A stretch of DNA of 51,029 nt from contig CAZHQS010000001.1 of NCBI GenBank assembly GCA_964534545.1, positions 1 through 51,029 of the forward strand, given 5' to 3'. The stretch comes from Candidatus Hydrothermarchaeota archaeon. Its GTDB lineage: Archaea; Hydrothermarchaeota; Hydrothermarchaeia; Hydrothermarchaeales; JAADFM01. The translations under genes were made by a program, and so were the position numbers. Numbering within the stretch: position 1 is the first letter of the stretch; every line of letters starts with the position of its first letter. Below, in pieces: positions 1 to 51,029 of the stretch. Below the pieces are notes generated by a model. The model made no database searches. It was not told where the DNA came from and worked only from the letters and a program-made list of their open reading frames with translations.

Positions 1-168
1 GCCTATCTGGTTATAGGCATTTTAAAGGCTAAGAAAAAGTTCTACTACCATCAGTCACTAAAAATCGATAAACTTTTAAAGGATAAGATTAAATTCAAGG
101 CAAAAACCAACTTGGTGAGAGGCAGTAGGATCTGTTAATTATAAAAGAAAGTATGGAGGTAAGGACAA

Positions 169-2190
169 ATGAGTGAGCAGATACTAATGGCGGGTGGAGC
201 CGGTGCTCTTGCTATCGCTTTCGCCATATACCTGACGGCCAGTGTGCTCAAAAAGAACCCGGGTAGCGAAAGGATGCAGGAGATCTCCAATGCCACAAGA
301 GAGGGAGCCATGGCATATCTCAAACGGCAGTATATGGCCGTGGCCGTTTTCGTCGTAGTTCTAGCAGCAGCCCTTGCCGTAGCTCCCGGTCTGGGGCCGA
401 AAAATGCTGTAGTTTATGTTTTGGGAGCTGTCCTATCCGCAGGTGCAGGATTTATAGGGATGAACATCGCCACCAGGGCCAACTCCCGGACGACCCAGGC
501 CGCTTCAGAGAGCCTCCACTCCGGTTTGAGGGTGGCATTCTCCAGCGGAGGCGTCATGGGCCTTTCCGTGGTGGGCCTTGGGGTTTTGGGAATAACCATA
601 GGTTATTTCATTCTTCAAGGGATGGTGGGCGATAATGCCGCAGACATTACCAAGGCCCTTGCAAGCTTCGGCCTCGGTGCTTCGTCCATCGCCCTCTTCG
701 CCAGGGTCGGCGGCGGTATCTTCACCAAGGCCGCTGACGTTGGTGCCGACCTGGTAGGTAAGGTCGAGGCAGGCATCCCCGAGGACGACCCGAGGAACCC
801 CGCCACCATCGCCGACAACGTGGGCGACAACGTTGGTGACGTGGCCGGGATGGGTGCCGACCTCTTTGAATCTTACGTGAACTCAATCATCGCCACCATG
901 GCCCTGGGTCTTGCAGCAGGCCTTGGGATGGCCGGTGTCGCAGCGCCAATGCTCATCGCAGGTGCCGGAATCGTCGCTTCCATTATCGGGACCTTCTTTG
1001 TTCGGACCAAAGAGGATGCGACAATGGGCGACCTGCTGTGGTCCCTGAGGTATGGCATCTATGGCGCCTCGCTGATCCTCATAGCATTCGCCTATGGTGT
1101 CGTGACATATCTCGGTATGGACATAAGGGTCCTGTACTCCGTGGTCGTTGGCCTGGTGGCCGGAAATGTCATCGGCTATTTCACCGAGTACTACACCTCT
1201 GCCGAGTACGGGCCTACCAAGAAGGTGGCCAAGGCTGCCGAGACAGGTGCCGGGACGGCGGTCATCAGCGGTCTTGCCGTTGGTATGCTTTCCACTGCCG
1301 TACCCGTCCTTACGGTGGTGGCAGCCATACTGTTGGCCTTTAAATTCATGGGCATGTACGGTGTGGCCATTGCTGCCGTTGGTATGCTCTCGACCCTCGG
1401 TATCACCCTGGCGACCGACGCCTACGGCCCTGTGGCCGATAACGCGGGTGGCATCGCCGAGATGACCGAGGACCTGGACGAGTCGGTTCGAAAGAAGACC
1501 GATGCCCTGGATGCCCTTGGCAATACCACAGCAGCCACCGGTAAAGGGTTCGCCATCGGTTCCGCTGCTTTGACTGCCCTGGCCCTCCTTGCGGCCTATT
1601 CGGCAGCCATAAAGGTCCTCACTGGAGAGGCGTTGATCATCGACCTCACGAACCCCACGGTTCTTAGTGGTCTCTTTATAGGCGCCATGCTGCCCTTCCT
1701 GTTCTCGGCCTTCACCATGAGCGCGGTGGGCAGGGCGGCCTTCGACATGATAAAGGAGGTCCGCAGGCAGTTCAGGGAGATCCCGGGGATCATGGAGGGT
1801 ACGGCCAAGCCGGACTACGCAAGCTGTGTCAGCATTAGCACGGCAGCAGCCCAGCGGGAGATGATCGCCCCCGGACTCATGGCGGTCCTTGCACCACTGA
1901 TCGTTGGGTTGGTCCTCGGTCCTGCGGCCCTCGGCGGTCTGCTGGCCGGTGCAGTGGCGGCAGGGTTCTGCATCGCCGTGATGATGGCCAATGCCGGCGG
2001 TTCCTGGGACAATGCCAAGAAGTACATCGAAGAGGGACACCTGGGCGGCAAGGGCTCCGATGCCCACAAGGCTGCCGTTACCGGGGACACCGTGGGCGAT
2101 CCCTTCAAGGACACCTCGGGCCCATCCATCAACATCCTGATAAAACTGATGTCGGTGGTGGCCCTGGTCTTTGCGCCCCTCTTCGTGTAG
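169..2190 (+). CDS. hppA: membrane-bound proton/sodium-translocating pyrophosphatase
   Basis: 673-aa polytopic ORF with motifs GGGIFTKAADVGADLVGKVE, DNVGDNVGD, GNTTAATGKGFAIGSAAL and DTVGDPFKDTSGPS, typical of M-PPases. GGAGG lies just upstream of the ATG. Confidence 0.95.
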   Translation: MSEQILMAGGAGALAIAFAIYLTASVLKKNPGSERMQEISNATREGAMAYLKRQYMAVAVFVVVLAAALAVAPGLGPKNAVVYVLGAVLSAGAGFIGMNIATRANSRTTQAASESLHSGLRVAFSSGGVMGLSVVGLGVLGITIGYFILQGMVGDNAADITKALASFGLGASSIALFARVGGGIFTKAADVGADLVGKVEAGIPEDDPRNPATIADNVGDNVGDVAGMGADLFESYVNSIIATMALGLAAGLGMAGVAAPMLIAGAGIVASIIGTFFVRTKEDATMGDLLWSLRYGIYGASLILIAFAYGVVTYLGMDIRVLYSVVVGLVAGNVIGYFTEYYTSAEYGPTKKVAKAAETGAGTAVISGLAVGMLSTAVPVLTVVAAILLAFKFMGMYGVAIAAVGMLSTLGITLATDAYGPVADNAGGIAEMTEDLDESVRKKTDALDALGNTTAATGKGFAIGSAALTALALLAAYSAAIKVLTGEALIIDLTNPTVLSGLFIGAMLPFLFSAFTMSAVGRAAFDMIKEVRRQFREIPGIMEGTAKPDYASCVSISTAAAQREMIAPGLMAVLAPLIVGLVLGPAALGGLLAGAVAAGFCIAVMMANAGGSWDNAKKYIEEGHLGGKGSDAHKAAVTGDTVGDPFKDTSGPSINILIKLMSVVALVFAPLFV

Positions 2191-2209
2191 AAGGGCCCTG
2201 GATAGGGAC

Positions 2210-2581
2210 ATGGCGTCCAAGAAACGGGTTTTCCTGGACGCCAACTTTTTCCTTTTACCCTTTCAGTTCGGGGTGGACATCTTCTCGGAACTTGCCAGGG
2301 TTGCACCGGGTTGTGATATCTGTACCATCTCCGGTGTGAAGGAGGAGCTTGAGGCCCTGGCGGCATCCAACAGGGATGCCAGCCCCGCCCTTGGCCTCCT
2401 GGAACAGGTGAAAATGGTCCACAGGGAAGGTCCTGTGGATGAGGCCCTTTTGAGCCTCGCATCCCGGCGGGACATCGTATGTACCAACGATAAAGTTTTA
2501 AAGGAGAAGATAAGAAGAAAGGGTGCGCCAGTTATATACCTCCGCCAGAGGAGGTATCTAGCGGTTGACGGCTATATTTAG
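2210..2581 (+). CDS. PIN-domain nuclease (Fcf1/COG1412-like)
   Basis: ATG at 2210 inside track ORF 2171..2581. N-terminal VFLDANFF and C-terminal CTNDKVLK acidic-residue pattern of PIN domains. It occupies the conserved archaeal position upstream of rpoE-spt4. Confidence 0.7.
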   Translation: MASKKRVFLDANFFLLPFQFGVDIFSELARVAPGCDICTISGVKEELEALAASNRDASPALGLLEQVKMVHREGPVDEALLSLASRRDIVCTNDKVLKEKIRRKGAPVIYLRQRRYLAVDGYI

Positions 2582-2596
2582 GATTAATTTAAGGAG

Positions 2597-3229
2597 TTGG
2601 TTAAAATATTCAAGCTGGTAACCCTTGAAGACCTGGTGAGGGTCCCCCCGGAGAGGTTCGGGAATCCCCTGGAGGATACCATAAAGGATATCCTGAAACG
2701 GGGCTATGACTTCAAGGGCCGACTGGAAGGGGGATACGAGGGAAAGCTCGACAAGGATCTGGGCATGATCCTCCTCATCCTGGAGATAAAGGACATCCAG
2801 GAGGGGAGCCTGATCCCTGGCGACGGTGGGGCATACCATCACGTGAGCTTCGAGGTCTTGACCTTCAAACCCGAGCTCCATGAGGTCTTGGATGCCGAGG
2901 TCATGGAGATCGTGGAGTTCGGGGCCTTCATCAGGTTCGGCCCTATGGACGGCCTCATACATGTCTCCCAGGTCACCGACGACTACATCGTCTACGACGA
3001 GAAGAGGGGTGCCCTCCTGGGCAAGGAGTCCGGCAGGGTCCTGCAGGCCGGGGATAAGGTCCGGGCCAGGATGGTGGCCCTGTCCCTGAACCCCGAGAGG
3101 TCCAAGGAATCCAAGATAAACCTCACCATGCGCCAGCCGGGCCTGGGCAAGTTCGAGTGGCTGGAGGAGGACAAGAAGAAGGGCAAAAAGGCGAAGAAGA
3201 AGGCCCCCAAGAAGGAGGCAAAGAAATGA
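2597..3229 (+). CDS. rpoE: DNA-directed RNA polymerase subunit E' (Rpo7)
   Basis: 210 aa with an N-terminal Rpb7-like fold and an S1 domain (GAFIRFGPMDGLIHVSQV), plus a Lys-rich tail. TTG start. Confidence 0.9.
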   Translation: MVKIFKLVTLEDLVRVPPERFGNPLEDTIKDILKRGYDFKGRLEGGYEGKLDKDLGMILLILEIKDIQEGSLIPGDGGAYHHVSFEVLTFKPELHEVLDAEVMEIVEFGAFIRFGPMDGLIHVSQVTDDYIVYDEKRGALLGKESGRVLQAGDKVRARMVALSLNPERSKESKINLTMRQPGLGKFEWLEEDKKKGKKAKKKAPKKEAKK

Positions 3230-3408
3230 AGGAAAAGGCCTGCAAGGAGTGCAACCGGCTCACCAACCTGGACATCTGCACCCTGTGCAAGTCCCCCACC
3301 TCGCAGGACTGGATTGGATACGTGAGGATCGTGGACCCCGAGAGTTCCGAGGTGGCCAAAAGGCTCCACATCACCACCAAGGGGAAGTTCGCCCTCAAGG
3401 TCAGGTAA
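3226..3408 (+). CDS. spt4: transcription elongation factor Spt4 (RpoE'')
   Basis: 60 aa reading MKEKACKECNRL..CTLCKS..DWIGYVRIVDPESSEVAKRL..GKFALKV, a zinc ribbon plus the Spt4 signature. ATGA overlap with the rpoE stop. Confidence 0.9.
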   Translation: MKEKACKECNRLTNLDICTLCKSPTSQDWIGYVRIVDPESSEVAKRLHITTKGKFALKVR

Positions 3409-3912
3409 ATGGAGACCATCAATATCCCGGAAAACCTGCGCACCCTCTTCAAGGAACCCTTTGGAGACCTCTTTGAGGGCGATGGCCTTGAACCAGCAAA
3501 AAGGGTCAAGGAACTCCTGAAGGACGAGCGTGTCATCGCCGTGGGCGATGTAACGGTGAGGAACCTCCTGGAGGTGGGTATCAGGCCCGCCCTGGCCATC
3601 GTGGATCTAAAGACCAAGCGGGAATCCCTGGAGGCATATGACCTGAAAGGGGAGATGGTCACCGCAAAAAATCCTCCCGGCCAGATAACGGCAGACCTCC
3701 AGGAGAAGATCCATGAGGCAATCACAAAGGACGGTATCATAATACAGGTGGACGGTGAGGAGGACCTGGCGGTCCTCCCCTGCATCCTGGAGGCCGACTG
3801 GGACTCGGTAATCCTCTACGGCCAGCCCTCCCGGGGCATGGTCATGGTCCGGGTTACCGAGGAAAGCAAGATGGTCGCCGCCACCATCTACAGGTCACTG
3901 TTATCCCTTTAA
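3409..3912 (+). CDS. DUF359 protein / GTP-dependent dephospho-CoA kinase
   Basis: 167 aa with VIAVGDVTVRNLLEVGIRPALAIVDLKTKR, typical of the COG1909/DUF359 family. Conserved position between spt4 and rps24e. Confidence 0.8.
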   Translation: METINIPENLRTLFKEPFGDLFEGDGLEPAKRVKELLKDERVIAVGDVTVRNLLEVGIRPALAIVDLKTKRESLEAYDLKGEMVTAKNPPGQITADLQEKIHEAITKDGIIIQVDGEEDLAVLPCILEADWDSVILYGQPSRGMVMVRVTEESKMVAATIYRSLLSL

Positions 3913-3927
3913 ACGGAGGATGTGAGA

Positions 3928-4283
3928 ATGGAAATCGATATCATTGAGGAAAAGGAAAATCCCCTCCTGGGAAGGAAGGAGCTGAAGGTAAAGGTGACCC
4001 ACGACGGGCCCGTCCCTGGAAGGGACCAGATAAGGAAAAAGATAGAGGCCCTACTGAATGCCAAGAAGAATACAGTCATCGTGGACACCATCAAACCCAG
4101 TTTCGGTGCGGGCGAGTCCCTGGGACTGGTTAAGGTGTACAAGTCAGAGGAACAGGCCAGGTCCATAGAGCCTGCCTACATCCTGGAGAAGAACAAGCCG
4201 GTAGAGGAGCCCATGGAAGAGGCCCCCGCCGCAGAAGGGGAAGAGGGCGAAGGATCATCCAAGGAGAAAAAGGAGGAAGAGTA

Positions 4284-4284
<1 letters not shown>
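3928..4284 (+). CDS. rps24e: 30S ribosomal protein S24e
   Basis: [23 protein letters not shown]... matches S24e. ATG at 3928 inside track ORF 3922..4284. Acidic C-terminal tail. Confidence 0.9.
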
Positions 4285-6018
<1,734 letters not shown>

Positions 6019-6078
6019 TATTTTATAGTATAAGGGCCCATTTTTACATGTGTGGACTCTGATTTCAGAGGGGATGGA

Positions 6079-8454
6079 ATGAGATACAATCTGCGGAAGG
6101 CAAGCCCATACGTTTTTTTGGTGCTGGCCATTCTTACAGTCGACATGGCATGGGCAGGCCACAACGAAGGTGGGAAGGGCACGGTCCTCACCGCCCAGTG
6201 GACCGATGAGCCCATCACCGTGGACGGCCTTGATTCCGAGGAGGCATGGGACCGGGCGAGGGCCATTATCATCCCTGTTGTGGATGGCAAGGTGGGGGAC
6301 GTGGACGTGGAGATGCGGGCCCTCTATGACTCCGAGTACATCTACTTCTTCGTCCAGTGGCCGGACCCCACCAGGAGCGATACCATCCTCTGGAACCGTT
6401 CCGGGGACCGGTGGTATCCCCCCGCCAAGACCACCGAAGACATCTTCTCCATCTTCTGGAACATCAACGAATCGGTCCAGGGCTACAACATCGCCGGCTG
6501 TTCCATTACCTGCCACGCCGACCGGATGCGCACCAACGAGCCCGGGGAGCTCCTGGACTACTGGAAGTGGAAGGCCGAGAAGGGCAACCCATCGGGCTAC
6601 ATGTGGGACGGCTATCTGGACCACACCCTGGTGGAGGAGGAGGAGTACATCACCACCCCCACGGGCCACAAGGTCCTCAAGACCTGGCACGCTCACAAGA
6701 TGGACGAGACCTCCCCTGGGTATGTGAAGGAGCAGGAGAATGCCCTCCTGGACGATGCCGGGAACTACCTGGGGCCCAGGTATTACATTGCCGAGGGGGA
6801 TACCAGCCATATAACGGCCTCTGATATAGGGGACAAGGCGGTGGAGGTGAAGTACGTCCATGGCACGCCTGTGGAGGTTCCGGCCGGGCTGGATGTCCCC
6901 TTCTACATCTCGGAAAGGCCCCCGGGAAGCGCCGGCGACATCGATGCCAGGGGGACCTACTCGGAGGGGATGTGGAACCTGGAGATCAAAAGGGCCCTCA
7001 GGACAGGCCATCCCGATGACGTCCAGTTTGATACCACGGCCCTCTACTGGTTCAGCATTGCGGTCAACGACGATTCCCACGGCGCTGCCAACGAGGGCAG
7101 GGGGAAGGGCCATTCCATCAGCCTCCTGGCCAAGGCCCTGGAGTTCGGGGGTCTGGGCTCGGAGGAAGTGGCGCACCTGAGCCTCTTAAGGGACTACCTC
7201 ACCACCGCCAGGGTATATGCGGCCCGGGGGGACTGGGGTCTGGCCACCTCCGAGATCAACTACGCCCTGGCCCTGCTGGGAGACGTCAGGAACGAGGTGG
7301 CAGCGGCGGACCCGCAACTCTACATCCATATAAAGGACCATTTCACCCTGGCCAAGAGGGCACCAACCCTGGAAAACATCGACGCCCTCATGGATGAGGT
7401 GGACCTGATGATCCTGACCCTCCAGGGTAAGAGGACCCCCCCCAGGCCGACCCTGACCCAGGCCCTCCTTGTGGCATGGGGCAAGGTCCAGCTTTATTTC
7501 TTCATCTTCCTGGCGGTCCTTGCCCTTTATCCCCTCTACAGGACGGTACAGACCGGCCGGAGGCCGGTCTTCAGGAAGATGAGCCTCTTCCTCTTCCTGG
7601 TCATTGTCCCAGTATTCCTGGAGGGCCTGGGCAGGCTTGGGACGGTGCTGGGGATCCCCTTCCTCTACCGGTTCAGCTTCATGACCTCGGAGGGTGCCAC
7701 CCTCCTCTGGGCCTTCCTGATGTTTTTGGCCCTCCTCATGGCAAGGGCTGGCTTCGCCGAGGTTGACAGGAACATCCAGATCCTGGAGGGCCACAGGGCC
7801 GAGCTGAGGAAGAGGGTCATGGAACGAACCAGGGAACTGGAAGAGACCAAGAATTTCCTGGAGAGCGTCTTCAACGGCATAGGGGAGGGGGTCATCGTCC
7901 TGGACCAGGACTACAAGATCATATCCGCTAACAAGATGTATCTCAAGATGGTAAACCGTTCCGAGGATGAGGTCCTGGGACAGCACTGCTACCAGATCTC
8001 CCACCTCCGGGACACCCAGTGCGGTGAAGCAGATCACCACTGCCCGGTAAAGGAGACCATCTCCACAGGGGAACCCTCCCGGGCCGTCCACACCCATTAT
8101 GACAGGGAAGGCAACGAGTACTATGTGGAGGTGAGCTCCTATCCCCTTCTGGACTCCGAAGGAAAGCTCAAATACATCATCGAGAGTGTCATTGATATCA
8201 CCGAGAAGAGGAAGCTGGAGCAGGAGAAGCTTGAGGCAAAGGATGAGACCATCCGTCAGATGAAGCGCCACGAGAAATACGTCTTCGATGTGGCCGACCG
8301 GCTCCGCAACCCCCTCCAGATCTTCATGGGCCACCTGGAGGACTTCGACACCTCAAACTTCGACCAGGAGCAGAAACGGAGGTTCCAGGTGATCCTGGAG
8401 GCCAGCAGGCTGGTGGAGGAGAATATCAAGAAACTCACGGAAAGGGACAGGTGA
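6079..8454 (+). CDS. transmembrane sensor protein: EB_dh/DOMON-like extracytoplasmic domain, 3 TM, Cys-rich PAS, degenerate DHp, no ATPase domain
   Basis: ATG 6079 starts a signal anchor (MRYNLRKASPYVFLVLAILTV). Outer-domain motifs: ITVDGLDSEEAWDRA, MRALYDSEYIYFFVQWPD, WNLEIKRAL. TM helices at about aa 470-570. PAS with GQHCYQISHLRDTQCGEADHHCP. The H-box-like FDVADRLRNPL has Asp where the His belongs, and the ORF ends about 50 aa later. Confidence 0.75.
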   Translation: MRYNLRKASPYVFLVLAILTVDMAWAGHNEGGKGTVLTAQWTDEPITVDGLDSEEAWDRARAIIIPVVDGKVGDVDVEMRALYDSEYIYFFVQWPDPTRSDTILWNRSGDRWYPPAKTTEDIFSIFWNINESVQGYNIAGCSITCHADRMRTNEPGELLDYWKWKAEKGNPSGYMWDGYLDHTLVEEEEYITTPTGHKVLKTWHAHKMDETSPGYVKEQENALLDDAGNYLGPRYYIAEGDTSHITASDIGDKAVEVKYVHGTPVEVPAGLDVPFYISERPPGSAGDIDARGTYSEGMWNLEIKRALRTGHPDDVQFDTTALYWFSIAVNDDSHGAANEGRGKGHSISLLAKALEFGGLGSEEVAHLSLLRDYLTTARVYAARGDWGLATSEINYALALLGDVRNEVAAADPQLYIHIKDHFTLAKRAPTLENIDALMDEVDLMILTLQGKRTPPRPTLTQALLVAWGKVQLYFFIFLAVLALYPLYRTVQTGRRPVFRKMSLFLFLVIVPVFLEGLGRLGTVLGIPFLYRFSFMTSEGATLLWAFLMFLALLMARAGFAEVDRNIQILEGHRAELRKRVMERTRELEETKNFLESVFNGIGEGVIVLDQDYKIISANKMYLKMVNRSEDEVLGQHCYQISHLRDTQCGEADHHCPVKETISTGEPSRAVHTHYDREGNEYYVEVSSYPLLDSEGKLKYIIESVIDITEKRKLEQEKLEAKDETIRQMKRHEKYVFDVADRLRNPLQIFMGHLEDFDTSNFDQEQKRRFQVILEASRLVEENIKKLTERDR

Positions 8455-8497
8455 CCGCATCAGAGAGGGTTTATATTGCACCAGGACAGTAGGTAAT

Positions 8498-9466
8498 ATG
8501 GATAAAAGAAGGTCCTATGCCATCGGCACCCTGGGTATCTTGCTGAACCTGCTCTACTGGGGCTTTGAGGCAGGGGAGTACGGGCTGGGGGGCCTTGTGG
8601 AGGACTTTTACAGGGCACCCACAGAGCATGTGGTCATCCTCGCCCAGATCCCCCTTTTTCTCCTGGTGGGGCGGGTCTTCTACCTCATGGAGAGGCGGGC
8701 CGAGGAGGTGAACAGGGTCAATGAGAGGCTCCAAAGGGAGATAGACCAGCGCAAGAAGGCCGAGGAGGCCATCAAAAACTATGCCCGAAAGCTGGAGGAG
8801 GTCAATACCATCAAGGATCTCTTCACGGATATCATGCGCCACGACCTGCTGAACCCGGCAGGGTCCATCAAGGTACTGACCGACCTTCTCCTTGATGGCG
8901 AGGAGGACCCTGAAAAGAGGGAGGTACTGGAGAAGATCCAGAAGAACTCCTCAAAGCTCATCGAGATGGTCGAGACCGCCTCCCTCTACTCGAAGCTGGA
9001 GGACGCAGAGACCCTGGCGCGCAGCCGCAGCGATCTCAACACCATCCTGAAAGACTGCCTCAAGGGTCTTGAAACCCAGCTTGAAAAGGCAGGGATGGAG
9101 GTCCTTTATTCCCTGGAGGGGGAGTATCCCGTCCAGGTGAACCCCATCATCGAGAACGTGTTCTCGAACTTCATCACCAACGCCATCAAGTACGCCTCCA
9201 CAGGGAAGAAGATTGAAATCGGTGTCAGGGATGGTGGGGACACGTGGCAGGTCTATGTCAAGGACTACGGAGAGGGCATCGCGGACCTGGACAAGGAGAA
9301 GCTCTTCACCAGGTTCCAGCGCCTGGGAAAGGAGGGGGTCAAGGGGACGGGCCTGGGCCTGACCATTGCCAAACGGGTGGTGGAGCTCCACGGCGGGCGC
9401 ATCTGGGTGGAAGACAATCCCGAGGGTGGGAGCATCTTCTATGTAGAGCTGCCGAAGGCCTCATAG
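8498..9466 (+). CDS. sensor histidine kinase (2 TM, HisKA, HATPase_c)
   Basis: 322 aa. H-box FTDIMRHDLLNPAGSI, N-box NFITNAIKY, G-boxes DYGEGI and GTGLGLTIAKRVVELHGGRIWVEDNPEGGSIFYVELP. Confidence 0.9.
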   Translation: MDKRRSYAIGTLGILLNLLYWGFEAGEYGLGGLVEDFYRAPTEHVVILAQIPLFLLVGRVFYLMERRAEEVNRVNERLQREIDQRKKAEEAIKNYARKLEEVNTIKDLFTDIMRHDLLNPAGSIKVLTDLLLDGEEDPEKREVLEKIQKNSSKLIEMVETASLYSKLEDAETLARSRSDLNTILKDCLKGLETQLEKAGMEVLYSLEGEYPVQVNPIIENVFSNFITNAIKYASTGKKIEIGVRDGGDTWQVYVKDYGEGIADLDKEKLFTRFQRLGKEGVKGTGLGLTIAKRVVELHGGRIWVEDNPEGGSIFYVELPKAS

Positions 9467-9571
9467 CGGTATTGGAGCGAAGAGGAAATACCGCAATCTG
9501 ATGATGCAACTTTCCCGGGGTAATATTCTTATACCGGGCGGGCCTAACAACACATAAGGTGGTGCCACATC

Positions 9572-10663
9572 TTGGATGCCTCTAGAAAGGAACAGTTTCT
9601 GTCCCAGATCGTGGAGAATACCGGTGATGCCATAATAGGCTTTGATCACCAGGGCAATATTAACTTCTGGAACAAGGGGGCCCAGGAGCTCTTCGGCTAC
9701 CGTAGGCTTGAAATCGAGGGACGGCCCTTCAAGATCCTTGTCCCCGAGGACCTGGAGGGGGAGTTTGATGAGATCTTTGAACGATTGAAGGACGGGGAGG
9801 TGATAAAGGGTATGGAAACAGAGCGGGTGGCCAAGGACGGATCCAGGTTATATGTCTCCACCACCTTGAGCCCCATCCTGGACGGGTGGAGGATCATCGG
9901 CTACTCGGCCATCATCAGGGATATCTCGGAGACAAGGGAGCTGAGGGCAATGTTGGCCAAGGCCCGGCAGCTCCAGCAGACCCTCTTCCTGACCGACAAG
10001 CTGGCGAGCCTCTCGGCCCTGGCAAAGGGGATCGCCCACGAGGTGAACAACCCCCTTACAGCCATAATGACCTATACCCAGCTCCTCCTGGAGGACCTTG
10101 GGAAGGTGGAGAAGGACCCTCAGAGGATGGAGAGGAGCCTTAGGAAGATAGAGGAGGATGTGAAGAGGTGCAAGAGCACCCTCAGGCTCTTCCTTGATAC
10201 CGCCGAGACCCCCGACGACATCACCAATATATCCCTGGTGGACCTCATGAAGAAGGTCCTGGCCTTCCAGGAGCAGAGGCTGGTGAACCAGGGGATCCAG
10301 GTGGAGGAGGAGGTGACGGACGTGAAGATCGAGGGAAGCGAGATCCGCCTCTTCCTGGTCTTCAACGGTATCCTTTCCAATGCCATCGAGGCCATGCCGG
10401 AGGGGGGGAGCCTCCGGTACACCATCAAGGAGGAGGACGAAAGGGCCATCATCACCATCAGGGACACCGGGAAGGGCATCCCTCCTGAGGACATCAACAG
10501 GATCTTTGACCCTTTCTTCACCACCAAGGAACTGGGCCAGGGATCCGGGGTGAGCCTGTACTTCTGCTACGATACTATTAAAAGGATGGGAGGTAATATA
10601 ATGGTTGAAAGCAAGGTTGGAGAAGGTTCCACCTTTATCATCCAACTGCCCAGGAAGGGTTGA
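9572..10663 (+). CDS. cytoplasmic PAS-domain sensor histidine kinase
   Basis: 363 aa. PAS (IVENTGDAIIGFD..WNKGAQELFGY), H-box GIAHEVNNPLTAI, and ATPase motifs DTGKGIPPEDINRIFDPFFTTK and GSGVSL. TTG start, so the start is uncertain. Confidence 0.9.
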   Translation: MDASRKEQFLSQIVENTGDAIIGFDHQGNINFWNKGAQELFGYRRLEIEGRPFKILVPEDLEGEFDEIFERLKDGEVIKGMETERVAKDGSRLYVSTTLSPILDGWRIIGYSAIIRDISETRELRAMLAKARQLQQTLFLTDKLASLSALAKGIAHEVNNPLTAIMTYTQLLLEDLGKVEKDPQRMERSLRKIEEDVKRCKSTLRLFLDTAETPDDITNISLVDLMKKVLAFQEQRLVNQGIQVEEEVTDVKIEGSEIRLFLVFNGILSNAIEAMPEGGSLRYTIKEEDERAIITIRDTGKGIPPEDINRIFDPFFTTKELGQGSGVSLYFCYDTIKRMGGNIMVESKVGEGSTFIIQLPRKG

Positions 10664-10666
10664 GGT

Positions 10667-11680
10667 ATGGAGAAGCCATCGATACTGGTTGTGGACGACG
10701 AGGAGTCCATAAGACTCAGCCTCTCCATTCTGCTCAAGAAGGAAGGGTTTCATGTAGAGGAGGCCGCCAGTGGGGAGGAGGCCCTGGAGAAACTGCGGAC
10801 CAACAGGTATGACATCGTCATCAGCGATATCATGATGCCCGAGCTGGATGGCATCACCCTGCTGAAGAAGATCAAGGAGCTGGACCGCAAGATCGATGTG
10901 ATCCTGATCACGGCCTATGCCAACCTGGACCGGGCTATCCAGAGCCTGAGACACGGGGCATCGGATTTCATCCAGAAGCCCTATGAGAACCAGGATATCA
11001 TCAGGGCCGTGTCCAAGATCATGGAGGACAGAAAACTCGAGGCCGCCTTTGAGACAGAGAAGACGTTGCCCTTCGCCTTCAATGCATCACAGAAGGAGCT
11101 GCTCCTGAGGCTCTTCAACGACGGTGTCAAGGACCTGGAGATATCCCTGAAGGAGATTGCGGGAGATATCAAACTCGAGGTCGAGGACCTGACGGTGGAG
11201 GACCTGAAGAACTTCCCGGCCCACGTGGGGGGCGAGGGTGTGCCCATGATGGGGGCCTATGTGGGTATCTACGGGGACCTCTCGGGGAGTTTCATGATGG
11301 TCTTCCAGGTGGAGGACTGCATATCCCTGGTGGAGTTCGTCATCGGGGAGAAGGTGGGGACCATCGATTTCAACCTCCCCACGGAGAGGGGGTCCAAGAC
11401 GGTGATGGAACTGGGGGACATCCTGGCCAACTCCTATCTCCTGGGCCTGAGGGAGTCCACGGAGATGATACTGAAGTCCACACCCCCAACCTTCGTTCAC
11501 TTCACGTCAGGCAACATCAGGTCCTTCATGGAGGTGCGCACCGGGAAGGGGACCCATTACAGCATCCTCACCCCCCTGAGGGTGTCCTTTGTGACCGACA
11601 CGGCCCGGACCCTGGTGGGCTACCTGATCTCCATCTTCGGACTCCGGAGCATGCGGTTGCTCTCCGAGAAGATTGTATGA
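10667..11680 (+). CDS. response regulator: receiver domain fused to a CheC/CheX-like C-terminal domain
   Basis: REC motifs VVDDEES, DIVISDIMMPELDG and ILITAY..K. The C-terminal 200 aa carry VMELGDILANSYLLGL..STPP, which resembles but does not exactly match the CheC ExxN..P motif. Confidence 0.7.
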   Translation: MEKPSILVVDDEESIRLSLSILLKKEGFHVEEAASGEEALEKLRTNRYDIVISDIMMPELDGITLLKKIKELDRKIDVILITAYANLDRAIQSLRHGASDFIQKPYENQDIIRAVSKIMEDRKLEAAFETEKTLPFAFNASQKELLLRLFNDGVKDLEISLKEIAGDIKLEVEDLTVEDLKNFPAHVGGEGVPMMGAYVGIYGDLSGSFMMVFQVEDCISLVEFVIGEKVGTIDFNLPTERGSKTVMELGDILANSYLLGLRESTEMILKSTPPTFVHFTSGNIRSFMEVRTGKGTHYSILTPLRVSFVTDTARTLVGYLISIFGLRSMRLLSEKIV

Positions 11681-11693
11681 GGGGATGGAGGGG

Positions 11694-11719
11694 GAACATG
11701 TTCGGGGAAAGGATATTAT
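11694..11719 (+). promoter_or_regulatory. 10-bp perfect palindrome GAACATGTTC followed by GGGGAAAGGATATTAT (BRE/TATA-like); copy 1
   Basis: Seen directly. It lies 37-62 nt upstream of the ATG at 11756. A near-identical copy is at 13024..13050. Confidence 0.55.
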
Positions 11720-11755
11720 CCCCCCGCAGGGAAGTATGATAGAGGTGATCTCCTG

Positions 11756-13018
11756 ATGGGCAAGAGGACCTCCATCTTCTGCATGGCCGCTGCCAATGTG
11801 TACTTCGTCCTTGCTCTCTTCCTGGGGCTTTTGATGATCCTGGGGGTGGTCGGGTCCGGGGAATTCAAGACTGCCCACGCCCACCTGGCCCTCCTGGGCT
11901 GGGTCTCTCTGACCATCATAGGGGCCATGTACGAGCAGGTCCCCAACCTCACCGCCGCCGACCTCTACAGCAAAAAGACAGCCTGGTGGTCCTTCTGGGT
12001 CTACAACCTGGGCCTGGTGGGTCTGGCAGGGGGACTGGCCTTTGAGGTCCCCGATATCCTCCTGGCGACCTCCGCGGCCCTCCTCCTCCTGGGCGTATAT
12101 GCCTTTGCCGGCAATATCTTCATGACCGTAAAAAACCGCCGGGCCCCCAACCCCATCCTGAAGTTCTATACAGCCTCGGTGGTCTATTTCGTCCTGGCCT
12201 CCACCTTCGGCGGTGCCCTGGTGCTGAACCGCATGGGGGTAATCGACCTCACCACCGTTTTTGTCAGGTACACAACCGCCCACGCCCACCTGGGATTTTT
12301 GGGCTGGGCCTCCCTCATCATCATCGGGGCCCTCTCCTGGATGTTCCCCATGGTGGTCATGAGGGACATCCACAGCCAGAAGCTCATGGATGCCGTCTTC
12401 TGGCTATTCAACCTGGGGGCCATGGGTTTCGCCCTGGGCCTTTTGACCGGGGGGCTTGGCACCCTCTCCCTGGCCTCCGCCCTGGTGGTGTTCCTGTCCA
12501 TAGCCCTTTTTTCCTACAACCTCCTCATGACGGCCCTGAAAAAACAGGTGAAGATGCAGATGACGGCCGATGCCACCGAGGCCCCCTTCTTCTATGGTGC
12601 GGTTTTCTATTTCTTCCTGGTGGCCCTCCTGGGCCTTGCCATGCTCCTTGGGCCGGAGACCGTAAAGTCCGTCTCCCCCGCCCACGGCCACCTGGCCCTC
12701 CTGGGCTTTGTCTCCCTGACCATCTTCGGGGGCATGTACCACCTCATACCCATGCTCACCTGGACCCTCATAACCAAGAAGATGGCGGCCGCCGGACCCC
12801 AGGGGTCCCCCCCATCCCTGCCCAAGTCCCTCCACGAGCTCTACAGCGTCAAACTGGCCAAGGTGGTCTTCTGGGGCTTCAACCTGGGTACCCTGGCCCT
12901 CGGGGCAGGCATGTACCTGGGCCAGCAGACCCTGGCTGCGGCCGCCGGCCTGGTCCTTTTTGCCTCGGGGACCCTCTTTAGTCTGGACATGTTCAGATGC
13001 ATCAAAAGGGGGCTATAG
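11756..13018 (+). CDS. 12-TM membrane protein with three internal 4-TM repeats, each with an HxH..LGW motif (heme-copper-oxidase helix-X-like)
   Basis: 420 aa. TAHAHLALLGWVSLTIIGAMYEQVP (H41/H43), TAHAHLGFLGWASLIIIGALSWMFP (H176/H178), PAHGHLALLGFVSLTIFGGMYHLIP (H310/H312). FW-x-F/Y-NLG also repeats three times. Confidence 0.8.
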   Translation: MGKRTSIFCMAAANVYFVLALFLGLLMILGVVGSGEFKTAHAHLALLGWVSLTIIGAMYEQVPNLTAADLYSKKTAWWSFWVYNLGLVGLAGGLAFEVPDILLATSAALLLLGVYAFAGNIFMTVKNRRAPNPILKFYTASVVYFVLASTFGGALVLNRMGVIDLTTVFVRYTTAHAHLGFLGWASLIIIGALSWMFPMVVMRDIHSQKLMDAVFWLFNLGAMGFALGLLTGGLGTLSLASALVVFLSIALFSYNLLMTALKKQVKMQMTADATEAPFFYGAVFYFFLVALLGLAMLLGPETVKSVSPAHGHLALLGFVSLTIFGGMYHLIPMLTWTLITKKMAAAGPQGSPPSLPKSLHELYSVKLAKVVFWGFNLGTLALGAGMYLGQQTLAAAAGLVLFASGTLFSLDMFRCIKRGL

Positions 13019-13023
13019 GCCAC

Positions 13024-13050
13024 GAACATGTTCGGGAAAAAGGATATTAT
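13024..13050 (+). promoter_or_regulatory. GAACATGTTC palindrome plus GGGAAAAAGGATATTAT (BRE/TATA-like); copy 2
   Basis: Seen directly, 33-59 nt upstream of the ATG at 13083. A 9/10 partial site GACATGTTC is at 12986..12994. Confidence 0.55.
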
Positions 13051-13082
13051 GTTACATTATAATGTTATTACAGGTGTTTTAA

Positions 13083-13334
13083 ATGCTGGAATGCCCTGGC
13101 TCCAAGATCATCAAGTCCCCGACCATAGAGTTCATAAAGTGCCCCTATTGCCAGTCCGAGGTGGAGATATTCTCGGACGAGACCACCGCCCTCTGCGACC
13201 GGTGCGGCAAGGAGGTCACCCGGGCCGCCGCCCTGGCCTGCATAGAGTGGTGCCAGTCGGCCAGGGAGTGCGTCGGGGAGGAGAAGTACCAGGAGCTCAT
13301 GAAGGCCAAGGAGGCAGATCAAAATGGTGGATGA
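13083..13334 (+). CDS. small Cys-rich zinc-ribbon protein (8 Cys)
   Basis: 83 aa. CPYC..x14..CDRC ribbon, then ACIEWCQSARECVG. No family recognised. Confidence 0.6.
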   Translation: MLECPGSKIIKSPTIEFIKCPYCQSEVEIFSDETTALCDRCGKEVTRAAALACIEWCQSARECVGEEKYQELMKAKEADQNGG

Positions 13335-13602
13335 AGAGAAGGTAATCGAGGCCCTGAAGGGTGTCATGGACCCCCATACGGGCCAGGATGTCTATGAGAT
13401 GGGTCTTATACGGAACCTGAAGATCGAGGGAAGCACGGTGAGCCTCGAGTTCGTCCCCTCCAGCCCCTACTGCCCCCTGGGGGAGCACCTGGCCACTTCC
13501 ATCAAGAAGGCCGTCCAGGATACGGAGGGCGTTGAAAGGGTCGATATTACAGTGGAGGGCTATGTCCAGAAGGACGCCCTTAACCAGATATTGAAGGGAT
13601 AG
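13324..13602 (+). CDS. DUF59/MIP18-family Fe-S cluster assembly protein (SufT/PaaD-like)
   Basis: 92 aa. VIEALKGVMDPHTGQDVYEMGLIRNLKIEG..V.LEFVPSSPYCPLGEHL is the classic DUF59 pattern. It overlaps the previous ORF by 11 nt. Confidence 0.85.
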   Translation: MVDEEKVIEALKGVMDPHTGQDVYEMGLIRNLKIEGSTVSLEFVPSSPYCPLGEHLATSIKKAVQDTEGVERVDITVEGYVQKDALNQILKG

Positions 13603-13615
13603 GAGGTTTAAGGGA

Positions 13616-13735
13616 ATGGCAGAATGTTTCAACTGCAAACGGTCTGAAGACGAAGAGAAGCTCCTCCAGTTCAGGCACAAGGGGGAGGACAACTTTGTAT
13701 GTGTCAAGTGCCTGCCCATGCTGATCCACGGGTGA
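13616..13735 (+). CDS. 39-aa CxxC..CxxC mini zinc-ribbon ORF
   Basis: MAECFNCKRSEDEEKLLQFRHKGEDNFVCVKCLPMLIHG. AGGAGG lies 9 nt upstream. Below the track length cutoff. Confidence 0.45.
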   Translation: MAECFNCKRSEDEEKLLQFRHKGEDNFVCVKCLPMLIHG

Positions 13736-13736
13736 G

Positions 13737-14015
13737 TCAGTACCTCACACTGAAGGAGGAAAACTCTCCGATATAGTCCTCCCAGGCCACCTCCACCTGA
13801 TCCACCCTGGAGTAGGGGGACCCCTGGTGGCACCAGGTGATCATCTCATCGATTTTTTCCTTTTCCCCCTCGAATAGGGCCTCCACCCTGCCGTCCGGGA
13901 GGTTGCGGACCCAGCCTGTCAGTCCAAGCCTCCTGGCGGCATCCCTGGTATGCGCCCTGAAAAAGACCCCCTGAACCCTGCCTGAGATCAAGACATGAGC
14001 CCTGGATTCTGCCAT
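13737..14015 (-). CDS. acyP: acylphosphatase
   Basis: 92 aa. VLISGRVQGVFFRAHTRDAARRLGLTGWVRNLPDGRVE is the canonical acylphosphatase signature. Confidence 0.95.
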   Translation of the reverse strand: MAESRAHVLISGRVQGVFFRAHTRDAARRLGLTGWVRNLPDGRVEALFEGEKEKIDEMITWCHQGSPYSRVDQVEVAWEDYIGEFSSFSVRY

Positions 14016-14102
14016 GATGCTTCCTATACCCCTGCTTATAGATAAAAAAATCGGTCATGAAAAGACAAACCTTACATAGGATAAGTTACTAACAAAGGGT
14101 GG

Positions 14103-14729
14103 ATGATTGAAGCCGTCCTCATCATGAAGATGCCCAAGAGCTGCGCCATGCGCCACGTCTCCATGGCCGAGGCCAGGGTGAAGGTGGTCCAGGCCCGGCC
14201 CTACCAGGAGGAGGGGGTTGCCTCCCTGATGGAGATCAAGGCCGAGGAGGAGTGCCTGAAGAACCTCATGGAGACCATCTCGGAGGACCCCGGGGTCTAT
14301 CGGAGCGATTTTTCGGCCACAGGGGGTGGAAGGACCAAGGCGGCCGTGGCGGTGAAGAGGTGCGTGCCGGCCAGGGACATCGTGGAGTCGGAGTGTTTCA
14401 TCTCCGCTGCCAGGATGGAGGGAGAGGATATCGTCTGGCACCTCATCGCCACCAGGGAGGCCCTGAAGAGGCTTTCCGAGAGGCTGCAAAGCCATGGTTT
14501 CGACTTCAAGCTCAAGAAGATCGGCAAGCTGACGGAGGAGGAGACCCTGACGGAGAAGGAGGACGAGATCCTCCGCTATGCCATCGAGAAGGGGTATTTC
14601 GAGACCCCCAAGAGGGTGGGGGTCCGGGAGATAGCCAAGCATTTCGGTATATCGATTTCTACCCTGTCGGAGATCCTCAGGCGGGGCCAGAAGAAGGTCA
14701 TCCTCTCCTTTTTTAAGGGGAAGGATTGA
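14103..14729 (+). CDS. HTH_10 (bacterio-opsin activator-type) transcriptional regulator
   Basis: C-terminal LTEKEDEILRYAIEKGYFETPKRVGVREIAKHFGISISTLSEILRRGQKKV matches the Bat-type HTH. Confidence 0.8.
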   Translation: MIEAVLIMKMPKSCAMRHVSMAEARVKVVQARPYQEEGVASLMEIKAEEECLKNLMETISEDPGVYRSDFSATGGGRTKAAVAVKRCVPARDIVESECFISAARMEGEDIVWHLIATREALKRLSERLQSHGFDFKLKKIGKLTEEETLTEKEDEILRYAIEKGYFETPKRVGVREIAKHFGISISTLSEILRRGQKKVILSFFKGKD

Positions 14730-14731
14730 AG

Positions 14732-15481
14732 ATGAGGGTCCTGTTGCTCCTGATGGTCCTCCTGGCCGGATGCCTCGGGGCCTCCCCGGAGAAGGATACC
14801 GTGGTCTTCGACCTCTCCCACCTGGAGGCCTTCCAGCCCATTGACGTGGACACCCTGGGATATACGGCCTTCTACAACATGTTCCAGGATGCAGGCTACG
14901 ATACCCAGGCCTGGGTGGAGCCCCTGAGCAGGGAGTCCCTGGAGGATGCCGCCGTTCTGGTCCTGGCCGGACCCCTCCTGCCCCTGAGCCAGGAGGAGAA
15001 CAGAATCATCCTGGACTTCGTCAGGGGAGGCGGCAACCTGCTGATATTCCTCCACATAGCCCCACCGGTGGCCCCCCTCTGCAAGGAGTTCGGCATCCTC
15101 ACCACCACGGGACCCATCCTGGAGGGCGCCCATATCATCGAGGGGGACCCGGCGGACTTTTATGTCACCCGGGTGGCGGAGCACCCTGTTACCGAGGGAG
15201 TCAGCGCCATAGCGGTCTACGGCTGCTGGGGCCTTGGCAGGTTCGAGGACGAGGTGGAGATCCTGGCCACCAGCACCCCCCAGGCATGGATCGACTCCAA
15301 CGGGGACAGGACCTACCAGGAGGGGGAGTTCAGGGATACCTACGGCATCGTGGCGGTGCGCAGCTATGGCAGGGGGAAGGTGGTGGTGGTGGCCGATGAC
15401 GCCCCCTTCATCGACCGGTTCCTGGACCAGGGGGACAACCGGCGACTGGCAGGGAACATCATCGCCTGGTTCGGGGAGTAG
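14732..15481 (+). CDS. exported lipobox protein, DUF4350-like
   Basis: Signal peptide with LLAGC lipobox. LVLAGP, GGGNLLIF and GKVVVVADD pattern. Start is either ATG 14732 or TTG 14726. Confidence 0.5.
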   Translation: MRVLLLLMVLLAGCLGASPEKDTVVFDLSHLEAFQPIDVDTLGYTAFYNMFQDAGYDTQAWVEPLSRESLEDAAVLVLAGPLLPLSQEENRIILDFVRGGGNLLIFLHIAPPVAPLCKEFGILTTTGPILEGAHIIEGDPADFYVTRVAEHPVTEGVSAIAVYGCWGLGRFEDEVEILATSTPQAWIDSNGDRTYQEGEFRDTYGIVAVRSYGRGKVVVVADDAPFIDRFLDQGDNRRLAGNIIAWFGE

Positions 15482-15553
15482 TTAAAGATACAGCGCCAGA
15501 AATATCAGCCCCACACCCAGGAGGACCAAGAGAGGGTCTACTTTTTTCTCCAT
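15482..15553 (-). CDS. 23-aa single-TM micropeptide ORF
   Basis: MEKKVDPLLVLLGVGLIFLALYL, with a strong AGGAGG 7 nt upstream of the ATG. No homology evidence. Confidence 0.3.
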   Translation of the reverse strand: MEKKVDPLLVLLGVGLIFLALYL

Positions 15554-15576
15554 GGCAGGCCTCCTAATCCGTCATA

Positions 15577-15675
15577 GAAAAAAAGGGGGGAGGGGGATGG
15601 GGAGTCGAGGTAAAAAAGTCGAGAGGTTGGAGGTGGAATGGCAGCGACTTTTGCCCCCCATCTTTTATCCTCCCC
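15577..15675 (-). terminator. nested three-helix structure followed by a T8 tract on the minus strand
   Basis: Pairings 15587-93/15669-75 (7 bp), 15596-602/15656-62 (7 bp) and 15616-21/15645-50 (6 bp). On the minus strand these are followed by TTTTTTTT (15577-15584), downstream of the 15701..16039 gene. Confidence 0.4.
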
Positions 15676-15700
15676 TTCCTGACCGATGATGGCAGGAATA

Positions 15701-16039
15701 TCATGTCCCCTGGCGGCCGCAGTTCTTGCACTTGACGCCATTTTCACAGAAGATGCTGGCCGTTTTAAGGAGATGTTTGTTCTTCTCAAGGCAGAGTAGA
15801 ATGTCATCAGCTGGGAGAGGTTCCCTGATGAACAGGGCCCTGTATTTCCGGGATGCCCTGACCGCTAGCTCGCGGTCGTGGGTCACCATTAGACAGTTCA
15901 ACTTGGAGAGGAGGTGCAGGATCTCCTCGTCACTCATGCTGGTATCTATGTCCCCCACATGGAGGGTCCGGGTCCCGTGGTTGAGGGTCTTGACCTTCTT
16001 GGGGATGTTCACATCAAGGATCACATCCACTACCATCAT
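15701..16039 (-). CDS. PIN-like DUF5615/Mut7-C-type putative RNase with C-terminal Cys cluster
   Basis: 112 aa. VVDVILDVNIP..., SDEEILHLLSKLNCLMVTHDREL, and C-terminal CENGVKCKNCG. Confidence 0.5.
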   Translation of the reverse strand: MMVVDVILDVNIPKKVKTLNHGTRTLHVGDIDTSMSDEEILHLLSKLNCLMVTHDRELAVRASRKYRALFIREPLPADDILLCLEKNKHLLKTASIFCENGVKCKNCGRQGT

Positions 16040-16079
16040 ACCACATCCTCGTCGGCTACCACCGTTCTGGACCCTACCT

Positions 16080-16256
16080 TCACTTTAACCATTCGAACTC
16101 ACTTTTAAGCCTGTCCAGTCTCTGGTACAGGGCGTCGATCTCGGCGTTCATCTCCTCCATGGACAGGCCCAGCTCCTCCTGGCTTGCCCTGATGACCGCC
16201 GCAATCTCCTCCAGTCGTTCCCTCTTGTATTCCAGGAACTCGTCCTTATCATCCAT
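16080..16256 (-). CDS. 58-aa acidic coiled-coil protein coupled to the nrdD-like gene
   Basis: ATG at 16256 lies 1 nt after the upstream TGA (16258-16260). MDDKDEFLEYKRERLEEIAAVIRASQEEL... The track ORF starts 30 nt further up inside nrdD. Confidence 0.45.
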   Translation of the reverse strand: MDDKDEFLEYKRERLEEIAAVIRASQEELGLSMEEMNAEIDALYQRLDRLKSEFEWLK

Positions 16257-16257
16257 C

Positions 16258-18420
16258 TCATCTACCTCTCTTATCCTGGTAATCATTGATTGAGTATCCT
16301 TCCACCTCCTCCGAAGCGCAGGTGTAGGTCCAGTAGCCGATGAGGGTGTCCTTGGCGATTCTCCTAGTCTGTTCCCACATGGCCTCCGGGGAGGGATTGG
16401 CCTCCTCCATACAGACCTGGGCCATCATTCCCCCGGTATTCAGGGGATGGAAGGCCCCCTCTAACCGGAGCCTCTCCATCAGGGGCACCCGGGCATCCAC
16501 CCGGACATGGGAGGAGTTGGTGTAATATATGCTCCCGGCCTCCCTGTCCCCCTGGACCACGGCCCTGGATGAGAACCTGCCATAGTCGAGCTTTGCCAGG
16601 CGGTAGGCCGTGGACTCTGCCGGGCTCTGGCTCAGGACCCACCGGAGTCCCGTCTCCTCGCTCCAGCGCCTGGTGGCCTCTGACATATATCCTACAACCT
16701 TCAGGCCGAAGCGCCAGGCAGCTTCGTCCTGGTGCATCTCATGGCCCGTGAAGGCCCTGCACATCTCGTTGACACCCACGTAGCCCAGGGAGTGGACCGC
16801 CCGGTTTATCCTGTAGTAGGGCTCCCCCTCCACATCCTGGCTCAGGAAGGGCAGGTGGCCGCCCTCCAGCCTGCTCCGGATGATGTCCCTTTTCACCTCG
16901 ATGGTCCTCTTGGCCATCTCCATGCGCTCCTCCAGGATCTGGTAGAACTTCGAATCGTCGCCGGCTGCCTCGTAGGCGATCCTGGGCAGATTGACGGAGA
17001 CCACCTGGAGGCTCCCGGTGCGCAGGGTCCCCCTCATCAGGTCCTCCAGGTCTTCCCTGTCAGGTTGCAGAAGGAGTCTGCCGCCCTGGGCGAAGGTATT
17101 GTCCGGGAGGTAGTCAGCATGTAGATTGAGGAAGTAGGGGGTCCCGTATTTGACCGCCGTTTCATGTACCTGGACCATAAAGTCGTCGTAGCCCTCCTTC
17201 TTCAGGTCCTCCTTTCTCAGCTTGTAGTTAGGCCGGGGAAAGGAGAAGGGCTTCCCGGTGTGGTCCCCCTCCAGGTAGACCTCGGTGAGGGCCCGGGCAA
17301 AGAGCCTGGCCTCCTCTTCGAAATCACCATAGGTGACCCGGTCCCTGACTATGCCCCCAGGGAGAACGGCCGGGACGTCGGCCACCATGGAGGGGCACCC
17401 GTACTCGATGTCTATATCTGAGAAGACGGTCTGACCCCCCCGCCCCACGTACATCTGGCTTATCTCATAGATGCACATCTGGGCCAGCTGTTTTATCCTG
17501 GGGTAGTCCAGGCCCTCCAGGTAGGGCGCAAGCCAGAGGTTGAAGAAGTCCAGATCCTGACCCCCGGCGAAGTTGGTCTGGGCCGCTGCCAGGACCTTGG
17601 CGGCATGGAGGACGGCCACCTCGGCCTTCTTGGCCGGTCCGGCCACGGAGGTGTGCTTCCCGGTCCCGTCCACCTTCAGGCCGGTCCTCAAAAACCACCG
17701 GAGGTCGTGCTGGCCGCAGTAGGGCCTGGTGGGGAAATACTCCAGGTCATGGATATGGATGTCCCCCCGCATGTGGGCATCGGCCAGGTCCAGGGGCAGG
17801 ACCTTCAGGAGGGTGTACTCCCTGAAGATGTTGTCTGCCATGAGCTTGTGGATGGTCTCGGGGTTGTGCAGGTTGGCCCTTTCGGCGGAATCTATCTCAA
17901 TGAGGCGGGTGGCATCGTAGACCGGCATCCCCAGCCGGGTATAGTCCGCCCGGGCCTCCTCCAGGCCGTGCTCCAGAAGCTTGACGTTGACGATCTCCCT
18001 GATCAGGGGGCCGCTTATGAAGTCGAGCTTCAACCGCCGAAGCTCATCCTCCGCCTCCCTGGCCACATTCTCGGCCACCTCCTGGGGGATCCTGGTTTCC
18101 TGTAGCAGGGACCGGGTAATCTTTTTCCTGTCGAAGGACTCGATGGTGTTATCCGAGGTCCGCACCTTCATGGAATGAAACTGCCTGTAGCGCTCGGCAT
18201 CCTCGGGGCTCTTCCTTGCAAGGGCCTCCAGGGTCTCCTGCTGGAGGTCCCTGGTGGATATGCCGTCATAGACCTCCCGGGCCACCTCCTGGGCCACCTC
18301 GGCTGCCGTGTAGAAGCCGATACCTGCCTCCACGCACTCCCTCATTATGACGTTGGGGTCGAAGTTCTCGGTATCTCCGGAGGACTTTACCACCCTGACA
18401 CCATACTTTGCCACTGCCAT
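16258..18420 (-). CDS. nrdD: class III (anaerobic) ribonucleotide reductase homologue with ATP-cone; catalytic motifs atypical
   Basis: ATP-cone at the N-terminus. GDIHIHDLEYF..YCGQHDL, GKPFSFPRPNY, GTPYFLNL and VVSVNLPRIAYEA match NrdD. ATG 18420 is preferred over TTG 18456. See the finding on the missing Cys. Confidence 0.75.
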   Translation of the reverse strand: MAVAKYGVRVVKSSGDTENFDPNVIMRECVEAGIGFYTAAEVAQEVAREVYDGISTRDLQQETLEALARKSPEDAERYRQFHSMKVRTSDNTIESFDRKKITRSLLQETRIPQEVAENVAREAEDELRRLKLDFISGPLIREIVNVKLLEHGLEEARADYTRLGMPVYDATRLIEIDSAERANLHNPETIHKLMADNIFREYTLLKVLPLDLADAHMRGDIHIHDLEYFPTRPYCGQHDLRWFLRTGLKVDGTGKHTSVAGPAKKAEVAVLHAAKVLAAAQTNFAGGQDLDFFNLWLAPYLEGLDYPRIKQLAQMCIYEISQMYVGRGGQTVFSDIDIEYGCPSMVADVPAVLPGGIVRDRVTYGDFEEEARLFARALTEVYLEGDHTGKPFSFPRPNYKLRKEDLKKEGYDDFMVQVHETAVKYGTPYFLNLHADYLPDNTFAQGGRLLLQPDREDLEDLMRGTLRTGSLQVVSVNLPRIAYEAAGDDSKFYQILEERMEMAKRTIEVKRDIIRSRLEGGHLPFLSQDVEGEPYYRINRAVHSLGYVGVNEMCRAFTGHEMHQDEAAWRFGLKVVGYMSEATRRWSEETGLRWVLSQSPAESTAYRLAKLDYGRFSSRAVVQGDREAGSIYYTNSSHVRVDARVPLMERLRLEGAFHPLNTGGMMAQVCMEEANPSPEAMWEQTRRIAKDTLIGYWTYTCASEEVEGYSINDYQDKRGR

Positions 18421-18631
18421 CTTTATTGACCCCGACGTATTTAAGTTTTCGAACAATAGTATCCTAAACTGTTAACCAATTCTAAGTATCATACATATAT
18501 AAATGTTTCTGACTGGTTATGTTAACTATAAAGGGGAAATTATTTATATATGTAAACCAACCGATATTGGATAGGTATCAAATCTCTTTAGTGGTTAGAA
18601 AGGTTAACCGATGCCACCAGTGGAGTGAAAG

Positions 18632-19069
18632 ATGGACGAAACCGATAGGAAGATCCTTCAGGTGTTGATGGAAAATTCCCGGACCTCCTACAAGGAGATC
18701 GCCAAGTCTGTCCAGATATCGGATGTGGCCGTCCACAAGAGGATTAAGAAGCTCCGTGACGTCATAGATTCCTTCACCATAACCGTGAAACAGGGGGAGA
18801 TGGGCAAGGGGGTCTGCGCCCTTGTTCTCATCCGATGCGAGGTGGGCAGGACAGGGGAGATCGGGAAAAGGCTGGCCGAGATCCCGGACGTGGCGGAGGT
18901 CTACCTCTCCCTGGGGGACTGCGACATCATAGCCAAGGTGAGGACCGGGACCATGGATACCCTGAAAGAGATGGTGGAGAAGGAGTTCTCCAGGATAGGG
19001 GGCCTCATCGAGATTCGGACCAACGTGGTCTTTGACTGCCTGAAGGAGGAGATCAACCTGGTATTTTAA
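18632..19069 (+). CDS. Lrp/AsnC family transcriptional regulator
   Basis: 145 aa. DETDRKILQVLMENSRTSYKEIAKSVQISDVAVHKRIKKL HTH plus a RAM domain. Confidence 0.9.
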   Translation: MDETDRKILQVLMENSRTSYKEIAKSVQISDVAVHKRIKKLRDVIDSFTITVKQGEMGKGVCALVLIRCEVGRTGEIGKRLAEIPDVAEVYLSLGDCDIIAKVRTGTMDTLKEMVEKEFSRIGGLIEIRTNVVFDCLKEEINLVF

Positions 19070-19123
19070 AATCGAAAGTCTTAAAAAGGCAGGGTCATAC
19101 CTATTTGACGGAGGGACGAGAAG

Positions 19124-19558
19124 ATGGAGACCACCCGGGTAAAGGACGTCATGACCAAGGGAGTCATAGGGGTTGATGTTTCCACCCCGATCCTTGAGGC
19201 GGCAAAGGAGATGGAGCGCCGGGACATATCGAGCATTGTGATTCTGGATGGGGGGGAACCTGTAGGGATAGTAACAGAGAAGGACCTGGTGCGGCGGGTC
19301 CTTATAGGGGGCCTCCCCCTGGACACCGAGGTCAGGGAAATCATGAGTTCTCCCCTCATCACCGTGGAGCCCGACACCGAGCTGTGCGAGGTATCAAAAC
19401 TCATGGCCGATGCAAGGATCAGGAGGCTGCCGGTAAGGAAGGGAAAGGATCTGGTGGGCATCATCACGGCCACGGATATCTTCGAGATATCGCCCCGCTG
19501 CGAGACCGAGTTCGTTAAGACCTTCCGTACCCTCGAGGACCTTTTAGGGAAGCTCTAG
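19124..19558 (+). CDS. CBS-domain pair protein
   Basis: 144 aa with two CBS repeats (VKDVMTKGVIGVD.., VREIMSSPLITVEPD.., RRLPVRKGKDLVGIITATDI). Confidence 0.9.
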   Translation: METTRVKDVMTKGVIGVDVSTPILEAAKEMERRDISSIVILDGGEPVGIVTEKDLVRRVLIGGLPLDTEVREIMSSPLITVEPDTELCEVSKLMADARIRRLPVRKGKDLVGIITATDIFEISPRCETEFVKTFRTLEDLLGKL

Positions 19559-19569
19559 GTTAGGGGGTC

Positions 19570-20988
19570 CTACTCCTCCTTCTCCTCCACCCCCACCACC
19601 CCGAAGAACCTGTCGGTGACGGCCTCCTCGGCAAGCTTCAAGAGGGCTTCCTTGTTCCTGGCCCCACCGAAGAGGCCCAGGGGTATCTTGGCCGCCGCCG
19701 CAGTGGCATGACCCCCGGCCTGGCCGATGTCCCCGAAGGCCGCCTCCATGGCCTTGCCGAGGTTTAACCGGATGTCCCTGTTCCGGGCGGATATGTGGAC
19801 CACATCCTTGCCCAGGCCGTATACCAGGACCGTGGAGATCCCCTCCAGGTTCAACAGGTAGTCAGCTGCCTGGGGGAGGGTATCCCGGTCCCGGATGAAC
19901 CCCACATTGGAGAGAAGGTAGGAACCCTTGATGTTTCTGTTGTGGATGGCCTCGCCAAGGACATCCAAGGTCTCAGCGGACATGAGGGGGGACTCGATCT
20001 TGCGCAGGAGGTCGTGGTCGGCCTTTGGGTAGAGAAGGGCCACGGCGCTGAGGTCAGGGGGGGTCGCCCCCCGGGTGAAGTCCTGGGTATCGGTCTTTAT
20101 CCCATAGAGGAGGACGGTGGCGAGCTCCTGGTCGATCTCCACCCCCATCTGCACCAGGTACTCGGTCATCATGGTGGAGGTGGCCCCCAGGTCGGGCCTG
20201 ATATCTATGTAGTCCCCCTTCACCTTCCTCATATCCACCTGGTGGTGGTCGATGATGATATCGGGTATGAATTTGGGGTCCAGGTGGTTGTTCTGGCCCG
20301 GGATGGAGGATTCGATGAGGGCGATCTTGGAGTAGTTCTTCAGGTCCTCGGAATGGGAGAAGGGGGACATCTCTATGCCCAGGAGGTTTATGAGGGCCTT
20401 GTTCTCCTCGTGGCCGATCTCACCGCTGTAGATGATATCTGCCTTCTTTCCCAGGGTGGTCACGATGAGCTTCAGGGCCAGGGCCGAGGCGATGGCATCC
20501 GGGTCGGGGTTATCCTGGGTCACGATGGCAACCCCCTTTTTCGCCTCCCTGATGATCCCAGTCAGACACTTGATCTTCCGCTTAATATCAATCTCTTCGA
20601 GACACTGGATGGTCGCCTCTGCCACCACTGCCGTTGGGTATATGATGACGTCCGCCTCCCCCTTTTTGAACTCCCCGGCGGTGCTCTTCTTGCCTGCCCT
20701 GACCACTATGGGCACGGTGGGGTTCAGCCTTCTAACGGCCCGGATGGCCTTTTTGTTTAGCTCGAGGTCGGTGGTGAGGACCAGGACGGCGTCTGCATCC
20801 TTCAGATTGGCAGCCTTCAGGTCATGGGGAGAGGTCATGTCCCCCTGGACCACCCCCTCAAAGCCCTGCTCCTTCAGGCTCTCGACGCGTTTCTCATCCA
20901 GGTCTATAATGGAGAGTTCCTTTTCCATCTCCTTCAGTCTCGTGGCCACAAGATAGCCGGCAGTTCCACAACCAAGAATGAGATACAT
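19570..20988 (-). CDS. TrkA-N (NAD-binding) domain fused to DHH/DHHA1 phosphoesterase (NrnA-like)
   Basis: ILGCGTAGYLVA Rossmann motif. DHH motif IIIDHHQ. DHHA1 motif GQAGGHATAAAA. Confidence 0.85.
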   Translation of the reverse strand: MYLILGCGTAGYLVATRLKEMEKELSIIDLDEKRVESLKEQGFEGVVQGDMTSPHDLKAANLKDADAVLVLTTDLELNKKAIRAVRRLNPTVPIVVRAGKKSTAGEFKKGEADVIIYPTAVVAEATIQCLEEIDIKRKIKCLTGIIREAKKGVAIVTQDNPDPDAIASALALKLIVTTLGKKADIIYSGEIGHEENKALINLLGIEMSPFSHSEDLKNYSKIALIESSIPGQNNHLDPKFIPDIIIDHHQVDMRKVKGDYIDIRPDLGATSTMMTEYLVQMGVEIDQELATVLLYGIKTDTQDFTRGATPPDLSAVALLYPKADHDLLRKIESPLMSAETLDVLGEAIHNRNIKGSYLLSNVGFIRDRDTLPQAADYLLNLEGISTVLVYGLGKDVVHISARNRDIRLNLGKAMEAAFGDIGQAGGHATAAAAKIPLGLFGGARNKEALLKLAEEAVTDRFFGVVGVEEKEE

Positions 20989-21062
20989 CAGACCACCGTC
21001 CTTACAAAAGCATTAATATGATAACTTTTACATTACTTAAATCTTTTCAAGGAGAGGTCAAG

Positions 21063-22334
21063 ATGAAAGAAGTTAACGAGGCCATAAGGCTGACAGGAGA
21101 GCACAACACGTGGAGGTCGCGGTGCATAAACCTCATCGCCTCCGAGAACGTCATGAGCCCCCTGGCCTGGAGGGTCTACAACTGCGATTTCGAGCACAGA
21201 TATGCCGAGGGCATGCCCAAGAAGAGGTTCTACCAGGGACTGGAGTATCTAGACGAGGTGGAGCTTCTGGCGGTGGACCTGGCCAAGAGGCTCCTCAGGG
21301 CCGAGTACGCCGATTTAAGGCCCGTCTCGGGCAGCCTTGCCATCCTGACCATCCTGTCATCCTTTGCCAAACCCGGGGACCCCTATGTGGCACCGTCGGT
21401 ACCTGCCGGAGCCCACATCAGTCAGGCCGAGTTCGGTGCCGCGGGAATCAGGGGATTGGAGACCCATCACCTGGTCCTGGACGAGAAGGAGATGACCCTG
21501 GACGCAGAAAAATGCAAAAAGGTCATCCGGGATGCCAGGCCGAAGCTCATAAACGCCGGGGGGACCGTCCTTCTTTTCCCCCATCCCCTGGAGGAACTCA
21601 GGGAGGCAGCTGACGAAGTAGGCTCCATCCTGACCTACGACGCCTCCCATGTCCTCGGACTCATAGCAGGGGGCCAGTTCCAGGACCCCCTGAGGGAGGG
21701 GGCCGATGTTGTGGGGGCTTCCCATCACAAGACCTTCCCCGGCCCCCAGGGGGCCATGATCTTCGGGAGCAACCCGGAGCACTACAAGAAAATCAAGCCC
21801 AAGATCTTTCCCGGCCTGGTGTCCAACCATCACCTCCACCGCCTGCCGGCCATGGTGGTGACCCTGGCAGAGATGCTGGAGTTCGGCAAGGAATACGCGG
21901 CCCAGGGAGTCAGGAACTCCAGGGCCCTGGCCCAGGGGCTCTATGAACGGGGTTTTAATGTCCTCTGCGAACACAAGGGCTTCACCAGTTCTCACCAGGT
22001 CATAGTGGATGTATCCCAAAACAGGGGCGGGACCTGGGTGGCCGAGACCCTTGAGAAGGCCAACATCATCCTGAACAAGAACCTCCTGCCCTGGGACGAT
22101 GTCAACAGGTCCAAGGAGCCCTCAGGTATAAGGATCGGCGTCCAGGAGATGACAAGATACGGGATGAAGGAGAGTGAGATGGAGGCCATTGCGGAGTTCA
22201 TAGAAAGGGTGGTGATAAAGGAGGAGGACCCGGAGTCAGTGAAGGAGGATGTCATGGAGTTCAGGGATGGTTTTGACCGCATCCAATACTGCTTTGACGC
22301 CACTAAGTTTAAATATGAGTTCAATGTAAGGTAG
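21063..22334 (+). CDS. glyA: serine hydroxymethyltransferase
   Basis: LIASENVMSP, RYAEG and ASHHKTFPGPQGAMI (PLP lysine). ATG 21063 with a GGAGAGG RBS inside track ORF 21018..22334. Confidence 0.95.
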   Translation: MKEVNEAIRLTGEHNTWRSRCINLIASENVMSPLAWRVYNCDFEHRYAEGMPKKRFYQGLEYLDEVELLAVDLAKRLLRAEYADLRPVSGSLAILTILSSFAKPGDPYVAPSVPAGAHISQAEFGAAGIRGLETHHLVLDEKEMTLDAEKCKKVIRDARPKLINAGGTVLLFPHPLEELREAADEVGSILTYDASHVLGLIAGGQFQDPLREGADVVGASHHKTFPGPQGAMIFGSNPEHYKKIKPKIFPGLVSNHHLHRLPAMVVTLAEMLEFGKEYAAQGVRNSRALAQGLYERGFNVLCEHKGFTSSHQVIVDVSQNRGGTWVAETLEKANIILNKNLLPWDDVNRSKEPSGIRIGVQEMTRYGMKESEMEAIAEFIERVVIKEEDPESVKEDVMEFRDGFDRIQYCFDATKFKYEFNVR

Positions 22335-22340
22335 CAGAAA

Positions 22341-22358
22341 TCCCTCCTCCCTTTTTTC
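22341..22358 (+). terminator. pyrimidine-rich stretch ending in a T6 tract after glyA
   Basis: TCCCTCCTCCCTTTTTTC lies 7 nt after the glyA stop. Archaeal terminators are oligo-T tracts. Confidence 0.35.
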
Positions 22359-22418
22359 TGGAGTGGGTATGAAAAGGTTTATGGTGTATAGATACCCTGT
22401 ATTTTTGGTGAGCCAGAG

Positions 22419-23264
22419 ATGGACCCAGAGGAAGAACTGGATAGATTGTTGGAAGAACGAAAGGACCTCGATATTGAGATAAAGGACCTGAAGAGGGAGA
22501 TTTCCAAGAGACGAGGGATATTGAGGGAGCTGGGGAAGAAAAAGAGGGACGTCATCGAGGTCATAAAGGTCAGGAACAGGGAGGCCAACAAGTACCGGCA
22601 GCTCCGGGATGAGCTCAACAAGAAGGTCAAGACCCACAAGAAGGAGAGGGAGAGGCACAACAAGAAGGTCAAGGAGCTGGCCGAAGAGTACAAGAAGCTC
22701 AAGGAGACGGTCCCTCCTGGCAATTTCAGGGCCATGGAGAAGGAGATAAATGCCCTGGAGTGGAAGATTCAGACCCGGGTCTTCGAGATAAAGAAAGAGG
22801 ACGAACTGGTAGACAGGATAAACAGCCTCAAGATGGCTTTAAAGGATTACCAGGAGATTCTGAAGGTCGCAAAGGAGATTGACAGGCACAGGAAGGAGTC
22901 CAAAAAGGTACACAAAAAGATATTAAAGCTCTCGGAGGAATCCCAGGTAAACCACGAGGAGTTCCTAAAGGCAGTTGAAAAGATCAAGGAGCTGGAGGCC
23001 AAGATCGACGAGTTCAACAAGGAACGGGATGAGGTGGGCCAGGGCCTTGATGAATTGAAAGAAGAACTGAAGGTGCTCCAGGCCAAGGGCAAGGAGCTGG
23101 ACAAGAAGATCAAGGATATGGAGATCGAGGCGGATATCGCCGTCACCGAAAAGAGTGAGACCGAACTGAAGGAAGAGGCCAAGGTGGTCTACGAGCGGTT
23201 CAAAAATGGTGAAAAGCTGGATCTGGAGGATATATACCTTCTAAGGAGATTTAACCTGGTTTGA
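22419..23264 (+). CDS. archaeal coiled-coil protein (COG1340-like)
   Basis: 281 aa, almost entirely K/E-rich heptad coiled coil. Its position upstream of DUF373 is conserved in archaea. Confidence 0.6.
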   Translation: MDPEEELDRLLEERKDLDIEIKDLKREISKRRGILRELGKKKRDVIEVIKVRNREANKYRQLRDELNKKVKTHKKERERHNKKVKELAEEYKKLKETVPPGNFRAMEKEINALEWKIQTRVFEIKKEDELVDRINSLKMALKDYQEILKVAKEIDRHRKESKKVHKKILKLSEESQVNHEEFLKAVEKIKELEAKIDEFNKERDEVGQGLDELKEELKVLQAKGKELDKKIKDMEIEADIAVTEKSETELKEEAKVVYERFKNGEKLDLEDIYLLRRFNLV

Positions 23265-23265
23265 A

Positions 23266-24354
23266 ATGGAATATAAGCGGGTTCTCGTGATCTGCATTGA
23301 CCGGGACGGAGACATCCAGACAAAAATAGGGGTGAAGGGGCCGGTTGTCGGGAGGCTGAAGGTCTTTGATACGGCTGTAAGGCTTGGCCTCAAGGACCCT
23401 ACGGAGTCCGATACCAACGCCCTTTTCGAGGGAATCCGCATGTACGATGAGCTCAAGAGCAAGGGGGTCGAGGTGGAGGTTGCGGCCCTGGTGGGCAGCG
23501 AAAACGTGGGATACGAGTCGGATTCCATCATATCCTGGCAGCTGGACGAGGTCATCGGTCGAAGCAGGCCCGACGGCATCGTGGTGGTGACCGACGGGGC
23601 CGAAGACGAGTACATCCTCCCCCTGGTCCAGTCCCGGGGCAATATCATCTCCCTTAGAAGGGTCATCGTAAAGCAGAGCGAGAGGCTTGAGAGCACCTAT
23701 TATCTCATCCAGGAGTTCTTGCGGGAACTGGTGAGCGATCCAAAGCTCTCCAGGCTTCTCATAGGTGTCCCAGGGATAGCGGCCATCCTCTACATGATCC
23801 TGGGCCAGCACGGCTGGAGGCTCATCGTGGGGGTGGTGGGGGTCTTCCTCACCATCAAGGGCTTTGCCCTGGAGGGGGCGGTCCAGCGGGTCTATGACGA
23901 GCTCAGGTCATCCTTCATCTCAGGGAAGATGAGTTTCTTCACCTACGCGGTGGCCGCCATCATCGCCGCGGTGGGGATAGTGGTCGGCTATGAGGAGGTA
24001 ACAAAACCCGGCGTCCCCCCGGGGGACCTCTCCACCCTGGTTCCCCTCTTTATCACTGCCTCGGTGGACCTCTTCCTCTTTGCCTGCATGGTGGCCCTCA
24101 TGGGGAAGCTCATGGACGGGATCCTGGAGGGGGAGAAGCTCTCTAAATACATTATCCTGGGCGTCTTCGCCCTGGCCCTGCGGATCATCCTGGACGCGGT
24201 GAGCCGGTTCATGCTGGGGGACATGGACAACATCAGTCTCGCCTTTTCAGTGGCCCTGGGTCTGGTACTTTCCATGTTCGCTTTCCTTTCCATAAGGTCC
24301 CTGAAGGCCCCGGAGTCCCTACCCCAGGAGGAATCAGAGAAGGCGGTACAGTAG
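23266..24354 (+). CDS. DUF373 family membrane protein
   Basis: N-terminal soluble domain VLVICIDRDGD.., DGIVVVTDGAEDEYILPLVQSR, followed by about 6 TM helices. Confidence 0.7.
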   Translation: MEYKRVLVICIDRDGDIQTKIGVKGPVVGRLKVFDTAVRLGLKDPTESDTNALFEGIRMYDELKSKGVEVEVAALVGSENVGYESDSIISWQLDEVIGRSRPDGIVVVTDGAEDEYILPLVQSRGNIISLRRVIVKQSERLESTYYLIQEFLRELVSDPKLSRLLIGVPGIAAILYMILGQHGWRLIVGVVGVFLTIKGFALEGAVQRVYDELRSSFISGKMSFFTYAVAAIIAAVGIVVGYEEVTKPGVPPGDLSTLVPLFITASVDLFLFACMVALMGKLMDGILEGEKLSKYIILGVFALALRIILDAVSRFMLGDMDNISLAFSVALGLVLSMFAFLSIRSLKAPESLPQEESEKAVQ

Positions 24355-25701
24355 CATGCTGGCCAGGCCGAAATAGATGAAAAGGCCAAGGATGTCCTGG
24401 ATGGTGGTTATGAAGGGGCTGGAGGAGATGGCGGGGTCGATCCCCATGCGGTCAAAGGCCTTGGGTATGAGGACCCCGGTCACACTGGCCACGGCCATGG
24501 TGCAGAACATGGCGGCCCCCACCACCACGCCTATGGCGGGCTCGTTTATGAGGACGATGGCCACCCCGGCCACCCCGGTGGCCACCAGGCCGCCCATGAT
24601 CAGGCCGATCTTCACCTCCCGCAGGAAGTACTTCACGTAGTTCCCCATCTCCCCTGTGGCCACCCTCCGGACAAAGAGTGTGGAGGACTGGACCCCCACG
24701 TTCCCCCCCATGGTCATTATTACAGGGATAAACAGGGCCAGGGTAACCACGATGGTGTCCTCCAGACCCCTCTGGTAGGATTTGAGGAGCCAGGAGTTGA
24801 AGAGACCGTCCCCCACCAGGGCGAAGACCAGCCAGGGCATCCTGGAGCGGACCACCGTGAGGGCCGGGGCGTCGGTCAGCTTGTCGATGTCCCCGTGGGT
24901 ACCGGAGAAATGGGCGATATCCTCGCTGGCCTCGTCCTCTATGACGTCTATGATGTCGTCCACCGTGATGATGCCCAGGAACTTGCCCTCCTCGTCCACC
25001 ACGGGCACGGCGGTGAGGTCGTAGTCGGCGGTGATCCTGGCCACTTCTTCCTGGTCCATGGTCAAGGGGACCTTTATGACCTCGGGGGTCATGATGTCCT
25101 CCAGGGTCTCGTTGGGAGAGGCCAGGACCAGGTCCCTTAAGGAGAGGACCCCCACCAGGGCGCCCCGGTCGTCGGTGACATAGATGTAGTAGACGGTCTC
25201 GAAGTCCCTGGCCTTCTTCCTCAGGAATTCTGTGGCCTCGCTGACCAGGACGTCTTTTTTAAAGGAGACCGCCTCGGTGGTCATGAGCCCGCCCGCGGTG
25301 TCCCTGGGGTGCCTCAGGAGCTTCCGGGTGAGCTCGGCCTCCTTTTTGGTGAAGAATTTCAGTATGGACCTGCGGGTGTGGAGGGGCAGGTCCTTGAGGA
25401 CGTCGACCCTTTCGTCGATGGGGATTCTCCTGAGGAGGCTGGCGGCGGAGATGGGGGGGAGGAGGGCGATGAATTCAAGCTGTTTTTCTTCAGGTAGCTC
25501 GGGCACCACTTCGGCAAGGATGCGCCGGGGCAGGTGGTTGAGGACCTGGTACTGGAGATGGCCCTCCAGGCCCTGGATGAAATCCGAGATGTCGTAGGGG
25601 TGGATGTCTTCCAGGGCCTCTTTAAGCTCCTGCCACTTCTTTTCCCGGGCCAGCACAGTGAGGGTTTCGAGGGTTTTTTCGTCCAGGGTCATTTCTACCA
25701 C
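24334..25701 (-). CDS. mgtE: magnesium transporter MgtE
   Basis: 455 aa: MgtE N-domain, two CBS domains, and a TM domain with GNVGVQSS and PFITTIQDILGLFIYF. Confidence 0.95.
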   Translation of the reverse strand: MVEMTLDEKTLETLTVLAREKKWQELKEALEDIHPYDISDFIQGLEGHLQYQVLNHLPRRILAEVVPELPEEKQLEFIALLPPISAASLLRRIPIDERVDVLKDLPLHTRRSILKFFTKKEAELTRKLLRHPRDTAGGLMTTEAVSFKKDVLVSEATEFLRKKARDFETVYYIYVTDDRGALVGVLSLRDLVLASPNETLEDIMTPEVIKVPLTMDQEEVARITADYDLTAVPVVDEEGKFLGIITVDDIIDVIEDEASEDIAHFSGTHGDIDKLTDAPALTVVRSRMPWLVFALVGDGLFNSWLLKSYQRGLEDTIVVTLALFIPVIMTMGGNVGVQSSTLFVRRVATGEMGNYVKYFLREVKIGLIMGGLVATGVAGVAIVLINEPAIGVVVGAAMFCTMAVASVTGVLIPKAFDRMGIDPAISSSPFITTIQDILGLFIYFGLASMLLYRLL

Positions 25702-25739
25702 TCGTAAGATTATTATAGACCTATAAAATACTTTTAGGT

Positions 25740-26513
25740 ATGCTGGGCATCATAGGGGGTACCGGTGTTTATGACCCCGAGATCTTCGAAGAAAGTCGGG
25801 TGGAAAGGCTGAAGACACCCTACGGAGAGGTATCTGAGGTATATCTGGGAACGGTCCGGGGGCGGGAGGTGGCCTTCCTGCCCCGCCACGGCAGAAATCA
25901 CGACATTCCCCCCCACAGGGTGAATTACAGGGCTAATATCTTTGCCTTGAAGGAACTTGGTGTCGAGCGGATTATATCAACCAACTCGGTGGGGGGCATA
26001 AGCAGGAGCCTCAAACCCGGCGACATGGTAATCCCTGTGGATTTCATGGACTTCACCAGGGGTCGCCCCTCCACCTTCTACGACCATGAGGTGGTCCACA
26101 TTGATGTGTCCACGGCCTACTGCCCGGAGGTGCGGGAGGCCCTCCTGGCAGCCGCCGAGAAGAGGACCGAGGACGTCTTCGACGGCGGTGTCTATGCATG
26201 CACCGAGGGACCCCGGTTTGAAACCCCCTCGGAGATCCAGATGATGGAGGCCGTGGGATGTGATGTGGTGGGCATGGTTGGGGTGCCGGAGGTGGTGCTG
26301 GCCAGGGAGGTGGAGATCTGCTATGGCTCCATCTGCACCGTCACCAACATGGCGGCAGGGATATCCGAGGGCAAACTTACCGCCACCGAGGTGGTGGAGA
26401 TGGTGAAGAGGAACCAGGAGAACCTCAAGGAGGTTGTGGTTGAGGCCATCGCCAGTATCCCGGAGGAGAGGGGTTGCGACTGCAAGAAGGCCCTCCAGGG
26501 GGCGAGGATGTGA
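25740..26513 (+). CDS. mtnP: S-methyl-5'-thioadenosine phosphorylase
   Basis: GIIGGTGVYD, FLPRHGRNHDIPPHRVNYRANIFALKELGVERIISTNSVGG, CTEGPRFETPSE. Confidence 0.9.
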   Translation: MLGIIGGTGVYDPEIFEESRVERLKTPYGEVSEVYLGTVRGREVAFLPRHGRNHDIPPHRVNYRANIFALKELGVERIISTNSVGGISRSLKPGDMVIPVDFMDFTRGRPSTFYDHEVVHIDVSTAYCPEVREALLAAAEKRTEDVFDGGVYACTEGPRFETPSEIQMMEAVGCDVVGMVGVPEVVLAREVEICYGSICTVTNMAAGISEGKLTATEVVEMVKRNQENLKEVVVEAIASIPEERGCDCKKALQGARM

Positions 26514-26986
26514 GGATCTTTCCCCTGAGATGCAAAAGACCGGTGAGGAGGGAAGACCTGGCCGCATACCCGGATATCCAGGTCCTGGTGCCTGCCCTGG
26601 TGGCTGGCAAGGAGCACCTGGACTTTGCCATCTCCCAGGCCGAGAAGGCCTTCTCCAGGGGGGAGAACATTAGCGGGAACCGCTTCGTGGAGGTCATACT
26701 GAGGGCATCGGCCCAGAGGCAGATAAAGAGGGCCTTCGAGTTCTTTGGCATCTCCGATGAGGGGGAAAGGGAGGTGGTGGTCCTTTCGGAGGAAAGACCT
26801 GAGAAGTTCATGGAGGATTTTGGATGTGAGGAGGCAGGGGAGCTTTTGGAGATGGACGGGGAGAAATTGGAGGATATCAAGAGGGCATTCCAGATACCTG
26901 ATGAAGAACTCTCCGCCCTGCCCCTGGCTGAAAGGGAATCCCTCGTGGAGGTGATAAAGGAGAGGATTGCCCTGCTGAACGCCTAG
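26510..26986 (+). CDS. cgi121: KEOPS subunit Cgi121
   Basis: GTG start in a GTGA overlap with the mtnP stop. ALVAGKEHLDFAISQAEKAFSRGENISGNRFVEVILRASAQRQIKRAFEFFGI matches archaeal Cgi121. Confidence 0.75.
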   Translation: MRIFPLRCKRPVRREDLAAYPDIQVLVPALVAGKEHLDFAISQAEKAFSRGENISGNRFVEVILRASAQRQIKRAFEFFGISDEGEREVVVLSEERPEKFMEDFGCEEAGELLEMDGEKLEDIKRAFQIPDEELSALPLAERESLVEVIKERIALLNA

Positions 26987-27327
26987 CAGCAGGTATCTAT
27001 CCTGACCTGGGTCTCGTATTCGCTATGGCAGAATATGTGTTCCACCCTGAAGCACCTGTACTTGAGGTAGTAGCGCTTGCAGATGGTGGGGCAGTCCTCC
27101 TGGGTTATCTCGGATCTCACCATGCCGATCTTCTCCAGCTGTTTCAGGTGCCTGTGGATGGTGGCGGGATGGTTGTTGGTCTCCTCGGCTATCTTGTTGA
27201 TGTGCATGTGACCTGTCCCCAGGACGTCCATGATCTGGCGGCTCAAGGGGTGGCTCAATATCTTTGTGGCGACCCCTGCCTCTTCCCCTTTGAAGACGAT
27301 TTCCTCTTCCATCAATGAAATATTCAA
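26983..27327 (-). CDS. ArsR-family winged-helix regulator with Cys-rich C-terminus
   Basis: LSHPLSRQIMDVL..HINKIAEETNNHPATIHRHLKQLEKIGMV. C-terminal Cys residues, including a terminal CC. Confidence 0.75.
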   Translation of the reverse strand: MNISLMEEEIVFKGEEAGVATKILSHPLSRQIMDVLGTGHMHINKIAEETNNHPATIHRHLKQLEKIGMVRSEITQEDCPTICKRYYLKYRCFRVEHIFCHSEYETQVRIDTCC

Positions 27328-27504
27328 CCCCGGGATATATAATCCTTCCCTCGTCGATGACAGCCACCGTTATGTCTCACCGGCGGCCTCTCCCCGGGCG
27401 TATTTCTCAACTGCTATGCCCGTCCTGTTCTCCTGGACGCCGGTCCAGATACTTATGAAATCGCCCATGACAACATTGTGCACATATATTTTTGTAAATA
27501 ATCC

Positions 27505-28665
27505 TCACTCCTCCAAAATCCCGTACTTCTCGCCCATCTCCAGGAAGACCTCGGCGGCGTACTTTATCTGGTCCCAGGTGACGCCGTAGGTGTTGAGCTT
27601 GAAGTGCTTGGTCAGGCCGGGCTGGACGCCGGTGATCTTCTTTTTCTTCAACTCCTCGTAGAGGAACCACCCCTTGCGCTTGTGGCTCTGGGATACCTCG
27701 TAGAAGGCCGGCGTTTCAACATGGAAGAGGGTATGGTGGTGGGGGTCCTGGCCCCTGAGGGTGGTGCCCCTGATCTTCTTCAGTGCATCGATGAGGTATC
27801 GGGTCTTCTCCACCTCCTCGTCGAAGTGCTTCACCCGCTCCACCACCGCCGGGAAGGAGGCCATCATGGTTATCATGGGCACCCCCATGACGGTGCAGCC
27901 CAGGAGCTCCACCTCCTTTATGGGGAACTTGCGCCCCGACCAGTCCCCCACCACCTGGGAGCGGCGGAAGACCTTCTCCGCGTACTCATCCGTTGTTGCC
28001 ACAACCCCCGTGGGGGCAGCAGCGGCAAAGGACTTGTGGCCCGAGCCCACGATGAAATCCGCACCTATCTCCTTTCCCTTGATCTCCATGATTCCCGCGG
28101 TGTAGGCGCAGTTGAGGATGAAGGGCACCCCGGCCTTCCTGGCCGCCTTTGCAACCGGCTTCGGGTCGTTGAGGTTGCCGTAGAGGTAGTCCACGTGGGT
28201 CAGGAGCACGGCGGCCACGTCATCGGTCTCCTCGATCTTCTCTGCATAGGCCTCCAGGTCCACCTGGAAGGTGGGCGGGCCGGAATGGGGCACCTCGGTC
28301 ACCTTCTTGCCCGCGGCCTCGGCGGCCACATAGGTGGTGTAGTGGGCCAGGGGGTCGATGATGACGGTCTCCCCCTCCAGAGAGTCCATGATGATGCGCT
28401 TGGCCTGCCTTGCCCCTGGCACCACCCTGGCCTGGTCCATGCCCAGGAACTCGGCCAGGTCCTCGGTGAACTGTTTCACAGGGGGGGTGGTGATGAAATC
28501 CAGCCTGCCCTTCAGGCAGTAGTCGCAGACCGAGTAGCCGTCGGCGAACTTTATCAGGGCCTTCTTGGCCTCCGGGGTCAGCACCCCGCCCCTCTGGATG
28601 GGCTGAAGGTTGACGTAGTTCTCCTCCCTGTCCCGGAAGAGGTTGCGATACAGGTCGAGATTCAA
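27505..28665 (-). CDS. pscS: O-phospho-L-seryl-tRNA(Cys):cysteinyl-tRNA synthase (SepCysS)
   Basis: 386 aa. LQPIQRGGVLTPEAKKAL..DGYSVCDYC, GSGHKSFAAAAPTGVV (PLP lysine). TTG start 3 nt after the upstream ORF stop. Confidence 0.9.
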   Translation of the reverse strand: MNLDLYRNLFRDREENYVNLQPIQRGGVLTPEAKKALIKFADGYSVCDYCLKGRLDFITTPPVKQFTEDLAEFLGMDQARVVPGARQAKRIIMDSLEGETVIIDPLAHYTTYVAAEAAGKKVTEVPHSGPPTFQVDLEAYAEKIEETDDVAAVLLTHVDYLYGNLNDPKPVAKAARKAGVPFILNCAYTAGIMEIKGKEIGADFIVGSGHKSFAAAAPTGVVATTDEYAEKVFRRSQVVGDWSGRKFPIKEVELLGCTVMGVPMITMMASFPAVVERVKHFDEEVEKTRYLIDALKKIRGTTLRGQDPHHHTLFHVETPAFYEVSQSHKRKGWFLYEELKKKKITGVQPGLTKHFKLNTYGVTWDQIKYAAEVFLEMGEKYGILEE

Positions 28666-28668
28666 ATT

Positions 28669-28836
28669 TCACACCCCCAGCCTTTTTCTTAGGGCATTGA
28701 TATTCTTCTCGGCGCTCTTCAGCTTCTTCTGGACCAGCTCCTTCTCAGCATCACTGAGCACATGCCTGGGCGCGGTCTTCCTGATTACCTCCTCCACGTC
28801 CACCAAAGCATCCATACAATCAAACAATTCCTTCAT
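28669..28836 (-). CDS. 55-aa helical ORF translationally coupled between the GT2 gene and SepCysS
   Basis: MKELFDCMDALVDVEEVIRKTAPRHVLSDAEKELVQKKLKSAEKNINALRKRLGV. ATGA overlap with the GT2 stop. Below the track cutoff. Confidence 0.5.
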   Translation of the reverse strand: MKELFDCMDALVDVEEVIRKTAPRHVLSDAEKELVQKKLKSAEKNINALRKRLGV

Positions 28837-29498
28837 CTTTTTGACCTCAACATGAACTCAAGGATGTTCCATATCACATGGAGGGTGTCCTTGAGGGGGT
28901 TTATGTGGGACGTCTCTTCCCCGTATATACAGGATATAGGGACCTCCTTTATCTTAAACCTTTTTCTGGCCGCCTCAAGGATCATGATGTGTTCCACGGC
29001 ATATCTCTGGGCAGGGAGGTCCAGCCTTTCCAGGCTCTCCCGCCGGAGGGCCCTGAATCCAGACTGGGGGTCAGTGATCCTCTGGCCGGTCAGTATCTCC
29101 AAAAGGAACCTGGCGGCCCGGTTGGAGAACCTGTTCCCCAGGGGCATGTTCCTGGCCTCCCGGAGAAACCTGCTGCCGATACAGAGGTCTCCGCCCTCCT
29201 CGATGCACTTTACAAGTCCTGGGATCTCGTCCGGGCAGTGCTGGAGGTCCCCGTCCAGGGTGACGATGATATCGAATCCCTTTGACTCCCTGAAACCCGC
29301 CTTCATGGCCGCGGCCTTCCCCCTGTTCTCTGCCTGGAGGATGACCTGGGCGCCGGCCTCCCTGGCCTTCTCACCGGTGCCGTCGGTGGAGCCGTCGTCC
29401 ACCACGATTACCCTATCCACATACCTCAGGGCACCCTCCACCACCTCCTTGATGGTCCGGGATTCGTTATAGGCCGGAATCACAGCCACAGCCTTCAT
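28833..29498 (-). CDS. family 2 glycosyltransferase (dolichyl-phosphate sugar transferase-like)
   Basis: MKAVAVIPAYNE..VIVVDDGSTDGT..TLDGDLQH. The ATG at 29498 is chosen because the track ORF start at 29594 runs into the tRNA. Confidence 0.85.
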   Translation of the reverse strand: MKAVAVIPAYNESRTIKEVVEGALRYVDRVIVVDDGSTDGTGEKAREAGAQVILQAENRGKAAAMKAGFRESKGFDIIVTLDGDLQHCPDEIPGLVKCIEEGGDLCIGSRFLREARNMPLGNRFSNRAARFLLEILTGQRITDPQSGFRALRRESLERLDLPAQRYAVEHIMILEAARKRFKIKEVPISCIYGEETSHINPLKDTLHVIWNILEFMLRSKR

Positions 29499-29554
29499 GG
29501 GTATGAAATCCGTGGGAAAGTTTTTTAAGCATTGTGATGAAATTTTCAGAGCAT

Positions 29555-29628
29555 GCGGCCGTAGTATAGCCTGGCTAGTACTCGTGCCTGCCACGCACGT
29601 GGCCCGGGTTCAAATCCCGGCGGCCGCA
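29555..29628 (+). tRNA. tRNA-Gly (anticodon GCC)
   Basis: Hand-folded cloverleaf: acceptor GCGGCCG/CGGCCGC, D arm GTAT..GTAC, anticodon arm CGTGC-CTGCCAC-GCACG, T arm CCGGG-TTCAAAT-CCCGG, discriminator A. CCA is not encoded. Confidence 0.9.
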
Positions 29629-29766
29629 TTCCAAACACTTTGATGCAGGGCCCCTCTAGGACCGGTTGCCCTCGCCCAAAGGGGGCTGGACTCCATGTCA
29701 GTGGAAAGTCTACAGCGGGTTAGAGGGTCTGACGGGGCCCGTGAATTTGTATCGCAGGGATGACCT

Positions 29767-30639
29767 ATGGATAAGCGGCTGAGGATACTTCTCGTGAGTT
29801 TACTGTTCATCGGTGGACTCTTTAGCCTTTTGAAGGGTTTCGACCAGGAGCCGGCCCAGGAGGTCACCTCGAAGCAGAAGGTAGCCAGCGCCCTTATCAA
29901 GGAGGGCATATCCCCCTCGGGCGTCATCATATCCAACGGCAGTGAGATGAAGCGAGCCCTGAACATCCAAGGGCCGGACCCGCCAAATGCTTCCAGGCTT
30001 GTCCTGGTGATCTACCCAAAGCCCCTCCAGCTCACCTTTCCCGAAGGGGTGAATCGGGTGATCTTCACGGCCCTGGAGGCAGATGACACCCTTGACGGGG
30101 TCCTGGCCTTTGATAGCACTCACAGGTATGGGAAGGAGACCGCCCTGATAATATACGGCAGCAGGGAGCGGGCAGATAAGCTTGCCACCTCCGGCCTCAG
30201 CCCTGCCCAGATATACAACCAGTGGGACATATTCGAAGTCACAAAGTTGGATGTCTCAACACCTGAGGAGGTGATCGCCGATTCTCTGGCCCTCTACGAC
30301 GTAGAGGTGCGGGCCCTGGGGGTCTTCACCGGCGGGGACCTGAAGGCAGCCATTCCCATGGAGGTTGAAAACGATTCCTTGGTGGCATACATCGAATATA
30401 TGCCCCGGGAGGGGAACCATACCGTAGACCCCCGCATCCTCGCGGTGGTGGAGGCGGCCTTCCAGGCGGTGCCCTCCCTGGACGTGGTCCTGGTAAACGA
30501 CCTGAGAAGGATGGAAGAAACCGGCAACATCTCGGTATATTCAATGACCAGGGAGACCTATGAGCAAATAGACTACGACCAAACGGTGGAGGAGATCCTG
30601 GCCCTCCTGGATTTTAATGAGTACCCGGTGAGGAGATGA
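29767..30639 (+). CDS. membrane-anchored/exported hypothetical protein
   Basis: N-terminal hydrophobic anchor ILLVSLLFIGGLFSLL. No family recognised. ATGA overlap with rnp4. Confidence 0.5.
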   Translation: MDKRLRILLVSLLFIGGLFSLLKGFDQEPAQEVTSKQKVASALIKEGISPSGVIISNGSEMKRALNIQGPDPPNASRLVLVIYPKPLQLTFPEGVNRVIFTALEADDTLDGVLAFDSTHRYGKETALIIYGSRERADKLATSGLSPAQIYNQWDIFEVTKLDVSTPEEVIADSLALYDVEVRALGVFTGGDLKAAIPMEVENDSLVAYIEYMPREGNHTVDPRILAVVEAAFQAVPSLDVVLVNDLRRMEETGNISVYSMTRETYEQIDYDQTVEEILALLDFNEYPVRR

Positions 30640-30977
30640 AGCGCGCAAAAAAGAAGACGATAAAAAAGATCGCCCTGGAGCGGATAGACATCCTCATGGG
30701 CCTTGCAGAAGAGGTGTACAGCCAGGACAGGGATCGGGCGAAGAGGTATGCCAGCTTGGCAAGAAGGATTGCCATGCGCCACGCCATCCCCATGCCCAGA
30801 CGATGGAAACGGCGGATCTGCAAGAGATGCGATGCCTTCTTAAAGCCAGGGGACAATGCCATAGTAAGGACCTACAACGGCGGGGTGTCCATCCTGTGCC
30901 TTGGGTGCAAGACCAGGGTCCGGATACCCTTCCTAAGGGAAAGAAGAAAATTATTGACGAGGTTAAAAGGTGCATAA
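30636..30977 (+). CDS. rnp4: RNase P protein component 4 (Rpp21/Rpr2)
   Basis: IALERIDILMGLAEEVY..RAKRYASLARRIAMRH..KRRICKRCDAFLKPG..CLGC zinc ribbon. Confidence 0.9.
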   Translation: MKRAKKKTIKKIALERIDILMGLAEEVYSQDRDRAKRYASLARRIAMRHAIPMPRRWKRRICKRCDAFLKPGDNAIVRTYNGGVSILCLGCKTRVRIPFLRERRKLLTRLKGA

Positions 30978-31012
30978 CAGATGAAAAAATTCAGCTTACA
31001 AGGAGGATTAGC

Positions 31013-31450
31013 ATGGCTACATTATATGATGTTCCAGCATCAAAGCTCATCGAAGAACTCTCCAAAGAACTAAAGGCCAATGAGATGATAAGGCCCCCTA
31101 AGTGGAGCGGCTTTGTCAAGACAGGGACCGACAGGGAAAAACAGCCTGCCGACAAGGACTGGTGGTACACCCGGGCTGCCTCGGTCCTCAGAAAGGTCCA
31201 TATCCAGGGTCCCATAGGAATCCCCACCCTGAGACGCCTTTATGGTGGCAAGGGAAACATCGGGACCAAACCGGATGCCCAGAGGCGGGGCAGCGGTTCG
31301 GTTATAAAACATGTCCTGGTCCAGCTTGAAAAGGCGGGCCTGGTGGAGAAGACCAAGAGGGGAAGGATAACGACCCCGGCCGGGATATCCCTCCTGGACA
31401 AGACCGCCGCCAAGATCAAAAAGGGGATTCCCGAGCTGGAGAAGTACTAG
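31013..31450 (+). CDS. rps19e: 30S ribosomal protein S19e
   Basis: MATLYDVPASKLIEELSKELK..PPKWSGFVKTG..DWWYTRAASVLRK. AGGAGG RBS precedes the ATG at 31013. Confidence 0.9.
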   Translation: MATLYDVPASKLIEELSKELKANEMIRPPKWSGFVKTGTDREKQPADKDWWYTRAASVLRKVHIQGPIGIPTLRRLYGGKGNIGTKPDAQRRGSGSVIKHVLVQLEKAGLVEKTKRGRITTPAGISLLDKTAAKIKKGIPELEKY

Positions 31451-31454
31451 AAAA

Positions 31455-31784
31455 ATGGAAGGCAACCTGGAGGATCTCAAGAGGAGGAAGCTTCTAGAGC
31501 TTCAGCAGAGGCTCCAGGAACAGGAGGCCGTTGAACAGCAGAGGGCGGCCATCGAGGCCCAGAAGCGGGAGATCCTGAGGGGGGTCCTCACCCCCGAGGC
31601 CCGTCAGAGGCTGGCAAACGTCAAGATGGCGAGGCCGGACTATGCCGCCCAGGTGGAGAACCTCCTCATCCAGCTGGCCCAGAGCGGACAGCTCAGGGCA
31701 AAGATATCGGATGCCCAGCTCAAGGATATCCTTTCAAAGATTGCGGCGAGCAGGAAGAAGGACATCCGTATCAGAAGGATATGA
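31455..31784 (+). CDS. DNA-binding protein, PDCD5/TFAR19 homologue
   Basis: 109 aa. ILRGVLTPEARQRLANVKMARPDYAAQVENLLIQLAQSGQL. Confidence 0.85.
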   Translation: MEGNLEDLKRRKLLELQQRLQEQEAVEQQRAAIEAQKREILRGVLTPEARQRLANVKMARPDYAAQVENLLIQLAQSGQLRAKISDAQLKDILSKIAASRKKDIRIRRI

Positions 31785-32383
31785 AAACCGCCCTCCTGTA
31801 CAGCGGTGGGAAGGATTCCAGTCTGGCCGCGGTGATCCTTTCCCGCCTTGGTTTTGATGTCACCCTTTATACGGCAACCTTTGGGATAAAGGGCTCCTGG
31901 AGATTGGCTAGGGATTCGGCCAGGGCCCTGGGTTTCGAGCACCAGAGGCTGGAACTGGACCCATCGTTGCTGGAGGAGGCCTGTGAGCAGATAGAGGATG
32001 ATGGTTTCCCCAAGGATGGCATAAACTCCATCCACCGCGCGGCCCTGGAGGCCGTGGCCGAGGACCACCCGGTCATAGCCGATGGGACCAGGAGGGATGA
32101 CAGGGTCCCGAAACTCGACCTCGGGATCATCAGGAGCATCGAGGACCGCTTCGATACAGAGTATATCGCACCCCTCTCAGGGATTGGATACAGGACCCTG
32201 AACCGCCTTACGGAGGAGTTCTTCGTCCTGGAGCAAAGGAGGACCGACCAGATGGAGAAGGGGGATTACGAGGCAGAGATATGGGCCTACATGGAGGCAA
32301 GGGGCCTTGACCCGAGGGATTATTTCCCTCACCGCCACCTGCAATCCCGGGTCCTTGGGTTTAGGAAGTCTTACCATCGTTAA
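31781..32383 (+). CDS. PP-loop ATPase (COG2117-like alpha-hydrolase)
   Basis: LYSGGKDSS PP-loop motif. Conserved position between the PDCD5 homologue and rpl39e. Confidence 0.7.
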   Translation: MKTALLYSGGKDSSLAAVILSRLGFDVTLYTATFGIKGSWRLARDSARALGFEHQRLELDPSLLEEACEQIEDDGFPKDGINSIHRAALEAVAEDHPVIADGTRRDDRVPKLDLGIIRSIEDRFDTEYIAPLSGIGYRTLNRLTEEFFVLEQRRTDQMEKGDYEAEIWAYMEARGLDPRDYFPHRHLQSRVLGFRKSYHR

Positions 32384-32458
32384 CCAAAGGTTGTCGGTAA
32401 TATTTATAAAGGAAATGGGAGAAGAAGTCATTTACTTTTCTTATAATGAGGTGATAAT

Positions 32459-32611
32459 GTGTCTAAGATGACTTTGGGCAGGAAGCTCAGGCTCGCAAAG
32501 GCCATGCGCCAGAACAGGCCGGTGCCCATCTGGGCGGTGGGCAAGACCCTGGGCAGGGTCAGATTCCATCCCAAGAGGAGGATGTGGCGCCGGAGCACCC
32601 TTAAGACATAA
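32459..32611 (+). CDS. rpl39e: 50S ribosomal protein L39e
   Basis: (M)[43 protein letters not shown] 32459 is preceded by GAGGTGA. An alternative ATG is at 32468. Below the track cutoff. Confidence 0.85.
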
Positions 32612-32634
32612 ATTATCGGAGTGATTGAATAAAA

Positions 32635-32877
32635 ATGGAAAGAATCTATACCATCCCCTTAAGGGATGTAAAAAAGGCGCCCCGGACCAAGAGGGCGAAA
32701 CAGGCGGTGGCATATATCCGTTCCTTCATCCAGAAGCATACAAAGAACGAGAAGGTCAAAATCCAGGGGTCATTGAACGAGAAGGTCTGGGAGAGGGGTA
32801 TCCACAGTATCCCATCCAAGATCAAGGTCAAGGTGGAGACCCAGGATGACGGGAGCGTTCTTGTGACCCCTGCCTGA
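32635..32877 (+). CDS. rpl31e: 50S ribosomal protein L31e
   Basis: [35 protein letters not shown]... Confidence 0.9.
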
Positions 32878-32890
32878 GAGGGGGTCTGTC

Positions 32891-33553
32891 TTGCTTTTGA
32901 GGACCGCCTACAGTAGGAACCCCAATGTAGGGGTCTTTTGCCAGGCCAATGATGGGATAGCAGTGGTACCCAGGGCCTGCCCCGGGGTCTTCGAGGAGGA
33001 AATCAAGGGGACCCTGGGGGTGGAGACGGTGAGGACGAATATCAGCGGGACCTCCCTGGTGGGGGTCTTCGTGGCCATGAACAACAAGGGGGTCCTCCTC
33101 CCAAAGAACGTCTACGGGGAGGAGGTAAGGGCCCTGGAGGACAGGGGTTTCAACGTGGGGGTCTGCCAGGACAAGTACACGGCCCTGGGGAACCTGATCC
33201 TGGTCAACAGCCATGGGGCTGCGGTGTCCAGGGGGTTCGGGAAGAGGAGCCTGAAGTTGATGGAGGATGTCTTCGATTGCGAGGTCGAGGTGGTGGACTT
33301 GAGGGATTATAAGACCCTGGGCTCCATCGGCCTTGTGACAGACCAAGGCGGCGTCATCCACCCCATGATCACCGACGAGGAGGTGGAGGAGCTGGAGTCC
33401 CTTCTGGGGGTGGGGATAGATGCAGGGACGGTGAACCGGGGCATAGGTTTTTTAAGGACAGGGGCCATTGCAAATTCCAAGGGGGTTGTGGTAGGAGAAG
33501 ATACCACCGGCCCCGAGATAACAAGGATACAGGATGCCTTGGGGCTGTTGTAG
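32891..33553 (+). CDS. eif6: translation initiation factor 6 (aIF6)
   Basis: 220 aa with the repeated pentein pattern (NPNVGVF, GTSLVGVF, ALGNLILVN, GSIGLVTD, GAIANSKG). TTG start. Confidence 0.9.
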   Translation: MLLRTAYSRNPNVGVFCQANDGIAVVPRACPGVFEEEIKGTLGVETVRTNISGTSLVGVFVAMNNKGVLLPKNVYGEEVRALEDRGFNVGVCQDKYTALGNLILVNSHGAAVSRGFGKRSLKLMEDVFDCEVEVVDLRDYKTLGSIGLVTDQGGVIHPMITDEEVEELESLLGVGIDAGTVNRGIGFLRTGAIANSKGVVVGEDTTGPEITRIQDALGLL

Positions 33554-33637
33554 AAATCTTCACCTCCTGCGCAACCCATTAATAGTAGAAAACAGGTAAA
33601 CATTTGGCAACACTACTTAAAATTAGAGGTGATAAGC

Positions 33638-33832
33638 ATGTCAGTCAAGACCTTCAAGATTAGCGGGACCTTCCAGATGGGCCAGTTGAAGCAGCCCTTC
33701 GTGAAGGAGTGTCGGGCGGCCAATGAAAGGCAGGCCGTGGAATGGGTGAACTCCGAGCTCGGCTCCAAGCACAGGACCCCCAGGAACAAGATATGGATTG
33801 AGAAGGTGGAAGAGGTAGAGGCCGACTCCTGA
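33638..33832 (+). CDS. rplX: 50S ribosomal protein LX (L18Ae)
   Basis: MSVKTFKISGTFQMG...FVKECRAANERQAVEWVNSELGSKHR. Confidence 0.85.
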   Translation: MSVKTFKISGTFQMGQLKQPFVKECRAANERQAVEWVNSELGSKHRTPRNKIWIEKVEEVEADS

Positions 33833-33848
33833 GGGGCTTTGAGGTGAG

Positions 33849-34274
33849 ATGATGGAGCAGGAGGACGCCGGAAGGCTCATGGTGGAATATGAAGGGCTCC
33901 AGGCCCTGGTGGAATCGACCCGGCAGAACCTGGAAGTCCTTGGTGCCTCCATCATGGAGTTGGAAGGGGTCAAGGAGGCCCTGGAGCAGCTAAAGGAGAC
34001 GGAAGAGGGTTCCCAGGTTTATGTCCCCCTGGGAGGTAATTCCTTCGTCAAGGCCCGCCTGGAGGAGACCGACTGGGTCATCCAGGGGATAGGGGCCGAG
34101 GTGGCGGTGAAAAGGACGGTGGATGAGGCCCTGGCATCCCTGGATGAGAGGGTGAAGAGGCTCGAGGGATTGAAGGAGGACCATACCAGGAGGATGACCA
34201 AGGCCATCAGCCGGCTGGAGGAGCTCGGCCCGGCCCTTCAGGCCCTGGTCCACCAGGAAAGACAGGGAAGGTAG
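33849..34274 (+). CDS. pfdA: prefoldin subunit alpha
   Basis: 141 aa: coiled coil, beta hairpin (VYVPLGGNSFVKARL), coiled coil. Confidence 0.85.
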   Translation: MMEQEDAGRLMVEYEGLQALVESTRQNLEVLGASIMELEGVKEALEQLKETEEGSQVYVPLGGNSFVKARLEETDWVIQGIGAEVAVKRTVDEALASLDERVKRLEGLKEDHTRRMTKAISRLEELGPALQALVHQERQGR

Positions 34275-34280
34275 GATAGG

Positions 34281-35261
34281 TTGTTCGGCTCCCTAAAAGA
34301 GAAATTTCTGGGTCTAAAGGACAGGCTAAGAGATGCCCAGGTGGAGAAGGCCCCCGAGGCAGGGCCCGAGGTGAAGGGAAAGGGCAAGGTAACCCTCAGG
34401 GACAAGACCCGGGCCTTCCTGAAGGGAGAGGTGGTACTGGATGAGAAAAAGCTGGACGACCTCCTCTGGGACTTCCAGATGTCCCTTCTGGAAAGCGATG
34501 TGGCCCTGGAGGTTGCTGAAAAGATTTCTTCTGACCTCAAGGAGAGGCTCTACGGGCGGAAGTTCGGCCGGAGGGAGGACCTAGGGGAGGTGGTAAAGGA
34601 GTCCTTGAGGGATTCTCTTAAAGGGATTCTCCAGGCAGGTCCTGACCTCCTGGAGATCATGGACAAGAAGCCCTACGTCATCGCCTTTGTGGGGGTCAAC
34701 GGCACCGGGAAGACCACCACCATCGCCAAGGTGGCCCACCTCTTGAAGTCCAGGGGCAAATCCGTGGTCTTGGCGGCCTCTGACACCTTCAGGGCCGGGG
34801 CCATCGAGCAGCTTTCCATCCATGGCGAGAGGCTGGGAGTGAAGGTCATAAAGCACGAGAAGGGCAGCGATCCGGCGGCTGTGGCCTACGATGCCATCGA
34901 GCATGCCAAGGCCAGGGACAAGGATGTGGTCCTCATCGATACCGCCGGCCGGATGGAGACCAATGTCAATCTCCTGGACGAGATGAAGAAAATCGTAAAG
35001 GTGGCAAAACCGGACCTGATACTCTTCGTCGGGGACGCCCTCACGGGAAACTCCGCCGTGGACCAGGCCGAGAAGTTCATGGACGCAGTGCATCTGGATG
35101 GCATCATCCTCACCAAGGCCGATGCCGATGCCCGGGGAGGTAGCGCCATATCCATCGCCCATACCATCAAGAAGCCCGTCTTTTTCCTGGGTACTGGCCA
35201 GGAGTACGGGGACCTTAAGAGATTCGATTTGGACTGGTTCCTGGGGGAGATTCTGGGATAG
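34281..35261 (+). CDS. ftsY: signal recognition particle receptor FtsY
   Basis: NG domain with GVNGTGKTTTIAKVA, DTAGR, TKADADARGG. TTG start. Confidence 0.95.
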   Translation: MFGSLKEKFLGLKDRLRDAQVEKAPEAGPEVKGKGKVTLRDKTRAFLKGEVVLDEKKLDDLLWDFQMSLLESDVALEVAEKISSDLKERLYGRKFGRREDLGEVVKESLRDSLKGILQAGPDLLEIMDKKPYVIAFVGVNGTGKTTTIAKVAHLLKSRGKSVVLAASDTFRAGAIEQLSIHGERLGVKVIKHEKGSDPAAVAYDAIEHAKARDKDVVLIDTAGRMETNVNLLDEMKKIVKVAKPDLILFVGDALTGNSAVDQAEKFMDAVHLDGIILTKADADARGGSAISIAHTIKKPVFFLGTGQEYGDLKRFDLDWFLGEILG

Positions 35262-35344
35262 CCGGAGACCGCAGGTTTCTTATAGGAGAAGGGAAGATTA
35301 AAGGCTGGAAGTATGCCCCAGTTAGCTTTAGGACGGACCTTTCC

Positions 35345-35536
35345 ATGGCAGAAGAAACAGAAGAAGAGATTAGGTGCGCCTCTTGCGGGAAGTTGCGAGA
35401 GGATGGTATGATGGTGGGAAGGACCCAGAGCATCGAGAGAGGAGTCAGGTCCGTCTTCGAGGTACTGACCTGCAGTTGTGGCAACATCTACCGGGGGAGG
35501 GTCCTAGAACAGAAAAAGCTGGAAAAGAGACGTTGA
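35345..35536 (+). CDS. 63-aa zinc-ribbon protein
   Basis: CASCG..x27..CSCG. Its stop overlaps the next ATG by 1 nt. Confidence 0.45.
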   Translation: MAEETEEEIRCASCGKLREDGMMVGRTQSIERGVRSVFEVLTCSCGNIYRGRVLEQKKLEKRR

Positions 35537-36339
35537 TGCGTCACGAGGATCATGTTCAAGCCCTCGATTCAGCACTGCTGAGGGCAGTTGAGAAGTATGC
35601 TGGTGGGAGTTTCGGGATACTGTTCTCCGGGGGGCTGGACAGCTCCCTTATAGCAAAATACTGCAAGGACCTGGGGAGGAGGCCCATCCTATATTCTGTG
35701 GGGATGCCGGGGTCCCTTGACATGGAATACACAAGGGAGGCTGGCTCCTTTTTCGGTTTTGAGCACCGGTTTGTGGTTATTGAGGAGGATTCCCTTGAGA
35801 CCTTGGCCCTGAGGGTCATGGAGACAACCGGGGATTCAAGCCCCCTGACGGTGGCCATCGGCATCCCCCTTCTGGCAGCCATGTCCAGGGCGAGGGAGGA
35901 GGGCATGGACCTCCTTTTGTGCGGCCAGGGGGCGGACGAACTCTTTGGCGGGTACCACCGGTACAAAGATATGGATCCGGGGACCCTGGAGGCCGCCCTG
36001 AGGGAGGATTCGGAAGGGATCTATGAGAAGGATTTGAAGAGGGACCTTGCCCTGGCGGGGGCATGTTCCATTGAGCTGGGAGCGCCCTTCCTGGACCCCG
36101 GGGTGGTGGAGGTGGCGGCCGGCATCCCTGTATCAATGAAGGTCCGGGAGGGAAGGGGGAAGGTGATCCTGAGGGAACTTGGAAGGATGAGGGGGTTGCC
36201 GGAGTCCATCTACCACCGGAAGAAGAAGGCCCTCCAGTACTCCACCGGGGTGGATAGGACCTTGAGGAGGCTTGCTAAGAGAAAGGGGAGGTACCTCGGA
36301 GAATACCTTGCAGACCTTGGGGCCAATAGATTAAAATAA
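35536..36339 (+). CDS. asparagine-synthase-type PP-loop ATP pyrophosphatase domain protein
   Basis: ATG 35536 inside track ORF 35374..36339. ILFSGGLDSSLIA, LLLCGQGADELFGGYHRY. Confidence 0.75.
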   Translation: MRHEDHVQALDSALLRAVEKYAGGSFGILFSGGLDSSLIAKYCKDLGRRPILYSVGMPGSLDMEYTREAGSFFGFEHRFVVIEEDSLETLALRVMETTGDSSPLTVAIGIPLLAAMSRAREEGMDLLLCGQGADELFGGYHRYKDMDPGTLEAALREDSEGIYEKDLKRDLALAGACSIELGAPFLDPGVVEVAAGIPVSMKVREGRGKVILRELGRMRGLPESIYHRKKKALQYSTGVDRTLRRLAKRKGRYLGEYLADLGANRLK

Positions 36340-36364
36340 AGTCTTGTGCAGATATATATCCACC

Positions 36365-37414
36365 ATGAACCCGAAATACATGCAGCTACCCAGGGCGGTG
36401 ATAGTGGGAGAGGGGGTTTATAAGGAGATAAATACCGTCTGTAAGGATCTGGGACTCAGGGGTCCTGCCCTGGTGGTGGTGGATTCAACCACCCATGGGA
36501 TCCTGGGGGGGAAGGTCCTGGACCGACTGGCCGGGGAGCTGGATGTCAGGGAGCACTTCATTGAAGACGCCACGGTGGAGGAGATAACCAGGACAAAGGC
36601 CCAGGCTTCCAGGGTCAAGGCGGGTTTCATGGTGGGGGTGGGCGGGGGCAGGGTCATCGACGTGGCCAAGCTGGCTTCAAAGGAGGCGGGTATAGAGTTC
36701 ATAAGCATGCCGACGGCCGCCTCCCATGACGGGATGGCATCTTCCAGGGCCTCTGTCAAGGGTGAGGGAGGGTCGGTTTCCATGGAGGCCCATTCCCCCC
36801 TGGGGGTGGTGGCAGATACCGGGGTTATCGCCTCGTCGCCCTACCGGCTCTTTGCGGCGGGCTGTGCCGACATCATCGCCAAGTACACGGCCACCATGGA
36901 CTGGGAGCTGGCCCACCTGATCAAGGGTGAGGAGGTCAGCGAGTACGCCATTGCCCTCTCCCGGATGACGGCCGAGATCGTCCTGGGGTCCTGTGATACC
37001 ATAAAGGAGAGGGACCAGCGGAGCGTGCGCCGGGTGGTGAAGGCCCTCATATCTTCTGGCGTGGCCATGAGCATCGCCGGTTCCTCCAGGCCCGGCAGTG
37101 GTTCCGAGCACAAGTTCAGCCATGCCCTGGATATGATAGCGCCGAAACCCGCCCTCCATGGTGAGCAGTGCGGTGTGGGCACCATCATGATGATGTACCT
37201 CCACGGCGGGGACTGGGAGGGGATTAGGGACGCCCTGGAGAGGATCGGGGCGCCGGTGACCGCCGAGGGCCTGGGCATCGAGGACCGGTACATCGTGGAT
37301 GCCCTCCTGAAGGCCGGGACCATCCGCCCCCACAGGTACACCATCCTGGAGCACAACCCTCTTACCAGAGGAGAGGCCGAGAGACTGGCCAGGGAGACAG
37401 GTGTGATAGGGTGA
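36365..37414 (+). CDS. egsA: sn-glycerol-1-phosphate dehydrogenase
   Basis: MNPKYMQLPRAVIVGEGV.., GVGGGRVIDVAK, SHDGMAS and GSEHKFSHALD match archaeal G1PDH. Confidence 0.9.
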   Translation: MNPKYMQLPRAVIVGEGVYKEINTVCKDLGLRGPALVVVDSTTHGILGGKVLDRLAGELDVREHFIEDATVEEITRTKAQASRVKAGFMVGVGGGRVIDVAKLASKEAGIEFISMPTAASHDGMASSRASVKGEGGSVSMEAHSPLGVVADTGVIASSPYRLFAAGCADIIAKYTATMDWELAHLIKGEEVSEYAIALSRMTAEIVLGSCDTIKERDQRSVRRVVKALISSGVAMSIAGSSRPGSGSEHKFSHALDMIAPKPALHGEQCGVGTIMMMYLHGGDWEGIRDALERIGAPVTAEGLGIEDRYIVDALLKAGTIRPHRYTILEHNPLTRGEAERLARETGVIG

Positions 37415-37842
37415 GGATTACCCTTGTGAATTCCGGGGATGCAAGGCAGGGATACGAGTTCCTGCACCTGGGCAGGGCAGAGGAGTGCGAGGGGTGCCGG
37501 CTGGTGAGGACCTGTATGGAGAACCTGGAGCCCGGCAGGAGGTACCGTATAACGGGCATAAAGGATATGGAGCACCCCTGCGCCCTCCATGGTAAGGTCA
37601 GGGTGGTGGAGGTGGAGGAGGCCGGAGTCCCGGCGGCCCTGGAGAAGCGCAGGGTCTTCATAGGCTCGAAAATCGAGTTCTCCCGCCAGGACTGCGACGA
37701 CATCTTCTGCCCGGGATACAGGTTCTGCCGCCCCGAGGGGCTACTGGAGGGGGATGTATGCAGGATTACGGACTCCCAGGAGGCCCTGGAGTGCAAGAGG
37801 GGGAGGAGCCTTGTGGTGGTGAGGCTTGAGAGGGTTGGATGA
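37411..37842 (+). CDS. UPF0179 family Cys-rich protein
   Basis: ITLVNSGDARQGYEFLHLG...CEGCRL..C, with the Cys pattern of COG1860/UPF0179. GTGA overlap with egsA. Confidence 0.65.
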   Translation: MRITLVNSGDARQGYEFLHLGRAEECEGCRLVRTCMENLEPGRRYRITGIKDMEHPCALHGKVRVVEVEEAGVPAALEKRRVFIGSKIEFSRQDCDDIFCPGYRFCRPEGLLEGDVCRITDSQEALECKRGRSLVVVRLERVG

Positions 37843-37878
37843 GATTCAGTTATAACCTAACATGTTAATAGTGGTTGT

Positions 37879-38202
37879 ATGGTTACAACAGAGGAATATG
37901 ATATCCCCCTGGACAATGCATGTATGAATATGTTGAGGGTCATAAAGACCTATGAGAAGGGTCTGGTGAACCTGGTGGTGGTCTATTATACCATCCGGGG
38001 CGGTGAAAAGATACCCTTGATAACCTATGATATGGCCCACGGGTTCCCCCACAGGGATATCAGATATCTCGAGGATAAGGACAAGCGCAAGAAGAAAGAA
38101 ATCAATGTCGAGGGATTGGAAGATTTCCTGAACACTGCAATAGAGGACATAACCGGGAACTGGAGAAGATATCTGAAGGAATTCAGGGAGACGGAAAAAT
38201 GA
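37879..38202 (+). CDS. DUF6516/TumE-like putative toxin
   Basis: 107 aa. ITYDMAHGFPHRDIRY resembles the YDNAxHxPHxH core of DUF6516. Low-GC gene, family called from memory only. Confidence 0.4.
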   Translation: MVTTEEYDIPLDNACMNMLRVIKTYEKGLVNLVVVYYTIRGGEKIPLITYDMAHGFPHRDIRYLEDKDKRKKKEINVEGLEDFLNTAIEDITGNWRRYLKEFRETEK

Positions 38203-38540
38203 GAGTACGAACAACTGAAATCAAGTTGGGGACCATAGAAGACCTTAAGAAAGAGGTCCTCAAAGAGGGCAAAGGACGGGGCGGCAGGCATGTCATCTAT
38301 GTCCCGGATACCTCGGTCCTGTCGAAGATTTTGTCTCCCCGCAGGATCGAACTCTTGAAGACCATAAGAGAGAATCCTGGCATGGGGGTTGGTGAGCTGG
38401 CAAAGCTTCTGAAAAGAAAGCAGGAATCGGTGAGCCGGGACATTGCCTTCCTGCGCAGCTGGGGCATAATCGAGACCGGATTCGAGGACAGGAAACTGGT
38501 CACGAAGACCATGCCAGGTAAGGTAGTGATAGAAATATGA
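38199..38540 (+). CDS. winged-helix DNA-binding protein (HVO_A0114/COG4190-like, putative antitoxin)
   Basis: LSPRRIELLKTIRENPGMGVGELAKLLKRKQESVSRDIAFLRSWGII. ATGA overlap on both sides. Confidence 0.6.
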   Translation: MRVRTTEIKLGTIEDLKKEVLKEGKGRGGRHVIYVPDTSVLSKILSPRRIELLKTIRENPGMGVGELAKLLKRKQESVSRDIAFLRSWGIIETGFEDRKLVTKTMPGKVVIEI

Positions 38541-38950
38541 AGGGCAACCTGGATGAAGCCTTCGAAAACTTGAGAAAGGAAATAAACCGGGCCAACGAGG
38601 AGAGGAGAAAAGCCCTGGAGGAGAAGTACGGGGGCAGGGTCCAGGTGCCAGAAGAGTTCTGGAAGGAAAGGGAGGGAAAAGAGTACGGGCATATCTGCGA
38701 CGTCTCCCTGGAAGAGCTGAAGGAAAGGCACAGGGATGAGCTGAGCACCATAGATTCCAGGGAAAAGGCCGTGGAAGTGGGTATAAGGCTCATGGGCGAC
38801 CACTATCTGGACGGCTTTTCATCCAGGAGCTGCTCGAGCCGGATGGCCGAGCTTGTGGGATACGAGACCAATTACATGGACTTTTACTGCGCCGGGGCCG
38901 AGTACTACTGGATTGAACAGGAGCGAAGGCTGAAGGGGGACACAGTTTAA
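38537..38950 (+). CDS. hypothetical protein, third gene of the coupled module
   Basis: 137 aa: coiled-coil N-terminus and a C-terminal half with Cys/aromatic residues. No family recognised. Confidence 0.45.
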   Translation: MKGNLDEAFENLRKEINRANEERRKALEEKYGGRVQVPEEFWKEREGKEYGHICDVSLEELKERHRDELSTIDSREKAVEVGIRLMGDHYLDGFSSRSCSSRMAELVGYETNYMDFYCAGAEYYWIEQERRLKGDTV

Positions 38951-38992
38951 CTATCATAATAAGTTTACCTTGTTAACCTTCTTTTCCGGTGT

Positions 38993-39265
38993 ATGGGAGA
39001 GACCAACGTCCTGATCAAGAAGATGGACGAGCATGTCTTCAGGAGGTTCAAGGCAGAGGCCATAAGAGAGGGGCTCACCGTCTCTAAGGCCGCCCAGGAG
39101 GCCCTGGAGCAGTGGACTAGGTCAAGAAGACTCAAGGGGATCAAAGACGTGTCAAGGATGAGGAGAGCCGCCGAGCACATGGACGCCACAAGGACCCCCT
39201 CCGGGGACTGGGACGCCGTCCGGGAGATAAGGAGATGGAGGGACACCAGGGCGAGGACCTTGTAA
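38993..39265 (+). CDS. vapB: VapB-type antitoxin (RHH-like)
   Basis: 90 aa. NVLIKKMDEHVFRRFKAEAIREGLTVSKAAQEALEQW. Directly precedes and overlaps the PIN gene. Confidence 0.65.
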   Translation: MGETNVLIKKMDEHVFRRFKAEAIREGLTVSKAAQEALEQWTRSRRLKGIKDVSRMRRAAEHMDATRTPSGDWDAVREIRRWRDTRARTL

Positions 39266-39657
39266 TCGATGCCAGCGTTGCCGTCAAGTGGTTCACCGAG
39301 GAGGCCGGGACCAGCGCCGCCGTAAGGCTCAGGGACTCCCACATAGCCGGCAGGGTCAACCTGGTTGCCCCGGACCTGCTTTTCTATGAGGTCCTCAATG
39401 CCTTGAGATACAAGGGGGTTGCGGAGGACATCCTCAAGGGATATGTCCAGGACCTGGTGGACCTCCAGATGGATCTCATCCCGCCGAACCAGCATCTCAT
39501 GGAGAAGACCGTTTTGAACTCCTTACGATTTGACCTGACGGTGTACGATGCCGCATACCTCACCCTTGCCCATCTTTTGGGCTCCAAACTGGTGACGGCT
39601 GATAAAAAGTTCCATAAGGCCGTCAAAGGAAGCGGGATCACCAGTCTCCTGAAGTGA
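39235..39657 (+). CDS. vapC: VapC-type PIN-domain toxin
   Basis: LVIDASVAVKWF..., FYEVLNAL, VYDAAYLTLA and LVTADKKF are the PIN acidic-residue positions. Confidence 0.8.
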   Translation: MEGHQGEDLVIDASVAVKWFTEEAGTSAAVRLRDSHIAGRVNLVAPDLLFYEVLNALRYKGVAEDILKGYVQDLVDLQMDLIPPNQHLMEKTVLNSLRFDLTVYDAAYLTLAHLLGSKLVTADKKFHKAVKGSGITSLLK

Positions 39658-39702
39658 GGGTTCCATAACCTTTTATACGTTTGAGCAACAAAACGTGCCC
39701 CC

Positions 39703-41253
39703 ATGGGAAAGTGGAACTCCAGGGAGATTTCAAAGCTGGCCAAGGAGGACTTCGAGAAGGCATGGCTGGAGACCGCCTCCCTTCTGGATACTGAAAAGAA
39801 GGAGCGCGCCTTCAAAAAAGGCGGCCGCCCCCACGTCCTCTTCGAGACCTCCCTGAGGCTGAGGCAGGCGTACCTGGACCTGGGCTTCGAGGAGGTCATC
39901 AACCCCCTCTTCATCGAGGACAAGGAAGTAAGGAGACAGTTCGGTCCCGAGGCCGCGGCCGTCCTTGATAGGTGCTACTACCTGGCGGGCCTTCCGAGGC
40001 CAGATGTGGGTCTGGGGGATAACAGGATCAAGAAGATCGAAAACCTCGGCATCAAACTCGAAAGAAGAGAGGATCTCCAGGGGGTCCTCCATGACTACAA
40101 GAAGGGGGTCTTCGACGGCGACGACCTGGTACTGAAGATGGCCGAGGCCCTGGGGGTGTCCGATGCCCTTTCCGCCAAGGTCCTGGATGAGGTCTTTCCG
40201 GAATACAAGGCTCTGGAACCCGAGGCATCAAGGATGACCTTGCGCTCTCATATGACCAGCGGATGGTTCCTGACCCTGGCATCGGTGGTGGGGAAAAGGC
40301 CCATGCCCATCATGCTCTTCTCCATCGACAGGTGCTTCAGGAGGGAGCAGGTGGAGGACGAGACCCACCTGCGCAGCCACCACTCGGCCTCCTGTGTGAT
40401 CTGCGACGAGGAGGTGACGGTCCACGATGGCCAAGCCGTCGCCGAGGGACTATTAAAACCTTTCGGTTTTAGTGATTTCAAGTTCAAGCCGGACGAGAAG
40501 AGGTCCAAGTACTATGCCCCGGGGACCCAGACCGAGGTCTATGCCCGGCATCCCAGGACGGGCTGGGTGGAGATCGCCACCTTCGGCCTCTACAGCCCCG
40601 TGGCCCTGTCCAACTACAAGATAGAGCACCCTGTCATGAACCTGGGCCTGGGGGTGGAGCGGTTGGCCATGGTCCTCTCAGGGGAAACGGACGTAAGGGA
40701 GATGGTCTACCCCCAGTTCTACGGCCGGGTGGAGTACTCGGATGCCGAACTGGCAGGGATGATCGGTTTCAAGAAGGCGCCTGCAACGGCAGAAGGAAGG
40801 CGCCTGGCCAAGAGTATCGTGGAGGTGGCCAGGACCCACGCAACCGAGGCCAGTCCCTGCGAGTTCGAGGTCTTCCAGGGCGACTTCCTGGGGCGGGAGG
40901 TGGTGGTCAAGGTGGTGGAAGAGGAAGAGAACACCCGTCTCCTGGGCCCGGCCGCCCTGAACGCCATCTATGTCGCCGGGGGCAGCATAATCGGGACCAA
41001 CAAACCTGCCGAGGGGATGACCCCCACCGGGGTTTCGTATATTGACGGTGTGGCAAACCTTGCGGCCGCAAAGATCGAAGAGGCCGCGGAGGCCGGGGAG
41101 GAATCCGTCCAGGTCAGGGTACCCATGGTCAAGTCCCTGGGGGACATCAACCTGGAGCTGGAGGAGGCTGCCCTTCGCTACATCACGGACAGGTCAAAGA
41201 AGGTCGATGTACGGGGCCCGGTCTTCACCACCGTGGAGGCGGTTTTTGAATAA
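39703..41253 (+). CDS. sepS: O-phosphoserine--tRNA(Cys) ligase (SepRS)
   Basis: 516 aa. HVLFETSLRLRQAYLDLGFEEVINPLFIE, LRSHMTSGWFLTL, CFRREQ, GLGVERLAM. Confidence 0.9.
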   Translation: MGKWNSREISKLAKEDFEKAWLETASLLDTEKKERAFKKGGRPHVLFETSLRLRQAYLDLGFEEVINPLFIEDKEVRRQFGPEAAAVLDRCYYLAGLPRPDVGLGDNRIKKIENLGIKLERREDLQGVLHDYKKGVFDGDDLVLKMAEALGVSDALSAKVLDEVFPEYKALEPEASRMTLRSHMTSGWFLTLASVVGKRPMPIMLFSIDRCFRREQVEDETHLRSHHSASCVICDEEVTVHDGQAVAEGLLKPFGFSDFKFKPDEKRSKYYAPGTQTEVYARHPRTGWVEIATFGLYSPVALSNYKIEHPVMNLGLGVERLAMVLSGETDVREMVYPQFYGRVEYSDAELAGMIGFKKAPATAEGRRLAKSIVEVARTHATEASPCEFEVFQGDFLGREVVVKVVEEEENTRLLGPAALNAIYVAGGSIIGTNKPAEGMTPTGVSYIDGVANLAAAKIEEAAEAGEESVQVRVPMVKSLGDINLELEEAALRYITDRSKKVDVRGPVFTTVEAVFE

Positions 41254-41296
41254 TATTTAATATGTCCCATCCCTGTTATCCTATGAGGAGAGGAGT

Positions 41297-42064
41297 ATGT
41301 TTGATGTTATAACCCCCGTCCATAAAGGCTACCAGTGGCTCCTGGAAAGGGAAGTTCGCAAGAGGCCCTTGCCCGAACACATAGGTATCATCATGGACGG
41401 GAATCGCAGGCTCGCCGAGCGGCTGGGCATTAAACCCTGGGAGGGCCACCGCATGGGGGCCAGAAAGATCGAGGAGGTCCTGGACTGGTGTTATGACCTG
41501 GGGATAGAGACTGTGACCGCCTATGCCTTCTCCACCGAGAACTTCCAGAGACCCAAGGAGGAGAGGGAGAGACTCTTCGATCTCTTCGAGGAGTATTTCT
41601 ACAGGGTAGGTGACATGGAAAAAATCCACAAACGGGGGGTGAGGGTAAAGGCCATCGGGAGGGTGGAGTGGATGCCTGAGCGGGTGAGGAGGGCCATTCA
41701 ATACGCCGAGGACCGTACCGGGGATTACGATAGTTTCTACCTCAACCTGGCGGTGGCCTACGGGGGGCGCCAGGAGGTCCTGGATGCGGTGAAGAAGATT
41801 GCATTGGATGTCAGGGAGGGCAGACTCGATATAAACCAGATAGACGAGACCACCATCTCCGAGAACCTCTACACCAACGGCCACAAGGACCCGGATCTCA
41901 TTCTCCGCACCTCCGGGGAGGAGCGCATTTCGGGCTTCCTCCTGTGGCAGAGCGCCTATTCCGAACTCTACTTCTGCGAGTCCTTCTGGCCGGGCTTCCG
42001 CAAGATAGACCTCCTCCGGGCCATCAGGACCTACCAGCAGCGGAAGCGGCGCTTCGGTAGATAG
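41297..42064 (+). CDS. uppS: cis-prenyltransferase (undecaprenyl/di-trans,poly-cis-polyprenyl diphosphate synthase)
   Basis: HIGIIMDGNRRLA, TAYAFSTENFQRP, ILRTSGEERISGFLLWQSAYSELYF. Confidence 0.95.
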   Translation: MFDVITPVHKGYQWLLEREVRKRPLPEHIGIIMDGNRRLAERLGIKPWEGHRMGARKIEEVLDWCYDLGIETVTAYAFSTENFQRPKEERERLFDLFEEYFYRVGDMEKIHKRGVRVKAIGRVEWMPERVRRAIQYAEDRTGDYDSFYLNLAVAYGGRQEVLDAVKKIALDVREGRLDINQIDETTISENLYTNGHKDPDLILRTSGEERISGFLLWQSAYSELYFCESFWPGFRKIDLLRAIRTYQQRKRRFGR

Positions 42065-42071
42065 GACTGGG

Positions 42072-42848
42072 GTGATTCCGATAATCGATGCCCACTGCCA
42101 CCTGTCCTTCAAGGGGTTCAACCGGGACAGGGGAGAGGTCATCGAAGGGGCAAAGGGGTCCCTGGAGGCGGTGGTGGACTGCGGGGCAGGAGATGGGACC
42201 ATCAAGAGGTCATTGAAGCTATCCGAGGAAAATCCAGGATTCATCTACTCATCCCTGGGCCTCCACCCCTATCGGGCCGGACGGATGGACCAGGGGGCGG
42301 TGGATAGGGTCCTGGACCTGATCCTTGCGAATATAGACAAGGCAGTGGCCCTGGGGGAGGTGGGTCTGGAGTTCCACCATACGGCAGATGAAGGGGAGAG
42401 GAGGAGGCAGGCCGAGGTGTTTAACCTCTTCATCGACCTGGCCCGGGAGCTGGAGATGCCCCTGGTGGTCCATGCCAGGCAGGCCGAGGAGAAGGCCCTG
42501 GAGATGGTAAAGGATGGAGGGGTTGAAAAGGTCCTCTTTCACTGTTTCGGCGGCGGTCTTGAGACCGCGCAGGCCGTCCTGGATGCAGGCTACAACCTCT
42601 CCTTTGCCACCAACCTCTGCTACTCGGAGCACCACCAGGTAGTGCTGAAATCCATCGGCCTCGAAGGCGTCCTCCTAGAAACGGACAGCCCCTACCTCAG
42701 CCCCAGAAGGGAGGTCAAACGCAACGAGCCCGTCTTCATCTTCGACCTGGTGGGGGTCGTGGCGGGCCTCACGGATATGACGGTCAAGGAAGTGGAGAGA
42801 ACCACCGCCGGGAATGCAAAGGCATTTTATGCTATCAAGGGAAAATAA
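42072..42848 (+). CDS. tatD: TatD-family metal-dependent hydrolase
   Basis: IIDAHCHL, GEVGLEFH, VVHAR, LFHCFGG, LLETDSPYL. GTG start. Confidence 0.9.
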   Translation: MIPIIDAHCHLSFKGFNRDRGEVIEGAKGSLEAVVDCGAGDGTIKRSLKLSEENPGFIYSSLGLHPYRAGRMDQGAVDRVLDLILANIDKAVALGEVGLEFHHTADEGERRRQAEVFNLFIDLARELEMPLVVHARQAEEKALEMVKDGGVEKVLFHCFGGGLETAQAVLDAGYNLSFATNLCYSEHHQVVLKSIGLEGVLLETDSPYLSPRREVKRNEPVFIFDLVGVVAGLTDMTVKEVERTTAGNAKAFYAIKGK

Positions 42849-42856
42849 TCCTTGAA

Positions 42857-43750
42857 ATGGGAACCACCCTCCAGATACCGGAATCCAAGTTCCAGGAGCT
42901 TGAGGCATATCTTAGAAGGATTGGCTTCCAGTTCGAGGACCGGCCCCACCAGGTCTTTCTGGCCCGCTATCCCGGCCTGGTGGTAAACCTGTACAACAGC
43001 GGGAAGGTGGTCTTGGGCGGGAAGGACGAGGTCCTTAGACGGGAGGTGGAGGTCTTCATCGATTCCCTGGGGGGGCGCACCGGTGGTAAAGGGGTCCAGA
43101 CCTTCGAGGGTAGGACCAGGATCGGCACCGATGAGGTGGGCAAGGGGGATTACTTCGGCCCCCTGGTGATCGCCGGGGTCCTGGTGGACAAGGAAGCGGA
43201 AGGTAGGTTGAAAAAGATGGGTGTCAGGGACTCCAAGAACCTGGGGGACGCCACCATATCGAAGCTGGCACCGCGAATCCGGAGGACCCTGGGCCGGGGA
43301 GGCTATGAGGAGGTCTGGATAAGCCCGAGGAAGTACAACCACCTCTACGCCCGGATGAAGAACGTGAACAGGCTCCTGGGCTGGGGTCATGCCAGGGTTA
43401 TAGAAAACCTCCTTGAGAGGGTTGGGGGATGCCAACTGGTCATCGCCGACCAGTTCGGGGATGAAGGCTACATCAAATCAGCCCTGATGAAAAAGGGGAA
43501 GGAGATAGAGCTGGTCCAGATGCCCAGGGCCGAGGAGGATACCGCCGTGGCCGCCGCTTCCATCCTGGCCAGGGACGTCTTTCTCAGAAGGCTGCGAAGG
43601 ATGGGAGAAAAATATGGGGTGGAGTTCCCCAGGGGGGCCTCCCGGGTGGTGGGTTTTGCCAGGAAGTTCGTGGCGGTCAGGGGACCTGAAGCCCTGGAAG
43701 AGGTGGCCAAGGTCCACTTCAGGACCACGGGGAAGGTCCTTGGCAGGTAA
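42857..43750 (+). CDS. rnhC: ribonuclease HIII-type enzyme (N-terminal TBP-like domain + RNase HII/HIII fold)
   Basis: 297 aa. N-domain YPGLVVNLYNSGKVVLGG. Catalytic GTDEVGKGDYFGPLVIAGV, VRDSKNL, VIADQFG, AEEDTAVAAASILAR. Confidence 0.75.
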   Translation: MGTTLQIPESKFQELEAYLRRIGFQFEDRPHQVFLARYPGLVVNLYNSGKVVLGGKDEVLRREVEVFIDSLGGRTGGKGVQTFEGRTRIGTDEVGKGDYFGPLVIAGVLVDKEAEGRLKKMGVRDSKNLGDATISKLAPRIRRTLGRGGYEEVWISPRKYNHLYARMKNVNRLLGWGHARVIENLLERVGGCQLVIADQFGDEGYIKSALMKKGKEIELVQMPRAEEDTAVAAASILARDVFLRRLRRMGEKYGVEFPRGASRVVGFARKFVAVRGPEALEEVAKVHFRTTGKVLGR

Positions 43751-43754
43751 GGGG

Positions 43755-43829
43755 TCACTTCTCCCGTCTCTGTTCCTTGGGCAGCTCCACCACGAAGACA
43801 CTCCCTCCCCCGGGGTTGTCCTCAATACA
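43755..43829 (-). pseudogene. orphan 3' fragment of a histidine kinase (last 24 codons of HATPase_c)
   Basis: CIEDNPGGGSVFVVELPKEQRREK closely parallels WVEDNPEGGSIFYVELPKAS at the end of the 8498..9466 kinase. Upstream codons of the track ORF are unrelated to kinases. Confidence 0.6.
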
Positions 43830-43884
43830 TGACAAAAAAGTACTTATAGGGGCTAACCCATAATGTTTTGTGGGGTGATGGTTG

Positions 43885-45165
43885 ATGGAGACCAAGGATA
43901 ACTTGGATGACTGGGCGGCCATACCTGAGCTTTCAATCTTCATGGGAGGGGTCAAGGGGTCCACGAGACGGAAGTACAAGGATGCTATTTACAAGTATGA
44001 GCTTTACACGGGGATGAGCGCCAAGGAACTGGTCGACGAGGCCGAGGCTGAACGCAAGAAACCTAGGCGTGAGCAGGGGGCAGTTAAGCGGAGGCTTCAG
44101 GGGTTTCACAAGTGGCTTACCACCGAGTGGGTCCAGCGCGACAGATGGGGCAATCCCAAGAAAGACAAAAAAGGCAACCCCATCATCGGCCTTGGGGCCT
44201 TCAAGGCCAATATGGTGGTGGGCAACATCAAGTCCTTCTACAGCGCCAACGGGTTCCCTGTGAGGTGGAACCCGCCGAAGGCTGCGCCCAAGAAGCAGAA
44301 CGAGCGGATCGAGTACAGCCCCAAGATGGTCCGGCGGCTGCTGAGTGCCCTGAAGAGCAACCGGGACCGGAGCATCGTGCTGACGGGATACCAGGGAGGG
44401 TTTGATTCTGATACTGTGTCCAAGCTGAACCTCGCCGACCTGCCCAAGGGGTTCCTGGCAGAACTTGAGAAGGCGACAGGCGACATTGAAGAGGCCCTGG
44501 AGCGGATCAGGCCCCCTATCCTTTTGCACGTGGTCAGGGAAAAGGAGGGAATAGACTACCACACCTGTCTGGGCTCGGATGCAACCAAAGCCCTTCTGGT
44601 GTATCTCTGGGAGCGTATCCAGGCCGAGGAGGACCTCACTCCCGAGAAGCCCCTCTACACCATCACCGAGTACAACGGTGCCAGGACCAACCCCGAGAGG
44701 AGGATCCGGCCCAACCACATCCACAAGTTCATGAGGGAGGCGGTGGTCAGGGCGGGTATCGTGGACGAGAAGACCCTGGAACACGCAGACCTCAACCCTG
44801 CCGGGTTCCATGCCTTGAGGGCCTCTTTCTCCAGAAGGCTGGAGTATGCCGGGATGCCGGTGGCATATTTCGAGTACATGCAGGGCCACAGCCTGCCCCA
44901 CGGCGGCGCCTACAGGAAGCCGAACCCGAAAAGGCTCCTGGACAAGTACCGGGAGTTCGGCCATGTCCTGGAGGTGAGCGAGACACCACTGACCTACCGG
45001 GAGGTGGAGGAGAACCTGAAAAAGGAGCTGGAGAAGAGGGATTACCTGATAAAGGGCATGGAGAAGAGGATAAAGGAGCTGGAGACCAAGGTCGAGGCCC
45101 TCGCAAAACTCGGCGAGATGGAGACCGAGCTGAGGAAGCTGGTGGAAACAGTCAGGGCGGGCTGA
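43885..45165 (+). mobile_element. tyrosine recombinase / phage-type integrase gene
   Basis: 426 aa from ATG 43885. SAM-like N-domain. Catalytic-domain motifs RDRSIVLTGYQGG, HALRASFSRRL, YMQGHS..GGAYRK. Coiled-coil tail. Confidence 0.8.
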
Positions 45166-45172
45166 AGGGTCT

Positions 45173-45307
45173 TCAGCCGTCGAGGACACCAAGCAGCCTG
45201 CAAAGCTCCACCTGGGTCCTGGTCAGCTTGCCCTCTTCTGCCAGAGCCCGGACGATATCGGCATTCCTCCTGATGAAGGCCACTGGGTCGTCAGCAGACA
45301 TCTCCAT
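45173..45307 (-). CDS. 44-aa ORF next to the integrase (possible small DNA-binding/excisionase-like protein)
   Basis: MEMSADDPVAFIRRNADIVRALAEEGKLTRTQVELCRLLGVLDG. TTTATAAA-like box 24-33 nt upstream (45331-45340). Confidence 0.3.
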   Translation of the reverse strand: MEMSADDPVAFIRRNADIVRALAEEGKLTRTQVELCRLLGVLDG

Positions 45308-45377
45308 TGTTTCACCCGTCAGCGAAGGATGACGGATGTTTATAAAGGGAAAAATCCCCCGGCCCCGGGTGGCCGCT

Positions 45378-47213
45378 TCAGGAGACTTCCCATTCCCCAG
45401 TGACCTTTAAGATGTCTGTTCCGTTAGCTTTGAGTTCCCAGGTGCCGGAAGCGGGGTCGGTGATGGTCATGGCCTTGTAGCCTGAATAGATGCCGTCGGT
45501 GTTCCCTGAGTTCCTGATGATGGTGGCGGTCTGGTTCTCATGAATCATGACGCCCTCGGGGTTGACCAGTCCCATGACAACCCTCGCAGAAGGAGTCGTG
45601 CCGTACCAGTAAACCGCTGCGGTAAGTTTTGAGACCCCACTGGAAACATTGAAGCTTGAAGAGTATTCCCAGACTTCTTCAGGACCGATGGTTGCCTCAG
45701 GTTCCAAAGAAGCGTATTTGCGGACCCTGACATAGTCCAGATAGTGGTATCTCGACCCGCAACTGTAAAGAGGTACTGTGGCCCAGACCCATGTGTTCAC
45801 GTTAGTGTAATCCCCAATGTTATACTCATGACTGCCAAGCATCGCCCCGTTATCATCGAATATTATTCCCTCAAAGGATGTTGAATTCTTTTTTATCAGA
45901 GTGCTTCTGTACCAGCTACCCATCGATAGCTGGGCCAGATTCTCTCTTCCGCTTGTACCTGAGGTGGTCACATATTCCATGTCCCAGTAGGTGTTGTAGA
46001 AGCCTCTACCCCTTACCCCGATTCTGTTGTCAGAGGTTCCATCACACCAGGTGATTCCATTCTCGAAGAGGACGTTCTGCCACCAGATTACACCGGTACC
46101 CCAGCTACTTCCAGTGAATTTAAACCGCGTTTCTATAACTGGTTGGTCGGTTTCACTGAAGCTACCTTTCATTCGCAGGCATCTGTGGTCGGAACAGTAG
46201 CCGCCACAACCGCCGCCAGGGAATTTTATGACCGAGTCAGAGATGGTGTAGGAAACTCCGGATAGGCCGAAACAGCCGTTTTCCCATTTATTGGAATCCA
46301 GACCTGTACCTTCAAAGTCGTCATAGAAGTCAAAGACCTCATCTGGGTTGCCAGTAGAACCTACGTTCTCATTACTGTAGTACATGTAGATGGTGGTGTT
46401 ACCCTGGGGTAGAGCAGGTATCTTCACCCAGACGCTGGCATAGCTTGCGGATGCATAATCCTCTATCCAGTAGGAGAGTTCTCCGTCCTGGGTACTGTTG
46501 ACAAACCGCAGGTCGCTAAAGTCAGGCTGCATGTCGTTGTCATAGGAGACGTTGAGGAGAATCTGGTAGTCTGTGAGAGGATCTCCGGGATTGTGAATGG
46601 TTACAGGACGTTTCCTGAGCCAGGTGGAGTCCCACCAGGGGTCCAGGAGACCATAACCCTTACTCCCCTCAGCTTCAAGCCAGAACTCACCTTTCGAGTT
46701 TATGGGGAAGGTGATGACCATTTTGAGCTGCTTTTTTTCGCCAGGGTTTATTTTTATGTTCTCAAATACCCGTTTCGCCTTGAAATGTTTGGGAACCCGT
46801 TTGGATGCCAAAACAGTTGCTTTGGGCCTTAAAGGAACCCACTTTTCGGTGGTGACCCGTTCTTTATGGCTGCCTGTGATACAGGGATAGCTGACAGAGA
46901 CGGTAGTCCCGTTGGCAGGAATCTCACCGGTGCATGTCCCGTAGTCTTCAACTGTAATTTCTTCTTTTGTAGTCTGGAGTTCATATAGCTCTTTTACCTC
47001 AGCTCCCGAGGCCTCCGGGAACAATGAGGCAAATCTTATAAAATCCGCAGATTTCCCAGTGTTGGTGATGTTTACATACACCACAGCCTGGGTCAGACCA
47101 TAATAAACATCCTTGTCGGTCTCAATGAGGAGGGTCTCTCCTGCAGAAGCGGAGAGGATGTTCATCATCAGTAGCCCAAATATGATAACACCCACCACGA
47201 TTCTAAGCTTCAT
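45378..47213 (-). CDS. secreted DUF2341 + LamG/jelly-roll-like protein
   Basis: Signal peptide. DPWWDSTWLRKRPVTIHN..DYQILLNVSY..DLRFVN..LSYWIE..VWVKIPALP..TIYMYY is the DUF2341 pattern. DDFEG.. begins a lectin-like domain. Confidence 0.7.
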   Translation of the reverse strand: MKLRIVVGVIIFGLLMMNILSASAGETLLIETDKDVYYGLTQAVVYVNITNTGKSADFIRFASLFPEASGAEVKELYELQTTKEEITVEDYGTCTGEIPANGTTVSVSYPCITGSHKERVTTEKWVPLRPKATVLASKRVPKHFKAKRVFENIKINPGEKKQLKMVITFPINSKGEFWLEAEGSKGYGLLDPWWDSTWLRKRPVTIHNPGDPLTDYQILLNVSYDNDMQPDFSDLRFVNSTQDGELSYWIEDYASASYASVWVKIPALPQGNTTIYMYYSNENVGSTGNPDEVFDFYDDFEGTGLDSNKWENGCFGLSGVSYTISDSVIKFPGGGCGGYCSDHRCLRMKGSFSETDQPVIETRFKFTGSSWGTGVIWWQNVLFENGITWCDGTSDNRIGVRGRGFYNTYWDMEYVTTSGTSGRENLAQLSMGSWYRSTLIKKNSTSFEGIIFDDNGAMLGSHEYNIGDYTNVNTWVWATVPLYSCGSRYHYLDYVRVRKYASLEPEATIGPEEVWEYSSSFNVSSGVSKLTAAVYWYGTTPSARVVMGLVNPEGVMIHENQTATIIRNSGNTDGIYSGYKAMTITDPASGTWELKANGTDILKVTGEWEVS

Positions 47214-47216
47214 CCT

Positions 47217-50200
47217 TCATACCTCCTGTGTAACTTTAAACCATTTATAGCCCGGTACCCCTTCGGTGCCGGTAAATCTGGCCTTCAATCGCCAGTAGCC
47301 CGGCAGGGCATCCTGCGGCAGAGGATATTCAAACCGGATTATCCGGGCATCAAGGGGGTCAACCGTTACCTGGAATGCTGACTGGTTGACAACGGAACCA
47401 TCTGGAGCGATTACAGTAAGGTTTACCGTATCGGTTGCCGGGACACCGCCCCAGTTGGCAACCACAACATCAGCCATCAGGGTCTCGCCTGCATGATACT
47501 CTTCGTCGTAGAAGAACACATGCAGGGTTAAAGGTACCTCTGGCTGAACAGTAAACCAGACCATAGAAGAGTTCAGGTTGCCAAAAGTGTCGTTGGCGTA
47601 GATGACAACATTATGAGGACCGGCTGATAGACCCGCCAGGGTTATATTTCCTGTTAATGTCACGTTCGCACCGCCGTCGAGACTGTAACCTATCCAGTCA
47701 ACTCCACTCGCGTCACTTACTGAATAGTTCAAATCGATGGAGGTGGTGCCATATGTCACATTCTCCGGTGAGAATATCGATATCACCGGAGGATACAGGT
47801 CCTCCTTCTCGACTATTACAAAAGGTGAAAGCGTGTTGGTTGTTCCACTAACCTTGTTATTTGCTTTATCAATTGAAGAAGTGATGATCTCCCAATCCGA
47901 TCCGGTCCAGTGTAAAATATCAAGATTAGACTCATTATTTACCAAAGATTCTGTATAGGCGAGGGTTGTAATAACGCTACCAGAATAGCTTGCAGTTGTT
48001 GTTATGTCATGGTAATTGCTAATCTCTAGGTAATCTGAAGGTATGATCCCCCATTGATTAGTAGAACTAACCGAATCCTGGGTGTCACCACTGGCAGTTA
48101 CTGTAGCAAAATTAACCGAATTGCCAGAACCTAAATCTACACTTATATCTGAACCTGTACCAGTATTATGGGTTGTAACACAAACGTCATTTGAAAATAG
48201 GCTTTCGCCCTCACCATTAACAGCAGATACTTCATAGCAGTACTCTGTACCAGGATTTACGCTTGGATCATGATATTGGGATGTTGTTGTAGATGTGAGA
48301 TAAGTCCCACCTCTATAAATTTTATAGGTATCTACATCGTCTGACCTCTCATTATCATTCCAATTAAGATCCACGTAATTATAGCCATAATCGGGTATTG
48401 TTAAACCGGTTGGTGCATCTGGAACCGAAGGGGTGTATTTAAGTTCATCAAAATAAAAATCGGTATCCCCAGTACCCCAACGATAGGGATACCCGTAGAT
48501 ATAGATATATCTTACATTCTTCCAGTCAAAATTGACATCGTCGTCACCTGGTAAATAATCTGAAAAGCTTTTTAGACTTTCATCCTTGAGTTTCCATGAA
48601 GAAGAACCCAATCCAACTAAGGAAGTGGAAACTTTCCTCCCGTTAGAATCCTCTAAACGTAATCTTATATATGCATTTGGCCCCGTATTCATATAATAAA
48701 AACTAATTTTCCCAGAGTCGGTATCAATTGACCATGGTCTTTTTATATATAACCAATCGCTCCCATCTACTGCTTGATCACCAATTTTGAACATCCCTCC
48801 TGAACCAGAGTATCCATTAGAAGTACCATCAACCCACAAATTAATTGTATTGTCTGATTCATAATAAGTCCAATCACCCCACGAGTACCCATTGTTTGTC
48901 TGACTTACGCCTTCTTCATTTGCAAAATCATCGATAGTCCCTGGTGCCGGCGGCGGTGGCGGACAGGTGGTAGTATAGTCCATGCCATGAGCGGCAAAGG
49001 CTTGTTTTATCAAGTTACAGTTTGGAGTTCCATCTGATGGATCACTATTCCCGCCCCTTGACGGGTCGTCGTCTTCCTCTAATAGGGCATTATAATATTG
49101 GTTGGGTGTGTAGTAGCCATCTTGTAAGTAAGTGAGCGCATGCCAAATGAGGTCATCTGTGAAGGCCTGTCCCTTAACCTCTCTGATCTTCCACAAAGAG
49201 CCGGCCACCGGGAACCTGTTCCACTTATGTTTGTGATCTAGTTCATCTACCGAACCGTCCCCATTAAAATCTCTCACTACATTGGTGGCATTGGAAGATG
49301 AGATATCAACATTTCTACTTACAATTTCTCCATAGATCGGGTCATCGTTTATTGAGCATGGAAAATATGTGGGGAGGCCTTCATCCACTGCTGAATTATT
49401 AGCCCAATCCCCCCCAGTGTATATCCAATGATTCTTAGCATCATAAATAACACTGTGAGTAAATTCATGTAATATAACATCGCTGGATTTGGCATAATCG
49501 CCATAAGCCCCGCTAATAAAATACAAGTCCACACCATTATTGTGGTCTGTCCACGACTGGACATTCTCATTTGGAGGATCTAAGGGGTCCATATTCGCAT
49601 GAGCCGTTACAAAGTTGTTATAGTGTGCAAACTCGTTTACGAAATAATCATACCCCCTGTTGATATGATAATAGATGTTCGGTTGGAATCCACCATCATC
49701 GCTGTATTGATAACTATGGGTCAGGTCACCATATGTGTATGTATGGTATCTAGAAAAAGATTCAGCCGGCGCATTGACAACGCTAACGGCATCGTACCAG
49801 GCTTCAGGTGGGTCGGAAGTAAACCGATCAATTTTCAAGGAAACGCCTAGTTGAACTGGACTGGAAACTGTTTTACTGTAATATCCCGAGGAGTCTGTCC
49901 TGGTTTCAAGATTCCATGAGAACCCGTTGTTGATCCATATCCGCTGCCTTTTAAGAGGGACCGTTTTCGTATCATCTGCACTTGCAAGAATGTCATTGTA
50001 AACTGTAGCGGTTATGGTCCCGGATATATCTTCTGCGACAATGTTAGTAGATTTCTGCAATATCAGCCCATCATGAGCATCCACATAGAAAGTCTCCAAA
50101 GGGAGAGGAACGAACCAGGCGAGATGATAATTCATGGTTCTGCCAGATTTCTGGGGAAGAATTACCAGATGTGTTCGATTATAAATAGTTTGGATATCAT

Positions 50201-50789
50201 ATTGAGGAAAAGAGAAATTATAACTTGAATTTGCTATCACAACAGCTAACTCTTTGGTAACGCGAGGTTCGGTTTGGACCGAGACGTCGTATTGGTAATT
50301 GTTTCCAATTGCTCTAACAGTGCCATCTTTTTTAAAAGAGATACTAACCATTGCATTGTGGATAGGAATACCCCGAAAATGCTGCTGATAATTGACGCTG
50401 AAGGACTTTCGATCTTCTGAAATCCCCGCATATTTTAAATTCGAGAAATTAAAATTAAATAATCCGTCGTTATTTTCCTTTAAAAATGAATAGGCAAAAT
50501 TTTTTGCTCCTTTAACGTCTTTCTCCTTAATATTTTTGCCCGTTTTAAAATAGCCATGCAGAGTTCGAACGTGTCCATTGATATCCATATCCCCCCTGTA
50601 AATATCCCCGTATTTAGACTCAAACCTCTGAATAGCATTTCCTAAAACCGAGCTATTTTTTAATGATTTATGATAAATAGAATTATACCTTTCCAGTTGG
50701 GCATCGTCACTACTATCATGCGATGCAAATATGGGGGATATGCAAACTGTGAGCAAAATCATAAAAATCAGCCATATCCGTGAACTCAT
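47217..50789 (-). CDS. 1190-aa secreted multidomain zinc metalloprotease (FTP/PepSY propeptide, HExxH catalytic domain, CBM-like, FN3, Ig-like, CARDB-like)
   Basis: Signal peptide. Propeptide VNYQQHFRGIPIHNAMVSISF. VILHEFTHSV ... AVDEGLPTYF. Calcium-loop-like DFNGDGSVDELD. CPPPPPAPG linker. FN3 PDAPTGL..YKIYRGG..YCYEVSAVN. Confidence 0.75.
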   Translation of the reverse strand: MSSRIWLIFMILLTVCISPIFASHDSSDDAQLERYNSIYHKSLKNSSVLGNAIQRFESKYGDIYRGDMDINGHVRTLHGYFKTGKNIKEKDVKGAKNFAYSFLKENNDGLFNFNFSNLKYAGISEDRKSFSVNYQQHFRGIPIHNAMVSISFKKDGTVRAIGNNYQYDVSVQTEPRVTKELAVVIANSSYNFSFPQYDIQTIYNRTHLVILPQKSGRTMNYHLAWFVPLPLETFYVDAHDGLILQKSTNIVAEDISGTITATVYNDILASADDTKTVPLKRQRIWINNGFSWNLETRTDSSGYYSKTVSSPVQLGVSLKIDRFTSDPPEAWYDAVSVVNAPAESFSRYHTYTYGDLTHSYQYSDDGGFQPNIYYHINRGYDYFVNEFAHYNNFVTAHANMDPLDPPNENVQSWTDHNNGVDLYFISGAYGDYAKSSDVILHEFTHSVIYDAKNHWIYTGGDWANNSAVDEGLPTYFPCSINDDPIYGEIVSRNVDISSSNATNVVRDFNGDGSVDELDHKHKWNRFPVAGSLWKIREVKGQAFTDDLIWHALTYLQDGYYTPNQYYNALLEEDDDPSRGGNSDPSDGTPNCNLIKQAFAAHGMDYTTTCPPPPPAPGTIDDFANEEGVSQTNNGYSWGDWTYYESDNTINLWVDGTSNGYSGSGGMFKIGDQAVDGSDWLYIKRPWSIDTDSGKISFYYMNTGPNAYIRLRLEDSNGRKVSTSLVGLGSSSWKLKDESLKSFSDYLPGDDDVNFDWKNVRYIYIYGYPYRWGTGDTDFYFDELKYTPSVPDAPTGLTIPDYGYNYVDLNWNDNERSDDVDTYKIYRGGTYLTSTTTSQYHDPSVNPGTEYCYEVSAVNGEGESLFSNDVCVTTHNTGTGSDISVDLGSGNSVNFATVTASGDTQDSVSSTNQWGIIPSDYLEISNYHDITTTASYSGSVITTLAYTESLVNNESNLDILHWTGSDWEIITSSIDKANNKVSGTTNTLSPFVIVEKEDLYPPVISIFSPENVTYGTTSIDLNYSVSDASGVDWIGYSLDGGANVTLTGNITLAGLSAGPHNVVIYANDTFGNLNSSMVWFTVQPEVPLTLHVFFYDEEYHAGETLMADVVVANWGGVPATDTVNLTVIAPDGSVVNQSAFQVTVDPLDARIIRFEYPLPQDALPGYWRLKARFTGTEGVPGYKWFKVTQEV

Positions 50790-51029
50790 TTTGACCTCCC
50801 CCTCATAAAAAGTAGTAGAGCAAAAACAATTATCAAAAGTGTAAAGAAGAGGATTGTAAACCCTGAATTTTTTTCACGTTCACCTTGCGATAAAGGCTGG
50901 ATTTCGCTATGGTTTTCTTCTGAAATCGCCGCGATGTTTTTTGATTCGTTTTGGCTACTTTCGTTAATTGCACGTCCGCCTTCGGCTACAATATTCGAAT
51001 ATTTGTCAATTATGGTTCCGTCATGGGCA
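50786..51029 (-). CDS. 3' end of a cell-surface protein ORF with C-terminal TM anchor (PGF-CTERM-like); 5' end outside window
   Basis: The frame is open from the window edge: ...NESSQNESKNIAAISEENHSEIQPLSQGEREKNSGFTILFFTLLIIVFALLLFMRGRSK. The TGA overlaps the next ATG (ATGA). Not in the ORF track because it has no start in the window. Confidence 0.6.
   Translation of the reverse strand, partial: AHDGTIIDKYSNIVAEGGRAINESSQNESKNIAAISEENHSEIQPLSQGEREKNSGFTILFFTLLIIVFALLLFMRGRSK

Follow-up and report, generated by a model that had tools for sequence, protein, structure and literature searches.

A conserved archaeal gene module that joins an HCO-superfamily membrane protein to small metal-binding proteins, beside an unrelated two-component cluster

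The HCO-homology (HCOH) proteins, reportedly set out by Pei, Li, Kinch and Grishin in 2014 in Protein Sci 23:1220, are said to include NnrS and to be linked to denitrification and NO detoxification. They are described as 12-TM homologues of HCO subunit I made of three 4-helix evolutionary units, in which the six catalytic His are not all present, two being typical. NnrS itself is a heme membrane protein that shields iron metabolism from NO. DUF59 proteins have several roles, and we know of no description of RIC or SufT coupled to a membrane HCO-like protein.

Our analysis concerns a window (the whole stretch of DNA that was analysed, 51,029 nucleotides from a Candidatus Hydrothermarchaeota archaeon) in which the original prediction saw one signalling-plus-effector system at 6079-13735. 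We find instead two unrelated neighbours, a two-component sensor cluster and a rare archaeal gene module. The interval holds eight genes rather than eleven, all on the + strand and with the domains ascribed to them, and the palindrome that two of its transcription units have in common is real. The boundaries of the system were wrong, the module being spread across relatives without the signalling genes, while the same-strand run continues upstream of the interval through the housekeeping genes S24e, Kae1 and Bud32. Elsewhere in the window lies an NrdD gene (16258-18456), given which the source organism looks like a strict anaerobe; the 51 kb contain no denitrification genes.

The membrane protein of the module (11756..13018, + strand, 420 aa) is a nearly symmetric member of the HCO superfamily, related to subunit I of the respiratory oxidases. 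Pfam COX1 matches it in three stretches (E 4e-28), a sequence search of the PDB finds cbb3 CcoN (E 8e-13) and also NorB, and Foldseek aligns its AF2 model (pLDDT 92.9) to cbb3 CcoN (8smr_E) with a TM score of 0.81. That it is a 12-TM, triple-repeat HxH protein had been correctly predicted; what had been missed is the homology to HCO subunit I. The three internal 4-helix repeats are 32-38% identical to each other (32-37% by BLASTP, E 2e-18 to 2e-12), and each carries one HxH (H41/43, H176/178 and H310/312); H329 is conserved as well. When the protein is aligned with cbb3, H43 coincides with the TM6 CuB His and H176/H178 with the TM10 HxH, and, as in CcoN and NorB, the ligand His of TM2, TM6 and TM10 lie in the outer leaflet. 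The protein resembles HCOH proteins and NnrS in its 12 TM segments, its three 4-helix units, its HCO homology and its incomplete catalytic His set. Unlike them, however, the family matches Pfam COX1 directly and not NnrS, retains an HxH in each of its three units (six His, against the two that are reportedly typical), has units that are still 32-48% identical to one another, and comes with fixed partners, namely an 8-Cys ribbon, a DUF59 protein and a mini ribbon.

What could the six His be for? One HxH sits on each central helix (TM2, TM6, TM10), predicted to face the outer leaflet, and the three near-equivalent 4-helix units appear to have been kept. If HCO ligand geometry carries over by homology, the six His would form three ligand pairs, H43+H176, H178+H310 and H312+H41, and the protein could accommodate as many as three b-type hemes, each with bis-His ligation and together forming a triangle, two at the heme sites of HCOs and a third in a pore matching the D-channel pore of the oxidases. 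Among 189 relatives, the predicted pairs 43+176 and 312+41 are kept or lost with concordances of 0.99 and 0.97, respectively; the His classes HH|xx|HH, xx|HH|HH and HH|HY|xx are all found, and half-sites are rare. We infer heme binding and the number of hemes from homology, and a tri-heme state is possible. A point against the latter is that three hemes at the same membrane depth would have no obvious vectorial role.

The unit that is conserved comprises the HxH protein, the 8-Cys zinc ribbon, the DUF59 protein and a 39-aa ribbon, and it recurs at about eight independent loci (31-75% identity) whose neighbourhoods otherwise differ. That the last three genes of the interval encode a Cys-rich ribbon, a DUF59 protein and a mini ribbon is borne out. 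The 83-aa cytoplasmic protein (13083..13334, + strand) has a zinc-ribbon core of C20, C23, C38 and C41, plus C4, C53, C57 and C63, all eight Cys being invariant; it is present in seven of the nine module loci, with a DUF59 fusion in L005, and the fold matches of its AF2 model (pLDDT 79) are to generic zinc ribbons only. The DUF59 (FeS_assembly_P) protein (13324..13602, + strand; Pfam E 9e-20) has the conserved SPYCP cysteine and scores far under the SufT/SUF_assoc equivalog cut-off. Its gene is adjacent in seven of eight loci and lies no more than 10 kb away in the eighth, and five clusters of a sister subfamily have DUF59 fused at the C-terminus. The 39-aa mini zinc ribbon (13616..13735, + strand; CxxC...CxxC, here CFNC...VCVKCLPMLIHG) has no Pfam or NCBIfam match, yet it is highly conserved beside the module in L001, L002, L005, L006, L007 and L008, where it is often unannotated.

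In relatives, ScdA_N/DUF1858 lies within the module in L008 and L009; in L010, genes for Rrf2, DUF2249, HCO-like, DUF59 and cupin proteins stand directly downstream of nosZLDFY, and Rrf2 regulators occur near module relatives of the bacterial subfamily. The constant presence of DUF59, and the ScdA_N/DUF1858 or DUF2249 domains within the module of relatives, are reminiscent of RIC/ScdA/YtfE and SufT. In contrast to RIC/ScdA/YtfE the module has no hemerythrin-like di-iron domain, and its DUF59 protein, unlike SufT, is not the SUF-associated equivalog.

Exactly two copies of the palindrome GAACATGTTC are present in the 51 kb, at 11694 and 13024 (for the extended palindrome, 3 strand-hits against 0.27 expected), and both copies are followed by GGG(G)AAA and then GATATTAT. 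Operator 1, GGAACATGTTCG (11693..11704, palindrome 11694-11703), is followed by GGGAAA and the TATA-like element at 11712-11719, with the HxH start codon 62 nt on, and is conserved in L002. Operator 2, CGAACATGTTCG (13023..13034), has its TATA-like element at 13043-13050 and the start of the Cys-rich gene 59 nt on, and is conserved in L002, L007 and L008. The consensus is (C/G)GAACATGTTCG. The prediction that one regulatory element stands before both the HxH gene and the operon of the Cys-rich and DUF59 genes was right, and this element is kept at a fixed distance: six sites in four lineages (the window, L002 with both sites, L007 and L008) lie 59-62 nt upstream of start codons. L001, L005 and L006 lack the operator. 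In Haloferax mediterranei the nor and nosZ promoters carry an operator, tested by mutagenesis, 66-79 nt before the ATG, and the haloarchaeal denitrification regulon has the semi-palindromic motif CGAAYATDKTYG. The 12-mer of operator 2 is identical to the Hfx. mediterranei motif and matches the regulon motif. With a published operator and an HCO-superfamily protein in it, the locus can no longer be said to resemble no described system.

Which protein binds this operator? The candidate is an HTH_10 regulator (bacterio-opsin-activator/NarO-type HTH; 14103..14729, + strand; Pfam HTH_10 E 6e-19), which lies outside the interval and had been left out of the original prediction. In L008 a full-length orthologue (35% identity, E 5e-47) stands divergently beside the operator and module; an HTH_10 gene adjoins only two module loci. 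The regulator most likely binds (C/G)GAACATGTTCG, and the palindrome, being directly upstream of BRE/TATA at two promoters, is in an activator position. Both promoters would then be turned on under anoxic or N-oxide conditions, by analogy with the identical motif at Haloferax nor and nosZ. The parallel with the haloarchaeal regulon extends to the operator 12-mer, a comparable spacing from the ATG and a nearby HTH_10 gene. The differences are that our archaeon is non-halophilic and of another lineage, that the targets in the window are genes other than nar, nir, nor or nos, that the Cys motif of the L008 orthologue is only partly kept in the regulator, and that binding is putative.

Could the eight genes nevertheless be one circuit, as first proposed, in which an EB_dh/PAS sensor acts through two kinases and a REC-CheC regulator on the HxH membrane effector? 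The signalling genes, all on the + strand, are as they had been described. The sensor (6079..8454, alternative start 6052) has EB_dh, TM segments and PAS, with neither HisKA nor HATPase; "kinase-less" is right because homologues that are 45-54% identical to it are complete histidine kinases, and it has lost the kinase catalytic domain. A TM HisKA-HATPase kinase (8498..9466) and a PAS-HisKA-HATPase kinase (9572..10663) come next, then a response regulator (10667..11680) with REC and a C-terminal part that weakly matches CheC (3qta_A, E 1e-4) and CheX (6e-3). All of these stand side by side with the module; sensor, REC and module are contiguous also in L002, the closest relative at 75% identity, and a heme-type EB_dh domain is compatible with a redox or N-oxide theme. 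However, orthologues of the signalling genes are scattered across relatives: only the window and L002 have them beside the module, and six other module loci (L001, L005, L006, L007, L008 and L009) are without any two-component genes. L002 lacks both kinases, though it has the only orthologue of the response regulator, and in L012 a 66% sensor orthologue follows Kae1-Bud32 and precedes TIM, with neither REC nor module. Moreover, EB_dh kinases form a family with many copies that have REC partners of their own elsewhere, the output of the response regulator resembles CheC/CheX and includes no DNA-binding domain, and a separate conserved operator, paired with an HTH_10 gene, belongs to the module. 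The sensor, kinases and REC-CheC protein make up a separate two-component cluster that is specific to the lineage, and a single circuit is very improbable; the heme, redox or gas theme was reasonable, a sensing circuit with a dedicated effector is not supported.

Two other explanations concern the module itself. Automatic annotation calls relatives "cbb3-type cytochrome c oxidase subunit I", and the HxH protein might be the catalytic subunit of such an oxidase or of an NO reductase, with a heme/non-heme-metal centre where O2 or NO is reduced. The COX1 fold, the His kept at all four TM2/6/10 ligand positions, the nor/nos-type operator, and the NIR_SIR gene and cyt c + COX1 pair that adjoin the module in L001 (Ca. 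Hydrothermarchaeum) would fit. But the TM7 His-His motif is missing, so there is no CuB/FeB site: the HH dipeptide occurs in none of 28 six-His members, and is present in the true HCO-like matches P0024, P0028 and P0088. The extra His, which in comparison with CcoN and NorB would create a third site and turn every site into a bis-His one, would render the "catalytic" heme six-coordinate. With the NCBIfam ccoN model the protein scores 73, where the cut-off is 583; it is shorter (about 400-420 aa), a cytochrome c or subunit II partner is lacking, and the module has no gene for CcoO, CcoP, NorC or a subunit II; we consider catalysis of this kind decidedly unlikely. It is also unlikely that six outer-leaflet His hold Fe, Cu or Zn and pass it to the Cys-rich, DUF59 and mini-ribbon proteins as chaperones for cofactor assembly. 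The invariable linkage to DUF59 and Cys-rich metal-binding proteins and the fusion with them in relatives, the Fe-S/metal assembly role of the DUF59 family, and the Lactamase_B_3, ArsR-type HTH_5 and SBF transporter genes flanking the module in L005 and L006 speak for such uptake or hand-over. On the other side, the His occupy HCO heme-ligand positions and are lost in heme-type pairs, the two His of each HxH lie on opposite helix faces and so could not chelate a single ion, and family member P0061 has an N-terminal signal peptide and a CxxCH domain on the outer side, which suggests electron transfer. We know of no transporter with the HCO fold.

We propose, with roughly even confidence, that what belongs together here is a small regulon of a membrane HCO-like protein and small metal proteins, induced by N-oxides or anoxia, for the protection or repair of iron centres. 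Its products are a 12-TM HCO subunit I homologue and three small cytoplasmic metal-binding proteins (the 8-Cys zinc ribbon, DUF59 and the 4-Cys mini ribbon). The membrane cytochrome would supply or drain electrons, or bind NO, although bis-His hemes would miss the open site that NO binding calls for. On the analogy with NnrS/HCOH and RIC/ScdA and the contexts of relatives, this HCOH-type, NnrS-like module probably guards iron or Fe-S centres, or mends them, when NO or redox stress occurs.

Our analysis indicates that the 12-TM protein encoded at 11756-13018 (+; 420 aa), which carries an HxH motif in each of three repeats, belongs to the heme-copper oxidase (HCO) superfamily and is neither a canonical oxidase nor a canonical NO reductase. 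Pfam COX1 recognizes it in three stretches (E 4e-28), its family profile matches cbb3 CcoN (8smr_E, 8e-13; 3mk7_A) and NorB in the PDB, and Foldseek with its AlphaFold (AF2) model (pLDDT 92.9, pTM 0.92, 12 helices) returns the CcoN chain 8smr_E as best match (TM 0.81), the other top matches being only HCO subunit I and NorB chains. By Pfam, AF2 and Foldseek alike the 12-TM COX1 fold with its pseudo-threefold symmetry is present, and the topology can be read from the sequence, with even loops and termini rich in K/R. The protein has only nine His, at 41, 43, 176, 178, 206, 310, 312, 329 and 360. The canonical HCO ligand columns (TM2 and TM10 for the low-spin site, TM10 for the high-spin site, TM6 for CuB/FeB) are all His, at H41, H312, H310 and H178, and true HCO-like matches show the pattern H-x/x-H/H-H in the same columns as the six-His family, in which all three repeats have HxH. 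When the protein is aligned to cbb3, H43 falls on the TM6 CuB histidine position and H176/H178 on the TM10 HxH position. In CcoN the TM10 HxH reportedly supplies ligands of hemes b3 and b, and the CuB His lies on TM6 (Buschmann et al. 2010).

What places the HxH protein outside the canonical enzymes is the absence of the adjacent His-His pair of the CuB/FeB site on TM7, since an HH dipeptide occurs in none of 28 six-His members and is present at the TM7 position of P0024, P0028 and P0088, genuine HCO-like matches from the same search. Moreover, no electron-entry subunit (subunit II, CcoO/CcoP or NorC) is found in the window module, in the closest related locus L002 or in the related loci L005-L009. 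The score against NCBIfam ccoN is 73 bits for a cut-off of 583, so the name 'cbb3-type cytochrome c oxidase subunit I' carried by source records is a mis-annotation. We also considered membership in NnrS (PF05940) and rejected it, as the window protein does not match that profile; the sole NnrS match in the family, by the member P0061, is sub-threshold (E 0.0018).

The three units of about 135 aa share 32-38% identity with one another (BLASTP E 2e-18 to 2e-12), and in every unit the HxH lies near the outer end of the second helix (TM2, TM6 and TM10). Internal identity reaches 42-48% in the members P0010 and P0058, and unit 1 of the window protein is no closer to unit 1 of distant members than to their units 2 or 3, which could reflect either a strong symmetric constraint or recurrent triplication or gene conversion. 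A literature search on internal symmetry or triplication in HCOs, and likewise on 'HCOH', returned nothing specific. The wider family has two unusual architectures, in P0121 (862 aa) and P0187 (704 aa); in one the entire 12-TM HCO-like protein is duplicated in tandem, and the other is a fusion to DUF3108.

How might the six histidines be used? We mapped the six columns on 189 near-full-length relatives. His occupies all six positions in 29 of them; about 100 form a three-His class (H43, H176 and H178, with Tyr310), about 32 a two-His class (H43 and H176), and a small number the canonical HCO class (H41, H178, H310 and H312). HCO geometry predicts that each site pairs the second His of one unit (i) with the first His of the next (i+1). 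Across the 189 relatives, positions 43 and 176 are concordant in 99% of sequences and positions 312 and 41 in 97%, and 178 and 310 are either lost together or kept together as His/His or His/Tyr. Classes lacking a single pair also occur (HH/xx/HH, xx/HH/HH and HH/HY/xx), and since the pair-loss classes represent few independent events among related sequences, we regard them as supporting evidence rather than proof. As far as sequence goes, the six-His family fits three ligand pairs holding up to three bis-His hemes, and the predicted third heme would sit in the pore that is cofactor-free in oxidases. P0061, which belongs to the six-His class, starts with a signal peptide and bears a CxxCH motif on the outer side, consistent with electron delivery to outer-leaflet hemes.

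The family is rare. There are about 10 close relatives of the HxH protein among 5.8 billion clustered proteins, two loci among 185,579 species genomes (GTDB representatives), namely in Ca. Hydrothermarchaeum profundi JdFR-18 and in an unclassified archaeon, and two loci on JGI metagenome contigs. Because the GTDB and JGI loci duplicate L001 and L003, neighbourhood statistics rest on about 8-9 independent loci. An exhaustive profile search gives 2,156 relatives at E ≤ 1e-3, of which 72 reach E ≤ 1e-30. The window is itself a complete contig of 51,029 nt that public assemblies contain, and JGI sample 3300038380 and two SRA runs hold fragments identical to it. In the JGI copy (L014) a 29-N gap at 281-309 lies within the HxH gene, which is annotated as products of 233 and 198 aa; we rejected a frameshifted copy or pseudogene, the N run being an assembly artefact, and this gap in one assembly is why the exact protein is missing from the protein collection.

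In the window the HxH gene is followed on the same strand by genes for an 83-aa Cys-rich protein (13083-13334), a DUF59 protein (13324-13602) and a 39-aa mini ribbon with CxxC...CxxC (13616-13735). We searched the neighbourhoods of independent relatives again in all six reading frames, using HMMs built for the small proteins, and the four genes recur as a module. The order HxH, Cys-rich, DUF59, mini is found in L002 (75% identity to the window protein), in L006 (47%) and, preceded by a cupin gene, in L007 (46%); L005 (46%) has HxH, a Cys-rich::DUF59 fusion and mini, and in L003/L017 (46%) HxH and Cys-rich are followed by the contig end. The remaining loci are arranged differently. In L008 (31%) a divergent HTH_10 gene stands beside mini, DUF59, Cys-rich, DUF1858/ScdA_N and HxH, L009 (36%) has DUF59, HxH and DUF1858/ScdA_N, and L001/L018 (44%, Hydrothermarchaeum) has cupin, mini and HxH, with DUF59 10 kb upstream.

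The mini ribbon (38-41 aa) is strongly conserved, with the signature VCV[KR]C[LM]PM[LF]IHG, and is a small gene systematically missed in public records, being uncalled or called on the wrong strand in L001 (9871-9987), L008 (5116-5240), L005 (about 4516-4635) and L002 (about 9995-10114). It matches no family in Pfam or NCBIfam, and a ClpX-type zinc finger is not supported. The Cys-rich protein has eight invariant Cys and gives only sub-threshold ribbon matches in Pfam and NCBIfam; a PDB search with its AF2 model (pLDDT 79) turns up generic zinc ribbons alone, among them S27e and Nsp2, and none of these matches is significant. The window DUF59 protein scores 52.5 bits against TIGR02945 (SufT/SUF-associated), for an equivalog cut-off of 143.4, and no suf genes lie near it. 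In the three-His sister subfamily, DUF59 is fused to the C-terminus of the membrane protein in five 50%-identity clusters, and the bacterial locus of P0016 (L010/L011, GCA_964531325.1) reads nosZ-nosL-nosD-nosF-nosY-Rrf2-DUF2249-[HCO-like]-DUF59-cupin, the HCO-like protein being of the three-His type. This locus points to a set of accessory genes in clade-type nos clusters that is as yet uncharacterised. The fusions and the gene order in the nos cluster together make the link between membrane protein and DUF59 an ancient and strong one.

The original prediction that two promoters of the locus have a palindrome-plus-TATA element in common is borne out. The palindrome GAACATGTTC has exactly two copies in 51 kb, at 11694 and 13024, and both are followed by GGG(G)AAA and GATATTAT. 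The 12-mer CGAACATGTTCG at 13023-13034 agrees letter for letter with the motif that Haloferax mediterranei has in its nor and nosZ promoters, where point mutations of it alter anaerobic promoter activity (PMC10062603). The regulon consensus CGAAYATDKTYG, of which this motif forms the core, precedes nar, nirK, nor, nos, DUF2249 and bacterio-opsin-activator-like regulator genes (PMC11218638), and the motif has been tied to HTH_10 regulators, for example NarO of Hfx. volcanii (PMC10062603, PMC11218638). The site at 13023-13034 matches the consensus at 12/12 positions and that at 11693-11704 at 11/12, and in the window an 11-mer of the published consensus occurs only at these 11694/13024 sites, against 0.27 expected. 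Among relatives, the operator stands at both L002 promoters, before the Cys-rich gene of L007 and before the mini-ribbon gene of L008, always in the form GAACATGTTCGGG together with an A/T-rich box, at a distance of 59-62 nt upstream of the start codon and between diverged flanks; it is absent at L001, L005 and L006. An imperfect copy of the palindrome, GGACATGTTC, at 12985-12994 falls within the final stretch of the HxH coding sequence, 39 nt before the second operator, and may be an auxiliary, half-conserved site.

We infer a candidate binder of the palindrome in the HTH_10 protein (Pfam) encoded at 14103-14729 (+), just past the interval 6079-13735 first proposed as the system, and by its HTH_10 domain we liken it to NarO. 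In L008 an orthologue that matches it over the full length (35% identity, E 5e-47) is encoded divergently to the operator; this orthologue has a C-x2-C-x7-C cluster of which the window protein retains only part. The position of the operator directly upstream of BRE/TATA suggests activation. The next gene (14726-15481, +) begins within the last 4 nt of the regulator gene, across its stop codon, and the two are therefore probably co-transcribed. Its product is DUF4350 / ABC_transp_aux-like and has a signal of the lipoprotein type (LLAGCLG).

The original prediction had joined the four module genes to the two-component genes upstream as one signalling and effector system of eleven same-strand genes in 6079-13735. 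The genes do lie on one strand, and ORF listing with Pfam scans finds eight of them; the plus-strand run goes on upstream through the housekeeping genes S24e, Kae1 and Bud32, so that a run of eleven is not a property of a system. Besides the four module genes, the interval holds a sensor (6052/6079-8454, +) with EB_dh, TM segments and PAS, and neither HisKA nor HATPase; a membrane HisKA-HATPase kinase (8498-9466, +); a PAS-HisKA-HATPase kinase (9572-10663, +); and a response regulator (10667-11680, +) with REC and, in its C-terminal half, weak matches to CheC (3qta_A, E 1e-4) and CheX. Pfam thus confirms the kinases and receiver that had been named. Past its PAS domain the sensor ends (8300-8454) in a DHp-like helix whose H-box, ADRLRNPL, has Asp for the phospho-acceptor His, and no ATPase domain follows. 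Its relatives at 45-54% identity are complete kinases, and the sensor may serve the two kinases downstream as a pseudo-kinase partner.

The co-localisation of these signalling genes with the membrane protein is not conserved. No two-component genes stand beside the module in L005-L009 or L001, and L002 has the sensor and REC genes and neither kinase. A sensor orthologue (66%) at the locus L012 follows Kae1-Bud32 as in the window and is itself followed by TIM on the other strand; homologous EB_dh sensors in Hydrothermarchaeales are multi-copy complete kinases, paired with REC genes of their own. Moreover, a 75-nt spacer provides the HxH gene with a separate promoter element, and the REC-CheC protein is without a DNA-binding domain, for which reason we rejected it as the palindrome binder. 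For the signalling half the orthologues are thus scattered, the outcome that the original prediction had itself named as refuting it. The composite system is not real, and the module within it is a worthwhile, testable lead.

Several features of the surroundings deserve mention. Rfam identifies a single tRNA in the window and, at the locus, neither a riboswitch nor an sRNA. The gene at 16258-18456 (-) encodes NrdD, the anaerobic type of ribonucleotide reductase, with ATP-cone domains, and marks an anaerobic lifestyle; in Ca. Hydrothermarchaeum (L001) some 7 kb separate an NRDD gene (1870-3801) from the HxH gene, and the linkage in both may be residual synteny. Beyond 45 kb the GC content falls from about 0.58 to 0.38-0.49. 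The region 43882-51029, which starts with a weak Phage_integrase-family ORF (43882-45165) and encodes on the minus strand two large secreted proteins, DUF2341 (611 aa) and a 1190-aa fn3/MG2/FTP protein, is probably an integrated island.

What could such a module do? The HTH_10 regulator would activate both promoters in response to anoxia or N-oxide stress, the membrane protein would bind b hemes towards the outer face, in as many as three bis-His sites, and the three cytoplasmic Cys proteins would handle iron or Fe-S. The overall role, like that of NnrS/HCOH together with RIC/ScdA, would be protection or repair of iron centres in nitrosative or redox stress, with the cytochrome handling electrons or NO, and we infer this to be the most likely mechanism. 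Neighbours in relatives point in this direction (nos, Rrf2 and DUF2249 at L010, ScdA_N/DUF1858 at L008 and L009, NIR_SIR and cyt c with COX1 at L001). On the other side, the window is without denitrification genes, the nor/nos-type operator being its only pointer to denitrification or NO detoxification; the organism appears, from NrdD, to be strictly anaerobic; three hemes at one membrane depth would have no obvious vectorial role; and bis-His hemes would have no open site. The proposed role is also in line with Pei et al. 2014, who reportedly concluded that HCO homologues act in denitrification and NO detoxification. HCOH proteins are HCO subunit I homologues with three 4-TM units and an incomplete catalytic His set, and the HxH protein resembles them in these three structural respects.

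Hand-over of metal by the HxH protein to DUF59 would fit the linkage with DUF59 and is unlikely; the His positions and their pair-wise losses look heme-like, and HxH cannot chelate one ion. That the protein is, after all, a true oxidase or NO reductase is rather improbable: it has the fold and canonical ligand columns, but lacks both the CuB/FeB His-His and a partner subunit. A single circuit running from sensor to membrane effector has little chance of being right, given that the adjoining two-component genes are not conserved with the module. In its fullest form, our preferred reading of iron-centre protection makes the HxH protein a quasi-C3 tri-heme HCO member, either a near-copy of a triplicated 4-helix ancestor or a recent re-triplication, with its third heme in the later D-channel pore; with DUF59 and two zinc ribbons it would form an uncharacterised anoxia- or NO-induced protection system under NarO-like control, through an operator common to Halobacteria and a distant lineage of anaerobic archaea. 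This we offer tentatively, as a possible but doubtful whole.

HCO-homology proteins and the haloarchaeal nor/nos operator are already known kinds. What appears to be new is the near-symmetric six-His subfamily, caught directly by Pfam COX1, although the HCOH of Pei et al. 2014 may already include it; its constant association with an 8-Cys ribbon, a DUF59 protein and a 39-aa ribbon; the fusion of DUF59 to sister-family members; and the presence, in a Hydrothermarchaeales-related lineage, of the Haloferax operator alongside an HTH_10 regulator. The fixed DUF59 partnership, with its fusions in a large bacterial sister family encoded beside nos, Rrf2 and DUF2249 genes, offers a concrete clue to function in two large 'unknown' groups; these are HCO-like membrane proteins wrongly annotated as cbb3 oxidase, and DUF59 proteins that stand alone. 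The exact Haloferax nor/nosZ operator in a non-halophilic anaerobic lineage indicates that this type of regulon reaches beyond haloarchaea, and it nominates a regulator family. For these archaea the inherited cbb3 name would falsely suggest aerobic respiration. More generally, if the six His bind three hemes, the family would represent an HCO before its units specialised into low-spin site, catalytic site and proton channel, and the origin of respiratory oxidases and NO reductases would become experimentally testable on a small protein of 400 aa.

Follow-up and report, generated by a model that had tools for sequence, protein, structure and literature searches.

A membrane sensor of a Hydrothermarchaeota archaeon ending in a HisKA-derived hairpin with Asp at the phospho-acceptor position, a probable receiver-binding or receiver-dephosphorylating module

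The window analysed here is the whole stretch of 51,029 nucleotides at positions 1 to 51,029 of contig CAZHQS010000001.1 (assembly GCA_964534545.1), from a Candidatus Hydrothermarchaeota archaeon. It carries a gene for a large membrane-bound sensor, the product of which is identical to a 791-aa entry of the protein collection (P0003), followed by two histidine kinases and a response regulator (Table 1). All sensor elements listed in the original prediction, which had been made from the DNA sequence alone, were found at the predicted positions, with deviations of no more than a few bases, including three transmembrane helices and an open reading frame that ends about 50 aa past the DHp box without N or G boxes. 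The stop codon follows that box after 51 aa, and a Pfam search of the open reading frame gave no match to HATPase_c at E <= 1.

Table 1. Positions of the features of the sensor gene and of the genes downstream of it
Feature	Position	Strand	Basis or remark
Whole sensor ORF, 791 aa + stop	6079..8454	+	EB_dh outer domain, three TM helices, Cys-PAS, Asp-DHp hairpin
N-terminal signal anchor or signal peptide, aa 8-26	6100..6156	+	Hydropathy scan
EB_dh / DOMON-type beta-sandwich outer domain, aa 62-335	6262..7083	+	Pfam PF09459; six-frame match; Foldseek
C141-S-I-T-C145-H146, CX3CH	6499..6516	+	Candidate covalent heme site, or disulfide + His ligand
Conserved helical juxtamembrane region between EB_dh and TM1, aa 336-460	7084..7458	+	Family conservation; no Pfam family
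His345 (G-x-G-H-S), candidate second axial ligand	7111..7113	+	Invariant in 42/42 family members
Three TM helices, about aa 463-490, 503-521 and 537-560; C-terminus cytoplasmic	7465..7758	+	Hydropathy scan; kept in homologues
Cytoplasmic PAS domain, aa 593-711	7855..8211	+	Pfam PAS_9, E 1.5e-16; AF2 model + Foldseek
PAS Cys3/His cluster, C637-x4-H642-x5-C648-x6-C655-P	7987..8043	+	Read from sequence
D-box, HisKA-derived helical hairpin, aa 713-791	8215..8451	+	Helix 1, loop, short helix 2, stop; no His at acceptor position, no ATPase after
His731, position -9, H-E-x-Y	8269..8271	+	Kept in 19/21 Asp members
Asp740 (GAC) at phospho-acceptor His position	8296..8298	+	Alignment to solved kinases
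Asn744, position +4	8308..8310	+	Equivalent of T/N required solely for HisKA phosphatase activity
P0002, small two-TM histidine kinase, HisKA with His + HATPase_c	8498..9466	+	~65-aa two-TM N-terminus only before core
Soluble PAS-HisKA-HATPase kinase, H-box AHEVNNPL	9572..10663	+	Pfam
Response regulator, REC + ~200-aa CheX-like region	10667..11680	+	Directly after sensor orthologue in L001

The heme-type outer domain that had been proposed was recognized by sequence as well as by fold. Pfam family PF09459 (EB_dh) matched the protein with 94.3 bits against a cut-off of 33.3 bits (E 1.5e-26), and the AF2 model of the outer domain matched NxrC (7b04_C, E 5.5e-10), EbdC (2ivf_C, 2.4e-7) and CBM9 in Foldseek. 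The sensor thereby shares its beta-sandwich with the gamma subunit of ethylbenzene dehydrogenase (EbdC) and with NxrC, both of them heme b proteins of the EB_dh family; in those proteins, however, the domain is an electron-transfer subunit, whereas here it is tethered as an input to three transmembrane helices. The axial heme ligands of EbdC are Met and Lys. In the sensor, by comparison, the conserved candidates comprise His146 of a CX3CH motif, His345 and Met150, with Lys304 being kept in just 62% of 42 family members. The predicted C-S-I-T-C-H stretch was confirmed as aa 141-146, with C141, C145 and H146 conserved at 95% and M150 at 90% among 42 family members. The motif differs from the CXXCH of c-type cytochromes, but as it is conserved, and as CcmF/CcmC-like genes were found in the same genome, a non-canonical heme c site is plausible. 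These ligand candidates come from conservation within the family; alignment to solved EB_dh proteins did not place the heme ligands, as NxrC alone was found by sequence and the alignment skips the CX3CH region, where the pLDDT of the AF2 model also falls below 50.

A PAS domain with a Cys-rich motif at about 7981..8055 had been predicted; the domain was confirmed, with its Cys/His cluster within that range, and the same Cys3/His motif was present in 80 of the best 149 PAS relatives. The probable cofactor is a metal or an Fe-S cluster. The closest comparison is the PAS domain of OrpR, together with NreB: it too is cytoplasmic, has three conserved Cys in its first half and belongs to a redox-sensing context in an anaerobe. 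The OrpR domain carries a [4Fe-4S] cluster and three Cys (PMC8359166), although its spacing (C-x8-C-x3-C) differs from the C-x10-C-x6-C plus His of the sensor. The combination of an EB_dh outer domain with a Cys3/His PAS domain points to redox or gas sensing.

For the C-terminal hairpin, the HisKA family reached 13.8 bits (E 0.062) with the full-length sensor and 18.8 bits with the isolated hairpin, below its cut-off of 26.9 bits, and all eight homologous hairpins matched HisKA (PF00512; best E 1.4e-9). A profile built from the eight aligned V-A-D-R-L-R-N-P-L onto the (V/I/M)-S-H-E-(L/I)-R-T-P-L of the kinases 7z8n, 4i5s and 4jas, confirming the Asp that had been predicted in place of the H-box His. 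The hairpin was modelled as a helix-loop-helix continuing the linker helix of the PAS domain (AF2 helices 139-186 and 194-219, pLDDT 86-94), and the top Foldseek matches of the PAS-hairpin model were LOV-HK chimeras and YF1, over 211-217 columns. On this alignment the hairpin derives from HisKA, with Asp in the place of the phospho-acceptor His; that His, the acidic residue at +1 and the ATPase domain of HisKA kinases are all gone, while the R-N-P-L-Q core is retained.

We defined a D-box family by the pattern Y-[VI]-x-x-V-A-[DH]-x-L-R-N-P-L-Q ... [IL]-x-x-L-T with no CA domain after it; in short form the box reads Y-V-x-x-V-A-D-x-L-R-N-P-L-Q..K-L-T-stop. Family members scored at least 63.7 bits against the resulting profile (141.9 bits for the hairpin of the sensor) and true DHp domains at most 15.7 bits; a derivation of the D-box from the local P0002-type DHp domains, which gave no signal above the latter value, was therefore rejected. 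Of 25 members, 21 have Asp at position 0, and L059, L062 and L064 have His there, as counted from HMM-based searches together with sampling from the receiver side, the latter of which uncovered the His variants; pattern scans of genome and metagenome collections, using narrow patterns that forced Asp, gave three loci each. Among the 21 distinct Asp members, position +1 is R, G or S in 20, position +4 is Asn in 19, which accordingly have the D/N pair, and position +7 is Gln in all; two members have Asp or Ser at +4. Seven copies were found in this genome, joined to EB_dh, PAS-PAS, 7TM-PAS, 2TM or REC inputs or lying within a giant kinase. Outside this genome, the module was found in a small number of further archaea and a single bacterial clade, with 50-65% hairpin identity between archaeal and bacterial members. 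Judged by sequence, the D-box is a discrete, rare and reusable output module, joined to varied inputs in this genus. No description of a CA-less HisKA domain with Asp for His was found in the literature searched.

Two orthologues of the sensor (P0004 and P0005, 72% and 67% identical to it) have the same architecture and likewise retain Asp and stop, and neither of them has the normal His with a fused ATPase that the original prediction had named as the contrary outcome. As the combination of features is kept in both, and as the score gap of the hairpin is wide, we do not regard it as a chance pattern. It was also clear that position 0 can change between close relatives, since the orthologues L061, with Asp (GAC), and L062, with His (CAC), share 69% identity and lie at identical loci; the conserved function can consequently not depend on a phospho-His.

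The gene that starts 43 nt downstream of the sensor proved to be, as predicted, a complete kinase with almost no sensory part. The type represented by this kinase, P0002, with the H-box LFTDIMRHDLLNP, is the commonest kinase-core type in the genome (13 of about 25 kinases), and its adjacency to the sensor is for that reason weak evidence of a partnership. A TTTATATT box, read directly from the sequence 21-28 nt upstream of the ATG at 8498, furthermore suggests that P0002 has its own promoter. What follows the sensor varies between orthologous loci: in L001 the response regulator comes directly after it, and in L002 a TIM gene on the other strand, with no receiver visible near the latter orthologue. 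The proposal that sensor and catalytic module form a separately encoded pair was hence only partly borne out. Sensor and adjoining kinase type appear to belong to one signalling system, P0002-type cores being found to flank or fuse with D-box modules on contig C43 of the same genome, in P0083 (own contig C29), in L032 (same-genus genome G018) and in L061/L062; the gene pair itself, however, is not conserved.

Across the family, gene order indicates that the conserved partner of the D-box is a small CheY-like receiver and not a kinase. A distinctive single-domain receiver of ~112 aa lies directly downstream of the D-box gene, often overlapping it, in L033, L051 (own C43), L050 (own C177), L036/L055 and L057, and the small receivers of this genome are on C43, C151 and C177. 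When close homologues of this receiver were taken as the starting point, a CA-less box protein was immediately upstream in six of seven loci and a P0002-type kinase in the seventh; starting from D-box genes, about half of the loci had no adjacent receiver. Bona fide kinases share clusters with D-box genes: the order on C43 is HK - D-box sensor - REC - HK with both kinases P0002-type, and the bacterial loci have a hybrid kinase (REC-HisKA-HATPase-REC) beside box gene and small receiver. The sensor studied here is instead followed by the two kinases and the REC-CheX-like regulator, so that the receiver near it, as in L001, is of a different type; that no small receiver adjoins this particular sensor counts against a receiver-directed function. 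The stretch presumed to determine receiver contact and specificity (+7 to +19) had a conservation of 0.48 among D-box paralogues and 0.31-0.40 in true kinase families, an effect that we considered too weak to argue for one common partner.

Taken as a whole, the best explanation, to which we give a probability of roughly one half, is that the gene encodes a functional membrane sensor whose D-box probably binds or dephosphorylates a receiver and does not phosphorylate it. The missing His and ATPase, together with the small receiver that is the usual neighbour of the module, favour receiver binding or dephosphorylation over phosphorylation. The input would be the extracytoplasmic EB_dh-type domain, probably binding heme, followed by the cytoplasmic Cys3/His PAS domain, and the output would be the dimeric hairpin and not a kinase. 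The sensor would control the docking of a receiver domain on the four-helix bundle of the D-box, where the phosphoryl group of the docked receiver would be removed or masked, and would in this manner oppose the conventional P0002-type kinases, one of which adjoins it. Against this explanation stand, besides the missing small receiver, the D-box loci that have no adjacent receiver, the weak conservation of the presumed contact stretch, the two members with Asp or Ser at +4, and P0083 and L032, in which the D-box is embedded in a full kinase, flanked by the TM domain and the PAS domains, as would suit a simple role in dimerisation or transmission. If phosphatase chemistry is involved, it may use the D-x3-N pair in the way that CheZ and NarX use D-x3-Q. 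More tentatively, and in our estimate with odds clearly against it, the D-box could by this analogy be an undescribed class of output module, a signal-gated CheZ-like receiver phosphatase on a DHp scaffold, forming with P0002-type kinases and a dedicated small receiver a three-component system with separately sensed kinase and phosphatase arms. Should that be the case, a heme-type outer domain together with a PAS domain binding a metal or an Fe-S cluster would here gate the phosphatase arm, and the seven sensors of this genome would converge on few receivers.

Several other explanations were weighed against receiver binding or dephosphorylation. One is that sensor and P0002 make up a single kinase between them, the former supplying the sensory half and the latter the catalytic half, with the Asp-DHp pairing with the DHp of P0002 in a heterodimer or a higher-order bundle and thereby controlling autophosphorylation. 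RetS-GacS and RocA-CovS are precedents for such control by DHp pairing. Besides the short distance between the two genes and the arrangement on C43, D-box and P0002-type core occur in a single polypeptide in P0083 and L032, a small 2TM-D-box protein (L031) occurs in the same genome (G018) as the 2TM-D-box kinase L032, and the two-TM N-terminal part of P0002 shows homology to its counterpart in 2TM-D-box proteins (E 5e-8). D-box and P0002-type DHp have, however, no sequence affinity, and D-box proteins are present in genome G025 and in the bacterial clade, where no kinase bears a D-box. With P0002-type kinases making up about half of those in the genome, adjacency is expected fairly often, and the promoter-like box suggests that P0002 is transcribed on its own. 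As P0002 is not conserved beside the orthologues, DHp pairing is not favoured, and we consider it unlikely. Gene fission with P0002 as the lost half was rejected, because P0002 possesses a TM domain and a DHp of its own and is absent beside the orthologues, and because its core differs from those of the EB_dh kinases: P0008, the EB_dh kinase paralogue of this genome with an A-H-E-I-N-N-P-L box, scored 63 bits against the P0002 core, and P0002-type kinases more than 145. The gene as a decaying remnant, a kinase minus ATPase and His with no output function left, would agree with most EB_dh-TM relatives being complete kinases and with the sub-threshold HisKA score of this protein alone, yet it is highly improbable. 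The hairpin dN/dS was 0.12-0.26 in the orthologue comparison, which together with the retained frame, Asp and stop also rules out a local truncation or pseudogene; seven paralogues in one genome and the similarity between archaeal and bacterial hairpins likewise speak for maintenance. Nor has the transmitter of the relatives decayed in situ, since the C-terminal 230 aa (Cys-PAS + D-box) are a different module, common to P0076 with 47% identity.

Closer to receiver binding or dephosphorylation is a reverse-signalling pseudokinase of the DivL kind, with the hairpin binding the phosphorylated small receiver without hydrolysis, either as an input to the sensor or as a means of sequestering the receiver or of localising it to the membrane. 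The receiver adjacency would support this equally, the His/Asp interchange is compatible with pure binding, the D-box profile weakly matches DivL (4q20_A, E 0.082), and DivL, which likewise lacks His at the phospho-site, is reported to bind DivK~P (PMC4211667). Nevertheless, binding alone would need neither the near-invariant Asn at +4 nor the Asp at position 0, the CA domain that DivL retains as part of its mechanism is missing from the sensor despite its non-His phospho-site, and no downstream target of reverse signalling is visible, making this unlikely. A phosphotransferase of the Spo0B/ChpT kind, relaying phosphate between receivers via His731 or via the position-0 His of the His members, would suit the conservation of His -9 in 19 of 21 Asp members and the hybrid kinase of the bacterial loci, which would need a phosphotransfer protein; phosphotransfer has also been considered possible for the His-bearing class of Galperin et al. 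(PMC5847659). His -9 is absent, however, from P0076 and from a 161-aa protein on C79, and by our reading of the alignment it sits on heptad positions of the helix core. Strict conservation centres instead on position 0, mostly Asp, where the swap with His between orthologues would mean a change of chemistry if that residue were the acceptor. We regard such a relay as quite improbable.

Among known proteins, the nearest class is formed by the archaeal nonenzymatic HK-like proteins that Galperin et al. (2018, PMC5847659) list as 'HisKA, no HATPase' and that P2CS terms 'possible incomplete histidine kinase'; a receiver-phosphatase role has already been suggested for them (PMC5847659). The sensor shares their architecture of sensor domains followed by a C-terminal HisKA-like hairpin without HATPase, with several copies per archaeal genome. 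That class was described with a conserved His, whereas the D-box family mostly has Asp and has lost the acidic +1 residue; the tight tie to one small receiver subfamily and the interchange of His and Asp between orthologues are absent from its description. Of the residues of HisKA kinases, only the T/N at H+4 is required for phosphatase activity and for nothing else; kinase activity depends on the acidic residue at H+1 (Willett & Kirby 2012, PMC3510030). Bifunctional HisKA kinases that act as phosphatases (EnvZ, CrdS, HK853) have the same fold and the x-L-R-N-P-L neighbourhood of the H-box, of which the D-box keeps the Asn at +4; with His, acidic +1 and CA domain missing, no more than the half responsible for phosphatase activity or binding could be left. 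The auxiliary phosphatases of the CheZ/NarX type (D-x3-Q), CheX (E-x2-N) and Spo0E have an acidic and an amide residue one helical turn apart on a helix of a dimeric bundle; D740-x3-N744 would be a comparable pair, and the presumed target would likewise be a single-domain CheY-like receiver. In contrast to them, the D-box, which shows no sequence homology to these proteins, would use Asn and not Gln as the amide and is coupled to large sensory domains. In DivL (Caulobacter; Tyr for His), RocA and RetS the phospho-acceptor His is also replaced and the DHp makes protein-protein contacts with DivK, CovS or GacS; DivL and RetS, unlike the sensor, keep the CA domain, they are unrelated to it in sequence, and the partner that we propose for the sensor comes from gene order only.

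The role of kinase-less HisKA proteins, which annotation routinely calls histidine kinases, is still to be worked out for archaeal signalling. The D-box family offers a natural experiment in this respect: close orthologues differ in having either His or Asp at the phospho-site and no member has an ATPase, yet conservation of the hairpin exceeds that of ordinary DHp domains, and it stays beside one receiver subfamily. A DHp-only function independent of phospho-His, the candidates being a phosphatase dedicated to a receiver and a module that binds one, thereby becomes directly testable. If confirmed, this would constitute a new output type for two-component signalling in which kinase and phosphatase arms can fall under different sensors, and the annotation of the family would be corrected.

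The EB_dh-3TM cassette, a little-studied and probably heme-based extracytoplasmic sensor, was finally found with interchangeable outputs, these being a kinase, HD-GYP, DUF835, the D-box or none.

The membrane sensor encoded in the window ends in a HisKA-derived helical hairpin having Asp740 at the phospho-His site and no ATPase domain (here D-box, with positions counted from the Asp as 0). The window was archaeal, with S24e, kae1 and bud32 upstream of the sensor gene, the close homologues with a source name were all from Hydrothermarchaeales, and the genome assembly comprised 225 contigs and 1.93 Mb. Pfam analyses gave EB_dh at residues 62–335 (94.3 bits, E 1.5e-26), PAS at 593–711 (E 1.5e-16) and a weak HisKA match at 737–786 (13.8 bits, E 0.062), with no HATPase_c in the protein, in agreement with the original prediction of EB_dh and PAS domains and a missing ATPase; the CSITCH motif, the PAS Cys cluster and Asp740 were likewise found where it had placed them. 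Hydropathy analysis gave an N-terminal anchor at residues 8–26 and three TM helices within 463–560, thus placing the EB_dh part extracellularly and the PAS domain and hairpin intracellularly.

Coordinates of the sensor features, the adjacent kinase, the D-boxes of the source genome and the His-bearing boxes
Feature	Location	Strand	Product or remark
Sensor ORF (D-box with EB_dh sensor input)	window 6079..8454	+	791 aa
CSITCH motif of sensor	window 6499..6516	+	read at coordinates
PAS Cys cluster C637/H642/C648/C655 of sensor	window 7987..8043	+	read at coordinates
Asp740 codon GAC of sensor	window 8296..8298	+	read at coordinates
Next gene, P0002	window 8498..9466	+	complete HisKA + HATPase_c kinase, short two-TM N-terminus only
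D-box, PAS-PAS input	C36		334 aa
D-box, HisKA_7TM-PAS input	C43		487 aa
D-box, REC input	C177		250 aa
D-box, input of two or three TM helices	C79		161 aa
D-box without input	C79		98 aa; divergent T-A-D-D-L-W-S-P-L-Q
D-box in kinase P0083	C29, L053 1389-5315	minus	1309 aa
His-bearing box	L059 928-3519		E-V-A-H-R-L-R-N-P-L-Q, then small receiver
His-bearing box	L062 1947-3998		E-V-A-H-S-L-R-N-P-L-Q, then small receiver
His-bearing box	L064 3320-3895		R-V-A-H-E-L-R-N-P-L-Q, then small receiver

The AF2 model of the outer domain (mean pLDDT 61, with a confident beta-sandwich core and poor insertions) matched NxrC (7b04_C, E 5.5e-10), EbdC (2ivf_C, 2.4e-7) and CBM9 modules, and NxrC was also matched by sequence using a family profile (E 5e-6). 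Across 42 relatives, H345 was conserved in 100%, C141, C145 and H146 in 95% and M150 in 90%. The same genome had CcmF- and CcmC-like genes for the maturation of cytochrome c (C101:2267-4671 and C9:20088-20774), making extracytoplasmic covalent heme proteins feasible in this archaeon and covalent heme attachment at CX3CH possible. The Cys-PAS domain is a common PAS subtype and no peculiarity of the sensor, with the motif C-[YH]-x3-H-x4-7-C-x4-8-C-P found in 80 of the 149 best PAS relatives, mainly ordinary kinases (e.g. P0088). The closest characterised analogue that we found was the PAS domain of OrpR, carrying a [4Fe-4S] cluster with three Cys (PMC8359166), but the Cys spacing in the sensor differs.

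The EB_dh-helical-3TM cassette was common to about 40 proteins with 40–54% identity and is a portable outer sensor. Its outputs varied, being (PAS-)HisKA-HATPase in most, including P0008, a full-length paralogue on contig C32 of the same genome with a HisKA-HATPase output. Non-kinase outputs were none (proteins of 644–665 aa), DUF835 or HD-GYP (P0016, P0018, P0020, P0022, P0035, P0037, P0038 and P0040, the last being an HD-GYP form from a Thermodesulfobacteriota MAG). Within this family, only the sensor and the metagenomic P0004 (72%) and P0005 (67%) ended in PAS and a His-less hairpin, all three with the box Y-V-F-D-V-A-D-(R/G)-L-R-N-P-L-Q and a stop 51–58 aa past the Asp. The hairpin dN/dS among them was 0.12–0.26, close to that of the remainder of the gene. 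This retention of Asp and stop in the orthologues, together with the low dN/dS, ruled out a local truncation of the sensor. Near P0008, on the minus strand (L005 6831-8296), we also noted a PAS kinase with a core of the same type as that of P0002 (P0002-type; H-box LFTDIMRHDLLSPAG) and a further Cys-PAS domain (CYEVSHHSDCPCKGLDCP).

The D-box is a module of its own. When the whole sensor was used for an order-wide search, other proteins matched its final ~100 residues alone, with 47% identity and the same box. Additional members came from a representative library (P0076, P0083, P0164), from genome and metagenome collections and from searching the phylum with a profile. A region-restricted search across 5.8 billion proteins added only 10 matches, showing that the family is rare. 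Eight aligned members had invariant Y, V-A-D, L-R, P-L-Q, L, I and L-T, and all eight matched Pfam HisKA (best E 1.4e-9). The D-box profile aligned V-A-D-r-L-R-n-P-L on (V/I/M)-S-H-E-(L/I)-R-T-P-L of solved kinases, thereby putting the Asp exactly on the phospho-His position. In the AF2 model of the sensor C-terminus, PAS is followed by a helix of 48 residues and, after a loop, by a second one of 26 (pLDDT 86–94), and its best full-length structural matches were PAS/LOV-DHp kinases. Among 21 distinct Asp members, the acidic residue at +1 was gone, with R, G or S in 20, while +4 was Asn in 19 and +7 was Gln in all. Apart from two kinase-embedded copies, D-box proteins stopped 47–68 aa past the Asp, typically with ...K-L-T-stop. 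With the family HMM, the seven members in the source genome scored at least 63.7 bits and all true kinase DHp hairpins at most 15.7 bits.

Beyond the genus, the profile search took in 36 further genomes of the phylum and found a D-box in only one of them, and bacterial MAGs held a clade of Cys-PAS-PAS-box proteins of 314–318 aa. In kinase P0083 the order was a two-TM domain, the D-box, PAS domains and then a real HisKA(His)-HATPase core, and a giant kinase of the same-genus genome G018 (L032 5764-8070) also had the D-box after a two-TM domain, followed by several PAS domains and HisKA(His)-HATPase; these layouts give two DHp-type hairpins in a single polypeptide. Pseudo-kinases are already known, as exemplified by DivL, RocA and RetS. 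Kinase-less HisKA proteins have also been described as a general class (PMC5847659); for a HisKA family that has Asp in place of His and is CA-less (lacking HATPase_c), or for its receiver partner, our literature search turned up no description.

A candidate partner was seen in the gene neighbourhoods. The recurring neighbour of D-box genes was a single-domain receiver of ~112 aa (ILVAEDD..AYNG.EAV..RPDL.LMDIKMP..AVTAYRY.EEELGV.VLRKGF), whose gene came right after the box gene, its start often overlapping the preceding stop, in genome G025 (L033), on contigs C43 (L051) and C177 (L050) of the source genome and at bacterial L036/L055, L057. The subfamily comprised about 68 clusters at ≥50% identity, and four members in the source genome (two on C43 and one each on C151 and C177) scored 240, 134, 120 and 82 bits, with all remaining REC domains at ≤40 bits. 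Starting from the receiver side, we found a CA-less box protein immediately upstream at six of seven loci on long contigs (L059–L064); the seventh, L058, had a P0002-type kinase beside the receiver. At L058 (3190-5706) the receiver homologue was flanked by this minimal kinase and by STAS and REC-HATPase_c_2 proteins, linking the subfamily to a partner-switching module. In three of the receiver-side loci (L059, L062 and L064) the box had His at position 0, again with no ATPase in any of them. The L061 protein (Asp, GAC) and the L062 protein (His, CAC) were 69% identical over 681 aa in identical loci, with receivers 63% identical, revealing a single-nucleotide His/Asp swap between orthologues with the rest of the module kept. 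The function of the module can thus not require a phospho-His at position 0.

Two of the four small receivers (C43:1317-1679 and C151:90-566) had A-E-D-Y in place of the N-terminal acidic A-E-D-D and may be pseudo-receivers. At C177 (L050 376-1393), the 250-aa REC-Asp-hairpin fusion was followed by an 87-aa receiver copy that may be degenerate, being short of about 27 residues in a stretch spanning roughly alpha1–alpha2.

Autophosphorylation is impossible for a DHp hairpin that lacks a CA domain, and the capacities left to it are dimerisation, receiver docking and the positioning of water for phospho-Asp hydrolysis. What the D-box has lost relative to HisKA kinases is the His, the acidic residue at +1 and the CA domain; Asn at +4 is retained, with the Asp one turn before it. 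In HisKA kinases the acidic H+1 residue must be present for kinase activity and T/N at H+4 is the sole residue required exclusively for phosphatase activity, while CheZ and NarX have D-x3-Q and CheX has E-x2-N (PMC3510030). For archaeal ‘HisKA, no HATPase’ proteins that carry the His, a phosphatase role was suggested earlier by Galperin et al. (PMC5847659). Because of the limits of a CA-less DHp, the retained Asn and this suggestion, we favour that the D-box acts on a receiver, with a probability of about 0.5. The sensor would then gate receiver docking by its hairpin, most likely with dephosphorylation, and would oppose P0002-type kinases; phosphatase chemistry specifically, by analogy with the enzymes named, is a tentative proposal. 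The receiver of the sensor may be one of the genome's four small receivers, all encoded elsewhere, or the REC-CheX-like regulator syntenic in L001, a locus of a sensor orthologue.

The original prediction instead suggested that the hairpin might pair with the adjacent kinase through DHp helices. The next gene indeed encoded a complete kinase with a short two-TM N-terminus, and the clearest full instance in the genome of the proposed kinase/receiver/hairpin triad was that on C43, in the order HK–box sensor–REC–HK (L051 3420-8591, minus strand; a P0002-type kinase, the 7TM-PAS-Asp-hairpin sensor, the small receiver and a P0002-type Cys-PAS kinase), with short gaps among the three genes with checked boundaries and both kinases having the H-box LFTD(I/V)(M/L)(R/H)HDL(L/M)NP. 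L061 and L062 shared the order box sensor–REC–ABC binding protein–dCache kinase (P0002-type), and bacterial D-box loci also held a PAS kinase and a hybrid kinase. Such proximity carries limited weight, since P0002-type cores are the commonest kinase type in the genome (13 of ~25). The kinase was not next to the sensor orthologue in either L001 or L002, the latter having a TIM gene on the opposite strand, and the gene pair is thus no conserved unit. The prediction of a real kinase-dead sensor stood, with P0002 probably belonging to the same network, but P0002 is no conserved partner and DHp pairing is unlikely. Pure binding, or reverse signalling as by DivL, is likewise unlikely. Phosphotransfer via the His at –9, present in 19 of the 21 Asp members, has a low probability, and decay of a hairpin kept at low dN/dS is scarcely credible.

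At L001, the sensor orthologue was directly followed by the REC-CheX-like regulator and a COX1-like gene (window counterparts 10667.. and 11756..), indicating that the two intervening kinases were inserted in the window or lost in L001; the regulator and the COX1-like 12-TM protein lay together at 10667-13018 in the window and at 7043-9397 in L001. TATA-like boxes were seen 21–28 nt before the ATG of P0002 at 8498 (TTTATATT, window 8455-8497) and about 45–60 nt before that of the sensor at 6079 (TTTTATAGTATAA, window about 6019-6036), suggesting separate promoters for the two genes and a nearly leaderless kinase mRNA.

Follow-up and report, generated by a model that had tools for sequence, protein, structure and literature searches.

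Bioenergetics has long asked how the haem-copper enzymes that reduce O2 or NO originated. Haem-copper oxidases (HCOs) have a pseudo-threefold fold that suggests a triplicated four-helix ancestor, and the canonical enzymes are too diverged to show what ligand that ancestor carried. Pei, Li, Kinch and Grishin reportedly described, in 2014 (Protein Sci 23:1220), homologous four-helix 'evolutionary units' and 12-TM HCO homologues (HCOHs) without a catalytic site; most three-unit HCOH families are said to keep two His, with one haem predicted, and the single-unit 4-TM HCOH proteins are said to match helices IX-XII of HCOs best. Our literature searches on threefold or triplicated HCO homologues returned nothing relevant, and a PNAS 2024 survey of the diversity of HCOs and NO reductases (NORs) mentions neither repeats nor such homologues.

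The window analysed here, which is the whole stretch of 51,029 nucleotides, carries a gene whose product looks like a new, symmetric six-His variant of the three-unit homologues already described by Pei et al. 2014. The gene, its units and the DNA repeat within it are:

11756..13018, plus strand: HCOL gene (name used here), encoding a 420-aa, 12-TM, three-unit protein assigned to the HCO superfamily
11756..12160, plus strand: unit 1, aa 1-135, helices I-IV
12161..12562, plus strand: unit 2, aa 136-269, helices V-VIII
12563..13015, plus strand: unit 3, aa 270-420, helices IX-XII
11873..11953, 12278-12358 and 12680-12760, plus strand: three copies of an 81-nt DNA repeat that encodes the HxH helix

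The original prediction held that this protein consists of three recognisable 4-TM repeats, and self-alignment together with a shuffle test shows that the repeat far exceeds what chance would give. Compared two by two in BLASTP, the units are 30-37% identical over 107-143 aa (composition-corrected E 1e-12 to 7e-19). The Smith-Waterman scores of unit pairs are 149-187 versus shuffle means of 34-36 (sd ~6), a z of 20-23, so the internal repeat is significant and that proposed ground for refutation falls away. At the DNA level, the copies of the 81-nt repeat are 70-81% identical and spaced by 405 and 402 nt. The HxH pairs lie where they had been placed, 135 and then 134 aa apart, at aa 41/43, 176/178 and 310/312 (His codons 11876/11882, 12281/12287 and 12683/12689). 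In unit 1, H41 and H43 are close to the outer end of helix II and FWVYNLG (80-86) lies in helix III; in unit 2, helix VI bears H176 and H178 and helix VII bears FWLFNLG (215-221) with no His-His copper ligands; in unit 3, helix X bears H310, H312 and an invariant H329, and helix XI bears FWGFNLG (372-378), in agreement with the FW-x-F/Y-NLG element claimed for each unit. The claimed HxH..LGW..G..Y..P helix is seen as AHGHLALLGFVSLTIFGGMYHLIP at 309-332 but needs loosening, since S-W replaces the Tyr in unit 2, and unit 3 reads LGF, not LGW. Only unit 3 carries a cytoplasmic insertion of ~27 aa (loop aa 338-364, between helices X and XI). A further statement, that HCOs show no obvious sequence repeat, was contradicted: a single-unit HMM finds all three units in cbb3-like proteins such as P0024 and P0115. 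It finds only two in other cbb3-like proteins, e.g. P0028, and the internal similarity of cbb3-like proteins (z-scores reaching 3-14) is weak compared with that among the HCOL units.

Judged from profile matches and a structural model, HCOL has the whole HCO subunit I fold and belongs to the HCO superfamily. It scores 98.8 bits against Pfam PF00115 COX1 (cutoff 34.8, E 4.3e-28) in four matched stretches. The structure prediction that had been proposed as a check gave a confident AF2 model of 12 helices (pLDDT 90.5, pTM 0.90), and Foldseek with this model matched only HCO/NOR subunit I, with CcoN as best match (TMq 0.80) and a TMq of 0.72-0.81 against A-, B- and C-family subunit I. Alignment of the HCOL family with CcoN-like proteins by hhalign is collinear (probability 99.8%, E 2.6e-29); shifted registers are significant too, and all three registers pass. 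Taken alone, units 1 and 2 match CcoN units and unit 3 does so weakly, while each HCOL unit aligns best with HCO helices IX-XII. By loop, 19 cytoplasmic versus 2 outer K/R residues predict an N-in/C-in topology and place the His towards the outer side of the membrane, where HCOs also have them.

With three HCO-like units and, from its sequence, less than the full catalytic His set, HCOL counts as a three-unit HCOH, and it clusters with hundreds of three-unit HCOH-type proteins. Like these proteins, NnrS included, it has 12 TM helices in three HCO-like four-helix units and no catalytic metal site, but it differs from them in its six invariant His, in units that are much more alike, in partners of its own (an 8-Cys protein and a 39-aa CxxC peptide) and in having no Pfam NnrS match. 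Membership of NnrS itself was rejected, as Pfam PF05940 gave no HCOL match at E up to 10; one relative, P0060, reached the NnrS model below threshold (18 bits versus a cutoff of 28). Compared with single-unit 4-TM HCO homologues and with MAPEG/YgdD-type homotrimers, HCOL looks like a fused homotrimer of an HxH-bearing four-helix unit, with the difference that its three units share one polypeptide and have diverged from each other.

The closest catalytic relative, CcoN of the cbb3 oxidases (C-family; PDB 3mk7, 8smr), has in common with HCOL the 12-helix three-pore fold, a collinear profile alignment over the full length, the His positions of helices II, VI and X, the HxH..LGW..G..Y..P helix and the helix-3 FW motif. 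HCOL is shorter (420 versus ~474 aa), lacks the helix VII His-His, an equivalent of Tyr251 and the CcoO/CcoP partners, and has two extra His, H43 and H176, that would complete a third symmetric site. NorB of cNOR (PDB 3o0r) belongs to the same superfamily, and HCOL unit 1 aligns with NorB helices I-III, but the sequence match is weak (E ~1e-2 to 1e-3) and HCOL has neither the FeB ligands (His-His and Glu) nor NorC.

Since relatives of HCOL carry the source label 'cbb3-type cytochrome c oxidase subunit I', and CcoN is its best match in both PDB and NCBIfam, HCOL could be read as the CcoN of a cbb3-type cytochrome c oxidase, or else as a NorB-like NO reductase. We give this reading almost no credence. 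On the CcoN equivalog model, NCBIfam TIGR00780, HCOL scores 73.4 bits versus a cutoff of 583.15. None of its nine His (41, 43, 176, 178, 206, 310, 312, 329 and 360) lies in helix III, VII or XI, so the helix-VII His-His of CuB/FeB is missing; in the alignment, CcoN H257/H258 fall opposite G92-G93 or an insertion. CcoN Y251, the cross-link Tyr, aligns with L87, and no unit has a Tyr at the equivalent helix-3 position. No CoxB, CcoO/CcoP or NorC gene adjoins HCOL in the window, the window ORFs scanned include no cytochrome c or CuA gene, and the organism has an anaerobic ribonucleotide reductase. The HCO mechanism of O2 or NO reduction is closed to HCOL, which lacks a CuB/FeB site, and the missing ligands, the TIGR00780 score and the gene context together rule out a true cbb3 oxidase or NOR. 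This corrects a systematic mis-annotation of Hydrothermarchaeota and Archaeoglobi proteins, whose cbb3 label could wrongly imply aerobic respiration in metabolic reconstructions of anaerobic archaea.

Conservation of the six HxH His in orthologues, on which the original prediction hinged, is complete: all are invariant in the alignment of HCOL with 10 homologues (36-75% identity) and in the 29 six-His sequences found by searches at family-HMM level, down to ~30% identity. In the alignment with CcoN (3mk7_A), H41 corresponds to H60, H43 to H207, H176 to H345 and H178 to H347, which bears out the proposed likeness to CcoN helix X; we take H345 and H347 to be ligands of haems b3 and b, the roles of the CcoN His residues being reportedly those assigned by Buschmann et al. 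in 2010. Via the unit alignment, H312 also takes the H347 position (with which H178 aligns). The low-spin haem ligand positions are filled by the invariant H41 (helix II) and H312 (helix X), and in collinear register the equally invariant H310 and H178 take the positions of the helix X proximal His and the helix VI CuB/FeB His. Mapped in this way on CcoN, the six His are predicted to form three symmetry-related pairs, with H41+H312 at the low-spin haem site, H310+H178 at the binuclear site and H176+H43 in the third pore, which is normally empty in HCOs.

Among 192 relatives gathered by similarity to the HCOL family, the His occupancy classes are.HHH.. (98 sequences),.HH... (39), HHHHHH (29), H..HHH (9) and HHH..H (7). 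These classes hold complete predicted pairs only, with one exception, position 2c in the largest class (.HHH..), whose partner position is Tyr in 93/98 sequences; two single sequences, P0062 (.HHHHH) and P0084 (...HHH), break the rule. Pair losses recur independently in a crude NJ tree without support values. The loss of whole pairs in relatives, together with the invariance of all six His where they occur, suggests that selection acts on each pair separately. Whether or not the His are present, every unit of every class keeps the helix-2 signature G/S/G/Y/P, so a large part of the symmetry is structural. The helix-3 Asn (N84/N219/N376), which is invariant, did not co-vary cleanly with the His pair lining the adjoining pore, and this pattern was dropped as evidence. 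As had been supposed, a protein with the bis-His helix in all units is unusual: clustering at 50% identity leaves ~18 full-length clusters of such proteins in 1.84 billion representatives.

The explanation we favour, and to which we assign an even chance, is that HCOL is a copper-less three-unit HCO homologue with three bis-His b-haem sites, acting as a redox or NO-binding module in nitrosative-stress or Fe-S protection. The twelve helices form the three-pore fold of HCO subunit I, in which each of the central helices II, VI and X supplies a His to each of the two pores that flank it; with both His kept on all three central helices, HCOL would have three equivalent bis-His sites. A b-type haem in each would arrange up to three six-coordinate haems in a triangle close to the outer membrane face. 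Of the earlier suggestion that the protein could bind several haems or metals, multiple sites are the best reading of the His-pair geometry and the correlated losses, with haem as their probable occupant.

Within the same fold and family, only one or two of the sites could instead be occupied, or the His pairs could bind non-haem Fe, Cu or Zn, with the symmetry reflecting a folding or assembly constraint or Fe-S-linked metal handling. This is unlikely, though a serious competitor: Pei et al. reportedly give two His and one predicted haem for most three-unit homologues, NnrS has been reported with haem and copper, the neighbours DUF59, ScdA_N and hemerythrin deal with iron, and the G/S/G/Y/P signature persists regardless of His content. 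Against it, the six His stay invariant to ~30% identity while relatives shed whole pairs freely, and these six His occupy precisely the haem-ligand positions of HCOs. It seems improbable that HCOL is a cofactor-free channel or transporter built on the HCO scaffold, with His lining its three pores and metal ions, protons or a small molecule passing through. Proton and oxygen pathways do run through HCO pores, the HxH motifs are close to one face of the membrane and the neighbouring genes are not classical redox partners; however, family searches with HCOL matched HCO-superfamily models only and no transporter family, and a shared ligand accounts better than a permeation path for cross-helix His pairs at haem-ligand positions that are lost together.

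Directly downstream of HCOL lie three small genes:

13083..13334, plus strand: 8-Cys protein, 83 aa, cytoplasmic, with N-terminal CPG, a CxxC...CxxC zinc ribbon and C-x3-C-x5-C
13324..13602, plus strand: DUF59 / FeS_assembly_P (SufT-like) protein, 92 aa, Pfam PF01883, E 9e-20
13616..13735, plus strand: mini-protein, 39 aa, MAECFNCKR...FVCVKCLPMLIHG, CxxC-x21-CxxC, with a conserved LPMLIHG C-terminus

All eight Cys of the 83-aa protein are invariant, and its gene adjoins HCOL in the window and in loci L002, L006, L008, L009, L010, L011, L012 and L014. In the PDB, its AF2 model (pLDDT 79) finds generic zinc ribbons and nothing else (E > 0.2), and sequence searches returned zinc-ribbon noise and five close homologues only, with no functional lead. 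The DUF59 gene overlaps the 8-Cys gene by 11 nt, is kept beside HCOL and in L010 forms a fusion with that of the 8-Cys protein. No neighbour of the six-His genes is more constant than the 39-aa mini-protein, which has no Pfam family and is present in the window, L001/L003, L004-L007, L009-L012 and L014; it is absent from the wider-family loci L015-L019, as is the 8-Cys protein from wider-family loci. The genes for HCOL, the 8-Cys protein, DUF59 and this 39-aa peptide form a conserved operon, an uncharacterised module tied by context to NO or Fe-S stress.

This context comes largely from relatives. In Ca. Hydrothermarchaeum the gene order is norC-norB-cupin-mini-HCOL, and Ca. Hydrothermarchaeum profundi has a genuine norCB pair just upstream of the HCOL orthologue; in Archaeoglobi it is DUF59-DUF2249-DUF2249/8Cys-ScdA_N-HCOL, and in Ignavibacteriales nosZLDFY-Rrf2-DUF2249-HCOL-DUF59-cupin. 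Locus L001 has norCB, L008 has two DUF2249 genes and ScdA_N, and among the wider-family loci there are nos, Rrf2, DUF2249 and hemerythrin genes. HCOH genes likewise lie beside DUF2249 and denitrification or NO-stress genes; the window itself has DUF59 alone. As nor, nir and nos genes are absent from the window, the link of HCOL to NO rests on its relatives.

Given that ScdA_N, DUF2249, cupin, hemerythrin, Rrf2, norCB and nos genes stand beside the relatives, HCOL would most likely serve as a haem-based redox or NO-binding membrane module in a nitrosative-stress or Fe-S-protection system of an anaerobic archaeon, made together with its three small cytoplasmic partners, namely the 8-Cys zinc-ribbon protein, the DUF59 Fe-S maturation factor and the 39-aa CxxC peptide. 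It counts against this explanation that bis-His haems, being six-coordinate, bind gases poorly. Direct electron transfer to the cytoplasmic partners is also unlikely, since all three sites would lie at the same membrane depth, far from them.

Upstream of HCOL lies a run of signalling genes:

6052-8454, plus strand: EB_dh (haem-b)-PAS sensor, by domain match
8498-9466, plus strand: histidine kinase, by domain match
9572-10663, plus strand: PAS-histidine kinase, by domain match
10667-11680, plus strand: response regulator, its C-terminal half without an assigned domain

These genes (6052..11680, plus strand) may regulate HCOL, although the link is weak. They also raise the reading that HCOL is mainly a membrane gas or redox sensor, and not a redox enzyme, which signals to its small cytoplasmic partners or to the upstream two-component system. 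The position of HCOL directly downstream of the sensor, two kinases and response regulator, repeated in the closest relative, favours this reading, as does the precedent of Thermus DrpA/DrpB (DUF2249/DUF1858), which regulate nitrate respiration, DrpB being membrane-associated (PMC6282519). However, the EB_dh-PAS and response regulator genes recur upstream only in L009, that closest relative, two-component genes are missing from the other 12 loci, and no signalling domain is fused to HCOL. We hold a mainly sensory function to be quite unlikely; it overlaps with the haem-module explanation, because sensing is compatible with haem binding.

A tentative and rather doubtful extension is that the HCOL family preserves the ancestral, fully symmetric HCO scaffold, a fused trimer of one HxH-bearing four-helix unit with three equivalent bis-His haems, one per pore, from which the oxidase/NOR site and the one- and two-site homologues would have derived by loss or remodelling. 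With units about one-third identical and the ligand pair in all three pores, HCOL offers an expressible model of the symmetric state, on which haem stoichiometry, spectroscopy and structure are directly measurable. In the NJ tree, which is crude, lacks support values and covers a set collected by similarity, six-His sequences branch basally as a grade, with the reduced classes arising from within it, a pattern that fits ancestral symmetry.

The gene of HCOL, the three-unit haem-copper oxidase (HCO)-superfamily protein of the window, and the DNA repeats within it lie as follows:

11756-13018, + strand: HCOL gene, 420 aa (open reading frame)
11873-11953, 12278-12358 and 12680-12760, + strand: 81-nt DNA repeats encoding the HxH helix (nucleotide identity)

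The original prediction had placed an HxH pair in each third of the protein and an FW-x-[FY]-NLG motif in the helix that follows, and both were found, the pairs at residues 41/43, 176/178 and 310/312 with exactly the codons predicted. By cutting HCOL at residues 135 and 269 and comparing the thirds with one another, we found 30–37% identity over 107–143 residues (BLASTP, composition-corrected; E 1e-12 to 7e-19) and Smith-Waterman scores of 149–187 versus shuffled means of 34–36 (sd about 6), equivalent to z = 20–23, with no shuffled score above 68; this self-alignment bears out the proposed internal repeat. The three 81-nt repeats are spaced by 405 and 402 nt and are 70–81% identical, which is above expectation from the overall protein identity and could result from strongly biased codon usage or from gene conversion now and then among the repeats. 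An AlphaFold2 model computed on an alignment of HCOL with ten homologues was confident (pLDDT 90.5, pTM 0.90) and contains twelve helices. Predicted cytoplasmic loops hold 19 Lys and Arg residues versus 2 in loops predicted outside, and the topology is therefore likely N-in/C-in, which puts each HxH pair close to the outer end of its helix (II, VI or X).

The sole Pfam assignment of HCOL is COX1 (PF00115; 98.8 bits over four stretches, the gathering score being 34.8), while the NCBIfam model of cbb3 CcoN (subunit I of cbb3-type oxidase) gave 73 bits, far under its cutoff of 583. Sequence matches in the PDB at E <0.01 were limited to CcoN, another cbb3-type oxidase chain and NorB (the catalytic subunit of cNOR), the CcoN match reaching E 1e-7 with the protein and 5e-12 with the family profile, and no solved structure was nearer than CcoN or NorB. 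Among the Foldseek matches listed for the model, 50 of 50 were HCO/NOR subunit I, the best being cbb3 oxidases (TM 0.80 normalised to query). Profile-profile comparison of the HCOL family with seven CcoN-like proteins aligned the two collinearly over their full length (probability 99.8%, E 2.6e-29, 24% identity), and three shifted registers were also significant (E 1e-12 to 1e-20). These collinear and shifted-register alignments together indicate that HCOL is a genuine member of the HCO superfamily and that homology holds between every HCOL unit and every HCO unit; we regard the structural and homology statements on HCOL as near-certain.

Residue-level alignments with P. stutzeri CcoN pair H41 with H60, H43 with H207, H176 with H345 and H178 with H347. 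In the cbb3 structure of Buschmann et al. 2010, CcoN H60 and H347 are reported to be the ligands of haem b and H345 that of haem b3, with CuB bound by H207, H257 and H258 and Y251 cross-linked to H207. HCOL has nine His (41, 43, 176, 178, 206, 310, 312, 329 and 360) but not one in helix III, VII or XI; no register can therefore supply the His-His metal ligands, and the position of Y251 is occupied by L87. The window ORFs scanned encode no subunit II, CcoO/P or NorC. Without these ligands, a Y251 equivalent or partner-subunit genes, HCOL was rejected as an oxidase or NO reductase. An anaerobic ribonucleotide reductase gene is also on the same contig.

The HCO fold has three pores, and its central helices, II, VI and X, each lie against two of them. 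Canonical enzymes ligate the low-spin haem through II-a and X-c and the high-spin haem through X-a, whose pore also contains VI-c, on the CuB side; a and c denote the first and second His of each HxH (ordered 1a, 1c, 2a, 2c, 3a, 3c). Three-fold rotation of the low-spin pair would generate (1a,3c), (3a,2c) and (2a,1c), and all three pairs are present in HCOL, as H41+H312, H310+H178 and H176+H43. Searched by profile, 1.84 billion representative proteins yielded 3098 relatives at E ≤1e-3 and 112 at E ≤1e-30. Reading the six positions in 192 full-length relatives aligned to the family HMM, we found the classes.HHH.. (98),.HH... (39), HHHHHH (29), H..HHH (9; seven CcoN-like proteins plus relatives P0066 and P0069) and HHH..H (7). 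In these five classes a His never occurs without its predicted partner, except at 2c in the.HHH.. class; the.HH... class contradicts pairing within a helix as well as pairing in the opposite rotational sense, and orphan His occurred in two sequences (P0062 and P0084). In an NJ tree rooted on the CcoN-like proteins, from which the six His columns were left out, six-His sequences form a basal grade, pair (1a,3c) is lost at the base of a large reduced clade, and whole-pair losses are independent and recurrent (HHH..H twice, H..HHH within six-His clades); as the tree carries no support values and sampling is biased towards the query, these inferences are suggestive only. We infer haem as the ligand of the HCOL His pairs, three haems in total, and the presence of haem in all three predicted sites is about an even bet.

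Position 3a (H310 in HCOL) is Tyr in 93 of the 98.HHH.. sequences (P0012–P0051, P0076 etc.) while its partner His 2c is retained, pointing to His/Tyr ligation, or to another cofactor, in the (3a,2c) pore of these relatives. P0066 and P0069 (Chloroflexota and others, roughly 425 aa) carry the canonical four HCO His in helices II, VI and X and no adjacent His-His pair anywhere in their sequences; they have the appearance of intermediates, two-haem and lacking copper, that would link the six-His form to true oxidases.

No variation was seen at the six His positions, either among HCOL and its ten aligned homologues (36–75% identity) or in any six-His sequence recovered. Six-His proteins form only about 18 full-length clusters at 50% identity, the named sources being Hydrothermarchaeales/Hydrothermarchaeaceae MAGs, Ca. 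Hydrothermarchaeum profundi, Ca. Pyrohabitans, an Archaeoglobi MAG and unclassified archaea, and reduced His classes were found in Ignavibacteriales, Chloroflexota, NC10 and Dongiaceae. The view that HCO subunit I has no obvious sequence repeat did not hold: when 200 relatives were scanned with a single-unit family HMM, 181 gave three units, cbb3-like P0024 and P0115 among them, and P0026 and P0028–P0031 gave just two; internal repeat z-scores of these cbb3-like proteins were 3–14, so that even C-family-like oxidases show a weak repeat. HCOL stands out by how strong its repeat is and by keeping all three ligand pairs. P0024, P0028 and P0115 are collinear CcoN-like proteins with 170–310 bits to the cbb3 CcoN model (TIGR00780), P0115 being the most repeat-like.

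HCOL is followed by three genes on the same strand, making four consecutive genes in the window:

13083-13334, + strand: 83-aa zinc-ribbon protein with eight invariant Cys (8-Cys protein)
13324-13602, + strand: DUF59/FeS_assembly_P protein, 11-nt overlap with the 8-Cys gene
13616-13735, + strand: 39-aa mini-protein, CxxC...CxxC-LPMLIHG, MAECFNCKRSEDEEKLLQFRHKGEDNFVCVKCLPMLIHG

The mini-protein is below the 60-aa minimum of the ORF listing used and matched no Pfam family; it neighbours six-His genes in several archaeal lineages, with an almost invariant C-x-x-C-LPMLIHG C-terminus. Across 13 independent six-His loci, it occurs in 10 (among them the four Hydrothermarchaeota loci, where it is immediately upstream of HCOL), the 8-Cys protein in 9, DUF59 in 9, a 60–71-aa ScdA_N/DUF1858 protein with a CCGG motif in 4 and a cupin in 2. 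The 8-Cys protein is fused to DUF59 in locus L010 (one 175-aa protein) and its module to a DUF2249 domain in L008. Source names for the 8-Cys/DUF59 genes ('predicted amidophosphoribosyltransferase', 'ribosomal protein S27E', 'ATP-binding protein involved in chromosome partitioning') appear to be mistaken. The gene order in Ca. Hydrothermarchaeum is norC-norB-cupin-mini-HCOL, with 392 bits between its NorB and PDB 3o0r_B, and NapG/H-like ferredoxins, an FrhB-like protein and a PF13447 multihaem cytochrome lie upstream in Ca. Pyrohabitans. This cytochrome c (~495 aa) is directly upstream of the mini-protein and six-His gene in L005 (Ca. Pyrohabitans; 6295-7779), where the NapG/NapH-like and FrhB-like genes precede it, and in L007 (a related Hydrothermarchaeota MAG; 194-1690). 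Reduced-class genes neighbour nosZLDFY, Rrf2, DUF2249, DUF59 and cupin in Ignavibacteriales, and Crp, ferredoxin, DUF1858-DUF2249, DUF59, DUF59-ParA (Mrp-like) and DUF2249-hemerythrin in NC10; DUF59 and cupin are common to both kinds of loci, and the mini-protein and 8-Cys protein are absent from the reduced-class loci compared. Nitrate respiration in Thermus is under the control of the DUF2249/DUF1858 proteins DrpA and DrpB (PMC6282519), and haloarchaeal denitrification induces DUF2249 genes (PMC11218638). Two themes recur in these neighbourhoods: nitrogen-oxide metabolism, and Fe-S maturation or repair.

Pei, Li, Kinch and Grishin (Protein Sci 2014, 23:1220) described 'HCO homology' (HCOH) proteins, reportedly comprising single-unit 4-TM families nearest to helices 9–12 and 12-TM three-unit families, NnrS among them, most of the latter with two conserved His and a single predicted haem, and with genomic context indicating denitrification and NO detoxification. 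Papers citing that work, PMC11218638 among them, agree with this description, so the general concept was already known and HCOL is of that kind. The original interpretation was largely right but not wholly new, three-unit HCO homologues being known. HCOL differs from the HCOH proteins so described in its six ligand His, its unit identity of about one-third and its own 8-Cys and mini-CxxC partners, and the literature consulted, papers citing Pei et al. among it, gave us no account of a three-unit family that combines six unvarying ligand His with such unit identity and such partners. Our overall reading, which we consider equally likely to stand or fall, is that HCOL is an HCO homologue with three sites (probably tri-haem b) and no copper, acting in an NO/Fe-S stress module, the physiological role in that module being the weakest link.

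Two further gene groups in the window are:

6052-11680, + strand: EB_dh-PAS protein, two histidine kinases, response regulator
45378-50789, - strand: two adjacent ORFs of 611 and 1190 aa with DUF2341, fn3, MG2 and FTP-propeptide domains

The two-component genes upstream of HCOL are shared with its closest relative only. Their 800-aa EB_dh-PAS protein combines EB_dh (haem-b-binding) and PAS domains, with no kinase domain found by Pfam, and its gene is followed by those of two separate histidine kinases and then the response regulator, whose C-terminal ~210 aa matched no family. The 611- and 1190-aa proteins are probably secreted or surface-located.

Follow-up and report, generated by a model that had tools for sequence, protein, structure and literature searches.

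An archaeal NrdD stripped of its radical machinery was probably retained as an ATP/dATP sensor in Hydrothermarchaeales

The window analysed here, a stretch of 51,029 nucleotides from what is probably a Hydrothermarchaeales archaeon, encodes a class III ribonucleotide reductase (RNR) homologue. The protein, referred to below as dead NrdD, probably descends from the resident thiol-dependent 'QCCR' class III NrdD, has lost catalysis and was kept as an ATP/dATP sensor. Most likely it senses nucleotides instead of making them, as comparison with live and dead relatives suggests. RNR is treated as an enzyme with a universally conserved radical cysteine (PMC4493059). A literature search that included RNR and GRE papers and a 2026 GRE review found no description of a catalytically dead NrdD.

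The mechanical open reading frame (ORF) on the minus strand covers 16258..18456 (732 aa) and runs up to a TTG at 18456. This TTG lies within a conserved non-coding motif, so the true start is the ATG at 18420 and the protein has 720 aa. The first-pass annotation of this DNA had called the product a class III RNR homologue with a clear ATP-cone. Profile and structure searches bore out the first point and expanded the second to two cones. The Pfam NRDD profile (PF13597) scored 447.7 bits (cut-off 26.2) and covered profile positions 7-507 of 562, and TIGR02487 scored 450.1 bits (cut-off 326.35) and covered 5-526 of 581. The ATP-cone profile matched in two stretches (E 1.1e-15). An AF2 model (pLDDT 88.1, pTM 0.84) also contains two cones, the first of which is a β-hairpin plus four helices, alongside an intact barrel. 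When the model was compared with the PDB using Foldseek, the top 36 matches were all class III RNRs. Pfam and NCBIfam identified no domain in the protein beyond ATP-cone and NRDD, and no DNA-binding Zn ribbon or HTH. The features of the locus are listed in Table 1.

Table 1. Features of the dead nrdD locus. Positions are those of the window, and residue numbers follow the 732-aa ORF (the numbering given for ATP-cone 1).
Feature	Position	Strand	Remarks
DUF5615/Mut7-C-like PIN-type protein, C-terminal 4-Cys cluster	15701..16039	-	last nrdD-operon gene in the order
Spacer from nrdH and nrdG loss, with nrdH start remnant 'MVKVKV...'	16040..16079	-	compared with canonical locus L009
58-aa helical, coiled-coil-like protein	16080..16256	-	operon member conserved in live and dead loci
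Dead NrdD coding sequence	16258..18420	-	720 aa from ATG 18420; stop TGA 16258-16260
Eroded Zn-ribbon and glycyl-radical domain remnant, residues 713-732, 'CASEEVEGYSINDYQDKRGR'	16261..16320	-	predicted disordered
Finger-loop GGC GGC, Gly458-Gly459, replacing the Cys-Cys pair (thiyl-radical Cys and redox Cys)	17080..17085	-	
Degenerate NxN substrate flap, E-R-A-N vs E-N-A-N, next invariant Gln deleted	17872..17883	-	N193R, Q197 deleted
ATP-cone 2 and linker, residues 96-172	17941..18171	-	Pfam PF03477 covers 96-172
ATP-cone 1, residues 19-94	18175..18402	-	Pfam: two ATP-cone stretches
Divergent Lrp-nrdD control region	18421..18631	.	GTTAAC-containing boxes, two TATA boxes, TGTTCGAAAAyyTAA conserved
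Lrp/AsnC-family regulator	18632..19069	+	divergent from nrdD in live and dead loci

Both cysteines of the finger loop are gone. Using HMMER against the PDB, the query segment 'AQGGRLLLQ' was aligned to 'PMGCRSFLQ' of S. thermophilus NrdD. In a MAFFT alignment with 104 catalytically complete homologues, G458 and G459 sit under two cysteines that are ≥97% invariant. Since the two independent alignments agree, a misaligned cysteine was ruled out as the cause of the Gly-Gly pair, and the absence of the finger-loop cysteine from the A-Q-G-G-R-L segment, read by eye in the first-pass annotation, is correct. A multiple alignment, the kind of check proposed there, placed no cysteine at the finger-loop tip and revealed no canonical glycyl-radical motif. 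tmNrdD and nbNrdD require both SCCR cysteines, and mutation of either inactivates the enzyme (PMC4493059).

The C-terminus is eroded as well. The last 60 aa had been noted to contain no CxxC pairs, which agrees with the alignment, where deletions have removed 3 to 4 of the four Cys columns of the Zn ribbon. The tail DNA is homologous to the canonical 3' end, relative to which it has lost 66 nt in frame, 3 nt at each of two places and ∼56 nt with a frameshift. Residues 716-732 were modelled with pLDDT <50. The segment T-L-I-G-Y-W had been mistaken for a degenerate glycyl motif; in canonical relatives it is a conserved strand that precedes the Zn ribbon. What actually remains of the glycyl motif is 'CASEEVEGYS-IND-YQ' (residues 713-727), where the radical Gly codon has become Asp and the Arg is deleted. 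The NxN motif has been defined, and the part of the flap in substrate binding described (PMC11226230); in dead NrdD this flap is degenerate. The protein keeps 157/179 columns that are invariant among live enzymes in the MAFFT alignment. From the parts that are missing we infer that dead NrdD would be unable to reduce ribonucleotides. The option of a differently activated enzyme, raised earlier, is unlikely since the thiyl cysteines themselves are missing.

The nearest homologue is 84% identical and fully canonical, with a QCCR motif, whose first Cys corresponds to the thiyl-radical cysteine of the finger-loop tip, a Zn ribbon and RITGYY. Its locus is fully syntenic and keeps genes for an NrdH-like protein and NrdG. 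Comparison of the loci establishes the ancestral arrangement at the level of gene order: Lrp on one side and, on the other, NrdD, the 58-aa protein, an NrdH-like thioredoxin, NrdG and the DUF5615-like protein. With its closest homologue canonical and in the same operon, the dead gene is thus the resident NrdD that died. The first-pass proposal of a non-canonical, possibly non-catalytic NrdD is supported, the radical parts being gone; the gene is not an extra paralogue, as it is the resident NrdD that was inactivated.

NrdG, NrdH and a glycyl-radical domain were searched for in the window and none was found. TIGR02491 matched on other contigs only and tblastn gave E>0.2 throughout, confirming the earlier remark that no NrdG gene is present in this stretch. 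The 40-nt spacer at the dead locus occupies the exact place of NrdH and NrdG in syntenic live loci. Both this locus and that of the same-genus relative retain a few nrdH start codons, and their deletion junctions differ. The genome was searched for a second RNR and for nrdG, as had been suggested, and both exist, away from the dead gene. Contig C154 holds a second class III system that consists of a split NrdD with a separate 58-aa glycyl-radical peptide, NrdH, and the only NrdG-like gene of the genome. A class II RNR is encoded on contig C167. A full-text literature search returned no account of a split NrdD.

The survey was extended to 35 genomes of the order Hydrothermarchaeales. A live resident NrdD was identified in 7 genomes, all of which lack any other NrdD. 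A dead resident NrdD was identified in ∼26 genomes from several families, and 20 of those also hold another NrdD. Inactivation is mostly seen where the genome also encodes a further, complete class III system. Of the 35 genomes, 31 have a class II RNR, which adjoins the dead gene in 8. The resident NrdD was inactivated independently at least three times, and monophyly of the dead sequences was rejected in the AU test (p 8.6e-5). The protein tree joins the target with the dead copy of the same genus, G001 (95-98% SH-aLRT). Synonymous distances were 0.70 between the target and P0002, 0.87 between the target and G001 and 0.83 between G001 and P0002, values compatible with more than one order of the splits. 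One orthologous group with live and dead versions in a single archaeal order offers a natural experiment on regulatory or moonlighting roles of an ATP-cone RNR scaffold.

Selection on the dead copies was estimated from pairwise dN/dS, which ranged from 0.06 to 0.27 among dead pairs, computed with the crude estimator NG86 at high dS values of 0.7-0.9. With its reading frame unbroken and dN/dS far below 1 despite the missing catalytic residues, dead NrdD qualifies by sequence as a retained pseudo-enzyme. The target and G001 gave the highest value of the dead pairs, 0.26-0.27 (0.32 over the barrel), so the target is among the least constrained members.

The constraint is not evenly spread. ATP-cone 2 with its linker is the best conserved segment of the dead family, with a dead-dead dN/dS of 0.02-0.23, and the invariant columns R99..D181 are retained in 14-15 of 15 dead homologues. 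For ATP-cone 1, entropy among dead proteins does not exceed that among live proteins. Over residues 21-180 conservation in the dead proteins equals or exceeds that of the live, and the barrel is relaxed, in a comparison of live and dead sets that differ in phylogenetic breadth. In 5/6 dead pairs ω was lower for the cones than for the barrel, and in the live pair this was reversed. Unique substitutions number 73 in the target lineage and 14 in P0002; 5 and 2 of these fall in the cones and 61 and 12 in the barrel. Read from these patterns, constraint on the dead copies has shifted away from the barrel and onto the ATP-cones. The cone hairpins (VVKSSG, VRTSDN) are off the KRDG consensus, and live relatives deviate alike. 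The first-pass annotation had proposed that nucleotide sensing is kept. The cones are the best conserved part, and the gene and its dead relatives are under purifying selection, which supports this view; nucleotide binding is predicted.

The resident NrdD has thus lost its finger-loop cysteines, its Zn ribbon and glycyl-radical domain, part of its NxN flap and the operon genes nrdH and nrdG. An intact, well-folding protein was kept, as were the promoter and the genes for Lrp, the 58-aa protein and the DUF5615-like protein. In the explanation we favour, the two cones would bind ATP or dATP, and the cone and barrel scaffold would respond by changing its conformation or oligomeric state. This nucleotide-dependent change would act on a partner, for which the candidates are the DUF5615-like protein, the 58-aa protein, the catalytic RNRs and the Lrp regulator. 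Some process could in this way be coupled to the dNTP/ATP status of the cell. A more specific version, possible though improbable, is that the double ATP-cone reads the ATP/dATP pool and gates the DUF5615/Mut7-C-like PIN-type nuclease, with the 58-aa protein as adaptor; this would be a second job of NrdD that outlived catalysis. If true, it would be an RNR-derived nucleotide-sensing switch for RNA or DNA cleavage, and the repeated, independent 'distillation' of this switch out of a live enzyme would illustrate the birth of such sensors.

The neighbouring genes raise a different reading, in which the NrdD body is retained for its operon partner. It would bind, inhibit or scaffold the DUF5615/Mut7-C-like protein, with or without the 58-aa protein, and sensing would not be required. 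We consider this unlikely. The DUF5615-like gene does keep close company with nrdD. It is found in 25/35 genomes, as a single copy in each, and in 21 of these it comes immediately after the resident NrdD, whether live or dead. The protein is 59-87% identical across the order, and its homologues are almost confined to Hydrothermarchaeota-named MAGs. The residues D8, D29, D36, D54 (putative catalytic Asp), C82, C97, C103 and C106 are invariant. However, some genomes with a dead NrdD (f8, g11) lack the gene, and partner retention leaves the focus of constraint on the ATP-cones unexplained. Pfam DUF5615 matches 38/39 members of the family and Mut7-C 26/39. Foldseek comparison of the AF2 model of this protein with the PDB gave no significant match, the best being the PIN protein 1o4w (E 0.06), so 'PIN-like' is an assignment taken from the Pfam profiles. 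In PADLOC, neither dead NrdD nor the 58-aa and DUF5615-like proteins gave a match, and a defence-system assignment was dropped; toxin-antitoxin families likewise had no match among the operon proteins.

The 58-aa ORF had been described as starting 1 nt past the stop of nrdD, and its position is as described (TGA 16258-16260, ATG 16254-16256). Its product is 72-78% identical to the ORFs that follow nrdD in the G001 and P0002 loci, and no family was assigned to it using Pfam, NCBIfam and PADLOC. We ruled out that it is a displaced glycyl-radical domain, since it lacks any Cys or Gly motif and also follows intact NrdDs.

The gene could instead be a young relic, a redundant nrdD decaying without function after its replacement, with an ORF still open by chance or by very recent inactivation. 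Functional RNR back-ups are present in the genome, substitution has sped up about five-fold along the target lineage, the tail has been eroded by several deletions and a frameshift, and the target and G001 have the highest ω (0.27) of any dead pair. Several observations nevertheless make decay quite unlikely. The ORF is intact at a synonymous divergence of ∼0.9 from the same-genus dead copy (ω 0.26), and in neutral simulations it stayed open in 0/2000 runs at d≥0.2. The tail differs from the canonical sequence at 14/45 aligned nt in a rough hand count, which is near neutral over most of the branch, so by this rough estimate the inactivation is not recent. The dead state persists in ∼26 genomes of several families with ω down to 0.06, the cones of the target have just 5 unique changes in 168 sites, and the promoter is conserved in an alignment of the control region from five loci (3 dead, 2 live) of several families.

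It is very unlikely that the protein is an unconventional enzyme that borrows the glycyl-radical peptide of the split system in trans or catalyses another reaction. The separate 58-aa peptide and NrdG are available in the genome, and the target retains the bottom-face Cys247 and the SPAES phosphate loop. With both finger-loop cysteines gone, however, no thiyl radical can reach the substrate, and in characterised enzymes mutation of either is inactivating (PMC4493059). Older dead lineages have lost the finger loop altogether. His681 is an invariant residue of live enzymes but is missing in 15/15 dead homologues, the NxN flap is degenerate, and the first CxxC, which would dock the Zn ribbon, is deleted. 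That the gene reflects an error of assembly or sequencing, or a chimeric contig, has a negligible probability. The MAG is fragmented (225 contigs, 2.2% contamination), but the same architecture occurs with independent sequence in the same-genus genome and ∼25 others, and several changes fit together (two codons, four deletions, two genes lost).

The gene bears on the control of RNR and dNTP supply in archaea. The database label 'anaerobic ribonucleoside-triphosphate reductase', carried by dead NrdD and dozens of similar proteins, misleads metabolic reconstructions of uncultured archaea.

Dead NrdD shares its profile family and fold with the thiol-dependent NrdD2/NrdD3 enzymes that have a Cys-Cys finger loop, such as those of N. 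bacilliformis and T. maritima (Wei et al. 2014; PMC4493059). Unlike these, it has a Gly pair in place of the Cys pair, an eroded Zn ribbon and glycyl loop, a degenerate flap, and a locus from which nrdH and nrdG are deleted. Its best structural matches are the NrdDs of Prevotella copri (8P23 and related entries; PMC11226230) and S. thermophilus (9D3X; PMC12662201), which likewise have an N-terminal ATP-cone, a linker and flap, and a ten-stranded barrel. In structurally solved ATP-cone NrdDs, nucleotide bound to the cone alters the oligomer state and the order of the flap and glycyl-radical domain (PMC11226230). The target differs from them in having two tandem cones with hairpins off the consensus. 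Its cones have no glycyl-radical domain or substrate chemistry left to control, and their output must therefore lie elsewhere.

A non-catalytic ATP-cone protein near RNR genes recalls NrdR, the bacterial Zn-ribbon and ATP-cone repressor of RNR genes, and by analogy dead NrdD may work similarly. To our knowledge, archaea lack NrdR. The target is not a member of that family; it has no detected DNA-binding domain, keeps a 540-aa RNR barrel and has no homology to NrdR outside the cone. Dead class I RNR subunits that were kept for a non-catalytic role include yeast Rnr4 and the β-herpesvirus R1 homologues M45/UL45. They differ from the target in RNR class and in domain of life, and their secondary functions are unrelated.

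The TTG at which the mechanical ORF of the NrdD homologue begins falls inside TGTTCGAAAAyyTAA, a non-coding motif which five loci share upstream of the gene, so from sequence the true start is placed at ATG 18420, giving a protein of 720 aa. Residue numbers follow the 732-aa ORF. Pfam identified two ATP-cone stretches and an NRDD match of 447.7 bits covering profile positions 7-507/562 only, while NCBIfam TIGR02487 matched with 450 bits (profile 5-526/581). An AlphaFold2 model built with 50 homologues as input (pLDDT 88.1, pTM 0.84) contains two β-hairpin/four-helix cones (∼19-94 and 96-172), a complete barrel in which the finger hairpin (455-463) is present, and a disordered tail (716-732). 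The 36 best Foldseek PDB matches of the model were class III ribonucleotide reductases (RNRs) throughout, including S. thermophilus 9D3X, P. copri 8P2x, T4 1H7x and T. maritima 4COx. Archaeoglobales-type relatives (P0026, P0027, P0029, P0031, P0033, P0034, P0036, P0038, P0039) reach ∼1140-1170 aa owing to intein/LAGLIDADG domains (PF14528, PF14890).

Of the features that define class III RNRs as working enzymes, the protein has none: there is no thiyl Cys, Zn ribbon, glycyl loop or activase, and its NxN flap is degenerate. The first-pass annotation had reported that the finger-loop Cys was replaced by Gly-Gly, and both the residues and their codons were confirmed. HMMER paired AQGGRLLLQ of the target with PMGCRSFLQ of S. 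thermophilus NrdD, and in a MAFFT alignment of 104 catalytically complete homologues G458 and G459 fell under two Cys columns that are each at least 97% invariant. The closest homologue, the canonical P0002 (774 aa, 84% identical), reads FAQCCRLVLQPD. DNA-level comparison identified the target tail, CASEEVEGYS-IND-YQDKRGR*, as an eroded remnant of the canonical 3' end. The zinc ribbon, noted earlier as missing, lost its first CxxC and half of its second in a 66-nt in-frame deletion. The Arg codon and one Tyr codon are gone, the radical Gly codon became Asp, and a ∼56-nt deletion with a frameshift reads into the TGA, with 1 nt left between this stop and the following ORF's ATG, as first described. 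TLIGYW had been taken for a degenerate glycyl motif. This was wrong; the P0002 tail carries it too, and it is therefore a conserved segment preceding the Zn ribbon. At columns invariant in live enzymes, N193R and the deletion of Q197 both fall within the NxN flap, which touches substrate in P. copri NrdD (PMC11226230). Further invariant positions were lost (G302D, K409R, T612S, H681Q), and 157/179 invariant columns were retained. The window was rightly said to hold no NrdG, and it encodes no NrdH or glycyl-radical domain anywhere either. All radical chemistry has been lost.

Coordinates of the target gene and associated features in the window
Feature	Position	Strand	Remarks
Target NrdD, mechanical ORF	16258..18456	minus	732 aa from TTG 18456
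Finger-loop codons GGC GGC	17085..17080	minus	Gly458-Gly459
Spacer, deletion scar	16040-16079 (40 nt)		Separates the 58-aa ORF from the DUF5615-like gene; starts with nrdH-start remnant ATGGTTAAAGTGAAGGTA, MVKVKV
DUF5615/Mut7-C-like PIN-type gene	15701-16039	minus	Conserved in the order as final gene of the nrdD operon

The canonical operon, found at the loci of P0002 and P0004, consists of NrdD, a helical protein (57-58 aa), an NrdH-like protein (Thioredoxin_3), the radical-SAM protein NrdG and a DUF5615/Mut7-C-like protein (90-115 aa), with a divergent Lrp/AsnC gene in front. The target locus has the same gene order minus nrdH and nrdG, and shares a DUF4350-like flanking gene with the P0002 locus. 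The first-pass annotation proposed a possibly non-catalytic paralogue that keeps nucleotide sensing. That description is supported except for the word paralogue: given the shared synteny, the target is the resident NrdD of its lineage and not an added copy.

The 58-aa helical protein is 72-78% identical in the nearest loci and absent from older lineages in which the resident-type NrdD is dead, without its catalytic parts. The DUF5615-like gene is present in 25/35 genomes as a single copy, directly 3' of the resident NrdD in 21/25, and its product is 59-87% identical across the order. This family comprises 71 clusters, all at least 62% identical and almost wholly from Hydrothermarchaeota, with invariant Asp8, Asp29, Asp36 and Asp54 and four invariant Cys (a 4-Cys cluster). 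The Lrp-nrdD intergenic region (18421-18631) is conserved across different families in dead and live loci alike, including three GTTAAC-containing boxes and two TATA boxes. It holds GTTAACCTTTCTAACC, two more GTTAA[CT]A cores, and the TGTTCGAAAAyyTAA motif immediately before the start codon. The conserved boxes probably serve the Lrp regulator as operator sites. In genus g18 loci (L027-L029, L036, L037) the dead NrdD is still separated from the DUF5615-like gene by a gene for a highly divergent NrdG-like radical-SAM protein, 29-35% identical to the canonical operon NrdG; no glycyl loop is left there to activate.

The target genome (1.93 Mb, 225 contigs, 98% complete) has no McrA. NCBI gives homologues of its neighbouring genes the names Hydrothermarchaeota or Hydrothermarchaeales, from which the organism is probably a member of the latter order. 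A genome search for a second RNR and nrdG, suggested in the first-pass annotation, found both: NrdD, NrdH-like and NrdG-like genes of a further class III system lie on contig C154, and a class II-type RNR gene on contig C167. Among 35 genomes surveyed in the order, 7 (G003, G007, G009, G013, G015, G024, G025) have a resident-type NrdD that is catalytically complete, and none of these 7 has another NrdD. Dead resident-type NrdD was found in ∼26, without the Cys pair or glycyl motif and often without the entire finger loop. Another complete NrdD accompanies the dead one in 20/26 genomes; the other 6 have class II RNRs or incomplete assemblies. The split-type NrdD of C154 occurs in 17/35 genomes, a third type in families f4 and f6, and class II RNR in 31/35. 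Class II RNR directly adjoins the dead NrdD in G004, G006, G008, G010, G012, G014, G018 and G021. These genomes and L013 (a GCA_043820925.1 contig) contain RNR super-clusters, in which complete NrdD, NrdG and 1-2 class II RNR genes lie immediately upstream of dead NrdD and the DUF5615-like gene; the L013 cluster additionally holds a CobA-type adenosyltransferase.

The functional class III RNR is split in the target genome (C154, locus L001, 1450-3300, minus strand) and in 16 more across the order (L040-L043 plus 12 further genomes). The barrel ORF closes with SPEF[ST]SCLDCG..RGL*, immediately past the Zn ribbon's first CxxC. The RVTGFF glycyl loop and the second CxxC come from a distinct ORF, which has a ribosome-binding site of its own and starts M..CP[HC]CGS..VE[HY]ITRVTGFFSK..SWNKGKI. 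Several genomes encode this free glycyl-radical peptide joined to an NrdH-like thioredoxin (CPRCP) in a protein of ∼150-175 aa (L040-L043 in G030, G011, G023 and G019; proteins P0192-P0214), thus placing radical cofactor and reductant on one small polypeptide. About 23 protein clusters combine Pfam Thioredoxin_3 with the NRDD C-terminal piece. Spare-part glycyl-radical proteins are known for formate lyases only, according to a 2026 review (PMC13450708).

A maximum-likelihood tree made without the finger-loop and C-terminal columns required three origins of the dead state: the target and its same-genus relative, the P0011/G020 type, and a 21-row all-dead clade. A single dead clade was rejected by the AU test (delta lnL 262, p 8.6e-5). 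Long-branch effects could fuse independent losses inside the large dead clade, but not produce the separate origins.

Selection was measured as dN/dS (NG86) in pairs with both members dead. Values were 0.06-0.10 among three genus g18 genomes, 0.15 for G004/G012, 0.20-0.21 for G008/G016 and G028/G033, and 0.265 for the target and G001, the same-genus genome with a dead copy (dS about 0.9). Neutral simulation of the 2160-nt frame left it open in 3/2000 runs at 0.1 substitutions per site; from 0.2 upwards no run (0/2000) did so. The gene has been retained under selection, and the constraint has moved to the cones. Column entropy in dead proteins is no higher than in live ones over residues 21-180 (cones plus linker) and higher in every barrel window, the worst being the NxN flap, 261-300, 321-360, the finger loop and the C-terminus. 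dN/dS was lower in cones than barrel in 5/6 dead pairs (0.02-0.23 vs 0.07-0.32), and the measurable live pair was reversed (cones 0.105, barrel 0.055). Tajima's relative-rate test counted 73 unique substitutions in the target vs 14 in P0002 (p 2.5e-10), of which 61 vs 12 were in the barrel and 5 vs 2 in the cones. Low dN/dS, the simulation, the constraint pattern and the conserved control region together speak for a non-catalytic protein that is expressed and under selection, and in which the double ATP-cone would be the key part. By a rough hand count the tail remnant differs from canonical at 14/45 aligned nt, about the neutral drift expected over the whole target branch, which suggests that the inactivation is not very recent.

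The feature is real, these results support the first-pass reading, and the protein is an NrdD-derived pseudo-enzyme. Linkage of its gene with the Lrp and DUF5615-like genes has persisted, as has, in other families, linkage with class II RNR genes. A PADLOC search gave no match. A fold search with the DUF5615-like protein gave no significant PDB match. We infer that the target binds ATP/dATP and serves as a sensor or regulatory subunit. Nucleotide bound to the cone of characterised NrdDs alters both their oligomeric state and how ordered the flap and glycyl-radical domain are (PMC11226230). The dead scaffold could reuse this nucleotide switch to bind or release a partner, candidates being the DUF5615-like protein, the 58-aa helical protein, catalytic RNRs and Lrp. 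For comparison, the order contains live orthologues matched to dead ones, and inactivation has occurred in it repeatedly.

The target is a member of the NrdD homology family, and the live sisters belong to the thiol-dependent Cys-Cys type, NrdD2/NrdD3 as summarised in PMC4493059. In its likely mode of action it is comparable to ATP-cone regulators such as NrdR, but it lacks a DNA-binding domain and falls outside the NrdR family. The literature searched yielded no account of a class III RNR that is dead. Class I has dead RNR subunits, namely yeast Rnr4 and the herpesvirus R1 homologues. Among dead NrdDs, the target is an independent origin with its own operon.
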